Assembly (NCBI GenBank): GCA_964626085.1
Contig: CAZVCQ010000002.1
Location: 1 to 27,755, forward strand
Length of the DNA: 27,755 nucleotides
Direction: 5' to 3'
Source: an uncultured bacterium
GTDB lineage: Bacteria > Hydrothermota > Tepidihabitantia > Tepidihabitantales > Tepidihabitantaceae
In this document: one piece after another, positions 1 through 27,755 of the stretch
Position numbering within the stretch: the stretch's first letter is position 1
How the letters are laid out: each line of letters opens with the position of its first letter
Made by a program: the position numbers and the translations under genes
Notes under the pieces: model-generated
Database searches by the model: none
Told to the model about the DNA's origin: nothing
Seen by the model: the letters and a program-made list of their open reading frames with translations, nothing else

Positions 1-2
1 TC

Positions 3-353
3 CGGAACGCGCTGAAGGAGATTGACCGGCGGCGGCAGAAGCAGATTGAGTACAACGCGGCGCACGGCATTGTGCCGCGCTCGATCCAGAAGTCAATCGA
101 CCAGGTGAGGCTGACTACCTCAGTCGCCGATGCAAAGGCGGAGGGAGTGAGTGAGGAAGGGAGTGAGGGAGGAGCCGACGAAGAGGACAAGGTCGCCTTG
201 CTTTCCAGGCTGCAGCGCGAGATGGAGCAGGCCGCGGCGCTGCTCGAGTTCGAGAAGGCGGCGAAGCTGCGCGACCGGCTTCGCCAAGTCCGGCAGCAGA
301 TTGACGACGACGAGTGGAAGGCCGCGCGGAAGAGGAAGTTGAAGAGACGCTAA
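3..353 (+). CDS. uvrB: Excinuclease ABC subunit B, C-terminal part (5'-truncated by the window edge)
   Basis: Frame from nt 3 reads RNALKEIDRRRQKQIEYNAAHGIVPRSIQK, matching the UvrB RRR..Q..YN..HGI.P motif. It is followed by the UVR coiled-coil domain LQREMEQAAALLEFEKAAKLRDRL. Stop TAA at 351-353. Confidence 0.95.
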   Translation, partial: RNALKEIDRRRQKQIEYNAAHGIVPRSIQKSIDQVRLTTSVADAKAEGVSEEGSEGGADEEDKVALLSRLQREMEQAAALLEFEKAAKLRDRLRQVRQQIDDDEWKAARKRKLKRR

Positions 354-767
354 ATGCCAGACGCTTCACGCCAGACGCCAGATCCGGGAACCAGGTACCC
401 GTTCGAGAAGCTGGAAGTGTGGCAGCTCGCGGTCGATCTCGCGGAGGCTGTGTACGCTGTTGCCAGAGACCTGCCCCGAACGGAGTTGTTCGTCCTTGGA
501 GACCAGATACGCAGGGCGTCGGTCTCGGTTGCCCTCAACATCGCCGAGGGACGAGCTGCGGATAGCGAGCCAGATTTCAACCGGTTCCTTGGCATAGCCC
601 TGAAGTCGCTCGTCGAGGTCGAAGCGTGTCTTCGTCTAGGGGTTCGCCTCGGGCTCGTGGATACCGAGCACGCCGATGGCATCTGCGCCGTCGCCGACCC
701 ACTTGAGGCGAAGCTCAGGACATTGCGGGCTCGCCTCAAGAAGACGCGCAGACAGTCGTCTTCCTAG
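354..767 (+). CDS. Four helix bundle protein (23S rRNA IVP / S23-like family)
   Basis: YPFEKLEVWQLAVDLAEAVY...LP..E.F.L.DQIRRASVSVALNIAEG...F.RFL.IA..SL.E is the family signature. The ATG directly abuts the uvrB stop. Confidence 0.9.
   Translation: MPDASRQTPDPGTRYPFEKLEVWQLAVDLAEAVYAVARDLPRTELFVLGDQIRRASVSVALNIAEGRAADSEPDFNRFLGIALKSLVEVEACLRLGVRLGLVDTEHADGICAVADPLEAKLRTLRARLKKTRRQSSS
356..397 (+). repeat. Heptamer tandem array, left flank of the four-helix-bundle gene
   Basis: gccagac gcttcac gccagac gccagat ccgggaa ccaggta. The register may extend back to nt 342. Confidence 0.75.
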
Positions 768-769
768 TC

Positions 770-1411
770 GTGTCACTGCTGGCTGCTGGTGTCCGGCATC
801 AGGCGTCTGGCCTCAGGCGTCGAGCGTCAAGCTTCGCGGCACTCGCCGCCCGGATGCGCCGCTGCCGCAAGTGCGGCCTGCCCAAGGGAGTGAGCGCCGT
901 GTTCGGACGATTCGATTCGCCCCGCTGGATGTTGGTCGGGCAGGCGCCCGGCAAGAAAGAGGTCGTACTGGGCAGGCCGTTCGCCGGTGCTGCCGGCAAG
1001 CGGCTGTTCCAGTGGCTGGCCGAGGCTGGATTCGAGGAACAGCAGTTCCGGTCGTTCTGCTACGTGACTGCGATGATGAAGTGTTTCCCCGGCAGCGGCG
1101 AGCGGGGAGACTTGAAGCCGACGCGGCATCAGGTAGCCAACTGCGTTCCGTGGCTGGAGCAGGAGTTCGCGCTGGTCAGACCAGACGTGCTGATTCCGGT
1201 TGGCCAACTGGCAATCGAGCGGTTCCTGGGAAAGGCCAAGCTTGAGGAACTAGTCGGCCGCCGATTTCGCCGCCGCATCGCCGGACGCGTGGTCACGGTG
1301 ATTTCACTGCCGCATCCGTCCGGTGCCTCAGCCTGGACCAATGCGCTCGGGAACCGGGTGCTGATCCAACGAGCGATACGGTTAGTGCGAGCGGCGGCTA
1401 GCGGCCGGTGA
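770..1411 (+). CDS. Uracil-DNA glycosylase superfamily protein, probably with a 4Fe-4S cluster
   Basis: CxxC (CRKC), LVGQAPG motif A, GRPFAG.AGKRL, KCFP, NC..WLEQE..LVRP, and LPHPS motif B. The start codon is uncertain. Confidence 0.9.
   Translation: MSLLAAGVRHQASGLRRRASSFAALAARMRRCRKCGLPKGVSAVFGRFDSPRWMLVGQAPGKKEVVLGRPFAGAAGKRLFQWLAEAGFEEQQFRSFCYVTAMMKCFPGSGERGDLKPTRHQVANCVPWLEQEFALVRPDVLIPVGQLAIERFLGKAKLEELVGRRFRRRIAGRVVTVISLPHPSGASAWTNALGNRVLIQRAIRLVRAAASGR
779..834 (+). repeat. Heptamer tandem array, right flank, inverted relative to 356-397
   Basis: ctggctg ctggtgt ccggcat caggcgt ctggcct caggcgt cgagcgt caagctt. Segment 786-811 is an imperfect reverse complement of 370-394. Confidence 0.8.
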
Positions 1412-2501
1412 TGCTCTGAATCAGGCCGCGGAGGGGAGAGGGAACTACCATCGCCCGTTCCGGACAGATTTCCACGCAGCAGTAGCAGGTGATGCACTTT
1501 CCCCGCACGATCGCGGGGAACGGGTTCATCTCAATGGCTTGAACCGGACAGTTGTCCGCGCAGCGGCGGCAGCGAGTGCAGAGCTTTCGGTCGCACGCTG
1601 GGCGGCGCTGGATGAGCCGGTAGAACGTTGCACCGGCGATGCCGGTGATGCTCTCCGCCAGCCGGGCTGAAGGCAGGCGGAAGCCCGGAATCACCTCGAA
1701 GTCCCCGACAACCTCGATTTCCTCCGGCCGGGCCGGGCCGAGGTTTCTTTCCGCGGCAATCCGGCTCGTCGGTATCCGGTCCGGCTTCAACCCGGCCATC
1801 ATCGCCATCACCGAATCGAGCGCGACCGGGTTGCGGGAGGCGAGAATCCGGCCGAGCCTGAGCACGCGGCCGCCGCTCGGGCCGTTCTGGCCGTCCATGC
1901 CACGCAGTGCGTCCATCACGTTGAAGACCGGTACCGGCAGGGCTTGGTAGATGTCGACCAGCAACTCGGCGAACTCCTCTCCGTTTCTGACCAGTGTGTG
2001 GAGGTGAGCTTTCTGAAGACCGGGGATGACACCGAACAGGTTCTTCACCGCGCCGGTGAGGATGGTCAGGGCGTGGGTCTTGAAGACCGGCAGGTTCAGG
2101 ATGATGTCGGTTTCAACTGCTACAGAGGAGATCGGCAGGTGTTGCGCGAAGCGGGACTTCAGCGGCAGTACCGTTGAGTGCTCGGCGACGTCGAGGAAAC
2201 AACCCTCGCTGGCCTCGACTACGCCGGTCGGCGCGAGATAGTCGGCGAGGCGTTGTGCGTGCCTGCCGGCCGGATTGTCTGCGACCCAGACTGCCGCGGT
2301 CCCGCGGCGCTTCAGCTCGCGGACGACGGTGCGGACCAGTTCGGGGTCGGTCGTCACGCCGGCTTCAGGTAGGTGAGGGCCGAGCAGGTTGGGTTTGACC
2401 CAGACTTTCTTGCCCCTGGAGTCGTACTCGAGGAAGTCGAGAGCCTCGGCAACGGCGGCACCAAGGTCGACGACCTTGCGGACGAGGACGCGCTCCGTCA
2501 A
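1398..2501 (-). CDS. DUF362 domain protein with C-terminal 2x[4Fe-4S] ferredoxin domain
   Basis: V.VKPNL, VTTDP, NLPVFKTH.LT.LTGAVKNLFG and N.VALD are DUF362 motifs. C-terminal CTRCRRCADNCP and CITCYCCVEICP. TTG start. Confidence 0.9.
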   Translation of the reverse strand: MTERVLVRKVVDLGAAVAEALDFLEYDSRGKKVWVKPNLLGPHLPEAGVTTDPELVRTVVRELKRRGTAAVWVADNPAGRHAQRLADYLAPTGVVEASEGCFLDVAEHSTVLPLKSRFAQHLPISSVAVETDIILNLPVFKTHALTILTGAVKNLFGVIPGLQKAHLHTLVRNGEEFAELLVDIYQALPVPVFNVMDALRGMDGQNGPSGGRVLRLGRILASRNPVALDSVMAMMAGLKPDRIPTSRIAAERNLGPARPEEIEVVGDFEVIPGFRLPSARLAESITGIAGATFYRLIQRRPACDRKLCTRCRRCADNCPVQAIEMNPFPAIVRGKCITCYCCVEICPERAMVVPSPLRGLIQSITGR

Positions 2502-2512
2502 GGCCTATTCAG

Positions 2513-2539
2513 GTCGGACTGGTCTGACGTGTCTGACTC
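2513..2539. repeat. 9-bp tandem repeat (3 units) between genes
   Basis: gtcggactg gtctgacgt gtctgactc. Confidence 0.6.
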
Positions 2540-2549
2540 GGGCAGGCTG

Positions 2550-2735
2550 CTACAGCTTGCCGGGCAGGATGTAGAGGACGTTGGCGAGCGAAACCGCGAA
2601 CTCGGCCGGCTTTGACCTGTCCTCGGGAATCGGGGTCCCGTCGAGTTTGCAGTCCATGGCTTTCACGACGCCATCCTTGATTGTGTAGCCGGTACAGGTC
2701 ACCGTGCCGCCGGACTTCATGAAGATGACAGGCAT
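2550..2735 (-). CDS. Small hypothetical protein (61 aa, predicted beta-rich)
   Basis: Strong RBS AAGGAG a few nt upstream of the ATG, normal amino-acid composition, and it fills the gap between co-directional genes. Confidence 0.7.
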   Translation of the reverse strand: MPVIFMKSGGTVTCTGYTIKDGVVKAMDCKLDGTPIPEDRSKPAEFAVSLANVLYILPGKL

Positions 2736-2758
2736 TGTGCTCCTTTCATCGAATGACA

Positions 2759-2836
2759 GTCACCCCGAGCGAGTCGGACGAGTCGAGGGGTCTCTCAGAA
2801 GAAATTTCTCGACTCCCTGCGGTCGCTCGAAATGAC
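2759..2836. repeat. REP-like palindromic element (GTCA..CGAGCGA / TCGCTCG..TGAC type)
   Basis: Outer arms gtcaccccgagcga / tcgctcgaaatgac and inner arms gagtcgagggg / tttctcgactc. Intergenic position. Confidence 0.75.
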
Positions 2837-2855
2837 AACTGGTGGAGGTGTACAT

Positions 2856-4052
2856 CTACTCGGGTATGGGCAACGTGCAGCGCAGGGGTTTGTCGGTGCG
2901 CAGGCCGAGCGCGTAGTCAGCCTGCAGGAGCTTGTGTATCTCGCGCGACCCTTCGTATATCTGCGCGCCCTTGGCGTTGCGGTAGAACCGTTCGACGTTG
3001 TACTCGCTGGAGAAGCCATAGGCGCCGTGAATCTGGACCGCGTTCGACGCTGCCTTCTCGGCCGCCGCACAGCCGTAGAGCTTGGCGAGTGACGTCTCAC
3101 GGGTGTTGCGTTTGCCTTCGTTCTTGAGCCAACCCGCTTTGAGCCAGAGCAAACGGCAGGCTTCGTAGTCGCAGGCCATCTCGGCGATCATCTCTTTGAT
3201 CAGTTGGTGCTCGGCGATGGGCTTGCCGAAGGCCGTGCGCGCCTGGGCATAATCAACCGAGGCATCGAGGCAGGCGCGGATGAGCCCGGTTGAGCCGGCC
3301 GCCACTGTGTAGCGCCCCTGGTCCAGCGCGAACATGGCGATCTTGAAGCCTTCGCCTTCGAACCCAAGCCGGCAGGCCTCGGGCACCCGCACCTCGTCGA
3401 AGGCAATCGAGCCGGTGTTGCCGGCGCGGACACCCAGCTTGCCGTGGATCGTCGCAGTCGTCAGTCCCTTCATCCCGCGCTCGAGGAGAAACACCGATAG
3501 GCCGGAGTGGTCACGCGCCTTCTTCTTCTCAGTGTCGGTCCAGGCGATGACCGCAAAGTGGTCGGCGACATCGGCCAGCGAGATCCACATCTTCTCGCCG
3601 GTGAGTATGTAGTCGTTCCCGTCCCTGCGGGCGTGGCTCTGGATGCCAGCCACGTCGCTGCCGGCCGTGGGCTCAGTTATCGCGAACGTGGCGACTTTGT
3701 CACCCTTTGCCTGCGGCACCAGCCAGCGCTGCTTCTGTTCTTCAGTTCCCCACGTCTGCAGGGTGAGGTTGTTGAGGCCGACGTGCACGGACAGGATGAC
3801 GCGGAGCGAAGTATCGACGTACTCCAGTTCTTCGCAGGCGAGGCCGAGAGCGACGTAGTCGTTGCCGGTGCCACCGTAGCGCTGCGGAATCGAAAGGCCG
3901 AGGAGGCCGGCCGCGGCCATCTTCTTCAGGAAGTCACGGTTGAAGCATGAAGTCTCGTCGCATTCCTTGATGGTCGCTGCAGCCTCGCGATTGGCGAACT
4001 CGCGGGCGAGGTTGCGGACGAGGATCTGGTCCTCGTCTAGGGAGAAGTCCAC
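2856..4052 (-). CDS. Acyl-CoA dehydrogenase
   Basis: FAITEPTAGSD, LTGEKMWIS, GKLG.RA..TG.I.FD, GEGFKIAM..LD.GR, R.AFGKPI, QIHGAYG, YR.AK..QIYEG. The start was moved to GTG 4052 (VDFSL), just after the purB stop; the ORF track start at 4112 overlaps purB. Confidence 0.93.
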   Translation of the reverse strand: MDFSLDEDQILVRNLAREFANREAAATIKECDETSCFNRDFLKKMAAAGLLGLSIPQRYGGTGNDYVALGLACEELEYVDTSLRVILSVHVGLNNLTLQTWGTEEQKQRWLVPQAKGDKVATFAITEPTAGSDVAGIQSHARRDGNDYILTGEKMWISLADVADHFAVIAWTDTEKKKARDHSGLSVFLLERGMKGLTTATIHGKLGVRAGNTGSIAFDEVRVPEACRLGFEGEGFKIAMFALDQGRYTVAAGSTGLIRACLDASVDYAQARTAFGKPIAEHQLIKEMIAEMACDYEACRLLWLKAGWLKNEGKRNTRETSLAKLYGCAAAEKAASNAVQIHGAYGFSSEYNVERFYRNAKGAQIYEGSREIHKLLQADYALGLRTDKPLRCTLPIPE

Positions 4053-4056
4053 GGCC

Positions 4057-5370
4057 TCAGGCTTTGGATTTCCTGGCAGAGGAAAGGCCAACGCGGCGGT
4101 ACACTGCGTCAACGTTGCGCAGGAGGCGCTTCAGGTCGAACGCCCGGCCGAACGCGCGGCGGTCGAGCATCCCGTTGACTTCGGGGTTGCTGCGGCAGAC
4201 CGCGGGTAGGGATGCTCCGCCGGCCTGGCAGGCAAAGGCAAGTTCCTGGACCAGCTTGTAGGCGCGGTCCTTGTCCATCCCGGCGCGGACGAGTTCAAGC
4301 ATCACCGCCTGCGAGAAGAACGTCTGGCCCGAGGACTCGAGGTTCAGGAGCATCCGGTCCGGCCGCACAACCAGCCCGGCGAGCACCCCGGTCAGCTTGC
4401 GAATCATGTAGTGGGTGACGGTGAATGCTTCGGGGATGATGACGCGTTCGTTGGCTGAGTTGGACAGGTCGCGCTCGTGCCAGAGACAGACGTTCTCCAG
4501 CGCGACCTGGGCGTAGGCACGGACCAGCCGGGCAAGGCTGGTGACGCGTTCGCAGATTATCGGGTTCTTCTTGTGAGGCATGGCCGACGAGCCGCGCTGG
4601 CCCTTCGCAAACGGCTCGGCCAGTTCACCGATTTCCGTCCGTTGGAGGTTGCGGATTTCGGTTGCGATTCGCTCAAGCCCGGTGGCAACCAGGGCCAGCG
4701 TGTCGAGCATGGCGGCGTGGCGGTCACGCGGGATTACCTGGGTGGAGACTGGCTCGGGCTTGAGGTTCAGGCGGTTGAGCACCTTCGCCTCGATGTTTGG
4801 CCCCAGTTGGGTGTAGCCGCCGACGACGCCTGATATCTTGCCATATCGCATCTCATCGGCGGCCGCGCCAAGGCGCCGGATGTTGCGTTTGGTCTCCTCG
4901 AACCACGACAGGCACTTGAGGCCGAAGGTTATCGGTTCGGCATGGACCCCGTGGGTTCGACCCATCATCGGTGTGCGTTTGTGCTCAAGCGCCAGGCGCG
5001 CGGTCTCGAGGCGCAGGTCCCCGAGTGCGGCCTGGACTATCTCAAGGGCGGAGATGCAGCGCAGCGAGAGCGCGGTGTCGACAACGTCATAGGACGTGAG
5101 CCCGTAGTGGACGTACTTGCCCGCTCGGCCGACGGACTGCGCCACACTGCGGGTGAAAGCGATAACGTCGTGATTGGTGATCTTCTCGAACTCGTCAATC
5201 TCCCTGATCTTGAACGTTGCGCGCTGGATGGCGCGGGCCGCAGGCTTCGGTATGATGCCGAGTTCGGCCTGCACCAAGGCGACGGTCTTCTCGACCAGCA
5301 GCCACGAACGGAACTTCGCCTCTTCGTTCCAGAGCGCGGCCATTTCCGGTGTATCGTAGCGTGTTGTCAT
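4057..5370 (-). CDS. purB: Adenylosuccinate lyase
   Basis: TNHDVIAF, VHYGLTSYDVVDT, GRTHGVHAEP, SSAMPHKKNP signature, LWHERDLSNS..ER. Confidence 0.97.
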   Translation of the reverse strand: MTTRYDTPEMAALWNEEAKFRSWLLVEKTVALVQAELGIIPKPAARAIQRATFKIREIDEFEKITNHDVIAFTRSVAQSVGRAGKYVHYGLTSYDVVDTALSLRCISALEIVQAALGDLRLETARLALEHKRTPMMGRTHGVHAEPITFGLKCLSWFEETKRNIRRLGAAADEMRYGKISGVVGGYTQLGPNIEAKVLNRLNLKPEPVSTQVIPRDRHAAMLDTLALVATGLERIATEIRNLQRTEIGELAEPFAKGQRGSSAMPHKKNPIICERVTSLARLVRAYAQVALENVCLWHERDLSNSANERVIIPEAFTVTHYMIRKLTGVLAGLVVRPDRMLLNLESSGQTFFSQAVMLELVRAGMDKDRAYKLVQELAFACQAGGASLPAVCRSNPEVNGMLDRRAFGRAFDLKRLLRNVDAVYRRVGLSSARKSKA

Positions 5371-6518
5371 TTTAGCCTGTAGAGCAGTCTGATTTGCTCC
5401 CCTCCGCGGTCAATCACGATGTCGATGGTCCCGGCAAGGCGTGCGTAGAGCCGGGCGAACGCCGGCGCCGAGTTAACCGTCTTGCCCTGCGCCATGCGAA
5501 TTACGTCCCCGGGGGCCATGCCGATGGTTTCGCCGATGCCCCCGGCCTTGACATCGACCACGACCACGCCCCGGCGATAGCCGAGGGCGAAGCTGCTCCG
5601 GAGTAACGGATTGATGTCGGCGACGGATACATCGAGGCCAGTCTCGACCCGTTCGTAGCTCGTGGCGGAGGCAGCGCCGCGCGACTCTTTGACGAACTGC
5701 TTGACGTCGTTGATAGGCCGGGCAAAGCCGATGCCCTCAGAGCCGCCGGAGTGGCTGAAGATGAAGGTGTTGATGCCGATGACTTCGCCGGCGGCGCTTA
5801 CCAATGCGCCGCCCGAGTTGCCCGGGTTGATGGCTGCGTCGGTTTGGATCATGTCGGCATAGACCTGGCCGCCGCCGCTCGACTTGATGTCACGGTGCAG
5901 GGCCGAGACTACACCGACAGTGACGGTTGGCTGCGCGTCCTCAAGCATGAACCCGAACGGGTTGCCGATGGCGATCGACCACTCGCCGATCATCAGGTCT
6001 TCGGAATTGCCGAGCGGAGCGGCCGGGAGGTTCTTGTCGTTGATCCTAAGCAGGGCCAGGTCCCGGGTTTCGTCAAGTCCTTCGATCTCGGCGGCGAACT
6101 CGCGGTTGTCCGGCAGGGTGACCTTGATCTGGGTGGCGTTGAGCACGACATGGGCGTTGGTCACGACGTCGCCGTCCGCAGAAATGATGACGCCCGAGCC
6201 CATCGACTTGACTTCCTGGCGATAGGCACGGCGCGGGAAGAAATCGCGGAAGAACTCATCAAACCCGAGCCCGCCGAAAGGGTCGTACGTAACGACGCGG
6301 GTCTGGGTGACGACGACCGACACGACGGCCGGGCTGACCTTGCGGGCAGCAAGGACGATGGCGTTGGTGCGGGAGGTCGATATGTCGTCGCCGATGGACG
6401 CCGGCACGATTGTCCCAACGATCGGGCGGCGGGGGTGTGCGGCCCAGCTGGTCCACAGCGACACGGCCAGCGCCGACGCCAACCCCACAATCATCAGATA
6501 GGGGAAAAGCCTCTTCAT
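5367..6518 (-). CDS. HtrA/DegP-family serine protease with PDZ domain
   Basis: GSGVII, VTNAHVV, DLALL, IQTDAAINPGNSGG, then a C-terminal PDZ domain and an N-terminal TM anchor. The start is placed at ATG 6518 (MKRLFPY), just downstream of a sigma70-type promoter. The stop overlaps the purB ATG. Confidence 0.93.
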   Translation of the reverse strand: MKRLFPYLMIVGLASALAVSLWTSWAAHPRRPIVGTIVPASIGDDISTSRTNAIVLAARKVSPAVVSVVVTQTRVVTYDPFGGLGFDEFFRDFFPRRAYRQEVKSMGSGVIISADGDVVTNAHVVLNATQIKVTLPDNREFAAEIEGLDETRDLALLRINDKNLPAAPLGNSEDLMIGEWSIAIGNPFGFMLEDAQPTVTVGVVSALHRDIKSSGGGQVYADMIQTDAAINPGNSGGALVSAAGEVIGINTFIFSHSGGSEGIGFARPINDVKQFVKESRGAASATSYERVETGLDVSVADINPLLRSSFALGYRRGVVVVDVKAGGIGETIGMAPGDVIRMAQGKTVNSAPAFARLYARLAGTIDIVIDRGGEQIRLLYRLK

Positions 6519-6528
6519 TGCCGGAGCC

Positions 6529-6557
6529 AGTGTAGCAGCCTGATAGAGGGGCGTCAA
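6529..6557 (-). promoter_or_regulatory. Sigma70-type promoter for the htrA-purB-acyl-CoA dehydrogenase operon
   Basis: TTGACG-17 bp-TACACT on the minus strand; the ATG is about 10 nt beyond the -10 element. Confidence 0.65.
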
Positions 6558-6745
6558 TGTCGGTTGCGGCCGTTGTTCCCCGGCCTGACTTCCCGGCCGG
6601 TGCGGCGGTTCTATCTTCTTGATGATCGAAGACTGCCGGCTCAGGGACCGGATGCTCAGCCGGCGCAGGCTGCCCAGGCTCCCGTCAAACCGCATCTTCG
6701 GGTCCTGGAAGGTCCTGCAGCCGTCGGTCAATCCCGGTTCACGGC

Positions 6746-6774
6746 TTGACAGCGGGCGTCGATTGACCTATTCT
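6746..6774 (+). promoter_or_regulatory. Sigma70-type promoter, predicted leaderless
   Basis: TTGACA-17 bp-TATTCT; ATG at 6783 with no SD sequence. Confidence 0.7.
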
Positions 6775-6782
6775 GACCGCGG

Positions 6783-7478
6783 ATGAGAATCATCCTTCTG
6801 GTCCTTGTGGCCTGCCTGCCCGTGTCCGCCATCCTGTACAACATCGACCAGCCGGTACCCATTTCTCTCGCCCACGCCGAGTACTACGTCAGCGCCCGTC
6901 TCTGGGGCGGCGGCGGGGTATTGATGCGGTTCGGGCTCGGCCTGTTCGACCGGGTCACGCTCGGGATGTCATACGGCGGCAACTACATCATCGGCAGTGC
7001 GTCGCCGCAGTTCTACGGCCGCCACCGGCCCGACTTCCAGGCGCGGCTCGCAATCCTGCAGGAGCAGGGTTACATGCCCAACCTCGTGCTCGGGTTCGAG
7101 AACCAGGGGTACGACGACTACGTTCCGGGAAACGATGCCTACGAGGTGAAGGAGAAGGGTGGCTATCTCTGTGTCGGCAAGACCTTGGACGTAATCCGAA
7201 CTCACTGCCAGTTTGGCATCAACTACTGGGATGGACTCGACGGGTTCGTTGCGTTCAACGCGCTGCTGCCCGGCAATGTCGAGCTGATTGCCGAATACGA
7301 CCCGGCGCTGAACGACCGCAGGGAGGAGCAGAAGAACCCCGGCTTCCTCAACTTCGGCATCGGCTGGACGTTTGCCGACCGGGTCCGGATGGTGCTGGGC
7401 CTGCGCGACGTGCTCGGAAACAGGCCCGATGCAAAGCTCAATCGTACCCTCGATATCTCCCTGAACGACCGCTTCTAG
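6783..7478 (+). CDS. Putative outer-membrane beta-barrel protein (YjbH-like)
   Basis: Signal peptide, alternating amphipathic aromatic strands, and a C-terminal Phe. The family assignment is tentative. Confidence 0.7.
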   Translation: MRIILLVLVACLPVSAILYNIDQPVPISLAHAEYYVSARLWGGGGVLMRFGLGLFDRVTLGMSYGGNYIIGSASPQFYGRHRPDFQARLAILQEQGYMPNLVLGFENQGYDDYVPGNDAYEVKEKGGYLCVGKTLDVIRTHCQFGINYWDGLDGFVAFNALLPGNVELIAEYDPALNDRREEQKNPGFLNFGIGWTFADRVRMVLGLRDVLGNRPDAKLNRTLDISLNDRF

Positions 7479-7523
7479 GTTCACAGCACAACCGTATCTG
7501 GAGCGGGTGGCGACAGCGGTGCG

Positions 7524-7883
7524 CTATCGGGCGGGGACGGCCCGATAGACGCGGTCAAAGACGGCAACGACCAGCGAGTCGTAGCCGGTGAGGTCAACCC
7601 GGCGGCGGACTACCGTCTCGGCCGAATCCGCCTGTGCGGCAACCGAGGTTGAATCGGCCCGGCCCGGTTGAATCGTGACCACGAGATTGCGGACGCCCGG
7701 ATTCGGGGTAGAGAACTGGATGCGGAAGCGGCTGTCCGGGAACATCTGTGACAGGGTCTCGCGCGCCTGCTCGGCCTCGACCAGTCGTTGGTTGATGCGG
7801 GCGCCGGGCAGGCTCCGGAGCGAGACCATGACGAGCGCGCCGACGAGCAGGGCGAAGATGATGACCCAGACGAGGCGAGTCAC
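7524..7883 (-). CDS. Hypothetical membrane-anchored protein
   Basis: N-terminal hydrophobic helix LVWVIIFALLVGALVMVSL. The start was moved to GTG 7883 because the -10 element lies inside the longer ORF. Confidence 0.7.
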   Translation of the reverse strand: MTRLVWVIIFALLVGALVMVSLRSLPGARINQRLVEAEQARETLSQMFPDSRFRIQFSTPNPGVRNLVVTIQPGRADSTSVAAQADSAETVVRRRVDLTGYDSLVVAVFDRVYRAVPAR

Positions 7884-7890
7884 AACACCA

Positions 7891-7918
7891 ATAATAGGGC
7901 CCACAGCCGTTTGGTCAA
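7891..7918 (-). promoter_or_regulatory. Sigma70-type promoter, predicted leaderless
   Basis: TTGACC-16 bp-TATTAT on the minus strand, 7 nt before GTG 7883. Confidence 0.6.
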
Positions 7919-7931
7919 GTGTCCGGCCCGC

Positions 7932-7960
7932 TTGACACTGCGCGGCAGCGTTGTTACCCT
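7932..7960 (+). promoter_or_regulatory. Sigma70-type promoter, divergent from the one at 7891-7918
   Basis: TTGACA-17 bp-TACCCT, with GGAGA RBS before ATG 7996. Confidence 0.55.
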
Positions 7961-7995
7961 AGCAACGGAGTGCTCTAACCGAAACGGAGACATCG

Positions 7996-8481
7996 ATGGA
8001 CACCAAGGCATTTCTGAAGGCGATACCTGAGTTTGCGCATCTTACCGAGGCGGACGTTGACCGCGTGGCGAGCATTGCCCGCGTCGGCGAGGTCAAGGCC
8101 GGTGATGCAGTCGACGTGCAGGGCGAGCCCGCGACCAAGTTCTACATACTGGTCAGCGGACGGCTCGGGGTCGTGCTTGAACTCGACTTCGGCGTGACGA
8201 AGAAGAGCTACATCGTGACCTCGCTCGGCCCGGGCCACATGTTCGGCTACTCCGGGCTGGTCGGCAACCCGCGCTACACCGCGGGCAGCAGGGCGATGAC
8301 GAACTGCACCTTCCTCGAGTTCGACGTCGCGAAGCTCGATAAGGCATTCGAGGAGGACCTGCGCCTGGGCTACGTGATGATGAAGATGGTTGCCCAGACC
8401 ATTGCGTCGCGACTGCGGGCCATGCAGCTTCAGCTCGCCCAGCAGTACGCGCTCAGTCAGGCCGAGCAGTCCCCGGACTGA
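7996..8481 (+). CDS. Stand-alone cyclic-nucleotide-binding domain protein (no HTH)
   Basis: FL..IP.F..L, G..V..QGEPA..FYILVSG, LGPG.MFG...L....RYTA...A; ends after the C-helix. Confidence 0.85.
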   Translation: MDTKAFLKAIPEFAHLTEADVDRVASIARVGEVKAGDAVDVQGEPATKFYILVSGRLGVVLELDFGVTKKSYIVTSLGPGHMFGYSGLVGNPRYTAGSRAMTNCTFLEFDVAKLDKAFEEDLRLGYVMMKMVAQTIASRLRAMQLQLAQQYALSQAEQSPD

Positions 8482-8520
8482 ACTCTCCCGGAACCGACCG
8501 CAGGTCCGGCGTAATGAACG

Positions 8521-8544
8521 CGGGGCGCGGGATTCCGCGCCCCG
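8521..8544. terminator. Hairpin between convergent genes, probably a bidirectional terminator
   Basis: Perfect 10-bp stem cggggcgcgg-gatt-ccgcgccccg with weak U tracts. Confidence 0.65.
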
Positions 8545-8565
8545 ACTGGTTTGGCCTGACTCCAG

Positions 8566-8859
8566 CTAGAGGGGCTCCTCGACCGCGGCGATCTTCGCGT
8601 CCATGCTGCCGAACTTGTCACGCCGGTCGTCGATCTTCACGGTGGTCACGATTCGGTTGCAGCCCATCTTCGCCAGTTCGTCGTGCACGGCCTTGAGGGT
8701 GGAGAAGATCTCGTCCCATTCGCCCTGCACACAGGTACCCATGGGGTTGATCTGGTAGTCGAGGTCGGTCTCCTCAATCAGCTTGACGGCGGCTTTGATG
8801 TACGAGCCCACGCTCGTTTCGCCGGTGCCGACCGGCACGACACTGAATTCGACGATCAT
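8566..8859 (-). CDS. MTH1187/YkoF-family thiamine-binding protein
   Basis: EFSVVPVGT...SV..YI, PMGT.VQGEWDE, RIVTTVKIDDRRDK. Confidence 0.9.
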   Translation of the reverse strand: MIVEFSVVPVGTGETSVGSYIKAAVKLIEETDLDYQINPMGTCVQGEWDEIFSTLKAVHDELAKMGCNRIVTTVKIDDRRDKFGSMDAKIAAVEEPL

Positions 8860-8868
8860 CGGAACCTC

Positions 8869-9387
8869 CTACATGAATCGCTCGAAGCGGTCTTTGCCGG
8901 CCTTGCAGACCGGACACTTGCCCGGTGGATCGGGCCGCGCGCACAAGTATCCGCAGACTTTGCAGCGCCATACCGGGAGAGGAAGAGAGGACGGAGTAGG
9001 GGAGGAGGGAGGAGCCGGAGTCTCGGAATAGCCGTCGCGCATGAACCTGGCCGGCCGGCTCTCCGGTATGGAGCCGTGCTTCTTCTTGCCTGAAATCCAG
9101 TCATCGCTGACGTACAGGGCGCAGTAGCATGCGCCGGACTCTTCGACGTCCGAGTCGCGGTAGTAGCAGGGACATATGACGTCCACGTCCTTGTCTTTGG
9201 CCCCGAATGCGAGCCGGCAGGGACAGCACAGGTAGCCGTAGCGCTTCTCGTTCTCGAGCAGGCCCTGCACCAGCCGGAGCGTGAAGTTCCTGTCCGGGTT
9301 GAGACGATACCCGGCTTCCTCGGCCTCCTTCTTCAGGCGCTCGTAAGTCTTGAGCACTTCGTCGGGGAATCGTTCCTCAGCGTTCAT
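8869..9387 (-). CDS. Ferredoxin:thioredoxin reductase catalytic-type domain fused to a C-terminal rubredoxin-like domain
   Basis: CPCR, CPC and CYC motifs (YGYLCCPCR...ICPCYY...GACYCALY), then WRCKVCGY...CPVCKA. Confidence 0.9.
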   Translation of the reverse strand: MNAEERFPDEVLKTYERLKKEAEEAGYRLNPDRNFTLRLVQGLLENEKRYGYLCCPCRLAFGAKDKDVDVICPCYYRDSDVEESGACYCALYVSDDWISGKKKHGSIPESRPARFMRDGYSETPAPPSSPTPSSLPLPVWRCKVCGYLCARPDPPGKCPVCKAGKDRFERFM

Positions 9388-9665
9388 AGCTCGAGCAGTT
9401 CCCGCATGCGGTCTTCGTCAAAGCCGGTCACGACCTCGGCGTCAACCTGGACGGTCGGGAAGGACCCGCGGGGATTCAGCTCGCGCACCTTGTTCGAAGC
9501 CTCGGACCGTTCATCACCCTGGCACTGATCCACGTCGATGTACTCATACTGGACATGGTTCGTGTCGAGAAACCCCTTCGTCTTGTGGCACCACCCGCAC
9601 GTTGAAAGCGCGTAGAGGGTCACGCGGTGTTTGGCATTCTGGCCGGGGACATGGGTGAATTTCAT
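9384..9665 (-). CDS. Glutaredoxin/NrdH-like redoxin
   Basis: LYALSTCGWCHKTK active site, SFPTV cis-Pro motif, GFDE. Overlaps the downstream gene by 4 nt. Confidence 0.9.
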   Translation of the reverse strand: MKFTHVPGQNAKHRVTLYALSTCGWCHKTKGFLDTNHVQYEYIDVDQCQGDERSEASNKVRELNPRGSFPTVQVDAEVVTGFDEDRMRELLEL

Positions 9666-9679
9666 CGCTGGTTCCTTTC

Positions 9680-10141
9680 TTACTTGCTGCTACGGGCCTG
9701 GCAGGGCGCGCAGATTGCGCCGCCTTCGACCGGCGTGTCGCAGTACGGGCAGTGGCAGTCCTTTTTCTCGGTGCCGGGCTTCTTCGCCAGGTAGTTCTCG
9801 ATGGCCCGGTGGAGTGCGTCCGCGCCCAGATTGGAGCAGTGGAGCTTGTTCGGGGGGAGGCCGCCGAGCTCCTTGGCGACGTCGGCGTTGGATATCTTCA
9901 TCGCCTCATCGACCGTCTTGCCCTTGGCCATCTCGCTGACCATCGAGGATACGGCGATGGCCGCGCCGCAGCCGAAGGTCTTGAACTTCACGTCGGCAAG
10001 TCGACCATCTTTGATGGTGACATAGAACGTCATCATGTCACCGCAGACCGGGTTGCCGATTTCGCCCACGCCATCGGCGTTCTCGATCTCGCCCACGTTG
10101 CGCGGGTTGCGGAAGTGCTCCATTACCTTTTCAGAATACAT
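9680..10141 (-). CDS. iscU: Fe-S cluster scaffold IscU/NifU-N with a Cys-rich C-terminal extension
   Basis: YSEKVMEHFRNPRNVG, GNPVCGD, FKTFGCGAAIA, KLHCS. Tail CHCPYC...CAPC. Confidence 0.93.
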   Translation of the reverse strand: MYSEKVMEHFRNPRNVGEIENADGVGEIGNPVCGDMMTFYVTIKDGRLADVKFKTFGCGAAIAVSSMVSEMAKGKTVDEAMKISNADVAKELGGLPPNKLHCSNLGADALHRAIENYLAKKPGTEKKDCHCPYCDTPVEGGAICAPCQARSSK

Positions 10142-10150
10142 CCAGTCTCC

Positions 10151-10177
10151 TATAGGTCATATAGGTCCTATTGGTCC
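10151..10177. repeat. 9-bp tandem repeat (3 units) across the iscS stop codon
   Basis: tataggtca tataggtcc tattggtcc. Confidence 0.65.
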
Positions 10178-11412
10178 AATTCTTGTTCGTGCTCATGTTC
10201 GTCCTCGCACGTCTCGCCCGGCTTCACTGCGTAGGGGTCCTCGCCCCTCTGGAACTTTGCGTACAGCGGTGACATCTGCCGCAGTCGCTGCGCAATCGGC
10301 GGTAGCTTGTCGAGAAAATGGTTCACGTCGGCGTCGGTCGAGTCCTTGCCCAGGGTCAGAACCAGCGACGACTGGGTCTTGGTGTGGGGCAGGCCCATCG
10401 CCAGCAGCACGTGCGACGCCTTCAGGGTCTTGGCCGAGCAGGACGAACCGGACGCCGCGGCGATGCCCTCGTCGTCGAGGAACAGGAGCATCGATTCGCC
10501 TTCGACGAACTCGACCACCACGCTGACGTGGCCGGGCAGGCGGTTCGACATCGGGCCGGTGAAGATCACGTGGTCAAGCCTCTCCGGCAACTCCTTGAAG
10601 ATGCGCTGCGCCAGCCTCGTCATCGTCTCCGACCATTCGGAGAGCCGTGCCTCGGTCACCGCGGCGGCGGCGCCGAACCCGACGATTGCGGCGACGTCTT
10701 CGGTGCCGGCGCGGCGGTTCCTCTCCTGGAAACCACCCTCGACGAGCGACTGGATGCGGGTGCCGCGTTTCAGGTAGAGCGCAGCCGCGCCTTTAGGGCC
10801 GTAAACCGACATGGCCGGGAACGTGTAGGCGTCAACGTCCAGTCCGGCCACGTCCACAGGAATCCTGCCGACCGCGGCAGTGCCGTCGGAATGGAACGGT
10901 ATCCGGTACCGGTGCGCGATTGCGGCCAGCTCCTTGATGTTCTGAACCGTGCCGACTTCATAGTTCGCGTGCATCACGGACACGAGAGCCGTCTCCGTCT
11001 TGATGGCGGCTGCCAACTTGTCCGGATGGACCAGACCCTCGGCGTCGACCGGCACCTCGGTGAATTCAAACCCGAGTGTACATAGCGACTTCAGCGGCTC
11101 CAGTACCGACACGTGCTCGATCGAGGAGACGACGATATGGTTGCCCTTGTCCCGGTGGGCCAGGGCGAAGCCCTTGATGGCCTGGTTGTTCGACTCGGAA
11201 GCAGACGCGGTGAAGACAATGTCGTCGGGCCGGGACTTGATGAGTGCGGCGACCTGGGCGCGTGCGGTTTCGATTGCCTCCTTCGGTTTGTTTCCGAAAC
11301 GGTGCAGACTAGCCGGGTTCCCGTACTCCTCGGTGAGGAAGGGCAGCATCGCCTCCCGCGCTTCGTGCAACAGCGGCGTAGCAGCGGCGTTATCGAAGTA
11401 TGCAGCAGCCAT
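10168..11412 (-). CDS. iscS: Cysteine desulfurase-like protein (IscS/NifS group I) lacking the canonical PLP lysine
   Basis: YFDNAAATP, YGNPASLH, EHVSV, MHANYEVG, RAGTE and SGSSC (catalytic Cys). The SxHKxYGPKG motif reads PAMSVYGPKG. Confidence 0.92.
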   Translation of the reverse strand: MAAAYFDNAAATPLLHEAREAMLPFLTEEYGNPASLHRFGNKPKEAIETARAQVAALIKSRPDDIVFTASASESNNQAIKGFALAHRDKGNHIVVSSIEHVSVLEPLKSLCTLGFEFTEVPVDAEGLVHPDKLAAAIKTETALVSVMHANYEVGTVQNIKELAAIAHRYRIPFHSDGTAAVGRIPVDVAGLDVDAYTFPAMSVYGPKGAAALYLKRGTRIQSLVEGGFQERNRRAGTEDVAAIVGFGAAAAVTEARLSEWSETMTRLAQRIFKELPERLDHVIFTGPMSNRLPGHVSVVVEFVEGESMLLFLDDEGIAAASGSSCSAKTLKASHVLLAMGLPHTKTQSSLVLTLGKDSTDADVNHFLDKLPPIAQRLRQMSPLYAKFQRGEDPYAVKPGETCEDEHEHEQELDQ

Positions 11413-11472
11413 AACTGTTAGACAACCTTGGCCTTGAGCCGGGTTCCTTTCCTTTGGCGTCGCATCGCCCTA

Positions 11473-11500
11473 AGTCTAGAATCGGGTTTGGCCAAGTCAA
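11473..11500 (-). promoter_or_regulatory. Sigma70-type promoter for the iscS operon
   Basis: TTGACT-16 bp-TAGACT on the minus strand. Confidence 0.6.
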
Positions 11501-11521
11501 ATCAGGGCCGCGCCGGGTATG

Positions 11522-11917
11522 GCGGAGACGGGCGGCGAAACCGGCGCAAGACCTCGCGCGTTGGTTGCGCCCGCAACCGGTACAGCAACGGGGGCTGCAA
11601 TCGGGGAGATGGTTCGAGGGATGATTGTTCGGACAACGGGGGAGATAGCTCTCGGGAGAATGGGGAGAGCAATGAGGACCGCTACTTGACCCGCAGCGGG
11701 CTGGACTCCGGGCCGGGCAACAGGTAGGACAACGGGTAGAGTGATGGGCCACGCGATGGTCAGAGTGATGGGGCAAGCGGCCGGGGCTATCGTCGTCCAG
11801 ATGACGGGGACGACGACGAGCCAGACAGCCGTGGAGATGACTCGGGCCGCGATTCACCAGACGACTCACCACACGATTGGGGAGACTCTCTACCTCACCA
11901 TTCCCCCTACCATCCCT
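11522..11917. repeat. Degenerate 12-bp periodic array, 33 units
   Basis: Units such as acagcaacgggg, cggacaacgggg, aggacaacgggt, agagtgatgggc, agagtgatgggg and cacacgattggg fit the pattern NNN-RYN-RYN-(G-rich, becoming C-rich at the 3' end). Confidence 0.7.
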
Positions 11918-11965
11918 TGAATTCGCGCCGTTGCGCCTAAGGCGGCAATCTCCAGGTAGATACGC

Positions 11966-11994
11966 TTGAAAACCGGGTGAACGGCCTGTAGCCT
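11966..11994 (+). promoter_or_regulatory. Sigma70-type promoter for the XRE gene
   Basis: TTGAAA-17 bp-TAGCCT, then GGAGGT RBS at 12011-12016. Confidence 0.55.
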
Positions 11995-12022
11995 TATACG
12001 CCTACAAGCTGGAGGTTAGACT

Positions 12023-13177
12023 ATGGCGCATCATTCCAAGACCGCGCTCGATTTCGGCCCTGAGTTCAGGGCGAGACTCCGTGAGCTACGGAAGCGACGG
12101 GGGCTTACTCTACGCGCGATGGCGCTGCTGATGGATCGGCAGGGCGTGGGCGCGCACGTACAGCTTGCCCGACTTGAGAAAAGCCAAGTGAAGTATCCGT
12201 CCATCAATCTGATTGCCGACTATCTGCGGGCGTGCGGCGCTGGCTTCGAGGACCTGCTCGACTTGCTGAAGCCGCACACCTCGCAACGACCGGTGCTGAA
12301 GCAGAAGGGTGACGCGGCGGTGGCGGAGTTACTCAAGAGCCTGCCTAAGGCAGAGCAGCGTGCAATGCTCCGGTGGGAGAGGGCCACCGTTGCGGCACGT
12401 GAGGAGAAGGCGGCGGCACAGCCGGAGAAAAAGAAACCGCGGGTCGAGACAGGTAGGCAGCGGGTGTTTCGTATCGTCTGGTCGTTCATCCACGCAAACT
12501 GGAACGAGGTCTTCGAGCAGAAGCTGTACGAGGCGATGCTCAAGGTCAAGGATGAGGTGCCGCGGAGCCGGCGCAGGGACGCCTGCAACTATGGCCGCAG
12601 GTTCTTCGGAATCCTGACCCGGCACTACCGGCACGAGGCGCGCCGAGCGAGCGCTTTGGAGCGGGTCGAGCGCGATACAAGAAAGGCTGGATTCTCGAAC
12701 CAGGTCGTGGCGATGCTGCGCGATGCGGCGAAACAGGCCTACAGGGAACTGCTCTTGTCGGGACGGCTCGACTGGGAGCCGACTCCGGAGGAACTGGTGA
12801 AGAACAGGGGCCGTGCGCCGAAGGTTGAGAGGGCCGAGACACGGCTCGAGATGGACGAGGTCAGGCCGATTGAGGCAGCCAACAAGATGCTTGGCGTCAT
12901 CGATGCGCTGGCGGTGCAGGAAGTCGGTGCGCGTCTGGAGAAGTTGAAGATTGCCCACTACCACGGCCGGGATTACTACATCTTCTGGATTCACGGACTG
13001 ATTCCCATCGCCTACGCGCATGGAACGGATTCGCCGGAGTGGAAAGCAGAGGTCGAGAAGTGGGTGCCGAAGCTGCACGACCCTGAGTTTGCGCGCGAGG
13101 CGGCCAAGATGGTTGCGGACATCTACAACCGCTGGAAGGTCAAGCTGCCGCCGAAGCCGGGCCGAACCGAGGATTGA
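12023..13177 (+). CDS. XRE-family HTH protein with a long uncharacterised alpha-helical C-terminal region
   Basis: N-terminal RARLRELRKRRGLTLRAMA...LARLEK....PS...IADYL.A.G is an XRE HTH. Strong RBS. The remaining ~290 aa were not recognised. Confidence 0.85.
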   Translation: MAHHSKTALDFGPEFRARLRELRKRRGLTLRAMALLMDRQGVGAHVQLARLEKSQVKYPSINLIADYLRACGAGFEDLLDLLKPHTSQRPVLKQKGDAAVAELLKSLPKAEQRAMLRWERATVAAREEKAAAQPEKKKPRVETGRQRVFRIVWSFIHANWNEVFEQKLYEAMLKVKDEVPRSRRRDACNYGRRFFGILTRHYRHEARRASALERVERDTRKAGFSNQVVAMLRDAAKQAYRELLLSGRLDWEPTPEELVKNRGRAPKVERAETRLEMDEVRPIEAANKMLGVIDALAVQEVGARLEKLKIAHYHGRDYYIFWIHGLIPIAYAHGTDSPEWKAEVEKWVPKLHDPEFAREAAKMVADIYNRWKVKLPPKPGRTED

Positions 13178-13179
13178 AC

Positions 13180-13249
13180 CACAAAGACACAAAGGCACAA
13201 GGAACACCGGGCCGGAATCGACCGCAGATGACGCAGATTGCGCCGAGCG
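13180..13249. repeat. Adjacent 8-bp and 9-bp tandem repeats
   Basis: cacaaaga cacaaagg cacaagga (13180-13203) and cgcagatga cgcagattg cgccgagcg (13223-13249). Confidence 0.65.
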
Positions 13250-13297
13250 GGGACATGACCCAATTCCGCCGGGGAATTGGGATCGTGGCCCAAGCCC
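13249..13297 (-). repeat. Palindromic element, intergenic copy (same family as 26123-26168)
   Basis: Minus strand reads gggcttgggccacgatcc-caattccccggcggaattg-ggtcatgtcccc. Confidence 0.8.
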
Positions 13298-13332
13298 ACA
13301 TGAGCAGAGCAGGCCCGATTTGAATTCTAGCC

Positions 13333-13360
13333 TTGACAGCGCCGGAGTCCGGATTAGCAT
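13333..13360 (+). promoter_or_regulatory. Sigma70-type promoter for the secreted-protein array
   Basis: TTGACA-16 bp-TAGCAT. Confidence 0.65.
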
Positions 13361-13408
13361 GTCAGCTAGGAAACCGTGAATTCCGAGACGGGCGGCCCGA
13401 GCCGCGGC

Positions 13409-13480
13409 CGGCATCTGCCCTCGGACTTATTCAGGGTTCGGGCCGTGGGCAGTACGCAGTCCGCCGTGGGCCGTCACCAA
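13409..13480 (+). pseudogene. Decayed remnant of a C-terminal sorting domain in the 5' leader of the array
   Basis: RHLPSDLFRVRAVGSTQSAVGRHQ aligns without gaps to the array CTD end (RHLAPGVYFVR from 24329; VRAVSRELSAVSGHK from 24821). It contains five GC-starting heptamers (13442-13476). Confidence 0.55.
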
Positions 13481-13489
13481 GGAGGTAGT

Positions 13490-14326
13490 ATGAAGTTTGC
13501 ATCTGTGCTGTTGGCTATCGGCTGCGTGGTTTCGACTCTCTCGGCCCAGTGGTTGGAAACGACGATATCATTGCCCGACAGCTCCTTGCCTAATGACCTG
13601 TGCTACAACCCGACCGACAACAAGGTCTACGCTGCCAACTGGGGTACGGACAACGTTACGGTCATCGACGGCGCGACCAATACGATCGTCGCCACCATTC
13701 CGACCGCCGCCGAGCCGTCGTACTTCTGCTACAACTCACAGGGCAACAAGGTCTACTGCACGCACTACACGTCCGGCCTGGTTTCGGTCATCGACGCCGG
13801 GGTCGACACCGTGCTTGTGGTGATTCCTGCGGGCCCGTATGCGAGCAGCATCTGCTACAACCCGACCGACAATAAGGTCTACTGCCCGAGCTCCATGAAC
13901 AACAGCGTCTACGTGATCGACTGCGCGGCCGACACGGTCATCGCCAGGATCGCCTGCGGCGACTATGCCTGCGCGATGGTGCACAACCCGGTGCAGAACC
14001 GGGTCTACGTGATGAACCTAAGCGCCAATTCCATCTCGGTCATCCGCGACAGTACGCCGGCGGGAATCGAGGAAGGCCCGATGCCGCGAGCTGCCAGACT
14101 CCGGACGGCTGCCACCATCGTGCGCGGAGAGCTGCGCATGGAGGCTGGCTCAAGCGCAAGCTCAAGCCCAAGCTGGCTGCTGGACGCGGCGGGGCGGAGG
14201 GTCATTGAGCTTCAGGCCGGCGCGAATGACGTGTCCAACCTCGCGCCCGGCGTCTATTTCGTGCGTTCGGAGCCAGGCGCGGTGCTTGATGCGTTAAGCG
14301 CCACCAAGGTCGTGATTCAGAGGTAG
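13490..14326 (+). CDS. Secreted YVTN/YncE-like beta-propeller protein (short form) with C-terminal sorting domain
   Basis: GGAGG RBS and signal peptide at ATG 13490, CYNPTDNKVY...V.VIDG repeats, CTD TIVRG...LLDAAGRRV..L..GANDVS.LAPGVYFV...KVVIQR. Confidence 0.88.
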   Translation: MKFASVLLAIGCVVSTLSAQWLETTISLPDSSLPNDLCYNPTDNKVYAANWGTDNVTVIDGATNTIVATIPTAAEPSYFCYNSQGNKVYCTHYTSGLVSVIDAGVDTVLVVIPAGPYASSICYNPTDNKVYCPSSMNNSVYVIDCAADTVIARIACGDYACAMVHNPVQNRVYVMNLSANSISVIRDSTPAGIEEGPMPRAARLRTAATIVRGELRMEAGSSASSSPSWLLDAAGRRVIELQAGANDVSNLAPGVYFVRSEPGAVLDALSATKVVIQR

Positions 14327-14338
14327 GGAGGAATGACA

Positions 14339-15904
14339 ATGCTGAGAGCGTGTTCATTGCTGTTTGTTTTCGCCGCCGCGGCCATCGCTCAGCCCGATAC
14401 TACCTGGGTGCGCCGCTACGACGGCCCGGGCCACGGCTGGGACGAACCGTCCGTGATGAGGCTGATCGGCGACCGGGTATACGTGGCGGGCCAGAGCCGG
14501 GGCGACGGTTCGGGCTACGACTACGCAACCGTGGTCTATGACCTCGACGGCGACGATCTTTGGTCCGCTCGGTACAACGGGACCGGCAACGACCGTGACG
14601 AGATCACGGATCTCGTTGTCGACAGCGACGGCAACGTCATAGTGACCGGGTACAGCGAGGCCCCCGGCGGCAACTCGAACTGGGTGACCATCAAGTACGA
14701 CCAGAACGGCGACACGCTCTGGCTGGGGCGTCACAACTCAGGCGCCGGGGCTGCGGGAGTAGCGGTCGACGACTCCGGCAACGTCTATGTCACCGGCGGC
14801 GCGGGCAGCTACCCCTACGTCCGCCTCAATACCATTCGCTACGGTCCGGATGGAACCCAGCACTGGCTCGCCGAGTACTACCCGCCGGCACCGAACCGGG
14901 TCAACACGCCACGCGCCATCGCCATCGACCCCAACGGCTGCCCGATTGTCGCCGGCGGAGGCACGAGAGACTCCACCGGCCACGACATCCTCATCATCAA
15001 GTACAACCCGGTGACCGGCGAATCGCTCTGGGTCGCCCGCTACACGTCGTCCGGCGACGAAGGCGATGCCGCAGGCGCGATGGTTCTCGACGCCTCCGGG
15101 AACATCTACGTCACCGGGTATTTCCACGGCGGGACAACCGACCGGGACATCATCACGATGAAGTACTCGCCCGACGGGGCGCTGCTGTGGCTGGACACCT
15201 ACGACGGGCCGAACAACGGTAGTGACGCCGGGGTGGATATCGAACTCGGCGAGGACGGCAACATCTATGTCGCCGGCAACGTCAACCGCGGGTCGTCCAA
15301 CGACGATATGGCAGTCATTAAGTACAACCCGGCGGGAGAGACGCTCTGGGTCAGGCTGTACAACTACCCGACAAACCGCACGCACCGGGCCTACGCCCTC
15401 GCACTCGACGGCGAGAACAACGTCTACGTCTGCGGCTATCTCTGGACCGGGACCTCCTACGACTACCTGACGGTCAAGTACGACACCGACGGCACCGAAT
15501 TGTGGTATGTCCGCTACAACACCTACGAAGGCCAGGAGGACGAAGCCTACGACATCGCCCTCGACGACGCCGGTTTCGTCTACGTCACCGGGCGGGCCAA
15601 GGACTCGCTTAACAACTTCGACTACGCCACCATCAAGTACAGCCAGTTCAGCGGCATCGCGGCAGAGCCGAAGGTGGAAGTCCGAAGAACGAACTGCCCG
15701 ACCATCGTCCGCGGTGTCCTGTTCCTGGACGGGGGCTGTCCCCACACCGGGGCTGTCCCCGAGGCTGCCCTGCTCGACATCTCCGGCCGCAAGGTGCTCG
15801 ACCTCAAGCCGGGCGCCAACGATGTCCGCCACCTCGCGCCCGGTGTCTATTTCGTGACACAGCAGAACATCGGCTGCAGCAAGAAGATCGTTGTGCGAGA
15901 ATAG
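14339..15904 (+). CDS. Secreted SBBP-type beta-propeller repeat protein with C-terminal sorting domain
   Basis: Repeats of W..RY.G....D......D..GN.YVTG......D..TIKY. The second ATG (14339) fits the RBS spacing better than 14333. Confidence 0.88.
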   Translation: MLRACSLLFVFAAAAIAQPDTTWVRRYDGPGHGWDEPSVMRLIGDRVYVAGQSRGDGSGYDYATVVYDLDGDDLWSARYNGTGNDRDEITDLVVDSDGNVIVTGYSEAPGGNSNWVTIKYDQNGDTLWLGRHNSGAGAAGVAVDDSGNVYVTGGAGSYPYVRLNTIRYGPDGTQHWLAEYYPPAPNRVNTPRAIAIDPNGCPIVAGGGTRDSTGHDILIIKYNPVTGESLWVARYTSSGDEGDAAGAMVLDASGNIYVTGYFHGGTTDRDIITMKYSPDGALLWLDTYDGPNNGSDAGVDIELGEDGNIYVAGNVNRGSSNDDMAVIKYNPAGETLWVRLYNYPTNRTHRAYALALDGENNVYVCGYLWTGTSYDYLTVKYDTDGTELWYVRYNTYEGQEDEAYDIALDDAGFVYVTGRAKDSLNNFDYATIKYSQFSGIAAEPKVEVRRTNCPTIVRGVLFLDGGCPHTGAVPEAALLDISGRKVLDLKPGANDVRHLAPGVYFVTQQNIGCSKKIVVRE

Positions 15905-15913
15905 GAGGATTCG

Positions 15914-18454
15914 ATGAAAGTAACTGCGTTCTTTCTGATTCTGATGGCGGCGTTTGTCGCGCTGCCTGAGCCTGCATCTGCAGAGGAATTCCTGATTGAC
16001 GCAAGCTTCGCGTACGAACCTTGCCCGGGCGAGCAGGAACTTCCCGCCGTGGCGTTCGACGGTACCAACCACCTCGTGGTCTGGCGCAACTTCGACGGCA
16101 GTCAGTATGACATCCTCGGCGTCAGGGTCAGCAGCGGCGGCGAGGTTATGGACTCCGCTTTCATCGCCATCGCGGCCGACAGCGGACACCAGCAGGCCCC
16201 GGCGGTCGCGTACGACGGAACGAACTGGCTCGTGGTCTGGCAGGATGCCCCGGCCGGCAACCAGATTCGCGGCGCCAGGGTAGGGCCTGACGGCACCATC
16301 CTTGACCCGGACGGATTTCCAATCCTGGTCGGAGGTGGCAGGCAGCAACCGGCTGTTGCCTTTGACGGAGCCAACTACATGGTCGTATGGGCCGAGATGC
16401 GTGGAGGTAATCGTGATGTTCTCGGTGCCCGCGTTACGCCGGGCGGCGCGGTCCTTGATAGCGCTGGTTTCGTCATATCCGGTGCGGCCAATCATCAGCA
16501 GGCCCCCTCGGTCGCGTTCGGCGCCTCGGGTTATCTCGTTGCCTGGGAGGACTTCCGGAGCGGAAGCGGCTTCGATTTGTACGCGGCCCGGGTGACAACG
16601 GCGGCGCAAGTGCTCGACACAGCCGGGATTGTCATGTCGGCGGCGGCAAATACGCAGTCCGGCTCCGCGGTCGCGTTCGACGGGACCAACTATCTTGTCG
16701 CTTGGGACGACATACGCAACGGCTACAATCCGGATGTATTCGCGACCCGCGTCAGCCAGGACGGTACGGTGCTCGACCCGGACGGAATCGCGGTTTCCAG
16801 AACCCCCTACGGTGACCAGTGGGGGGTGGCGGTGGCGTTTGACGGGACGAACTTCCTTGCGGTCTGGTCCGACTACTACCTTCGTGAAATCTACGGTGCA
16901 CGGGTTTCGTCCGCCGGCGCGGTGCTCGACACGCTCGGGTTCGCCGTCTCCCACGGCTACGACAACTCCGACCTCTACCCGGCAATAGGGTTCGACGGGG
17001 CCGACTACTTCGTCGCATGGCAGTACAAGTACAACACCCACTACGACATCCACGCCGCGCGGGTCACGCCCGGCACCACGGTGCTGGACCCGACCGGCAT
17101 CGTCATCACCCGCGGCGCCCCGGTGGCTTACTACGAGTTCAACCCGGCGGTCGCCTCGAACGGTACCGACTACCTCGTCGTCTGGGATGACTCCCGTCGA
17201 AACGAGGCCGACATCTTCGGCGCGCGGGTCAGCCAGGGCGGCAGCGTGCTGGACCCGACCGGCATCGCGATATCCTTCGCTGAGGAGAACCAGGACTATC
17301 CCTCAGTCGCCTTCGGCAGTTCGAACTACCTTGTGGTCTGGGAGGACGAGCGCGACGGTGGCAGCGAGGACATCTACGCCGCGCGGGTCAGCCCGAACGG
17401 AATGCTCCTCGACCCGGCCGGCATCGCGATATCCATGGCCGACGGCGTGCAGGAGGATGCGCAGGCTGCGTTTGACGGGACCAACTTCCTGGTAGTGTGG
17501 CAGGACTACCGGAATACGCACTCCGACATATACGGGGCGCGTGTCAGCCCGGGCGGCCTCGTGCTTGATACTGCGGGCATACCGGTTGCGGGTCTGCAGT
17601 CGGCAGAGGAAGACGCTTCGGTTACGTTCGGCGGCACCAACTACCTGGTGGTCTGGGAGGACTACCGGGATGCGGACGCTGACATCTATGCCGCACGGGT
17701 GAGCCCGGCTGGCTCGGTGCTGGACCCAACCGGGTTCGCGGTCGCAACGGCAGGAGAGGACCAGTGCTTTCCGGTGGTCGCGTTCGACGGAACCAACTAC
17801 CTGGTGGTATGGCATGATGCGCGGGGCGCTTCAGACAACGACATCTACTGTGCCCGGGTCACGACGGCGGGCTCGGTGCTCGACCCGGACGGCATCGCGG
17901 TGTGCACCTCGGCTGAGAACCAGGAGTACGCGAGTGTCGCGTTCGACGGGACCGACTACCTGATTGCCTGGGAGGACTACCGCAACGATCCAGATACGTG
18001 TGACGTCTACGGCGCGCGGGTCAGTACAGCGGGCGCCGTGCTCGCACGCTTCCCGGTGTCGGTCCACGCGAACTGGCAGTGCGACCCGGCTCTTGCCCGA
18101 GGCGCTGGCAGCCAGGTCCTGACCGTGTTCACCGGTTGGGTCGACGAGCACCAGGGTAGCAACTACGACGCCGAGCGAACCTGGGGCACATTCGACATGG
18201 CTGGCGTAGCCGAGCACCCGACGTCCGCGGTGACCGGCTCACTGCCCGTTGCGACCGTCGTGCGTGGAATCCTGCGGCTGCCCGGAGCCCCGACCTCGGT
18301 CCCTAGGTCCTTTGCCTGTCTGCTAGATGCCTCCGGCCGGAAGGTGTTTGATCTGGAGCCCGGGCCGAACGATGTGAGCCGGCTGGCGCCGGGCGTGTAC
18401 TTCGTCAGAACCAATCAAGAGAAGCGACTGCAGAGAATAGTCATCGTCAAATAA
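15914..18454 (+). CDS. Large secreted repeat protein (PAVAFDGTNYLVVW repeats, probable beta-propellers) with C-terminal sorting domain
   Basis: About 12-13 repeats of P.VAFDGTNYLVVW.D.R....DIYGARV...G.VLDP.GI; signal peptide and CTD. Confidence 0.88.
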   Translation: MKVTAFFLILMAAFVALPEPASAEEFLIDASFAYEPCPGEQELPAVAFDGTNHLVVWRNFDGSQYDILGVRVSSGGEVMDSAFIAIAADSGHQQAPAVAYDGTNWLVVWQDAPAGNQIRGARVGPDGTILDPDGFPILVGGGRQQPAVAFDGANYMVVWAEMRGGNRDVLGARVTPGGAVLDSAGFVISGAANHQQAPSVAFGASGYLVAWEDFRSGSGFDLYAARVTTAAQVLDTAGIVMSAAANTQSGSAVAFDGTNYLVAWDDIRNGYNPDVFATRVSQDGTVLDPDGIAVSRTPYGDQWGVAVAFDGTNFLAVWSDYYLREIYGARVSSAGAVLDTLGFAVSHGYDNSDLYPAIGFDGADYFVAWQYKYNTHYDIHAARVTPGTTVLDPTGIVITRGAPVAYYEFNPAVASNGTDYLVVWDDSRRNEADIFGARVSQGGSVLDPTGIAISFAEENQDYPSVAFGSSNYLVVWEDERDGGSEDIYAARVSPNGMLLDPAGIAISMADGVQEDAQAAFDGTNFLVVWQDYRNTHSDIYGARVSPGGLVLDTAGIPVAGLQSAEEDASVTFGGTNYLVVWEDYRDADADIYAARVSPAGSVLDPTGFAVATAGEDQCFPVVAFDGTNYLVVWHDARGASDNDIYCARVTTAGSVLDPDGIAVCTSAENQEYASVAFDGTDYLIAWEDYRNDPDTCDVYGARVSTAGAVLARFPVSVHANWQCDPALARGAGSQVLTVFTGWVDEHQGSNYDAERTWGTFDMAGVAEHPTSAVTGSLPVATVVRGILRLPGAPTSVPRSFACLLDASGRKVFDLEPGPNDVSRLAPGVYFVRTNQEKRLQRIVIVK

Positions 18455-18463
18455 GGAGGTACC

Positions 18464-19840
18464 ATGAAGTTCGCAACCGTGCTGCTGGCCGTATGCTGTT
18501 TGCTGTCAGCCACGTCGGCACAGTGGCTGGAGACGACGATATCATTGCCCGCCAGTTCCTGGCCCAATGATCTGTGCTACAACCCAACCGACAACAAGGT
18601 CTACTCTGCCAACTACAACATCGGCAGCATCACAGTCATCGACGCCGCGACCAATGCGATCGTCGCCACCATTCCGACCGCCGCCGAGCCGTCGTACTTC
18701 TGCTACAATTCACAGGGCAACAAGGTCTACTGCACTCACTACAGCGACAGCCTTGTGACGGTAGTCCACGGCACCGGTGACAGCGTCATAACGACGTTTC
18801 GAGCCGGACTGAACGCAAGCAGCATCTGCTACAACCCGCAGGACAACAAGGTCTATTGCCCGAATTCCTCAAGCGACAGCGTCTTCATAGTCGACGCTGC
18901 GGCCGACACCGTCATCGCCGTCGTCGGCACGGGCGACATTCCGAAGCAGCTCTGCTACAATCCGACCGACAACAAGGTCTACTGCTCGAACGTCGGCGAC
19001 AGGACCGTGACGGTGATTGACGGCGCGGGCGACACCGTCATTGCTACGGTCGCGGCCGGCTCCGCGCCCGGCGTCATGGTCCACAATGTCCTGAATGACA
19101 TGGTCTACGTCGCCAACGCGGGCGGTGACAGCGTCATGGCTATCGATGGCGCGGCGGACACCGTCATCGCCACCATCCCGACCGGCGACGTGCCCCGCGC
19201 CCTGTGCTTCAATCGGGAGTACAACAAGGTCTACTGCGCGAACGCCGGCAGCGACAACATCTCGGTCATCGACTGCGCCACCAACGCTGTCATCGCCACG
19301 GTCCCGGCGGGCGACGCGCCCTTTGCGATTCTGAGCAACGACGTCAACAACACCGTGTACTGCTCGAACTCGACCAGCGACGAAGTCGTGGTTGTCGACT
19401 GTGCCGCCGATTCGGTCATCGCCAGAATCGCGTGCGGCGACTACGCCAGCCTGATGGCGCACAACCCGGTGCAGAACCGCGTCTACGTGCTGAACATAGA
19501 CGACAATTCCATTTCGGTCATTCGCGACAGTATGCCGGCGGGAGTCGAGGCGGACCCCACGCCGCAGGCCGCAAGTCACAAGCCCGCGGCTACTATCGTC
19601 CGCGGAGTGCTGGACCTGGGAGTAGGCAGTAGACAGCAGGCAGTAGACAGGGCGGCACTGTCTGACAGGGGTCGCTGCGGCCAACTGCTGGATGCGACGG
19701 GGCGGAAGGTCGCGGAGCTTCACCCCGGCGCGAATGATGTGAGCGGGTTGGCGCCGGGCGTGTACTTTGTCCGTGTGCAGCTGGCCGTCGGCCCCGCGCT
19801 GTCAGCCGCAAGCAGCTACAAGGTCGTAATCCACAAATAG
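18464..19840 (+). CDS. Secreted YVTN/YncE-like beta-propeller protein (long form) with C-terminal sorting domain
   Basis: Paralog of the 13490 gene with about four extra CYN..NKVYC repeats. Confidence 0.88.
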   Translation: MKFATVLLAVCCLLSATSAQWLETTISLPASSWPNDLCYNPTDNKVYSANYNIGSITVIDAATNAIVATIPTAAEPSYFCYNSQGNKVYCTHYSDSLVTVVHGTGDSVITTFRAGLNASSICYNPQDNKVYCPNSSSDSVFIVDAAADTVIAVVGTGDIPKQLCYNPTDNKVYCSNVGDRTVTVIDGAGDTVIATVAAGSAPGVMVHNVLNDMVYVANAGGDSVMAIDGAADTVIATIPTGDVPRALCFNREYNKVYCANAGSDNISVIDCATNAVIATVPAGDAPFAILSNDVNNTVYCSNSTSDEVVVVDCAADSVIARIACGDYASLMAHNPVQNRVYVLNIDDNSISVIRDSMPAGVEADPTPQAASHKPAATIVRGVLDLGVGSRQQAVDRAALSDRGRCGQLLDATGRKVAELHPGANDVSGLAPGVYFVRVQLAVGPALSAASSYKVVIHK

Positions 19841-19849
19841 GGAGGAATG

Positions 19850-21061
19850 ATGACCAAGAACGTATTTCTGTTGGTGCTTGTGCTGGCGGTCGCCGGGACC
19901 GCACGGGCTGATTCGCTCAACTGCCGGGGGCTCGGGCGCTTTGACACACCGGGTCTGGCCGTTGGTGTGGCGGTGTCCGGGAACTACGCATACGTGGCGG
20001 ATGGGGATTCGGGGTTGCGTATCATCGACGTGAGTAATCCGGGAAGTCCGTTTGAGGCAGGGCACCAGGCAACGCCTGGCTATGCCCGCCGTGTGGCGGT
20101 ATCCGGGAACTACGCATATGTGGCGGCCGCGGATTCGGGCCTGCGCATTGTTGACGTAAGCAGCCCGCAAAGCCCGCATGAAGCCGGGCACTACGTCACG
20201 CCGAGTTGGGCCTATGTCGTGGCGGTGTCGGGCGACTTTGCCTACGTTGTGGACGAAGATACGCTGCGCATCATTGACGTGAGTAATCCGCAGAGCCCGG
20301 CTGAGGTCGGGCGTTTCGGCGACCCGGGCTTTGCCTTTGCCGTGGCCGCGTCCGGGAACTACGTCTATTTGGCGGACGACAACCAGGGACTGCGCATCAT
20401 CGACGTGAGTAACCCGCAAAGTCCGTACGAGGCCGGCTACCACATCACATCGGACTGGGCCTATGGCGTGGCGGTATCCGGCAGCTTCGCCTATGTGGCT
20501 GCCCGCTCCGCGGGACTGTGCATCATCGACGTTAGCAACCCGCAGAGTCCGTATGAGACCGGTTCCTACGCCGTCATGGCCACCGGCGCGGCGGTGTCCG
20601 GCAACTTCGTCTACGTCGTGGACGGTTCTGCAGACCTGTACGTCATCAACGTGGGTGACCCGCAGAGCCCGAGTGAGGCGGGGCACTATGGCACTCCGGG
20701 TACCCCATGTGTCGTGGCCGTGTCCGGGAACCTCGCCTATGTCGCGGACTGGGATTCGGGCCTGAGCATCATCGAGTTCTACGGTGCGGGGATTGAGGAA
20801 GTGCCGCTCGCCGAAGTACGAGCGGCGGATCCGATGCCGACGGTTGTGCGTGGGGTGCTGGTGCTCGGCGCTGTAGGCAGTAGACAGAATACAGAATACA
20901 GGGGAGGACTTATGGATGCGGCGGGGCGGAAGGTGATGGAGCTTCACGCCGGCGCGAACGATGTGAGCGGGCTGGGCCCGGGCGTGTACTTTGTGCGTGC
21001 GGAGCAGGCACAAGCCCAAGCTCAAGCGCAGGCAATCCGCAGGGTCATGATCGTGAGATAA
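19850..21061 (+). CDS. Secreted LVIVD-repeat protein with C-terminal sorting domain
   Basis: About seven repeats of [11 protein letters not shown]....GL.IIDVSNP.SP.E.G. The start could be 19847 or 19850. Confidence 0.9.
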
Positions 21062-21070
21062 GGAGGACTC

Positions 21071-23953
21071 TTGAAGCGTAGCATTTTCATCGCGCTGTTG
21101 GTTTCGTTCACTTCCGCGCGGGCGCCGGTCGAGAACTGGGTCAGTCACTACAACCGGGTCAACAGCGACGACGAGGGTCTCGTCCTTGCGACTGATGCCG
21201 CGGGTAGCGTCTACGTTGCCGGTCGGAGCTGGGGACCGAACCACGACCCGGCCCTCCTGACGGTGAAGTACGATTCGACCGGTGGCGAGGTCTGGACCGC
21301 GCGGTTCGACGAGGCGGGCATCGACGCCCCGGCCGCGATTGCGGTTGATGCGTCCGGCAACGTCTACGTGACCGGGCAGGCGGGGCAGGCGGTGAACAAG
21401 TCCGACCTCATCACGTTGAAGTATTCGCCGTCCGGTGCGGAGTTGTGGCGCAGCCGCTACTCGGATCCGTCCGACGCGAGCGACGTGGCGGCGGGGATTG
21501 CGCTCGCGCCCGACGGTGCGGTCTACGTCCTCGGTTCGAGCTGGATGCCCGGGGGTTGTGCGGTCGTGCTCGTCCGCTACAGCTCGACCGGGACCGAGGA
21601 GTGGGTGAGCCGGTTCTTCCCTAAGGATTCAACCTGGAACTGCGGCCGGGCGGTGGCGGCGGACGCGGGCGGCGCGTGGGTTGCCGGCGCTTCGGACGGC
21701 AGCTACCTCGTGATGCGTTACCGCGCGAACGGTGACACCGCCTGGGTCCGGTACTACAGCGGGGCCGGACAGGGCGACGCCCGCGGCCTGGTGCTTGACG
21801 GCTCGGGCGTGGTCGTCACCGGCCAGCTCGTCACGTCGGGCATGGACCTTGACTATGTGACGGTGCGGTTCGATTCGAGCGGGCAGAGCGACTGGTCCGC
21901 GGTCTACGACGGTCCGGCCCACAGTCACGACCAGGCCTACGCAATCTGCCGCGATTCGGCGGGCGGCATCTATGTCACCGGCCGCACCCAGGCTTCGCTG
22001 CGCAACGTCGACTACGCCACCGTCAAGTACTCGCCGTCCGGCAGCCAGCGCTGGGTCGCGCTCTACTCCGGTCCGGATACCGCCGGAACCGACGTGGCCT
22101 GGGCGGTGGCTTCGGGTCCGCACGGCCGGGTCTGCGTCACCGGCCAGAGCTGGTCCGACGTGGCGGCTGAGGATTTCGACTACGCCACCGTCTGCTATGA
22201 CACCGGCGGTACCCGGCGCTGGGTCGACCGCTATTCCGGGACCGGCGGGGGACGCGACGAGGCGGTCTGCCTGGGGTTCACGCGGTCCGGGCGGGTGGTG
22301 GTCAGCGGCCGCAGCCTCAATGCGTCCGGGGATTTCGATTTCGTCACGATCGCTTTCGACACCGCCGGCGGCCGGGCGTGGCTGGCGACGTACGCCGGGC
22401 CGGGCGGTCCGGGCACCGGCGGCGAGTCCGGGCTCGCAATCGGCCGCGACCGGTCGAGCAATCTCTATGTGTCGGGCGGAGACGCGCAGGACGTCATCAC
22501 CGTGAAGTACGACGCCGGGGGCAATGAGCTGTGGCAGCGGGTTTATGACGGCGGCAGCCGCGGCATCGACGCCTGGCGGGGGATGACCGTGACCGAGGAC
22601 GGCGACGTCCGGGTCCTGTCCCGGAGCCAGGTCCCGCTGCCGGCTCCGCTGACAACCGTCTACGCGGTCGCGCGCTACTCACCGGACGGCGACGAACGCT
22701 GGGTCGCAACCTACTTCGGCCCGGACAGCACCGACGCGGACCCGGTCGCGCTCTGCACCGACGCCTCGGGAAACAGCTACGTGACCGGCGGCGTGCTCGA
22801 CTCGTTCACCGTCGCCTGGCACACCATCAAGATCGACTCGACCGGCGCCCGGCGGTGGCTCGCGGTGATGAGCCGGACGGATACACTCCAGCTTTACTCC
22901 AACCCGCGCTGCATCGCGGCCGACGACAACGGCTACGTCTACGTCGGCGGCGAACAGGACAGCCTCGGCGGGTTCGAAGACATGATGCTGATTCGCTACC
23001 GGCCCGACGGCGGCGAGGACTGGCGCGCCCGCTACGCCGGCCCGGGCCTCGGCATCGACCTGCTCCAGTGCCTGGTCGTGGACGCGGCGGGCAACGCCTT
23101 TGCCAGCGGCCAGAGTTGGGACTCCGTCACCGGCTACAATTTTGCGACCATCCGGTTCACCCCGACCGGCGAGACCGCCTGGGTCCGACGCTACGCCGGG
23201 CCGGGCGGGCTGAGCAATGAAGACAAGCCGTGCGCCGTGGCGCTGGACGACTCGGGCAACGTCCTCGTGACCGGGTCGAGCTGGGCGGATTCCTCGATGG
23301 ACTACCTCACCGTCAAGTACGCGCCGGACGGGCAACAGCTCTGGACCGCGCGCTACGACGGTTCCGGGCATCACACCGACGTGCCAACCGCGGTCACGGC
23401 CGACCGCGCCGGCAACGTCTACGTCACCGGCTACGGGTGGCAGGATGGAACGCTCTGGGATTATACCACCGTGATGTACTCGGCTGGCGGCGCGGAGCGT
23501 TGGTCGCTCAGGTATCACGGAACCGGCAACTACTACGACAAGTCGCTTGGCCTCGTTGTCGAGGACTCGATGCACCTATGGGTCACCGGTGCGAGCGTGG
23601 CCGCGGGCCAGAACTCAGACATGGTGACCATCTACTACGGTCCGGACCCGGGCCTGGCCGGTGCCGAACCGGTGTCGATGCGGGCCCGGCTGATGGTTCG
23701 TCCCGGCATCGCGACGCGTCGGGTCAGCGCCGCGCTCTTTCTGCCGACCGGCGGATCGGTCCGGCTCGGCATCTACGATTGCAGTGGCCGGCTCGTCCGG
23801 TTGTTCGTCGAGGCCGAACTGCTGCGGGGACGTCATGACTTCTCCTGGAACGGCGTCGACGAACGCGGCCGCCGCTGCCCGGCCGGCGCTTATTTCATCC
23901 GGGTGAACACGCCGTCCGGCCCGGCGGTCGAACGCGTCGTCTTCATCCGCTAG
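21071..23953 (+). CDS. Large secreted SBBP-type beta-propeller repeat protein with FlgD-Ig-like C-terminal domain
   Basis: Tandem W...Y.G...D....A.D..GN.YVTG repeats. The CTD IYDCSGRLVR...FSWNGVDERGRRCPAGAYFIR differs from the other CTDs. TTG start with AGGAGG RBS. Confidence 0.88.
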   Translation: MKRSIFIALLVSFTSARAPVENWVSHYNRVNSDDEGLVLATDAAGSVYVAGRSWGPNHDPALLTVKYDSTGGEVWTARFDEAGIDAPAAIAVDASGNVYVTGQAGQAVNKSDLITLKYSPSGAELWRSRYSDPSDASDVAAGIALAPDGAVYVLGSSWMPGGCAVVLVRYSSTGTEEWVSRFFPKDSTWNCGRAVAADAGGAWVAGASDGSYLVMRYRANGDTAWVRYYSGAGQGDARGLVLDGSGVVVTGQLVTSGMDLDYVTVRFDSSGQSDWSAVYDGPAHSHDQAYAICRDSAGGIYVTGRTQASLRNVDYATVKYSPSGSQRWVALYSGPDTAGTDVAWAVASGPHGRVCVTGQSWSDVAAEDFDYATVCYDTGGTRRWVDRYSGTGGGRDEAVCLGFTRSGRVVVSGRSLNASGDFDFVTIAFDTAGGRAWLATYAGPGGPGTGGESGLAIGRDRSSNLYVSGGDAQDVITVKYDAGGNELWQRVYDGGSRGIDAWRGMTVTEDGDVRVLSRSQVPLPAPLTTVYAVARYSPDGDERWVATYFGPDSTDADPVALCTDASGNSYVTGGVLDSFTVAWHTIKIDSTGARRWLAVMSRTDTLQLYSNPRCIAADDNGYVYVGGEQDSLGGFEDMMLIRYRPDGGEDWRARYAGPGLGIDLLQCLVVDAAGNAFASGQSWDSVTGYNFATIRFTPTGETAWVRRYAGPGGLSNEDKPCAVALDDSGNVLVTGSSWADSSMDYLTVKYAPDGQQLWTARYDGSGHHTDVPTAVTADRAGNVYVTGYGWQDGTLWDYTTVMYSAGGAERWSLRYHGTGNYYDKSLGLVVEDSMHLWVTGASVAAGQNSDMVTIYYGPDPGLAGAEPVSMRARLMVRPGIATRRVSAALFLPTGGSVRLGIYDCSGRLVRLFVEAELLRGRHDFSWNGVDERGRRCPAGAYFIRVNTPSGPAVERVVFIR

Positions 23954-24111
23954 TTCCGTCGACCGTCCGGTCTGGCGATTCGCCCAAACCCGTTCACCGC
24001 CAGGTAAGCCTGGAATGCGATGGTCCGTGCGGCGGCGAGCGGGAGGTTCTCTTGAGCACCGGACTGCTTGCGGCGGTGCTGGCAGCAGTCCGTTCGAAGC
24101 AGCGTGCCCTG

Positions 24112-24244
24112 TATCACTGGATCGGCAAGGACCGGACAGGAAAGGAGGTGTGCGGGGGTGTACCTGGCCGAGTTGGACAGAGGAGACCGGTCGGAGACCG
24201 TCCGACTGGTGAAGATGCGCTCGCCGGGTTCGGGAGTACGATAG
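24112..24244 (+). pseudogene. Frameshifted orphan FlgD-Ig-like CTD remnant
   Basis: YHWIGKDRTGKEVC(G), then a frameshift in the G5 run at 24154-24158, then VYLAELDRGDRSETVRLVKMR...TAG followed directly by GAGG. Confidence 0.65.
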
Positions 24245-24277
24245 GAGGAAAGGGTGAGAGCATTCGCAGCATCGAGC

Positions 24278-24305
24278 TTGACAGCGGTGCGGCGGGGACT
24301 ATGAT
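24278..24305 (+). promoter_or_regulatory. Internal sigma70-type promoter
   Basis: TTGACA-16 bp-TATGAT, 23 nt before ATG 24329. Confidence 0.65.
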
Positions 24306-24328
24306 GAGCCGAAATCGACAGGGCTAGG

Positions 24329-24811
24329 ATGAAACGACATTCACAACTCCGCGCCAACATCACTATCGTCGTGGGCATCGTCGTGCTGTGCGTCAGCACC
24401 GCCACCGGCGAGCTGTGGAAGACGACCGACACCGGGACGATCTGGCTGCGGGAGAACACCTGCACCAACTGGGCGCTGTACGATGCCGGTTTCCCGGAGC
24501 CGGGGACCGGCTACGCGGTCGGCGCGGTCGATGTAGTCATCAAGACCGGCTACGGCGGGGCGGTCGAGGATGAATGCCCGCTGCAGTGGCCGCACTCCCC
24601 TATGCCTGCGACCTTGCTCTCCGGAGCCGCGTTCAGACTGCCGGGCAACCGAGCGGCTCGATTCCTCGACATCTCAGGCTGGAAGGTCGCAGAGCTGGTA
24701 CCGGGCGTGAACGACGTCCGGCATCTGGCGCCCGGCGTGTACTTTGTGCGTCTGGCATCAAGCGTAATGCGTGATGCGTCGGGCGTGTCCAAGGTCATGA
24801 TTCTGAAATAG
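24329..24811 (+). CDS. Short secreted protein: signal peptide, single BNR/YCF48-like repeat and C-terminal sorting domain (probably an internally deleted gene)
   Basis: LWKTTDTG..W and FP..GTGYAVG...V.IKTG.GG followed by a full CTD. Confidence 0.7.
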   Translation: MKRHSQLRANITIVVGIVVLCVSTATGELWKTTDTGTIWLRENTCTNWALYDAGFPEPGTGYAVGAVDVVIKTGYGGAVEDECPLQWPHSPMPATLLSGAAFRLPGNRAARFLDISGWKVAELVPGVNDVRHLAPGVYFVRLASSVMRDASGVSKVMILK

Positions 24812-24820
24812 GGAGGAACT

Positions 24821-26323
24821 GTGAAGCGTATGGTCGTCGTTGTGCTGCTGCTGGCGCTGGGAATTGCCGTGGCCTGGGGTCCGGACACCAGGCTGACAGA
24901 CAATTCCTATTCCGACAATACCTACTGGAGCTGCCAGCGCCGCGTCGCCGTGGACTCGGGAGGCCGAATCCACGTCATCTGGTACGTGATGAACTCCGGG
25001 CTCGGTACCTATCGGTTCCAGGTCTACTACAAGCGGTTCAATCCCGGCACGGGCTGGACCCAGGACACAATGCTCAGCGGGGACCTCTATGCCGACAGCA
25101 CCCACAACAAGTACCCGGCGATTGCGGTTGATTCGTCCGGCCTTGTCATCGCGGCCTGGGGCAGCGACACGTCGGAGAATGCCGACGCCTTCATCTACTA
25201 CAAGACCTGTCTGCCTGAGGGCTCAGGCAACGGCGGCTGGGACGCAACCTCGCGGCTCCTGTCCAGCTCGGGTCCTGACTTCACCCGCGAATGTCCCAAC
25301 CTTGCCGCGACGCCGGATGGTCACGTCCACGCGGTATGGAAGGAGGTCAAGCCGGGCGGCGGCATCTGCGTGGCCTATCGCGAGCTTATCGACACGGTCT
25401 GGCAGGCGCAGGCTGACCTCGAACTGAACTCCAACTACAAGGTCTACCCGGCAGTCGCGGGCGGGCCGGACAACAGCGTGCACGTGGTCTGGCACGGCCG
25501 CAGCGGCCCGAGCGGCTACTACAACGTCTGGTACAAGGCCCGGAACGACACGACGTGGGGAGCGATGGAGAACGTCTCTAACGGCGCCCGGCATCAGATG
25601 AATCCCTCAGTCACCGCAAACCCGGTGACGAGCGAACCGCACGTGCTCTGGCAGGGGCAGGACGCGAACGGGACCGGGCGAGCCATCCACGCGTATCGGA
25701 CCGCGGCCGGCTGGCAACCGCGCGACACGGTATCCGAGCCCGGCCTCGAATACGGGCAGGGCACCGGCCAGATTGCGTTCACTCCGGATGGGCTTGGCCA
25801 CGCGGTCTGGGAAGGCGAGAGCGATTCCTCTCCAACCGTCGGCCAGATTCGCTACAGCCGGCGGTCGGTCATGGGAACCTGGAGCGCGCCGGAGAACATC
25901 ACAGCGGCAACGAACACGCGCGAGCGCCCGTCCATAGCAAACGGCGGCAACTCCGCCTCGCCGTTCGACCTCCATCTTGTCTGGTCCGACTACCGCGACG
26001 GCAACTCGGAGATGTACTACAAGCATGATTCCATCGTCCTGGCCATCGGTGAGGGCGTGAGACCGGCGGTCTGGAACACGTGGCCCGCGGCGAGTCTTGT
26101 CCGCGGTGTGCTGGTACTGCGCGGGCTTGGGACACGATCCGGATTGTCGGACAATCCGGTCATGTCCCGCGCAGTGCTGCTGGACGCGGCGGGGCGGAAG
26201 GTCATAGAGCTTCATGCCGGTGCGAATGATGTGAGCCGGCTGGCTCCCGGCGTCTACTTCGTCCGGGCCGTCAGCCGTGAGCTGTCGGCTGTGAGCGGTC
26301 ACAAGGTCGTGATTCAGCGGTAG
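24821..26323 (+). CDS. Secreted beta-propeller protein (HVVW repeats, BNR/sialidase-like fold) with C-terminal sorting domain
   Basis: Repeats of P.IA.D..G..HVVW....YY....W; GTG start with GGAGG RBS; CTD. Confidence 0.85.
   Translation: MKRMVVVVLLLALGIAVAWGPDTRLTDNSYSDNTYWSCQRRVAVDSGGRIHVIWYVMNSGLGTYRFQVYYKRFNPGTGWTQDTMLSGDLYADSTHNKYPAIAVDSSGLVIAAWGSDTSENADAFIYYKTCLPEGSGNGGWDATSRLLSSSGPDFTRECPNLAATPDGHVHAVWKEVKPGGGICVAYRELIDTVWQAQADLELNSNYKVYPAVAGGPDNSVHVVWHGRSGPSGYYNVWYKARNDTTWGAMENVSNGARHQMNPSVTANPVTSEPHVLWQGQDANGTGRAIHAYRTAAGWQPRDTVSEPGLEYGQGTGQIAFTPDGLGHAVWEGESDSSPTVGQIRYSRRSVMGTWSAPENITAATNTRERPSIANGGNSASPFDLHLVWSDYRDGNSEMYYKHDSIVLAIGEGVRPAVWNTWPAASLVRGVLVLRGLGTRSGLSDNPVMSRAVLLDAAGRKVIELHAGANDVSRLAPGVYFVRAVSRELSAVSGHKVVIQR
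26123..26168 (+). repeat. Palindromic element inserted in frame within a CTD
   Basis: gggcttgggacacgatcc-ggattgtcggacaatcc-ggtcatgtccc, read as GLGTRSGLSDNPVMS. Confidence 0.8.
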
Positions 26324-26332
26324 GGAAGTGCC

Positions 26333-26929
26333 ATGAAGTCGAGACTTGTCCTGGTCGGGGTTAGTTGTCTTATGGCCGTGACTGTCCCGCGTGTTCAGGC
26401 GCAGGAAAGGTCGCGAGCGGAGGTGTATGCGCTTGAGGGGCTCGGCACATTGCCCGGCATCGCCGGATGCGGTTGTCTGGGAGTGGGCTTTGCGTTTGTG
26501 GGGGCGTGGATCTGGTGGGGGAACGACAACCCGGGTCAAAACTCGGGTGCGGGTGCGTATTCACTGGCGCTGGTCTCTGCCGCCGCCTTGCCGGCTGCCG
26601 CAGCATACGGTGCGGCCAAGGTCGGTGAAGGACTCAGCGAGGGCGGGTCGAGGGGCTGGGCCTTCGGCGGAGCATACGTTGGGGCGCTGGCACTCGGCGG
26701 CCTTGGTTTCTTCTTGCACCGTCAGGCGGTAGGAGCTTTCATCGGGTGGGCCGCCGGCTCAATGGTGGGAGCGGTGGTTGGCTACAACATCGGGATCAAG
26801 CATGACGTGTCGCCCTTCGGCTTCGACAGCAGGCTGCGGCCGCCGAGCGTGGCGCTGACGAGTGTCGAGCTGCCTGACCATTCGGTTGAGTATGGGGTGA
26901 AGGTCCAACTGGCCGGGCTGAGGTTCTGA
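26333..26929 (+). CDS. Hypothetical Gly/Ala-rich membrane protein
   Basis: Signal-like N-terminus, several glycine-zipper-like hydrophobic segments, and a C-terminal Phe. Confidence 0.75.
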   Translation: MKSRLVLVGVSCLMAVTVPRVQAQERSRAEVYALEGLGTLPGIAGCGCLGVGFAFVGAWIWWGNDNPGQNSGAGAYSLALVSAAALPAAAAYGAAKVGEGLSEGGSRGWAFGGAYVGALALGGLGFFLHRQAVGAFIGWAAGSMVGAVVGYNIGIKHDVSPFGFDSRLRPPSVALTSVELPDHSVEYGVKVQLAGLRF

Positions 26930-26941
26930 GTCCCGCCGGGC

Positions 26942-26970
26942 TTGACGTCAGGCAAGGAGGCGGCTAACAT
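26942..26970 (+). promoter_or_regulatory. Sigma70-type promoter for the TonB-dependent receptor gene
   Basis: TTGACG-17 bp-TAACAT. Confidence 0.6.
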
Positions 26971-26995
26971 AGGCAGTATCGATTAAACACCGTGT

Positions 26996-27755
26996 TTGTT
27001 CTCTAACCTCCTAACAATAGTCGCCCTGGTCGGACAGACCGGGCTGGTGCGTGGAACCATCGCGGATAGCGCTTCGGGCGTTGCCGTTCCGGGCGCGAAT
27101 GTCGTGTTGGTCGGCGCCGGCATCGGGGCATCGACCGGAGAGAATGGCGGGTTCGTGCTTGGTCCGGTCAAGGCTGGCCCGAGTCATCTCGTCGCCAGCC
27201 ACATCGCCTTCGAGCCGGAGACCGTCGCGGTCGCAGTTCCCGTCAACGGCGTGGCGCGGGTCGAGTTCAGGCTGCGGCCGAAGGTGATACCGGTGCCGGG
27301 CGTGAGCGTGAAGTCGCGGCGCGAGCGCGGCGAGCAGCAGGTGAGCGTCCGCGAAATCACTTCTGAGCAGTTGTCGCGGAACGCGGGCGGGTTCGTGCAG
27401 GACCCGGTGCGGTCGCTGAGCTTCCTGCCCGGGGTCGCGCCCAGCGCGCGGGGCGAGTGGAGCGGGACCTATGCGGTGCGGGGAGGGGAGACCGACGAGA
27501 GTTCTGTCTGGTTCGGCAACACTGAGCTGCTCTGGCCCTATCACCTGCTGGGGTTCTCGTCGGTGCTGAACCCGGACATCGTGGAGAAGATCTCTTTCTA
27601 TCCCAGCGTGTTCCCATCGCGTTATGGCGGCGCGCTGTCGAGCGTGGCTATCATGCAGCCGAAGCAGCTCGAGCGAGGGGAGGGATTCTGGGCCTATGAT
27701 CCGATGAACCTGAAGGGGGCGTACGTCGGGAACCTCGGAGACATCGACTTCCTCG
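26996..27755 (+). CDS. TonB-dependent receptor, N-terminal part (runs off the window; absent from the ORF track)
   Basis: TTG 26996 reads MFSNLLTIVALVGQTGLVRGTIADSASGVAVPGANVVLVG (carboxypeptidase-regulatory-like domain). The plug follows: DPVRSLSFLPGV...YAVRGG..DES...NPDIVEKISFY...FPSRYGGALSSV. Confidence 0.88.
   Translation, partial: MFSNLLTIVALVGQTGLVRGTIADSASGVAVPGANVVLVGAGIGASTGENGGFVLGPVKAGPSHLVASHIAFEPETVAVAVPVNGVARVEFRLRPKVIPVPGVSVKSRRERGEQQVSVREITSEQLSRNAGGFVQDPVRSLSFLPGVAPSARGEWSGTYAVRGGETDESSVWFGNTELLWPYHLLGFSSVLNPDIVEKISFYPSVFPSRYGGALSSVAIMQPKQLERGEGFWAYDPMNLKGAYVGNLGDIDFL

Follow-up and report, generated by a model that had tools for sequence, protein, structure and literature searches.

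The window, that is, the whole 27,755-nucleotide stretch of DNA analysed here, derives from a genome of candidate division WOR-3 and contains two divergent genes, iscS and a gene encoding an XRE-family protein, as the initial annotation had described, with an array of 12-bp repeats lying between them (Table 1). The iscS gene is a conserved housekeeping neighbour that is transcribed away from the array and has orthologs in 25 of the 25 relatives searched. The genes near the array were iscS and those of secreted beta-propeller proteins, and no partition NTPase or Rep gene was found there. The array took up all of the DNA that separates the conserved promoter region of iscS from the promoter of the XRE gene itself. 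A promoter scan of the former region returned two sites, compared with 0.2 expected, and blastn against the orthologous iscS loci of G009 and G003 matched only 11410-11505/11510, with homology stopping at 11505-11510. The XRE promoter fell below the threshold of the promoter scan and is therefore listed as inferred; its TTGAAA-N17-TATCCT/TAGCCT arrangement was kept at the same place in XRE paralogs and orthologs.

Table 1. Features of the iscS–XRE intergenic region and the flanking genes (positions counted from the first nucleotide of the window).
Feature	Position	Strand	Basis or remark
iscS (class-V aminotransferase / cysteine desulfurase)	10168..11412	-	Pfam Aminotran_5, E 1.9e-65
Conserved region upstream of iscS, with divergent promoter-like sites that overlap	11413..11505	.	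Promoter scan and blastn
Plus-strand promoter-like site, TTGGCG-17-TAGAAT	11454-11482	+	Promoter scan; points into the array
Minus-strand promoter-like site, TTGACT-16-TAGACT	11500-11473	-	Promoter scan
12-bp repeat array	11522..11917	+	33 phased head-to-tail direct repeats; non-coding
In-frame TGA	11687..11689	+	x-phi-phi-G frame; one of several signs of an unmaintained frame
Inferred XRE promoter	11966..11994	+	TTGAAA (11966-11971), 17 nt, TAGCCT (11989-11994); read from sequence
Imperfect palindrome GTAGCC-TTATAC-GCCTAC	11988..12005	.	Overlaps -10; co-varies with the recognition helix
XRE-family gene, 384 aa	12023..13177	+	RBS GGAGG at 12012-16
Helix-turn-helix domain, residues 14-81	12062..12265	+	Pfam HTH_31, E 3.3e-5
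First helical-bundle domain and N-terminal arm, residues ~115-250 (putative)	12365..12772	+	hhalign, VIA-align
Second helical-bundle domain, residues ~288-372 (putative)	12884..13138	+	hhalign, VIA-align

The 396 bases of the array parse into 33 twelve-mers, as first proposed. The autocorrelation, on which the initial annotation had made this parse depend, had its peaks at lags 12 (z 8.2), 24 (z 6.3) and 36 (z 7.0); lags 3 and 6 showed none. The unit was NNN-RYN-RYN-GGS, with a purine at position 4 in 32 of the 33 units and at position 7 in 30, a pyrimidine at position 5 in 29 and at position 8 in all 33, and mainly GG at positions 10-11. Thus, 124 of 132 cells conformed to the R-Y-N-R-Y core, whereas 2000 shuffles, maximised over phase, gave a mean of 75 and a maximum of 93. 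From 11582 onwards, 25 of 28 units were perfect, in agreement with the RYN-RYN middle noted there earlier. The plus strand was purine- and G-rich, in the same sense as the XRE gene, and the final units became C-rich, a turn that had also been noticed at the outset. Tandem Repeats Finder did not report this array because its units are too degenerate, having only the purine/pyrimidine pattern in common; each 12-bp unit comprises a 5-6-bp core and a 6-7-bp variable part. The segment is a non-coding DNA element and a member of a lineage-specific class of arrays in this WOR-3 genome.

The frame from ATG 11519 does read as described previously, giving x-[ATVIM]-[ATVIM]-G tetrapeptides interrupted by a single TGA and ending at a TGA at 11918-11920. 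A living or recently decayed gene of 33 such tetrapeptide repeats would fit the low information at every third position of RYN-RYN-GGN (P = 0.044), and the frame is fully open in four other arrays (C27, C81, L026 and L032), closing with a conserved PPVG[LF]-stop. Six-frame stop counts cannot separate coding from non-coding DNA in GC-rich repeats, in which frames with no stops occur on both strands, and substitution counts by codon position were used. In three orthologous array pairs, substitutions were flat over the codon positions (27/30/27), unlike the third-position excess in the adjacent XRE genes (53/46/99 and 6/7/21). In-frame stops were present not only in the window array but also in L027 and L031, each with a TGA elsewhere, and in L029, with two stops, and the homologous frame of the paralogous arrays C472, C161 and C234 had 18-21 stops, falling in nearly every unit. 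Period-3 information at P < 0.05 was found in 15 of 157 arrays, a weak excess over the 8 expected. Furthermore, the tetrapeptide frame had no start-codon conservation and no ribosome-binding site, and a Pfam search of three frames of the array gave no match. These comparisons largely refute the suggestion of a decayed tetrapeptide-repeat gene, which we regard as very improbable.

The number of copies per genome, a question raised in the initial annotation, was about 155 (154-157) for period-12 arrays, so the array in the window is not unique. Together they form a single, strictly phased class amounting to about 1% of the genome. One degenerate polar unit, R-C-A-R-Y-B-N-G-N-G-R-N, in which R-C-A-R-Y precedes a G-rich half, fits every array, and the unit in the window is a degenerate form of it; the common unit carried 1.91 bits, compared with ca. 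1.0 in column-permuted controls. There were no arrays with periods of 10, 11 or 13 and 54 with a period of 14. A literature search found no paper describing such arrays, and the earlier designation of the module as undescribed stands. The discrete phased tracks measure 300-490 bp, and many carry a small C-run/G-run hairpin at the promoter-proximal end. Among the cleanest arrays, 12 of 14 were 320-385 bp long, an upper bound that may reflect an assembly limit. Contig ends held 32 of the 157 arrays. The arrays break short-read assemblies, and in GC-rich metagenome-assembled genomes they are a source of spurious open reading frames.

Several properties of this class could be expected of neutral or selfish minisatellites that arose through a lineage-specific slippage or repair quirk and were carried along with fast-duplicating gene families. 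Near-perfect arrays, such as L030 (GAGGACTRCGGR x30) and C49, imply recent amplification; indels between orthologous arrays were of 12 nt, with units gained or lost in 12-nt steps; and one pair of arrays had diverged by 0.062, close to the rate of 0.054 at third positions in the gene next to it. Arrays were also located at synteny break-points, and the period-14 arrays are a further point in favour of this origin. However, a neutral process should produce periods of various lengths, whereas 154 arrays here have a period of 12 and periods of 10, 11 and 13 are absent; nor does it account for the one polar unit template in all arrays or for their biased orientation relative to genes. In addition, MutS was found in this genome and in each of the 15 relatives searched (16 of 16), so the arrays cannot be put down simply to a lost mismatch repair system. 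Old arrays held the R/Y pattern far past what a Ts:Tv of 1.5 allows: the ratio in arrays was 51:33, and transversion-type cells in the window array numbered only 8 of 132. The retention of R/Y while the bases vary suggests that the arrays are constrained in shape or base class and are not decaying neutrally, and a minisatellite origin is in our judgement rather improbable.

The protein encoded next to the array had been called an orphan; it is in fact one of 24 paralogs in this genome. Its helix-turn-helix gave fold matches to XRE, Cro and C-protein domains (Z 8-10). The palindrome over the -10 element co-varied with the recognition helix in four XRE subfamilies, and it is therefore probably the operator of this helix-turn-helix, through which the gene would be autorepressed. 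This co-variation also bears on whether the array consists of iterons read base-specifically by the helix-turn-helix, in the manner of a centromere or replication origin. Such a role would fit the position of the array beside the gene of an autoregulated DNA-binding protein, a layout resembling tubC/TubR and parC/ParR, and the core of the array in the C59 group, AGAGCT, resembles an operator half-site. However, the recognition helix followed the -10 palindrome and not the array core. XRE proteins with the same recognition helix were found with unrelated array cores (L026/L027 versus L030, and L028 versus L032), and the same array was found with different recognition helices (L026 versus L032). 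The units had no dyad symmetry (mean z 0.23), no partition NTPase or Rep gene was nearby, and ca. 155 chromosomal copies would make little sense for a centromere. Base-specific recognition of the array by this domain is not supported, and we give it almost no credence.

The likeness to tubC/TubR, parC/ParR and the omega heptads lies in the short head-to-tail repeats just upstream of the promoter of a binding-protein gene, for which cooperative coating and autoregulation are expected. The tubC of pBtoxis reportedly has 12-bp iterons. In prophage c-st, the tubC iterons are TTGAC boxes spaced by 6 bp (PMC6009700). Unlike these systems, the present locus has no TubZ, ParM or ParA motor and no winged-helix or ribbon-helix-helix protein; its arrays comprise 25-40 units rather than 4-10, and about 155 of them lie on the chromosome, each with its own core and with units alike only at the purine/pyrimidine level. 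A type III partition centromere (tubC/TubR/TubZ) does not fit an adjacent protein that combines an XRE helix-turn-helix with helical bundles and has iscS and secreted beta-propeller proteins as neighbours. Ribbon-helix-helix array systems (ParR/parC, omega) are contradicted by the model of the XRE protein, which is all-helical with no beta-strand, and by the lack of any other small conserved protein beside the arrays. Replication iterons of plasmids or chromosomes (17-22 bp, with Rep) differ in unit length, in the number of arrays per chromosome and in having a Rep gene nearby, and CRISPR arrays (23-50-bp repeats with spacers and cas) differ in period, with no cas genes seen in the window. RRNPP regulators (ComR, Rgg, PlcR) share the order of an N-terminal XRE helix-turn-helix and an all-helical C-terminal region. 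The best whole-length Foldseek matches of the XRE protein were indeed ComR, Rgg2 and ElrR, but with E-values of 0.35-10, TM scores of 0.17-0.23 and rmsd > 14 Å, and as neither a TPR signature nor a conserved small ORF or peptide gene was found, this family was rejected.

The array might instead act as RNA, either as a purine-rich sense leader or non-coding RNA, or in antisense as a C-rich, phased Rho-loading (rut) site. A sense transcript could start at the plus-strand promoter-like site that points into the array. The consistent strand polarity of the arrays and the hairpins at their promoter-proximal ends are compatible with a transcribed element, and R/Y conservation is also expected from G-U-tolerant pairing. 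The minus-strand fold of the array had a z of -3.25, and an antisense transcript, which would present a YC motif every 12 nt, could stop divergent transcription; this rut variant would depend on the geometry of Rho. On the other hand, the plus-strand fold had a z of -0.01. No Rfam 15 covariance model matched 11300-12100 on either strand at E <= 1. Additionally, four metatranscriptomes of low depth (2-9), in which iscS, iscU and part of the XRE gene were covered, yielded no contig over the array. The periodic non-coding RNA suggested at first thus found no support, and a function as RNA appears quite improbable.

The arrays were associated with two gene families. An array lay within 350 nt upstream of 16 of 19 XRE genes and 16 of 31 genes of a second family, famC, compared with 66 of 2173 other genes, giving an odds ratio of 57, although paralogs are not independent and the P-value of this enrichment is overstated. 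As had been anticipated for homologous XRE genes, the association was not confined to this genome: an array was found upstream of XRE homologs at 12 of 16 loci in relatives and in at least four genera, and the association with both XRE and famC recurred in relatives and other genera. XRE-linked arrays were purine-rich on the sense strand in 16 of 17 cases, and the unit pointed to a co-directional downstream gene in 57 cases versus 32. Apart from XRE and famC, no other conserved small protein was found beside the arrays. About three quarters of the arrays in this genome, however, were not beside an XRE or famC gene. Among the arrays sampled in G014 and G026, none adjoined a famC gene and none was beside either family, and the ORFs beside the G014 arrays were not famC-like. 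Arrays away from these genes would need binding in trans. Nor did a comparison of L026 with L032 support inheritance of the array together with the C-terminal domain of the XRE protein: the two arrays are 94% identical, whereas identity between the XRE proteins is only 57-67% and the differences run throughout (N-terminal 57%, C-terminal 67% identity).

Alternatively, the arrays could be promoter-upstream structural or insulator elements independent of any protein of the two families, which would buffer neighbouring transcription units or keep them apart. Flexible pyrimidine-purine steps recurring every 12 bp would wind the DNA into a superhelix with one turn per seven units, or another abundant nucleoid protein would be bound. 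Arrays were found upstream of many unrelated genes, including topA, lptF/G and those of an ABC ATPase, an MFS transporter and a DNA methylase, and were enriched in divergent intergenic regions (38% versus 15.5% background); the array in the window exactly fills the gap between two divergent promoters. Conservation of the unit at the R/Y level is what shape readout predicts, and the absence of dyad symmetry agrees with it. Nevertheless, an insulator of this type leaves unexplained the 57-fold enrichment before two families that are, as set out below, capsid-like, and a period of exactly 12, never 10 or 11. It also has no candidate binding protein beside the arrays except XRE and famC. We consider it unlikely.

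The famC family has about 40 paralogs in this genome, many of them 123 aa long, and was found in 41 of the 41 genomes searched in the order, at 2-58 copies per genome. In a search of PDB sequences with its profile, the SIRV2 coat protein 3j9x_A ranked highest (E 0.0023-0.0024), and 6wq0_A had an E-value of 0.004-0.03. All of the top seven matches of the short-form profile, and six of seven for the full-family profile, were capsid proteins of Adnaviria, the realm of archaeal filamentous viruses. In the SIRV2 protein, the aligned part spans residues 5-97 (N-terminal arm and four-helix bundle), and the arm motif (R/K)xxxW is common to both families. The AlphaFold model of famC (pLDDT 84) was matched by VIA-align to 6wq0_A, 3fbz_A and 3f2e_A with Z of 13.5, 12.8 and 11.8 and to further capsid proteins with Z of 10.9, 10.9 and 10.0, the next unrelated match being at Z 7.6, although four-helix bundles match promiscuously and Z below ca. 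13 can be generic. The rmsd was 1.4-2.1 Å over 74-93 residues for five of the six structures and 13.9 Å over 107 residues for 3fbz_A. Foldseek gave probabilities of 0.96-1.0 to 3fbz, 3j9x and 3fbl as well as to SSRV1, SIRV and ARV1 coat proteins from the viral library BFVD; a protein-atlas search returned nothing for famC. The sequence similarity, with E-values of ca. 0.002, is thus remote yet consistent, and the predicted four-helix bundle is superimposable on solved capsid proteins. By profile and model comparison, famC is a remote homolog of the major capsid proteins of SIRV2, SSRV1 and AFV1. No other virion genes were seen beside the famC or XRE genes.

The C-terminus of the XRE protein appears to hold two domains of the same kind. 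The famC profile aligned to the first bundle by hhalign with E-values of 7e-4 and 2.3e-4 (probability 26-44%), and VIA-align gave Z 9.4-9.7 to 6wq0_A and 3fbz_A, values in the range of generic helical bundles. Residues ~115-250 are probably homologous to famC and SIRV2-type capsid proteins. For residues 291-372, the famC profile gave an E-value of 0.0023 (probability 13%), and VIA-align placed the second bundle on the AFV1 capsid protein 5w7g_B with Z 9.2 and an rmsd of 1.9 Å over 78 residues, again in the generic-bundle range; residues ~288-372 are possibly a bundle of the famC/capsid kind. The profile of the XRE C-terminus alone, searched against the PDB, retrieved no capsid protein and just designed helical proteins.

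Given these similarities, the reading that we favour, with a probability of roughly 0.45, takes the array to be a phased track onto which capsid-like modules are loaded. The N-terminal helix-turn-helix of the XRE protein would read GTAGCC-N6-GCCTAC over its own -10 element and repress the gene, and its C-terminal 270 residues would form two helical bundles related to famC. Capsid-like modules might then polymerise on the array, with one dimer or single-chain pseudo-dimer per 12-bp unit, and in the case of the XRE protein polymerisation could start from the operator-bound molecule. The units would be read chiefly by shape, i.e., by the purine/pyrimidine pattern and G-runs, and not by base identity. 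The resulting nucleoprotein filament, lying just upstream of the -35 element, could determine how active the adjacent promoters are or insulate them. The scaffold first suggested, to which the adjacent protein would bind cooperatively, would thus survive in a changed form, in which the likely binder is the capsid-like C-terminal region that the initial annotation left unassigned.

The link between array and protein in this loading track rests on a numerical match at 12 bp and on the genomic association. Capsid proteins of this kind act on double-stranded DNA as dimers, and the dimers of SIRV2, AFV1 and PFV2 each cover 12 bp of A-form DNA (PMC5517147; PMC7189273), so that the dimer footprint in the virion equals the array period. 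The likeness to Adnaviria nucleocapsids (SIRV2, SSRV1, AFV1, SFV1 and PFV2) extends to the predicted SIRV2-type fold of famC and probably of the XRE C-terminus. In contrast to those nucleocapsids, famC and XRE are bacterial chromosomal genes, one version of which is fused to a helix-turn-helix, and the discrete phased tracks found here differ from the coating of a whole viral genome. Viral capsid proteins bind DNA without sequence preference and coat the whole genome without known sequence phasing, and a phased track is therefore an added assumption. The location of most arrays away from XRE and famC genes and the lack of co-inheritance of the array with the XRE gene also count against a loading track.

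In a broader form, which we put forward more tentatively than the loading track itself, WOR-3 bacteria may use an Adnaviria-type capsid protein, either taken over or of ancient descent, as a cellular DNA-coating protein, which has grown to dozens of paralogs and in one branch has been fused to an XRE helix-turn-helix. It would assemble on about 150 dedicated tracks phased at 12 bp, with a dimer on each unit, and filaments of this kind, perhaps on DNA in the A form, would control or insulate promoters. Even without the capsid link, about 1% of a genome in strictly phased, R/Y-conserved repeats needs explanation. The capsid fold of archaeal filamentous viruses is, by one account, without precedent in the viruses that infect bacteria or eukaryotes (PMC7189273). 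If the proposal is true, the occurrence of homologs in all searched genomes of one bacterial order would alter the view of where this fold is found, and the arrays would constitute the first substrate encoded in a genome to have a period matching the 12 bp that such proteins cover. It would also represent an unknown form of bacterial chromatin, in which phase and the purine/pyrimidine pattern, not the bases themselves, carry the DNA code, and would reopen the question of how viruses and cellular chromatin proteins exchange parts.

The segment between iscS and the divergent gene for a 384-aa XRE helix-turn-helix protein had been described in the initial annotation as 33 twelve-mers with an RYN-RYN core (R, purine; Y, pyrimidine), and both features were confirmed. 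Autocorrelation of this segment gave a lag-12 base identity of 0.46 (z = 8.2 vs. shuffles), with further peaks at lags 24 (z = 6.3) and 36 (z = 7.0). No peak was found at lags 3 and 6, so this period differs from ordinary codon periodicity. R, Y, R and Y occupied unit positions 4, 5, 7 and 8 in 32, 29, 30 and 33 of the 33 units, respectively (124 of 132 cells; shuffles: mean 75, maximum 93), and GG predominated at positions 10-11. Tandem Repeats Finder did not report this array.

The tetrapeptide reading from ATG 11519 was reproduced as x-[ATVIM]-[ATVIM]-G, interrupted once by TGA (11687), but the decayed repeat gene proposed from it was contradicted by the substitution pattern. In three orthologous array pairs from related genomes (L026/L032, L027/L031 and L028/L029), 84 substitutions were distributed flatly over codon positions (27/30/27), whereas third positions were in excess, as expected, in the XRE genes beside two of these pairs (53/46/99 and 6/7/21). 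Indels between the paired arrays were 12 nt. The array frame ending in a conserved PPVG[LF]-stop was open in some relatives and contained stops in the window, L027, L029 and L031. In C472, C161 and C234, contigs of the source genome representing the C59 and C93 subfamilies, the homologous frame, recognised from the conserved 3' flank, had 18-21 stops, one per unit. Across all arrays of the source genome, the wobble-like information pattern was barely enriched, and most arrays were spanned by no ORF. The window array is non-coding, and a coding repeat is very improbable.

Rather than a one-off, the array belongs to a class. The 3.5-Mb source assembly (661 contigs) contained 154-157 period-12 arrays totalling ca. 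39 kb, and these counts and lengths are lower bounds because 32 of 157 arrays lay ≤ 150 bp from a contig end, where the short-read assembly was probably broken. An identical detector found no arrays of period 10, 11 or 13. It also returned 54 heptamer-based arrays of period 14 and 29 of period 21, which look like a second short-period class in this genome; heptamer arrays had been placed within sorting-domain loops elsewhere in the initial annotation. In random 20-kb samples, array density was similar in a complete genome from another genus (G014; 5 arrays in 120 kb), and one array (unit YTAAT-NNN-RRGN) occurred in a low-GC genome from another family. We found no description of this array type in the literature.

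Alignment of 157 array profiles over 12 rotations and both strands revealed a unit shared by all arrays, R-C-A-R-Y-B-N-G-N-G-R-N (1.91 bits vs. ca. 1.0 in column-permuted controls), with no dyad symmetry inside units. Units are polar: the sense strand was purine-rich in 16 of 17 XRE-linked arrays, and genome-wide the unit was directed at a co-directional gene start in 57 vs. 32 cases. The window array, old and degenerate, retained the R/Y pattern with bases nearly random within each class. Given a Ts:Tv ratio of only 51:33 in arrays, neutral decay should have left several times as many transversion-type cells as were observed (8 of 132); this suggests a constraint on shape or base class, and a neutral minisatellite is quite unlikely. 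Upstream of the XRE ortholog at L030 (genome G010, C432, array at ca. 2300-2710), about 30 nearly perfect copies of GAGGACTRCGGR stood where the relatives of this gene have AGCAAY-type arrays, which is evidence for the replacement of entire arrays through recent amplification of a new unit. A small hairpin-like C-run/G-run motif closed many arrays immediately before the promoter region (L027, CCCCACCAGTGGGG; C234, CCCCCCAGCGCAGGGGG; C59, CCCAAGAGTTGGG), and TCTGA or a G-rich motif came after it. This motif, absent from the window array, could be a terminator, boundary or nucleation site.

Coordinates and motifs of features in the window and at related loci
Feature	Location	Strand	Motif
Short-period repeats (Tandem Repeats Finder)	window 345-382, 791-821, 19624-19650		
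iscS	window 10168-11412	minus	
Promoter-like site for iscS	window 11473-11500	minus	TTGACT-16-TAGACT
Promoter-like site aimed into array	window 11454-11482	plus	TTGGCG-17-TAGAAT
Region of the two overlapping divergent sites	window 11454-11500		common symmetric core TCTAGA
Period-12 array	window 11522-11917		
XRE gene	window 12023-13177	plus	
XRE helix GAH(A/V)QLARLE	window 11988-12005, L028, L029, L032		palindrome GTAGSC-N6-GSCTAC
XRE helix GSFNLLAKLE	C27, L026, L027, L030		palindrome TGTATCC-N6-GGATACA
XRE helix KKAGNLVGR	C93, C100, C234		palindrome CCTAC-N6-GTAGG
XRE helix NRGWQQAVSRFE	C59, C472, C161		palindrome GAGCT-N2-AGCTC
famC example (L113)	G000:C575:1578-1946		
famC example (L111)	G000:C20:7569-7937		
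famC example (L014)	G000:C49:2516-3265		

At the orthologous iscS loci of 13 relatives, compared over the array and the XRE gene, neither was found upstream of iscS, and homology stopped at 11505-11510, from ca. 16 nt before the array. The region beyond iscS (window 11506 onward) is therefore a variable island. L028 and L029 diverged right at the array's distal edge; in both comparisons, arrays were located at synteny break-points. Past the XRE gene, the window encoded secreted beta-propeller/LVIVD proteins (genes 13376-23953). The plus-strand promoter-like site would transcribe into the array, and the region of both sites was conserved in array-less relatives. An RNA-level element, as the initial annotation had considered, appears improbable.

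Clustering resolved the array-flanking genes into T9SS-secreted proteins, the XRE family and a second family, famC. The XRE gene, previously considered an orphan, had 24 paralogs in the source genome, and the family occurred, in ≤ 25 copies, in each of 24 genomes from this taxonomic family. Arrays lay ≤ 350 nt upstream of 16 of the 19 XRE paralogs with enough upstream sequence, 16 of 31 famC genes and 66 of 2173 other genes (odds ratio 57; the P-value is overstated because paralogs are not independent). Those before XRE genes typically ended 80-110 nt ahead of the start codon, and arrays also preceded XRE homologs in the same genus (L026-L032) and in other genera (L035, L036 and L043), so that the refutation test set in the initial annotation favours the module with its 12-bp upstream period. 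Other downstream genes formed a diverse set that included a methylase, transporters, topA and lptF/G. T9SS-sorted proteins (Por_Secre_tail or FlgD_ig C-terminal domains) were often encoded directly 5' of arrays, and on C472, C59, C32, C73 and C413 (loci L011-L018) the cargo gene came first, then the array and then the XRE gene.

Every XRE paralog had a palindrome overlapping the -10, downstream of a conserved TTGAMW -35 and ahead of the start codon. Recognition helix and palindrome co-varied in four subfamilies, which provides a clean series of natural specificities within this helix-turn-helix family, and the palindrome is most likely the site of autoregulation by the helix-turn-helix. Array cores (e.g., GAGGACTRCGGR in L030 and RAAGC in L028) did not track the helix; the arrays of L026 and L032 were 94% identical, with different helices and operators. 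Since the helix co-varied with the palindrome and not with the array core, the array serves something other than this domain, and iterons read by it are scarcely credible.

famC (ca. 40 paralogs in the source genome, many of 123 aa) had no Pfam match. Against all PDB sequences, its profile ranked the SIRV2 coat protein (3j9x_A) first (E = 0.0023) and SSRV1 (6wq0_A) next, and each of the seven best matches of the short-form alignment was a major capsid protein from an archaeal filamentous virus. The SIRV2 alignment spanned the N-terminal arm (KRIxxWxxK vs. QRYAKWQAKF) through the bundle. The AlphaFold model (pLDDT 84) matched capsid proteins at Z 13.5, 12.8, 11.8, 10.9, 10.9 and 10.0 (rmsd 1.4-2.1 Å in five of these cases). 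The highest unrelated match reached Z 7.6, and Foldseek agreed in PDB and BFVD. By profile and predicted fold, famC resembles the SIRV2, SSRV1 and AFV1 major capsid proteins and is probably a remote homolog. Each of the 41 genomes searched in the order contained famC (2-58 copies); among the best 120 of 217 hits in a protein-database search, nearly all named ones were hypothetical proteins, organisms were almost all WOR-3 and none had a Pfam domain. To our knowledge, capsid proteins of these viruses (Adnaviria) are not known from bacteria.

The XRE model (pLDDT 86) comprised a helix-turn-helix and helical bundles, of which residues 151-250 and 288-368 matched the capsid proteins at Z 9.2-9.7. 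Two XRE segments aligned with famC profiles, residues 115-237 (E = 7e-4, or 2.3e-4 when only the C-terminal part was used) and residues 291-372 (E = 0.0023). The XRE C-terminal profile alone found no capsid protein. These matches are suggestive of homology between the XRE C-terminus and the famC/capsid fold. In SIRV2, AFV1 and PFV2, the nucleocapsid asymmetric unit is one capsid-protein dimer with 12 bp of A-form DNA (PMC5517147, PMC7189273). A dimer on 12 bp parallels the strict 12-bp period enriched before two families apparently built from that fold.

We tentatively propose, at a probability of roughly 0.45, that the array is coated by polymerising capsid-like modules, with one famC homodimer or one XRE single-chain pseudo-dimer on each unit. 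Recognition would rest on phase, the purine/pyrimidine pattern and G-runs, not on base identity, and in the XRE case polymerisation would start at the operator-bound helix-turn-helix. It counts against such loading that viral capsid proteins do not require phased DNA, that the homology is remote and that arrays are not co-inherited with the XRE gene; because the majority of arrays adjoin neither XRE nor famC genes, loading would also require binding in trans. A structural or insulator element unrelated to capsid-like proteins is unlikely, given the association with both families. Systems in which polymerising proteins bind centromere-type repeats (tubC/TubR, parC/ParR and omega heptads) are comparable, but here there is no motor, winged-helix or ribbon-helix-helix protein, and the chromosome carries ca. 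155 array copies. For the protein parts, Adnaviria capsid proteins are the nearest match. The array module is, in our assessment, categorically new as a system, and its proposed mechanism is a filament that would control or insulate adjacent promoters.

Follow-up and report, generated by a model that had tools for sequence, protein, structure and literature searches.

The window analysed here, the whole stretch of 27,755 nucleotides, carries two copies of a dispersed palindromic element that is likely a non-autonomous mobile palindrome of the REP or 'TIR-repeat' class (the TIRYT/TIRtron type), tolerated in protein loops. The 3.52-Mb, 75%-complete assembly to which the window belongs, that of a WOR-3 bacterium, contains at least 84 paired copies of this palindrome, plus composite ones. 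The preliminary description saw in the two copies one family occurring both between genes and in frame in a protein, a claim that depended on further copies in the genome. It holds at this larger scale, with in-frame copies in housekeeping genes and in sorting domains.

Two copies in the window

Both copies lie where they had been placed beforehand, with nearly identical ends and with interiors that differ and are each paired with themselves (Table 1). The left arm, GGGACACGATCC, is common to copies A and B except for one A/C difference, and the right arm, GGTCATGTCCC, is identical. The self-complementary interiors are CAATTCC...GGAATTG in copy A and GGATTGTC..GACAATCC in copy B. Each copy is predicted to fold into a hairpin of ~18 bp, with folding z-scores from -1.8 to -6.2 that vary with copy and strand. 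For copy A on the element strand, 8 of 200 shuffles equal its folding.

Copy A lies between an ORF for a helix-turn-helix (HTH) protein (12023-13177) and an ORF for a beta-propeller protein with a sorting domain (13376-14326), and no coding signal runs through it. Copy B is read in frame 0 of its host ORF, where it encodes residues 435-450, GLGTRSGLSDNPVMSR. The region around it (25636-26416) is matched without a difference by an independent DNA contig from a lake metagenome run. No family was matched when the entire window was scanned against Rfam 15 at the gathering threshold. A near-match at 22578-22622 has four arm mismatches and was set aside as chance.

Table 1. Coordinates of the two element copies in the window and of the gene that hosts copy B
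Feature	Coordinates	Strand	Details
Copy A (intergenic)	13245..13297	minus	core 13250-13291; flank GGGCTT 13297-13292; left arm 13291-13280; interior hairpin 13279-13261; right arm 13260-13250; 3' flank CGCTC 13249-13245
Copy B (intragenic)	26123..26173	plus	core 26129-26168; flank GGGCTT 26123-26128; left arm 26129-26140; interior hairpin 26141-26157; right arm 26158-26168; 3' flank GCGCA 26169-26173
BNR/PDIAV-like secreted protein with divergent T9SS-like C-terminal sorting domain, host of copy B	24821..26323	plus	same-frame codon log-odds positive before and after the element
Sorting domain (CTD)	26090..26320	plus	element fills the loop between strands VRGVLVL and LLDAAGRKV

Family size, architecture and covariation

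The element core measures 39-43 nt, or ~50 nt including conserved flanks. The assembly contains 74 and 88 exact matches to the two arms, where base composition predicts 0.8 and 2.5, so the likeness of the copies is not due to chance. The foot of the stem, GGGACA/TGTCCC, is invariant. After it come a C.A mismatch and a bulged T, which render the left and right arms unequal.

The inner stem varies in sequence and keeps its pairing. In a set of 92 copies from many lineages, both partners have changed in 8 of 8 inner-stem pairs, and 86% of cells are paired. None of 500 shuffles reaches the observed covariation score, and all slid controls score far lower. The outer-flank helix likewise covaries in this set, and pairing is kept in intragenic copies at least as well as in the remaining ones. 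Interior pairing is therefore conserved in copies beyond the original two, and this strong covariation bears out the earlier suggestion of selection on a hairpin, with a qualification as to cause: copy-to-copy conversion, or the mode in which copies are made, could retain pairing besides selection. Orthologous copies with stepwise paired changes, together with filled and empty alleles, make it possible to test whether selection or conversion maintains the pairing.

Copies inside genes and their reading frames

Between 38 and 41 of the 84 copies (about 45-50%) are intragenic by a classifier that scores 66% of random windows as coding. Host genes identified by NCBIfam equivalog matches are MnmA (two sites), UvrC, TrmFO, IleS, SucC, MetG and HdrA, and the element occurs in either orientation within these unrelated housekeeping genes. 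The coding frame is identical on either side of intragenic copies. Five of the six reading frames of the element are open and one carries TGA; the TGA-bearing frame is used by 0 copies (probability ~6e-4 under uniform frames). Avoidance of the stop-bearing frame, together with coding signal on both sides, is a form of selection expected only if the element is translated. Judged from sequence, the in-frame copies appear to be read as extra protein loops.

It is highly improbable that in-gene copies are instead excised from the transcript in the manner of an intron, or bypassed, and hence remain untranslated. This explanation can point to core lengths of 40 and 43 nt, neither divisible by three, and to a hairpin that could act as a processing signal, but a reading frame passes through every intragenic copy and the stop-bearing frame is never used. 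Moreover, no joint skips the element among those listed from metatranscriptome and metagenome contigs (three RNA runs and one DNA run, covering 12000-27755 thinly). RNA-library contigs do contain copies, and both of these are weak points against excision; the RNA contigs touching the element positions in the three RNA runs derive solely from other copies.

The sorting-domain host of copy B

The match of the copy B host to TIGR04183 (T9SS type A) is weak and begins at the residue after the element. Of 16 CTD paralogues, 14 match this model, all below the cut-off (best E 5e-4). An AlphaFold2 model of the CTD has a beta-sandwich core with mean pLDDT above 90 per 10-residue block. The element-coded residues (model positions 36-49) are modelled as coil with block means of 65 and 61, and residues 39-42 fall below 50. 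The model thus places the element in a low-confidence loop of a confident beta-sandwich, a position predicted to be tolerant. Foldseek searches with the CTD model returned weak Ig-like matches, and the T9SS CTDs 8glk_D, 8qb1 and 7pq4 at E ~0.1. Across ~85 CTD paralogues the loop at the element position is hypervariable, with roughly 8-23 residues and mostly 12-14. Because this is so in all of them, the paralogues are unusable as empty alleles.

At least 14 copies occupy this one loop of the divergent T9SS-like sorting domain. Several of them share frame and interior, so some have spread along with the gene family, and such copies are what could be cited for the notion that the likeness between copies is chance or merely paralogy of sorting-domain genes. 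We give that notion practically no chance: the loop holds the element in three frame/orientation combinations, other copies lie in unrelated genes, between genes and in other phyla, and the 74-88 arm matches compare with fewer than 3 expected.

Spread across taxa and link to a transposase family

Exact-arm copies are present in all 10 sister species of one genus (10/10, with 5-54 copies each). Within WOR-3 the arm bases were found only in five genera of one family, and the identical 23 arm bases recur in MAGs labelled as many other phyla, where most copies lie at ORF ends. These 23 bases, with the mismatch and the bulge, are invariant across phyla and their surroundings vary, which argues for a sequence-specific protein.

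The window itself holds no mobilising enzyme, as had been noted from its sequence, and matches to Y1 transposases lie only elsewhere in the genome (contigs C279 and C434). The genome has three PF01797 genes above the cut-off. The preliminary description had pointed to a RAYT/HUH enzyme as the one to look for, and these genes are RAYT-like Y1/HUH transposases ('TIRYT') that co-occur with the element. Among 30 relatives, strong homologues are found in 11 of 11 element-bearing and 0 of 19 element-free genomes, a pattern that represents few independent lineages, the relatives not being independent of one another. The HUH motif (NHVHL) and the catalytic tyrosine (VRY; Tyr115) align with those of E. 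coli TnpA-REP (PDB 4er8). Scores against the NCBIfam REP-transposase model NF047646 are 55-73 bits, below its cut-off of 80.

Every TIRYT gene examined has inverted repeats of ~20 nt on both flanks, starting with GGGGACAC or GGGAC. One transposase gene (L161), from an Aminicenantes genome that holds 18 copies of the element, lies between arms nearly identical to the element's, and the C/T change and one-base bulge that set the element's two arms apart also distinguish these two. The window's incomplete genome yielded no transposase gene with precisely the arms of the element; the nearest candidate there, on C279, has inverted repeats that are related to the arms yet different. A search of the same genome for unpaired arms 0.5-1.5 kb apart gave none, only solo GGGGACACGATAC motifs without a gene. 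In WOR-3 copies the base 5' of GGGACAC is T or C. Sorting-domain genes have received mini-elements as well as whole transposase units.

Filled and empty sites in relatives

Natural filled and empty alleles are available in UvrC, SucC and IleS. The UvrC site is filled in three sister genomes and empty in seven; the SucC site is filled in the window's genome only and empty in seven; and the IleS site is filled in seven genomes and empty in four. At MnmA site 1 this element is present only in the window's genome, with four same-genus orthologues empty and four carrying other repeats, and at MnmA site 2 it is common to the window's genome and one relative.

In all clean filled/empty comparisons, 12-18 nt of host sequence are replaced, for a net gain of 30-39 nt. 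A target duplication was sought in these comparisons to fix the element ends, and none was found. The replaced UvrC segment is a small imperfect palindrome resembling the right arm, and uvrC has undergone independent events at the same codon boundaries in opposite orientations. In the closest relative the interior is swapped with arms and junctions unchanged, and sister species carry unrelated heptamer arrays and other palindromes in the corresponding loops. Replacement without target duplication differs from the textbook 'peel and paste' outcome of Y1 enzymes.

These observations lend a minor but serious chance to spread by host processes that need no dedicated transposase. Candidate processes are gene conversion between copies, microhomology-mediated replacement, and template switching where a hairpin is being replicated, and the Y1 transposases would then be merely co-resident. 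Such processes would fit the replaced bases and missing duplication, the palindromic nature of the UvrC segment, the interior swap between constant junctions and the foreign arrays in sister loops. They sit poorly with arm bases that are invariant across phyla down to the mismatch and bulge, with the exact TIRYT co-occurrence among the relatives searched, and with transposase flanks that share the architecture of the element.

The empty alleles also bear on whether the element is a selected cis-acting motif rather than selfish DNA, recruited to many loci with sorting-domain genes among them. As such a motif it could bind a protein, direct RNA processing, stabilise transcripts or signal a pause. 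Stable hairpins form from both strands, intragenic pairing is kept at least as well as elsewhere, and several copies lie directly 3' of the stop codons of sorting-domain genes, which is the classical REP position. We nevertheless consider this function quite improbable, given that copies lie in either orientation in unrelated housekeeping genes, that the same sites are empty in sister species with no sign of a substitute, that copy number within a single genus varies between 5 and 54 from species to species, and that no Rfam family was matched.

Proposed origin and mechanism

In the mobile-palindrome reading that we favour, the element would consist of the left and right inverted repeats of a TIRYT transposase unit, joined without the gene. 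The invariant stem foot is probably the site recognised by the protein, and pairing alone would be required in the inner stem and, outside WOR-3, in the outer stem. Stems that need only pair would drift by paired changes. By analogy with RAYT and IS200/IS605 systems, the element probably moves as a hairpin of single-stranded DNA that is mobilised in trans, and we infer that one of the transposase paralogues acts on it. Since five of six frames are open, a copy would survive where it falls in a permissive loop at the protein surface and adds a net number of nucleotides divisible by three. In this WOR-3 genus the permissive loops would include the one in the T9SS-like sorting domain. Translation of surviving in-frame copies presumably adds 13-18 residues to the protein, in the manner of Rickettsia palindromic elements. 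Essential enzymes would gain such residues in their loops, and dozens of surface proteins in their secretion tail.

There is also a small chance that the element is not simply inserted, and that a hairpin-specific Y1 recombinase exchanges it into short pseudo-palindromic stretches of coding loops. This is suggested by the shared uvrC boundaries in opposite orientations, the replacement of bases, the interior swaps, and the presence of units and mini-elements in sorting-domain genes. If exchange does occur, the system would diversify the tails of secreted proteins, and other proteins, by replacing loops, and would not be solely selfish DNA.

Comparison with known systems

The PATEs derived from IS200/IS605 and the attC sites are imperfect hairpins recognised as folded single-stranded DNA, in which extrahelical bases and mismatches tell the two strands apart. 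The element resembles them in being an imperfect hairpin with an extrahelical base and a mismatch. Unlike attC sites, its arms lack the core sites RYYYAAC / GTTRRRY, its copies are single, dispersed and in many cases inside genes, and there are no cassette arrays and no integrase. Readings as a ribozyme, a CRISPR remnant or an attC site were set aside on the unconserved interior and the lack of arrays and core sites. The transposase units described here also differ from IS200/IS605 in having terminal inverted repeats.

TIRtrons, composed of TIR repeats and TIRYT genes, and the REP/RAYT 'REPtrons' were described by Di Nocera et al. 2013 (PMC3733652), and intragenic REPs and TIRtrons are already in print (PMC3733652). 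As in TIRtrons, RAYT-like Y1/HUH genes lie between inverted repeats, GGGGWSAS there and GGGGACAC here (PMC3733652); the latter, found in transposase flanks and in most copies of other phyla, fits the published consensus. Other features shared with TIRtrons and REPtrons are dispersed repeat families whose head-to-head dimers form hairpins, the presence in one genome of several paralogous transposases and several repeat families, and intragenic copies in repair and tRNA-synthetase genes. The element departs from them in arms that are constantly unequal through a mismatch and a bulge, in 23 arm bases common to MAGs of many phyla, and in its concentration in one sorting-domain loop. It lacks the GTAG or CGTC tag of classical REPs. 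Published REPs are mostly intergenic (PMC3733652), whereas about half of the copies here are intragenic, so the element is not predominantly extragenic.

The resemblance to Rickettsia palindromic elements (RPEs) that had been remarked on for copy B extends to the in-frame copies in housekeeping genes and sorting domains. RPEs are likewise in-frame palindromes in loops of unrelated housekeeping genes and apparently compatible with protein function (PMC10969869, PMC3733652). By their descriptions, RPE-1-type elements are set apart by their length of about 100-150 bp and their restriction to Rickettsia, compared with ~50 bp in free-living WOR-3 and other phyla for the present element. The RPE papers name no transposase (PMC10969869, PMC3733652), whereas the element has a candidate transposase family. 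In-frame insertion of palindromes is a known kind of event, and its frequency here is unusually high. A full-text literature search with the arm sequences returned unrelated primer matches only.

A REP-like hairpin with a candidate tyrosine transposase can thus reside largely within the genes of a free-living, uncultivated lineage. With a putative recognition motif of 23 bases that recurs in different phyla, the TIRYT class becomes open to biochemical tests. For annotation, MAGs of WOR-3, Aminicenantes, Armatimonadota and Planctomycetota have odd insertions and contig breaks that the element explains.

The element and its copies in the genome

Both copies of the palindrome lie at the positions claimed for them in the preliminary description: copy A between genes, and copy B in frame within the open reading frame at 24821-26323. 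Their near-exact shared ends consist of a left arm, GGGACACGATCC, which carries a single A-to-C change in copy A, and a right arm, GGTCATGTCCC; GGGCTT stands directly 5' of both copies. The interiors are, as described, unlike each other and each self-complementary. Pairing between the arms (GGGACA/TGTCCC, a C.A mismatch, GA/TC, a bulged T and CC/GG, in that order) makes the whole element a hairpin of about 18 bp. The two copies have folding z-scores from -1.8 to -6.2, varying by copy and strand.

The assembly containing the window (G000; 3.52 Mb, 661 contigs, 62% G+C, 75% complete) has 74 and 88 exact matches to the arms, against 0.8 and 2.5 expected. Calling an element wherever paired arms had no more than two arm mismatches, we identified 84 elements genome-wide, and the two copies thus belong to a larger family. 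The core is 39-45 nt long in 74 elements, which have 58 distinct interiors, and about 10 are variants of 62-81 nt with additional internal hairpins. Variants of 67-70 nt have GGCCNNNNNGGCC and CTGTCGGACAG hairpins. In this genus the conserved unit also takes in a 5' GGCTT and, less strongly, a 3' GCGCC.

Further, composite copies have element arms around a nested GGGGACAGTCC/GGTACAGTCCCC palindrome from another family. Five copies have two right arms, the second (GGTCATGTCCC or a near copy) 3-8 bases beyond the first, and a partial left arm lies 5' of the element on contigs C3, C41 and C27; such arrangements resemble nested or abortive events. Solo motifs, consisting of GGGGACACGATAC and GCGTCAA about 20 nt apart with no transposase gene behind, are one base off the element's left arm.

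Locations of element copies and related features (G000, the window's genome; other G-numbers, relatives; C, contigs; L, loci compared)
Feature	Location	Strand
Copy A core	window 13250-13291	minus
Copy B core	window 26129-26168	plus
Composite copies	G000 C114:2079-2172, C32:3755, C87:4660, C148:5491, C244:1128-1218, C401:2647; L192 (uvrC of G009)	
67-70-nt variants	C25, C38, C59, C148, C233, C257, C290	
Double-right-arm copies	G000 C3:7873, C358:1299, C605:486, C630:122, C269:3273	
Solo GGGGACACGATAC motifs	G000 C130:448, C241:138, C383:1186, C552:1821	
Transposase units in or at sorting-domain genes	L166 (G009:C3), L184 (G002:C40), L176 (G006:C21), L171	

Covariation of the hairpin

Pairs of a pre-specified structure were counted in an alignment of 92 copies from G000 and other lineages. 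Ten arm pairs are invariant, and uninformative because of how the copies were collected. The proposal that interior pairing is kept while the sequence changes held up: all eight inner-stem pairs have changed on both sides, and 86% of inner-stem cells are paired. Double changes also occur at 8/8 pairs of an outer-flank helix. None of 500 shuffles reached the observed covariation score, and all slid controls were far lower.

Orthologous copies show this directly. The ileS copy common to seven species reads GAATCGTC/GACGATTC in G000 and GGATTGTC/GACAATCC in one sister, a difference of two compensated positions; two more sisters are intermediate, with one mismatch. These stem changes alter the encoded residues, and therefore point to a constraint on pairing or to copy-to-copy conversion rather than to selection on the peptide.

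Copies inside genes

That the family also occurs inside genes was borne out using a codon log-odds model trained on long ORFs of G000: 38 of the 84 copies lie in an open frame with same-frame coding signal on both sides, or 41 when homology-confirmed cases are added. Random windows come out as coding 66% of the time with the same classifier, and depletion of the element from genes is therefore only mild. Hosts identified by NCBIfam are MnmA (two copies), UvrC, TrmFO, IleS, SucC, MetG, an HdrA-like protein and a TolB-like protein (three copies). Frames -2 (13 copies), +1 (11), +0 (10), -1 (3) and +2 (1) are used, and no copy uses frame -0, the sole frame with a stop (TGA). Intragenic copies are no more decayed than others, and are probably translated.

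The uvrC site is empty in seven sister genomes, which read IR-TVxG-xxDF. It is filled in minus orientation in G000 and its closest relative; one more distant species has the plus orientation with identical junctions. In all three the element replaces the TVxG codons. The segment lost at this site is likewise short and imperfectly palindromic, and it is similar to the right arm. In the closest relative a nested palindrome takes the place of the interior, with arms and junctions unchanged. At sucC, filled in G000 only, 48 nt replace 18 nt. The ileS site is filled in seven genomes and empty in four. The first mnmA site has the element in G000 only (among same-genus orthologues, four are empty and four have other repeats), and the second is filled in G000 and one relative. 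The compared filled and empty sites revealed no target duplication, and filling lengthens a site by a net 30-39 nt.

The sorting-domain loop

Copy B does lie within a putative sorting domain, a divergent T9SS-like C-terminal domain that belongs to a family of about 85 paralogues. The T9SS type A model matched 14 of 16 tested paralogues weakly, all below cut-off. The element occupies the loop between VRGVLxL and LLDxxGRKV, as it does in at least 14 paralogues in three frame/orientation combinations, which implies several independent arrivals plus spread with the gene family. For the tail of copy B's protein, AlphaFold2 predicts a beta-sandwich with a confident core and places the element-coded residues in low-confidence coil. 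At least five further copies immediately follow the stop codon of sorting-domain genes.

The VRGVLxL-LLDxxGR loop is hypervariable across the paralogues (window 14062-21058 and genome-wide). Other fillings are in-frame tandem hepta- or hexamers (e.g. GACCGAR, CAAGCN and CAGTAGA types) or other GGGGCTGTCCCC-type palindromes. Sister loops of mnmA (L136, L138, L140, L143) and trmFO (L203-L209) likewise have other in-frame repeats, inverted tandem-heptamer arrays such as CAGATTA facing AATCGGA or GAACCAG. These arrays look like a second, different repeat system in the same permissive loops.

A candidate transposase

The window has no transposase match, in line with the preliminary description. A RAYT/HUH-type enzyme was sought elsewhere, and G000 encodes three PF01797 (Y1_Tnp) genes, on contigs C279 and C434. 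Among 30 relatives searched, strong homologues occur in 11/11 element-bearing genomes and 0/19 element-free ones; the relatives are not independent, so this co-occurrence amounts to few independent events. The transposase aligns with E. coli TnpA-REP (4er8) across the HUH motif and catalytic Tyr, and scores below cut-off with the NCBIfam REP-transposase model.

All transposase genes examined are bracketed by inverted repeats of about 20 nt starting GGGGACAC or GGGAC, often accompanied by an outward TTGAC. The C279-type repeat is similar to the left arm of the element together with half of the interior, and in Aminicenantes (L161) the left repeat differs from the right one in the way that the element's two arms differ, by a C/T change and one additional base. 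If any enzyme moves the element, it is probably a paralogue of this TIR-associated RAYT-like (TIRYT) transposase, presumably by a single-strand mechanism.

Sister genomes have whole TIRYT units within sorting-domain coding sequence or immediately adjoining it. At G000 C54:1050, a C434-type unit has its right inverted repeat immediately next to an element copy whose left arm has been lost; transposase units thus seem to target the same places, perhaps the elements themselves.

Distribution across lineages

Matching contig coordinates place the window's genus in WOR-3. In a WOR-3 sample of 201 genomes, element matches were found in one family (f1) only, and carriers in this sample and the relatives searched belong to five genera. 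Genomes are 2.2-4.7 Mb in genera with both element and TIRYT, and 0.9-2.5 Mb in element-free genera from that family and order. When one genome per species was scanned for the exact arms, the matches listed included MAGs labelled WOR-3, Aminicenantes/Acidobacteriota, Armatimonadetes, Planctomycetota, Dehalococcoidales, Desulfocapsa, Syntrophobacterales, Alphaproteobacteria, Polyangiaceae and Actinomycetes, and others. Four genomes from other phyla have 18-91 copies. Copies in other phyla are mostly at ORF ends, and most copies outside WOR-3 are flanked by eight bases on each side that are complementary to those on the other. In one Aminicenantes genome (JALHTW01), almost all 38 copies have a nearly identical interior, CAAATTCCGGAGAATTTG, unlike the short copies of G000 with 58 interiors in 74; this uniformity is suggestive of a recent burst from a single master copy.

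Comparison with known systems

RAYT-like genes with flanking GGGGWSAS TIRs have been named "TIRYT", and the units "TIRtrons"; TIR-repeat families are moderately abundant, dimers included, and genes for replication, repair and tRNA synthetases can contain REPs (Di Nocera et al. 2013, PMC3733652). Rickettsia palindromic elements (RPEs) are the classic in-frame palindromes (PMC10969869, PMC3733652). The resemblance to RPEs noted earlier is sound, and the element fits the known in-frame palindrome and REP-TIR kind. Compared with both, the WOR-3 element differs in its high intragenic share, constant arm asymmetry, arms identical across phyla and sorting-domain hot spot.

Follow-up and report, generated by a model that had tools for sequence, protein, structure and literature searches.

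Gain, loss and re-tailing of secreted-protein genes in a WOR-3 gene array, most probably by recombination in a shared C-terminal domain

The array of secreted-protein genes analysed here comes from a lake-dwelling, uncultured member of candidate division WOR-3 (genome G000) and lies in a window of 27,755 nt, by which we mean the whole stretch of DNA under analysis. Homology-driven recombination in the sequence of a shared C-terminal domain (CTD) is most probably what gains, loses and re-tails whole genes of this array. We found mosaic orthologs in related genomes, incongruence between CTD and passenger histories and a conversion tract, which is the pattern of a gene family that undergoes ectopic recombination or gene conversion in a module common to its members, and the array is a clear case of this known mode of gene-family evolution, not a new cassette machine. 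The central part of the original prediction, in which genes are added, deleted and swapped through the block of CTD, stop codon and RBS, is supported by the gene content of relatives, by the mapped breakpoints and by the incongruent trees. In these uncultured WOR-3 bacteria, the locus reveals turnover in a repertoire of tagged secreted propeller proteins at base resolution and suggests how a secretome could evolve rapidly, by a concrete and testable mechanism that needs no enzymes of mobile elements.

Organisation of the array

Eight signal-peptide genes, A1 to A8, are arranged head to tail and followed by A9, with the following features in the window:

12023-13177, +, XRE-type HTH protein gene (384 aa) at the array head; only Pfam match HTH_31
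13333-13360, +, predicted sigma-70-like promoter for A1-A6, TTGACA-16-TAGCAT, by consensus match
13439-13482, +, ghost CTD tail in the A1 leader, abutting the A1 SD, with last strand and stop deleted
13487-14326, +, A1, short YVTN propeller of 279 aa with signal peptide and CTD; paralog of A4
14178-14335, +, 3' half of the A1 CTD plus joint; found in G009 on another passenger (BNR-like, 480 aa)
14333-15904, +, A2, SBBP/delta-60 propeller with CTD; G009 ortholog 91% identical
15914-18454, +, A3, 846-aa repeat (lectin/propeller-like) protein with CTD; G009 ortholog 79% identical, with hybrid CTD
18464-19840, +, A4, YVTN propeller with CTD; missing from the G009 array
19847-21061, +, A5, LVIVD propeller with CTD, by Pfam and sequence comparison
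20913-21080, +, 3' half of the A5 CTD, joint and first 10 nt of A6; 89% identical in G009
21071-23953, +, A6, 960-aa SBBP protein with a different, FlgD_ig-type CTD (PF13860, 33.9 bits, above cut-off)
23954-24328, +, decayed cassette in the 375-nt gap between A6 and A7, recognised by translation
24278-24305, +, predicted promoter for A7-A9 (11/12 consensus bases)
24329-24811, +, A7, 160-aa relic, by comparison with homologs: signal peptide, one TTDGG-type propeller blade and CTD
24790-24832, +, joint accompanying A8: last ~6 codons of the preceding CTD, stop, SD and start
24821-26323, +, A8, BNR-like propeller with CTD; orthologous anchor, 55-87% identical in relatives
26333-26929, +, A9, Gly-rich membrane or outer-membrane-like protein without CTD; 9-nt joint to A8

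The tight packing of eight secreted genes of differing folds (in order YVTN, SBBP/delta-60, repeat lectin-like, YVTN, LVIVD, SBBP, one-blade relic and BNR-like) could be confirmed, with gaps from A1 to A9 of 6, 9, 9, 6, 9, 375, 9 and 9 nt. Every gap is divisible by three, so that the array genes lie in one reading frame with single stops between them; all three stop codons occur across the array genes. Read-through of these stops into fusion proteins is unsupported, each gene having its own signal peptide and terminal tag. A sequence check located every motif quoted for the junctions, namely TAGGGAGGAA at 14324, 19838 and 24809, TAGGAGG at 15902 and 24242, TAAGGAGG at 18452 and 21059, and TAGGGAAG at 26321. 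The 13-mer TAGGGAGGAATGA described behind both YVTN paralogs is indeed there and is restricted to 14324 and 19838; compared with A4, A1 lacks about four repeats.

Genome-wide, the stop codon is fused to the next SD at 26 of the 61 junctions behind CTD genes (~43%) versus 29 of the 1567 behind other genes (~2%), so that fusion is ~20 times commoner after CTD genes (odds ratio 39, the paralogous junctions being non-independent). A gap of exactly 9 nt was likewise observed in 25/30 short gaps after CTD genes versus 26/195 after others; all junction counts rest on a crude in-house gene caller. Equal frequency of the fusion in ordinary operons, which would have counted against the original prediction, was thus not observed, but the design itself belongs to tight junctions in general, since joints of the form TAG-GAGG-N5-ATG are also present between unrelated ordinary gene pairs of the genome. 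The spacer of the joint was expected to travel with the upstream CTD type; instead, it goes with the downstream gene and is not conserved beyond the SD. The overlap of SD and upstream stop, together with gaps of 6-9 nt, is the geometry of a translationally coupled operon, and coupling may operate here.

Promoter-like sites with 10-11 of 12 consensus bases are confined to 13333 and 24278, with weaker 9/12 matches inside the array as well, which would be consistent with two operon-like transcription units, A1-A6 and A7-A9. The form TTGACA-N16/17-TAnnAT is the general promoter form of the genome, with 137 promoter-like sites, and a special portable promoter common to A1 in this genome and A8 in G002 was rejected for this reason. 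The XRE-type HTH gene at the array head is a possible array regulator. It has six copies in this genome, copies adjoin arrays in three relatives (G001, G006 and G007), and an atlas search with the protein returned HTH families only.

Remnants of former genes are found in the array. The decayed CTD end proposed in front of the first gene is real: 13439-13482 matches a CTD tail of the same genome in 34 of 44 bases, with a score of 43 versus 21.6 +/- 2.4 for shuffled sequences. A general CTD DNA profile (nhmmer) misses this ghost, while a subtype-specific alignment with shuffle control finds it. Between A6 and A7, the remnant at 23954-24328 contains a stranded TAGGAGG and a signal-peptide stub, and probably a broken FlgD-type CTD; blastx gave a weak match to a CTD of this genome (E 0.39), and a Pfam search of the remnant, read with X at the breaks, gave none. 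Full-length homologs of the relic A7 (405/406 aa) sit before A8 in G003 and G001.

Among the pieces listed for four lake metagenome runs, contigs bridge every window junction other than A2-A3 and show no more than one mismatch to the window. Since the A2-A3 junction is collinear with an independent contig of the relative G009, the window contig is not chimeric. No reliable joint of a rearranged or circular form was observed in the four runs, represented by low-depth assembled contigs; the sole joints among these were short-sided, located in YVTN repeats with 90% likeness and flagged as unreliable by the tool.

The C-terminal domain and predicted export

Seven of the genes A1-A8 share one divergent T9SS-like CTD with the consensus LLDAAGRKV..GANDVS.LAPGVYFVR..KVVI.R, while A6 carries a FlgD_ig-type CTD and A9 has none. 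The family comprises ~100 genes, ~3% of the genes of the genome, and the same CTD with 9-nt joints is present in three other genera of the bacterial family. PF18962 matches 18 of 22 CTDs weakly (best E 0.004, 16 bits versus a cut-off of 27), and TIGR04183 reaches 16-17 bits in three genes, below its cut-off of 23. The domain is thus similar to the T9SS type-A domain, yet stays below threshold in both Pfam and NCBIfam. An AlphaFold2 model from a 22-sequence alignment shows five strands, but its quality (mean pLDDT 54.7) was insufficient for a fold search, and a CTD profile search of PDB sequences returned no match.

By inspection, the N-termini of all nine proteins A1-A9 (9/9) begin with K/R, continue with a hydrophobic stretch and close on an A-x-A-like motif. 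Homologs of SprA (382 bits) and PorV (34 bits) were found above cut-off in this genome; GldM had no match in the 75%-complete MAG, a search in which control genomes gave no response either. We therefore treat export by T9SS as a prediction, the CTD lying below the Pfam and NCBIfam thresholds and the AlphaFold model being poor. A literature search for WOR-3 and type IX secretion returned no paper.

Comparison with relatives

Synteny of the flank that runs from the cNMP-binding gene to IscS extends across 4-9 genomes at 73-98% amino-acid identity, while the gene content between the conserved flanks is different in every relative, as expected from the proposed turnover of gene order with breakpoints in CTDs. 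In the nearest relative, G009, the A3 passenger carries a hybrid CTD, its 5' part corresponding to A3 and its 3' part to A5, and leads directly into A8; A4, the passenger of A5, A6 and A7 are missing in between. On the G009 contig L020, positions 1726-5956 correspond to window 14178-18405 (87.6%), 5875-6042 to 20913-21080 (89%; flanked in G009 by A3 and A8) and 6002-7454 to 24790-26263 (85%). In a three-way alignment, L020 follows the A3 CTD (95/102 positions) as far as the LLD codons, then the A5 CTD (119/130) and finally the A7-to-A8 joint (30/30). On the left side of the G009 array, an unrelated 480-aa passenger carries the CTD of A1, with identity beginning at the LLD codons.

The breakpoints mapped in G009 therefore lie in the LLDAAGR codons and in ~20 nt around stop and SD. 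Overall, the mapped breakpoints fall in the LLD motif and in a zone that begins ~20 nt before the CTD end and continues through stop and SD into the first codons; at least four positions are involved, namely the CTD start, the LLD motif and points at about -20 and -9 relative to the stop. It should be noted that these events are differences between species-level genomes ~12% diverged, in which gain and loss are unpolarised.

The 3' half of the A5 CTD was observed on three passengers in three genomes, namely A5 itself, A3 in G009 and a 406-aa gene in G001. Orthologs of A8 could be traced in seven genomes, where upstream genes and CTD tails differ: the ~30-nt A8 leader is kept in the six genomes with contigs reaching upstream of A8, although the upstream genes all differ, and the CTD tail is different in all six orthologs with a recovered 3' end. 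In G002, the A8 leader consists of a promoter and a ghost CTD end (nhmmer E 0.003). The gene A9 is missing in G001 and G002.

Recombination signal within the genome

CTD and passenger histories are uncoupled within the genome. Passenger family is distributed nearly at random on the CTD tree, with 31 changes compared to a shuffled mean of 35.1 and a minimum of 5, and a single clade of LVIVD CTDs was rejected by the AU test (p = 0.0018). The separate CTD and passenger trees, which would have to be congruent had the two parts descended together, are thus incongruent. Pairs of CTDs from the same family are as alike in DNA (identity 0.684) as pairs from different families (0.683), with no correlation between CTD and passenger identity (r = -0.015), and paralogs with 84-96% identical passenger ends have CTDs just 66-74% identical. 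Consequently, CTD-based orthology and gene trees are unreliable in such families, where tags and cargo have separate histories.

Individual events can be recognised as well. On contig C65, adjacent but unrelated SBBP and LVIVD genes share a perfect tract of 114 nt within CTDs that by eye remain nearly the same for about 230 nt. In two recent LVIVD duplicates, identity holds until the first CTD strand and is followed by divergence. Exact matches of at least 20 nt occur in 222 of 3403 CTD pairs. Identity in a typical pair is ~68%, and the longest exact match has a median of 11 nt, which renders most pairs poor RecA substrates, so that events must be rare.

Proposed model and alternatives

We propose a model in which the A1-A9 units would encode Sec-exported beta-propeller and lectin-like proteins with a divergent T9SS type-A-like sorting domain, their stop/SD overlap in a standard 9-nt (or 6-nt) in-frame joint fitting translational coupling. 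Present in ~100 copies, some with exact identity over 20-114 nt, the CTD coding sequence would provide a substrate for the general homologous or homeologous recombination of the cell. Unequal crossover and gene conversion between CTDs could then delete, duplicate or replace whole genes, and the same exchanges would re-tail passengers with other CTDs, while the short conserved stretch of last CTD strand, stop, SD and first codons may serve as a second exchange zone. Since the breakpoints fall within the tag, each product remains a gene that is complete, translatable and exportable. The expected outcome is rapid turnover of the secreted or surface proteins encoded between the conserved flanks, which may confer a selective benefit.

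Going further, the CTD 3' half and the 9-nt in-frame joint might constitute a selected universal adaptor for the exchange of promoterless cassettes by homology alone, a reading that we consider doubtful. If true, exchange could take place between arrays and perhaps genomes, with cassettes landing translatable, coupled and exportable, and the system would be an integrase-free functional counterpart of the integron, diversifying the surface proteome of a whole WOR-3 family.

It is improbable that the array is a plain operon of diverged tandem duplicates without recombination, in which CTD likeness results from selection for export and the joints from selection for SD spacing. Neighbouring genes belong to different fold families and near-identical paralogs have unrelated CTDs, even if the joints of ordinary unrelated genes, CTD DNA identities of mostly about 68% and the stability of the array in four metagenome runs would agree with such an operon. 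A one-base shift of the SD leaves the 9-nt gap unchanged, which points to shared descent of the joint, not to tuning of SD spacing. The hybrid A3/A5 CTD, the one CTD 3' half on three passengers in three genomes and the 114-nt tract in two unrelated adjacent genes are mosaic structures which already refute this explanation, barring misassembly of the contigs concerned.

Still less probable is a dedicated cassette system, in which promoterless cassettes would be mobilised, possibly in circular form, by a site-specific recombinase (perhaps the HTH protein) that cuts the stop-SD joint. Such a system would account for the uniform joint, the promoterless cassettes behind a head promoter, their varying content between relatives and the multi-copy HTH gene at several array heads. 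However, breakpoints at four or more positions leave no single site, the spacer past the SD is not conserved and ordinary operons use the same joint. The HTH protein was rejected as a recombinase, since it matches XRE-type DNA-binding families only. No attC-like fold was detected at seven joints of just 6-9 nt when compared to shuffles (z -1.85 to +2.03). The four tyrosine recombinase genes (PF00589) of the genome lie on other contigs (C645, C148, C487 and C22) and none in the window, and no PF00589 match was found on the CTD-array contigs among those checked by name. The suggestion of an integron-like array without integrase or attC sites is thus correct regarding both absences on the contigs and joints covered, while the integron likeness is a loose analogy, no structured site being present at the joints.

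Least credible is an assembly artefact, in which assemblers jumped between CTD repeats and rendered arrays and differences chimeric: the MAG is split into 661 contigs with many CTD genes at their ends, and some relatives derive from co-assemblies, but exact identity among the window's own CTDs does not exceed 23 nt, which is shorter than assemblers' usual k-mers, the bridging contigs described above were single-run contigs from four samples, and the independent assemblies G009, G001 and G003 agree on the A8 leader and an AEQAQ-type CTD upstream of A8.

Relation to known systems

Recombination at a shared CTD has its closest counterparts in T9SS CTD cargo families, such as the KLIKK protease gene array of Tannerella forsythia with its shared type-A tails (PMC4404884), and in the rgpA/kgp/hagA domain rearrangements of Porphyromonas gingivalis, where shared modules recombine (PMC5266723). 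In both the cargo families and the present array, genes with unrelated or diverged functional parts have in common a signal peptide and a closely similar secretion domain at the C-terminus, and the common ends were presumably attached to different cargo genes by fusion. In contrast, the family described here has ~100 members in a non-Bacteroidota phylum with a CTD below curated thresholds, is polycistronic with a fixed 9-nt in-frame stop-SD-start joint, and has breakpoints mapped to the LLD motif and the joint by between-species comparison.

Toxin-module arrays are similar in that a conserved coding stretch provides the homology handle for module swap or deletion, arrays vary between relatives and fragments of displaced modules persist as ghosts. 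Examples are the orphan modules of Rhs and CDI systems (PMC3967940), displaced T6SS effectors in Vibrio cholerae (PMC5361080) and tandem T7SS immunity paralogs, which evolve by homologous recombination (PMC9484751). Their handle is a 5' delivery region, whereas here it is a 3' export tag; the members of the WOR-3 array are complete genes with their own SD, most of them in one transcription unit and not silent spares, and no toxin or immunity function is indicated.

With integron cassette arrays, the locus shares tight, mostly promoterless ORFs behind a head promoter and a content that varies between relatives. It differs from them by having neither intI nor attC, by breakpoints inside coding repeats and by a mechanism that would be general recombination on an evolutionary time scale. 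The overlap of stop and SD and the gaps of 6-9 nt are shared with translationally coupled operons, ordinary genes of this genome using the design too; compared with these, the fusion is far more frequent behind CTD genes and the 9-nt length is invariant, which is most simply explained by copying of the joint together with the cassettes.

Layout of the array and its joints

The contig under study (C2) is a complete 27.8-kb contig of a MAG of 3.5 Mb (62% GC, 661 contigs, 75% completeness), and its DNA occurs in lake-water metagenomes. Nine genes, A1 to A9, lie on the + strand from 13487 to 26929.

Array genes and associated elements
13439-13482, ghost CTD tail in the A1 leader (34/44 aligned, score 43 vs 21.6 +/- 2.4 in shuffles)
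13487-14326, +, A1, short YVTN propeller
14333-15904, +, A2, SBBP/delta-60 propeller
15914-18454, +, A3, 846-aa repeat protein
18464-19840, +, A4, YVTN propeller
19847-21061, +, A5, LVIVD propeller
21071-23953, +, A6, large SBBP protein
375-nt gap after A6
24278-24305, promoter in the gap (11/12 consensus bases)
24329-24811, +, A7, 160 aa
24821-26323, +, A8, BNR-like
26333-26929, +, A9, Gly-rich membrane-like protein

By inspection, signal-peptide-like N-termini are present in 9/9 array genes. In alignment, a single type of C-terminal domain (CTD) ends A1-A5, A7 and A8, comprising a core LLDAAGRKV.EL..GANDVS.LAPGVYFVR, a variable linker and a last strand KVVI.R, while A6 ends in a CTD of the FlgD_ig type (PF13860, above cut-off) and A9 carries none. 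Each motif quoted in the original prediction was recovered where it had been placed. The intergenic gaps from A1 to A9 measure 6, 9, 9, 6, 9, 375, 9 and 9 nt; since the short ones are all multiples of three, the genes share one frame with single stop codons between them. The joints A1-A2, A3-A4, A4-A5, A5-A6, A6-gap-A7, A7-A8 and A8-A9 are bridged by single-run contigs with at most one mismatch (four runs; among the pieces listed), and A2-A3 is covered by collinearity with an independent contig of the nearest relative, G009, so that the layout is not chimeric.

The same-frame, single-stop layout with gaps of 6 or 9 nt was also seen on contigs C16 and C65 of this genome and at the relatives' loci L020, L021, L024 and L026, the in-frame rule holding at about 20/21 junctions of related loci. 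It is probably a result of joint copying; stop-codon read-through was considered as its reason, and no supporting evidence was found. A1 is additionally a paralog of A4, with 78.6% identity over its first 467 nt, a stretch that begins 8 nt upstream of the ATG. Relative to A4 it lacks 504 nt, the length of four 42-aa YVTN repeats, a difference that unequal recombination between repeats would be expected to produce.

Gene turnover between related genomes

Ten other species of the genus were compared, each with ~50-60 LVIVD matches. The left flank, from a cNMP-binding gene to NifU and IscS, is syntenic in 4-9 genomes at 73-98% amino-acid identity, and the content after IscS is different in every relative with this flank. 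In G002, IscS is followed by a 273-aa gene, one 539-aa CTD gene, the A8 ortholog (70%) and then the TonB-dependent receptor (86%), with none of the HTH gene, A1-A7 and A9 at the locus. G009, G003, G006 and G008 each carry other CTD genes here, and in G007 and G005 mostly unrelated genes follow. With A8 as anchor, its neighbours could be compared on both sides.

Neighbours of A8 in the genomes compared
This genome: A7 upstream; A9 between A8 and the receptor
G009: A3 upstream
G001: full-length 405/406-aa homolog of A7 upstream; 77-aa ORF between A8 and the receptor
G003: full-length 405/406-aa homolog of A7 upstream
G006: LVIVD gene upstream
G002: promoter upstream; nothing between A8 and the receptor
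G004: four genes between A8 and the receptor

Gene order is thus not stable across relatives, varying after IscS and around A8. As a separate observation, a Gly-rich membrane protein resembling A9, whose sequence closes with AGLRF and thus with an outer-membrane-like C-terminal Phe, recurs at array ends (26333-26929 in the window; L024 2884-4380, two copies; L028 1318-1998; L013 15574-16185), directly before a TonB-dependent receptor or beside a CTD gene; G001 and G002 lack it.

Breakpoints within CTDs and joints

Locus L020 of G009 (contig C140) allowed these differences to be placed at base level. Its positions 1726-5956 match window positions 14178-18405 at 87.6%, 5875-6042 match 20913-21080 at 89% and 6002-7454 match 24790-26263 at 85%, the blocks overlapping by 82 and 41 nt. 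In a four-way alignment, L020 equals the CTD of A3 at 95/102 positions up to the LLDA codons, beyond which it equals that of A5 at 119/130 positions (vs 72/130 for that of A3); starting with the last three codons and the stop, its sequence is that of the A7-to-A8 joint (30/30). From this three-block mosaic, the window has two extra segments relative to G009, the first running from the CTD end of A3 through A4 up to the passenger (the protein apart from its CTD) of A5 and the second comprising A6, the gap and A7. Both are bounded by CTD or joint homology and may represent gains or losses.

On the left side of the G009 locus, a 480-aa BNR-like passenger bears the CTD of A1: the gene is unrelated to A1 until the LLD codons and then ~96% identical through the joint into A2. 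On the right, a ~30-nt leader before A8, consisting of the last CTD strand codons, stop, Shine-Dalgarno (SD) site and start, is conserved wherever contigs extend past A8 on its upstream side (six genomes), regardless of the upstream gene, and persists in G002 as a ghost behind the promoter (nhmmer E 0.003). One CTD 3' half, marked by 18 residues followed by (V/L)R, is attached to an LVIVD passenger in this genome, to the passenger of A3 in G009 and to a 406-aa passenger in G001. Conversely, A8 orthologs bear different CTD tails, as do the 405/406-aa orthologs, which are 80% identical to each other. Recombination through the shared CTD-stop-RBS block, as originally proposed, is therefore supported as to the region, since the breakpoints map to CTD or joint, but they are spread over several positions instead of one site. 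The block from the LLD codons to the joint takes up ~15% of array length.

A co-occurring A8 variant, 95.5% identical, was found on a 760-nt contig of run X1, which fits the window only downstream of 24832, with its other 115 nt unmatched; it may represent a strain with a different gene upstream of A8, broken at the joint.

CTD family and its history within the genome

In the genome, ~100 ORFs match an HMM derived from the seven CTDs of the window, many of them forming arrays elsewhere (C16, C65, C60, C41 and C58, among others) with neighbours split by one in-frame stop. Their passengers cluster into 34 YVTN and 13 LVIVD proteins, the others being singletons or members of several small families. 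Three further genera of the family also have arrays with this CTD and with 9-nt joints (G014, G012 and G018; GC 52% to 64%). Homologs of SprA (382 bits) and PorV (34 bits) exceed curated cut-offs in the genome, and a search for GldM, itself uninformative, gave no match. The CTD gave sub-threshold matches to Por_Secre_tail in 18/22 sequences, TIGR04183 likewise remaining below threshold, and its structure model was poor; we therefore call it T9SS-type-A-like and do not class it as a member.

CTD and passenger histories, which the original prediction proposed to compare, are incongruent. On a tree of 72 CTDs, passenger family changes 31 times (minimum 5, shuffled mean 35.1), three to five passenger families occur together in well-supported CTD clades, and a topology with all LVIVD-gene CTDs in one clade is rejected by the AU test (delta lnL 114, p = 0.0018). 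Mean CTD DNA identity is 0.684 for same-family and 0.683 for different-family pairs, CTD identity is uncorrelated with that of the adjoining passenger (r = -0.015), and where the passenger ends of paralogs are 84-96% identical, their CTDs remain at 66-74%, the background level. An SBBP gene on C65 and its LVIVD neighbour have a 114-nt perfect tract in common, and their CTDs are by eye near-identical over ~230 nt, a stretch that stops 9 nt short of the stop codon. The two LVIVD duplicates of this array show no difference until the first CTD strand and diverge after it. The pattern is that of a recent conversion tract whose ends lie inside the CTD. Exact matches of at least 20 nt exist in 222/3403 CTD pairs and of at least 25 nt in 84 pairs, concentrated at the GANDV..PGVYFVR and LLDAAGR codons.

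Joint statistics and the moving unit

Same-strand neighbours were compared in a set of 2994 genes from a simple codon-model caller. Behind CTD genes, the stop is fused to the SD site in 26/61 junctions vs 29/1567 behind other genes, so that fusion is not equally frequent in housekeeping operons. Exactly 9 nt separate the neighbours in 25/30 gaps of 0-15 nt after CTD genes; after other genes this holds for 26/195 short gaps, the commonest arrangement being a 4-nt overlap (117 cases). Since the fused TAG-GAGG-N5-ATG joint is also present between plainly unrelated genes, it is a general design of the organism, ~20 times commoner behind CTD genes. The gap remains constant at 9 nt although the SD site starts one base earlier or later (TAGGAGG vs TAAGGAGG or TAGGGAGG), which fits descent of the joint by copying, not independent tuning of spacing.

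Whether the RBS and spacer travel with the upstream CTD type had been proposed as a test, and the linkage is the opposite. Among 25 nine-nt joints, similarity between spacers goes together with similarity in the first 60 nt of the downstream gene (Mantel r = 0.19, p = 0.01) and shows no significant correlation with the upstream CTD (r = 0.09-0.12), upstream CTD end and downstream gene being mutually uncorrelated. The moving unit is consequently SD-spacer, signal peptide, passenger and CTD, and it often carries along a few final codons from the preceding CTD.

Mechanism and comparison with known systems

The array had been described as integron-like with neither attC sites nor integrase. The absence of both holds insofar as the joints fold no better than shuffles (z from -1.85 to +2.03) and the four tyrosine recombinases of the genome all lie on contigs other than that of the window. 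A dedicated cassette machine is not indicated. A 384-aa protein encoded at the array head was considered as a recombinase, and domain searches gave an XRE-type DNA-binding domain only. No trustworthy rearranged joint was found in the reads data, as contigs assembled from four metagenome runs. Joint folding at the level of shuffles, recombinases on other contigs, an HTH domain only, breakpoints at several positions and the lack of a trustworthy rearranged joint together argue for general recombination instead of a cassette machine; the cell's general recombination would act on the CTD as a highly repeated coding module.

The 384-aa protein, an XRE-type HTH domain with an uncharacterized ~300-aa C-terminal part, is multi-copy (up to 12 matches in one genome), and in several genomes of the genus its gene adjoins CTD arrays (12023-13177 in the window; contigs C27, C81 and C460; L026 2377-3549; L019 594-1751). 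It is a possible array regulator.

The closest likeness is to T9SS cargo families with shared tails, namely the KLIKK protease array, whose authors suggest genes fused to shared signal-peptide and C-terminal sequences (PMC4404884), and the domain rearrangements of P. gingivalis surface factors (PMC5266723), and to module swapping through homology handles in Rhs and T6SS arrays and T7SS immunity arrays (PMC3967940, PMC5361080, PMC9484751). Particular to the present array are the family size, the polycistronic packing with one invariant in-frame joint, the conservation of joint and CTD across genera and the base-level mapping of breakpoints.

Scars and repeat elements

The decayed CTD end predicted before the first gene was borne out by the ghost in the A1 leader, its score lying far above shuffles; it sits behind a TTGACA-16-TAGCAT promoter. 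The 375-nt gap contains a probable broken FlgD-type CTD, a reading from sequence with weak blastx similarity (E 0.39) and a Pfam search without match, together with a stranded TAGGAGG and a signal-peptide stub. A7, which follows, retains one blade and is a relic of the 406-aa propeller family.

Window positions 11497-11917, between iscS and the HTH gene, hold no called gene. Elsewhere in the genome, a promoter-like element (TTTGACATCCCCGCCCGCGAGTCCTAGAATCC) recurs as a repeated module in ~15 near-identical copies (e.g. on C24, C34, C36, C197, C245, C261, C508 and C566), at distances of 26-270 nt, mostly 35-140 nt, from the called gene starts downstream of them. An identical segment of 48-52 nt with (GAGGTT)n directly follows three CTD stops (C541, C620 and C299), and a 47-nt palindromic element is common to two CTD regions (C58 and C163); both may be small mobile or repeat elements using CTD loci. 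A similar palindrome, judged by eye and unaligned, lies upstream of A1 at ~13240-13290.

Follow-up and report, generated by a model that had tools for sequence, protein, structure and literature searches.

The uncultured lake bacterium described here belongs to candidate division WOR-3, i.e., it lies outside Bacteroidota, and the window (the whole stretch of DNA that was analyzed, 27,755 nucleotides) harbors genes, here numbered g1 to g8, that carry C-terminal sorting domains. The type A C-terminal domain (CTD) of type IX secretion (T9SS) is represented by the families TIGR04183 and PF18962, and solved structures include the RgpB CTD and the translocon-bound NucA CTD. The domains in the window resemble this type in that they are predicted to be ~80-residue, C-terminal beta-sandwiches, and they end with GVYFV...KVV, but they differ in that the loops are expanded and encoded by repeats, the host is found outside Bacteroidota and the scores fall below the cut-off. 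Six of the seven type A domains in the window scored 15.7–19.8 bits on TIGR04183 (curated cut-off, 23 bits), the g7 domain gave no match to this model when the window domains were scored, and the FlgD-type tail of g6 reached 19.0 bits. A Pfam search at E<0.01 returned no match to PF18962 in the window. The domains are T9SS-like sorting domains, not certified members of TIGR04183, and the repeat-encoded loops may partly account for the low scores.

In the AlphaFold model (pLDDT 74), the sorting domain has seven strands, and its best PDB matches are 8glk_D (NucA CTD), 7pq4 (RgpB CTD) and 8qb1, with TM values of 0.55–0.64 and probabilities of 0.99–1.00, at weak E-values of 5e-3 and above. Three variable sites are considered below. 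Site A is the linker preceding strand 1, site B is modeled as a disordered loop between strands 2 and 3, and site C as the hairpin joining the last two strands; the predicted positions of B and C agree with the claim of an earlier note on this DNA that the sites are permissive. The genome (75% complete) encodes 104 such T9SS-like domains, i.e., a family of ~100 members, together with secretion machinery: SprA with its neighbors (382 bits, above the cut-off), a PorU-like match (358.6 bits, below its cut-off of 420) that adjoins a PorV-like gene on contig C112, and 11 PorV-like matches in all. The features of the window are as follows, where p values refer to comparison with random coding segments.

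13490–14326, + strand: g1, cargo gene, beta-propeller (ORF, Pfam)
~14100–14323, + strand: g1 C-terminal sorting domain (TIGR04183 15.7 bits, cut-off 23)
14080–14107, + strand: g1 site A, weak and marginal heptamer phasing (lag-7 identity 0.52, p=0.04)
14151–14174, + strand: g1 site B, four hexamers (NCAAGC) read as SSASSSPS (lag 6 0.83, p=0.001)
14263–14304, + strand: g1 site C, six decayed GCGTNNN-type heptamers (lag 7 0.51, p=0.018)
15732–15760, + strand: g2 site B, 12-mer GGGGCTGTCCCC repeated once at a spacing of 17 bases
18294–18309, + strand: g3 site B, just two 8-mers (lag 8 0.88)
19558–19585, + strand: g4 site A, AAGCCNC-type heptamers read as PQAASHKP (lag 7 0.71, p=0.002)
19622–19649, + strand: g4 site B, GTAGGCA/GTAGACA heptamers forming a 14-mer present twice (lag 7 0.76, lag 14 0.93)
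19777–19818, + strand: g4 site C, six GC-initial heptamers (lag 7 0.51, lag 14 0.57, p=0.02)
20873–20900, + strand: g5 site B, heptamers GTAGGCA, GTAGACA and GAATACA, the last present twice (lag 7 0.86)
21005–21034, + strand: g5 site C, five hexamers CARGCN read as Q-A, i.e., QAQAQA (lag 6 0.75)
24748–24789, + strand: g7 site C, six GCGTNNN heptamers read as LASSVMRDASGVS (lag 7 0.63, p=0.0015)
26116–26175, + strand: g8 site B, nested 60-base palindrome, in frame, read as LGTRSGLSDNPVMSR
26267–26301, + strand: g8 site C, five GCNGTNA heptamers read as AVSRELSAVSGH (lag 7 0.71, lag 14 0.76, p=0.002)
345–382, + strand: heptamer array AGACGCY, reverse complement of the GCGTCTG type (TRF period 7; sequence)
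791–830, + strand: heptamer array of the g7 site C family (sequence; TRF period 14)

Repeat arrays in the sorting-domain loops

Every array named in the earlier note was found at its stated coordinates, and the four heptamer arrays of site C (g1, g4, g7 and g8) all end at caaggtc. The L021 copy of g1 site C differs at two bases and is nearer to the heptamer unit than the copy in the window, while in g5 site C the variant 21031 G>A, present in two lake samples, restores CAAGCA. The GCNGTNA family of g8 site C has 27 members across the genomes. At site A, where two heptamer arrays had been proposed, that of g4 is clear and its AAGCCNC family recurs at site A in many paralogs, but that of g1 is marginal. 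At site B, TRF assigns period 6 with 4.5 copies to g1, period 14 at 100% to g4 and period 7 at 100% to g5 (with the variant 20872 T>A in lake samples), and the loop of g3 is kept in its G009 ortholog. The g2 loop was considered as a heptamer array and rejected, its period not being 6–8. The g8 palindrome, originally placed at 26123–26168, is real and slightly wider, with perfect 10-nt arms at 26116–26125/26166–26175 and 26139–26148/26150–26159; the segment has a pLDDT <50 in the model, and its family is found at site B of paralogs and also, read in another frame, as PRDMTE...DRVPRP. The CAAGCN hexamer has two readings, S-S/A/P in g1 site B and Q-A in g5 site C. The GCGTNNN family recurs elsewhere in the window, at 345–382, where the array overlaps the start of ORF 354–767, and at 791–830, which within ORF 770–1411 would be read as HQASGLRRRASS, provided that the GTG start is used.

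Across the sorting domains of the genome, loop periodicity exceeds the codon-shuffled background (z 10–24). Lag-7 identity is 0.49 at site C and 0.40 at site B, compared to 0.26 in random coding segments, 0.29 after codon-order shuffling and 0.35 after synonymous resampling; relative to the synonymous-resampled and codon-order-shuffled controls, respectively, z is 17.7 and 24.3 for site C and 10.3 and 17.0 for site B. When site C loops were made non-redundant (n=37), the identity was still 0.448 (z 10.5 and 13.2, in the same order). The best period is 7 for 53/81 loops at site C, 44/81 at site B and 48/77 site A linkers, compared to 22/300 control coding segments, and arrays with periods 6, 8 and 14 are less frequent. 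At site C, identities at lags 7, 14 and 21 are 0.49, 0.48 and 0.45 (coding controls, 0.26–0.30). The repeats reside at the level of the DNA, not of the peptide, because identities at lags 7 and 14 equal or exceed that at lag 21, the usual period-3 signal is lost from site C loops and one hexamer is read in two frames. The unit families are shared with intergenic DNA and unrelated proteins. For the heptamers, independence of frame is automatic, because every frame of one strand yields the identical cyclic seven-residue peptide.

As anticipated, loop lengths change in steps of 21 bases, and also in steps of 6 bases, i.e., the heptamer loops have modes at 7–8, 13–15 and 19–25 residues, and hexamer loops comprise 7, 9, 11, 13 or 15 residues. 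In contingency loci, phase variation arises from slipped-strand mispairing in coding repeats, and the loops are similar in that genes for surface or secreted proteins contain a non-triplet repeat within their reading frame. Because the unit is not divisible by three and site C immediately precedes the final strand, gain or loss of one unit could shift the frame, remove this strand and turn secretion off. However, 89/91 sorting-domain tails are intact and the last strand is in another frame in 0/91, the arrays are short (3–6 units) and degenerate, and neither off-state alleles nor unit-number polymorphism was seen, which makes a switch of this kind highly improbable. The expected loop-length polymorphism did not appear either: 7-, 14- or 21-base variants were absent from four lake metagenomes, a check of low power (Logan contigs at a depth of 3–5x, which drop rare variants). 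An apparent truncation of a G009 ortholog is a contig end. Present-day length polymorphism and an on/off switch are thus not supported.

Heptamer arrays across the genome

Non-triplet microsatellites are normally excluded from genes. In this genome, 297 stringent period-7 arrays were found, compared to 0–31 for other periods (4–12) and 0 in the shuffled genome, i.e., tandem arrays are in significant genome-wide excess and heptamers predominate; TRF gave 1062 period-7 rows with 249 canonical units. Many arrays are degenerate (lag-7 identity 0.5–0.9). Four genomes of the genus contain 8–24 arrays per 100 kb, and none was seen in the 60–100 kb sampled from each of six genomes of other genera. Arrays are located between genes, immediately 5′ of start codons and in frame in unrelated proteins at fold-compatible sites, as exemplified by MutS, which has in-frame arrays at at least five variable insert sites; altogether, 68 non-CTD arrays are embedded within coding-looking frames. 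The unit families of the loops are equally frequent outside and inside sorting domains.

The density within secreted proteins is uneven, with 1–2 arrays in 104 kb of passenger domains and 18–82 in 33.6 kb of sorting domains. The latter value is higher than that of non-coding DNA, and therefore tolerance alone is insufficient, and spread by paralogy or selection is needed. In G014, from another genus, heptamer and octamer arrays were found in sorting-domain loops, with 0 arrays in 100 kb sampled from the genome, an observation that counts against the account favored below.

A diversity-generating retroelement comprises a reverse transcriptase, a template repeat and a variable repeat with adenine-specific differences; the tandem 7-base structure observed here is unlike such a template/variable pair. 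The arrays are closer to long simple sequence repeats, described by Mrazek and co-workers (2007), as quoted in later papers (PMC4679880, PMC4692102), as having 5–11-base units with heptanucleotides predominant; examples are cyanobacterial STRR heptamers, GGGNATC of Xanthomonas and Nostoc, and TAACTGA of Beggiatoaceae (PMC4679880, PMC4692102). Shared properties are short tandem 7-base arrays of few copies (often four), present in hundreds per genome, patchy among lineages, enriched outside genes and beside start and stop codons, and ascribed to slippage. In contrast, a sizeable share of the present arrays is read in frame and concentrated in one domain family, there are 249 canonical units (TRF) rather than one to three families, many of the arrays are degenerate, the published definition asking for perfect or near-perfect repeats, and the host is a WOR-3 genus.

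Published heptamer repeats of Beggiatoaceae and Xanthomonas adjoin gene ends (PMC4679880, PMC4692102), and here (NCAATCT)3–4 arrays lie immediately upstream of start codons, as would be expected if arrays were cis-acting RNA or DNA signals within coding sequence, e.g., for the next gene in a tight cluster. Yet site C is repeat-bearing in 20/37 cases where a gene follows within 40 bases, compared to 35/58 others (Fisher p=0.67), and sites A and B are 120–250 bases away from any start; such a role can be given almost no weight.

Rickettsia palindromic elements (RPEs) and other small repeats are inserted in frame in coding genes (reviewed in PMC10969869). An RPE is a defined element of ~150 bases whose sequence is conserved. 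The likeness to the present arrays is that non-coding-type repeats occur in frame in unrelated genes at fold-compatible positions, most closely for the site B palindromes and a hairpin insert in MutS. The arrays differ in that they are mostly tandem heptamers of 20–45 bases, spread among sorting domains by homologous exchange and, in two abundant unit families from outside the CTDs (81 and 31 arrays), lacking conserved ends of the MITE or RPE kind. This comparison bears on the possibility that ready-made arrays were placed at many sites, either by a dedicated activity that writes or inserts repeats or because the arrays themselves behave as tiny mobile elements. Such an origin would fit the recurrence of given units at dozens of unlinked loci, the burst, which all sampled genomes of the genus show and no sampled genome of another genus does, the fixed architecture of one family (3–4 units, then ATG at offset 3, in 24/33 cases) and a composite PPKTLDSGL-type insert at two separate MutS sites. 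However, the sole conserved flank feature in the two families is a start codon, in one of them, and inverted same-family neighbors are not enriched (4.0% vs 3.2%). Together with the resolved replacement described below, these observations render a writer or mobile element improbable.

Loop turnover among paralogs and sister species

In sister species, orthologs retain the domain core while the loop families differ; for six g8 orthologs, the cores can be aligned and the B and C loops are unrelated. Between C16 and L077, flanks that are 98–100% identical at the DNA level enclose a replaced patch of ~120 bases, which is visibly far more diverged, covers conserved codons and holds another array family. 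The G009 ortholog of g3 switches inside the LLDxxGRKV core to a g5-like tail, with g8 directly after, and a joint of the same kind within the domain core is found in L021. In many paralogs, the DNA of the domain core is conserved, families at sites B and C are unlinked (permutation p=0.19), and core identity is 0.712 in pairs with a common site C family and 0.703 in pairs without. The earlier note had proposed an active process that writes or inserts repeats; the turnover that could be resolved is instead homologous, with conserved flanking codons and many differences, as in gene conversion, and with crossovers in the core. There is no need to invoke a dedicated enzyme to explain the shuffling. 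No donor exceeding 81% identity to the C16/L077 patch was found in the genome (75% complete), an observation that counts against conversion.

The loop families could also be functional classes maintained by selection, i.e., address codes for PorV-like shuttles or diversifying surfaces, for which the DNA repeats would be raw material. Discrete families, e.g., AVSRELSAVSCH, EEPQAASHKPQAVR, QAQAQA and GPETEDGRP, are encountered in several species, some related ones occur in another genus without genome-wide arrays (100 kb sampled), and, within families, variability at third codon positions is roughly double that at first and second positions, a ratio biased by the assignment of membership by peptide pattern. 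The excess of arrays in the domains over non-coding DNA and the 11 PorV-like matches point in the same direction, and a 2025 paper reports specialized shuttle proteins that recognize type IX signals (PMC12618676). However, orthologous cargo exchanges loop families freely among sister species, loop B is predicted to be disordered, within-family variation tracks heptamer phase more strongly than codon position, and arrays of the loop type are found also in MutS and intergenic DNA. Functional classes are accordingly an unlikely basis for the families.

Origin and implications of the loops

The account that we favor, and consider somewhat better than even, is that the repeats were born by slippage, tolerated in permissive loops and shuffled between paralogs by gene conversion. 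The genus is rich in arrays of 7-base units (some of 6 or 8) of the long-simple-sequence-repeat kind, which would be born and changed in length by slipped-strand copying, a step that we infer. Within coding DNA, arrays persist where an in-frame, low-complexity insert is harmless, which in sorting domains is the linker before strand 1, the strand 2–3 loop of the model and the last hairpin. Because selection holds the frame, the step is three units (21 bases, 7 residues) in heptamer loops and a single unit in hexamer loops. Loop cassettes are carried from gene to gene by crossovers and short-patch gene conversion, and therefore orthologs in sister species bear different loop families. Slippage itself was unseen, the lake contigs being devoid of unit-length variants, and recurrence of specific units at dozens of unlinked loci is unexpected from plain slippage at random seeds. 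A lineage-specific activity that makes or copies 7-base arrays and seeds them genome-wide, e.g., a modified replicase, a changed repair system or an enzyme that copies a template, with both the loops and MutS affected, is quite doubtful; if true, it would continually supply new peptide loops to secreted proteins, and even to MutS, and a repeat-expanded MutS could feed back on repeat stability.

A literature search found no paper on sorting-domain loops encoded by heptamers. With slippage-born arrays shuffled among paralogs as the favored reading, heptamers are a regular loop-building material in ~100 secreted proteins and in a core repair enzyme, MutS, providing a natural example of peptide sequence that arises out of slippage-type DNA: repeats out of step with the codon triplet are nevertheless able to form and reshuffle the sequence of proteins. 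In the type IX sorting domain, three sites are thereby marked as tolerant of insertions, which is useful for cargo tagging and engineering. The sorting domains also serve as recombination joints, at which cargo cassettes and loop cassettes are swapped among genes, and the sharp contrast between the sampled genomes of this genus and those of other genera opens the long-standing question of the bacterial preference for 7-base repeats to comparative genomics.

Sorting domains of the cargo gene cluster

The window corresponds to contig C2 in a MAG of 3.52 Mb in 661 contigs (62% G+C, 75% complete), and lake-water metagenomes contain DNA near-identical to it. The genes of interest are:

13.4-26.3 kb, + strand: eight tightly packed cargo genes, g1-g8

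Their passenger parts are of beta-propeller, SBBP, LVIVD or BNR-like type. Seven of the eight genes end in a related C-terminal domain (CTD) of ~80 residues with the motifs VRGVL, LLDxxGRKV, GANDV, PGVYFVR and KVVI, while the C-terminus of g6 is a FlgD-Ig-type tail unlike those of the other seven. Matches to the family are found solely in candidate division WOR-3 records and MAGs. An AlphaFold model of the CTD is a seven-strand sandwich (pLDDT 74) and the PDB structures closest to it are type IX cargo CTDs, i.e., 8glk_D (NucA), 7pq4 (RgpB) and 8qb1; in addition, the type IX secretion component SprA and a PorU-PorV-like pair are encoded in the same genome. Because six of the seven window domains nevertheless score only 15.7-19.8 bits with TIGR04183 (T9SS type A sorting domain), i.e., below the cut-off of 23, and that of g7 gives no match, they are treated here as type IX-like sorting domains and not as certified family members. 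An HMM built from these seven domains identified 104 C-terminal copies in the genome. Eleven PorV-like matches are also found in this incomplete genome (C112:2356-6534 and 10 further loci), one of which adjoins the PorU-like gene; several shuttle paralogues may exist.

Repeat arrays in the sorting-domain loops

The arrays are found at site A, the linker before strand 1, and in loops B and C. In the structural model, site B corresponds to an unstructured, low-confidence loop (residues 17-32), and site C joins the last two strands. An earlier note proposed that these sites are landing pads for short tandem DNA repeats, and all arrays that it named are present in the window sequence. Compared with random in-frame coding segments of equal length, the four site C arrays gave p values of 0.0015-0.02, the site B heptamers and both hexamer arrays values near 0.001, and site A values of 0.002 in g4 and, marginally, 0.04 in g1. 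Some descriptions required revision: the repeat at 15732-15760 is not of short period, but is a 12-mer repeated with 17-base spacing; the 8-mers at 18294-18309 amount to just two octamers; and the palindrome is real, with a different extent, as a nested 60-base structure at 26116-26175. The GCGTNNN heptamers had correctly been likened to the flanks of a small gene at 354-767, as the family recurs at two positions:

345-382: GCGTNNN-family array, reverse complement, overlying the start codon of the ORF 354-767
791-830: GCGTNNN-family array (as in site C of g7), which would read HQASGLRRRASS near the start of the ORF 770-1411

These GCGTCTG-family arrays bracket the ORF 354-767 in inverted orientation, and the second lies within the first codons of the ORF 770-1411. 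Inverted array pairs around genes are not a general feature (4.0% versus 3.2% at random, genome-wide); the sole enriched type of neighbour is a direct array of the same family (13.5%).

Across the sorting domains, period 7 gave the best fit for 53 of the 81 loops analysed at site C, for 44 of the 81 at site B and for 48 of the 77 linkers at site A, compared with 22 of 300 control segments. The pooled lag-7 identity, i.e., the share of bases identical at a 7-base offset, was 0.493 at site C, 0.404 at B and 0.455 at A; the corresponding values were 0.256 for random coding DNA, 0.29 after codon-order shuffling, and 0.35 and 0.34 when the C and B peptides, respectively, were redrawn with synonymous codons. 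The periodicity described in the earlier note therefore exceeds its codon-shuffled background: the observed value was reached in none of 300 shuffles (z 10-24), and z was still 10-13 in 37 site C loops with a mutual identity below 60%. Neither outcome that the note had named as refuting, periodicity at background level or protein-level conservation with synonymous changes that break the heptamer register, was observed. Because the lag-7 signal is above shuffles and resamples, lags 14 and 21 are not above lag 7, and the usual period-3 signal is absent, the repeat unit of the loops is 7 DNA bases and not a 7-residue peptide. Chance or purely peptide-level repetition is ruled out by the lag profiles, the coding-segment controls and the shuffles. 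A concentration of mismatches at one unit position, i.e., a core with a variable base, was not significant (share 0.46-0.50, null 0.42-0.43). Column entropies display both codon-position and heptamer-phase effects, which are no more than indicative since the loop families were picked by peptide pattern.

The site C peptide families are readings of single heptamers in three frames. Every frame of one heptamer strand yields the identical cyclic peptide, and frame independence is therefore built in; the informative case, already pointed out in the earlier note, is the hexamer CAAGCN, which is read as Ser-rich in site B and as Gln-Ala in site C.

Table. Peptide families of the loops and their repeat units
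Site C, SAVSRQP: unit CAGCCGT
Site C, KPQAASR/H: unit AAGCCGC
Site C, QASSVxR: unit CAAGCGT
Site C, EGLGTRG: unit GGGRCNA
Site C, GPETEDGRP: unit GACCGNA
Site C, hexamer family: QAQAQA
Octamer family, SRGQGFED: unit GGATTCNA
Site B: DRGQKTE-type (GGACAGA) and GVGSRQ-type heptamers, Ser-rich hexamers, palindromes

Heptamer-type site C loops cluster at lengths of 7-8, 13-15 and 19-25 residues, hexamer-type loops are composed of 7, 9, 11, 13 or 15 residues, and non-repeat loops peak at 9 residues. These lengths fit a unit-wise change under frame constraint.

Exchange of loops and tests for switching

The g8 orthologues of six congeners (genomes of the same genus) are 72-86% identical at the protein level where full length; their strands can be aligned, and their site B and C families are unrelated. 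Two of these orthologues have a nearly identical core and tail and differ in both loops, and the same loop replacement is seen in further orthologue pairs. In the clearest case, the gene at C16:0-1665 and its counterpart at locus L077 are 98-100% identical in DNA up to the passenger end, and again from mid-core via the site C array to the stop codon. Between these segments lies a patch of ~120 bases that takes in the end of site A, strand 1 and loop B as well as the LLDxxGRKV codons. Its divergence in the alignment is visibly much greater, and it carries a different array family. This is the pattern that short-patch gene conversion, with another paralogue as donor, leaves behind; in a search for the donor, the best match was 81% identical, with none above.

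Crossovers are seen as well. In genome G009, the g3 orthologue (L083, G009:C140) is ~95% identical to g3 up to the LLD motif and then continues into a g5-like tail with a QAQAQA loop. It is directly followed by the g8 orthologue (g3 and g8 are at 15914-18454 and 24821-26323, respectively, in the window). Because g3 and g8 are adjacent in G009 and the sorting domain of g3 is a hybrid with a g5-like 3' half, g4-g7 represent an insertion or deletion generated by recombination between sorting-domain cores. At locus L021, a different passenger precedes the conserved 3' half of the g1 domain and the likewise conserved g2. In a coarse classification, the family at site B shows no statistical linkage to that at site C (p=0.19), and core similarity is 0.712 among domains that share a loop family and 0.703 among those that do not, which is in line with conversion or crossovers. 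A search for orthologues of g5 (LVIVD cargo) identified paralogues only, with at most 56% identity.

The last strand is out of frame in 0 of 91 sorting domains in the genome, and what looks like a truncation in G009 is due to the contig ending there. The loop-length polymorphism that the earlier note suggested as a check did not appear: contigs from four lake metagenomes (3-5x word depth, hence a weak test) held no 7-, 14- or 21-base variants in any loop, which argues against a frequent on/off switch. The same contigs displayed two loop SNPs and one compensated +1/-1 pair. The two SNPs called in at least three of the four lake runs both fall in g5 repeat loops (window 20872 and 21031), where 21031 G>A changes CAGGCA to CAAGCA, closer to the hexamer unit. 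No association was seen between repeats in a site C loop and the presence of a gene close behind it (p=0.67).

Heptamer arrays in the genome and the genus

Tandem Repeats Finder (TRF) returned 1062 rows of period 7 in the genome, and 237, 326 and 474 rows of periods 6, 8 and 9, respectively. A strict scan (four units, lag identity ≥85%, no N) yielded 297 heptamer arrays; other periods gave 0-31, and after block-shuffling of the genome there were none. Four genomes of the genus contain 8-24 arrays per 100 kb, and samples of 60-100 kb each, taken from six genomes of other genera of the family and order, contained no heptamer arrays:

G014, G012, G016, G018, G011, G021 (loci L093-L130 and L133-L162): array-free samples

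One of these six has the same G+C content and genome size as the present genome. In G014, with 0 arrays in 100 kb, heptamer or octamer arrays belonging to related families are nevertheless present in several sorting-domain loops.

Coding DNA is three-fold depleted: 68 of 448 non-CTD arrays lie in coding-looking frames, compared with 44% of random positions, where the classes are approximate (open-frame and codon-score test). In the 104 cargo genes, 104 kb of passenger sequence holds 1-2 arrays, whereas 33.6 kb of sorting domain holds 18 (strict) to 82 (TRF). Because array density in the sorting domains is above that in non-coding DNA, tolerance alone is insufficient, and the arrays must in addition have been favoured or have multiplied by paralogy. 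Unit families from the CTD loops are equally frequent in the domains and elsewhere in the genome, particular units recur at many unlinked loci, and in two unit families examined no conserved ends were found at the array flanks. Of 33 arrays of the type (NCAATCT)3-4, 24 are followed by an ATG at exactly offset 3; 11% of random 12-mers contain any ATG. These loci (e.g., C7:20037, C81:374, C90:97 and C162:6436 of this genome) prefer a length of four units, as do heptamer repeats published from positions close to start codons. Long conserved flanks are common to several copies, and the arrays may be part of a multi-copy gene or element.

Variable inserts are also found in a mismatch-repair protein encoded outside the window:

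G000 C485:6-2576: MutS of this genome (congeners among loci L173-L177)

MutS gave split HMM matches in all ten congeners and is ~50-140 residues longer than in a sister genus. Alignment of this genome and four congeners to a compact MutS from another genus revealed in-frame variable inserts at at least five sites, one just N-terminal of the Walker A motif and one following VEYLHG. In this genome, the inserts include an array hairpin as well as heptamer arrays with a lag-7 identity of up to 0.74; insert sequences differ from one congener to another. Loss of mismatch repair was rejected as the cause of the arrays, as MutS was found in 31 of 31 relatives.

Heptanucleotide units are described in two papers as predominant among long simple sequence repeats (LSSRs), with slippage proposed as the cause (PMC4679880, PMC4692102, citing Mrazek 2007). 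Together with heptanucleotide LSSRs, the nearest known systems are the Rickettsia palindromic elements, which are in-frame repeat insertions (PMC10969869). No paper was found that connects type IX sorting domains with tandem heptamers. New are the sharp contrast between this genus and other genera among the sampled genomes, the resolved patch of conversion, the crossovers within domain cores, the inserts in MutS and the negative switching tests. On the basis of the 297 arrays, the heptamer excess and the density of 8-24 per 100 kb in the genus, the organism belongs among the bacteria rich in long simple sequence repeats. The loop arrays of G014, the recurrence of units at unlinked loci and the frequent offset-3 ATG of the (NCAATCT) arrays are compatible with selection acting on classes of loops, with some arrays being functional, or with a lineage-specific repeat-generating activity.
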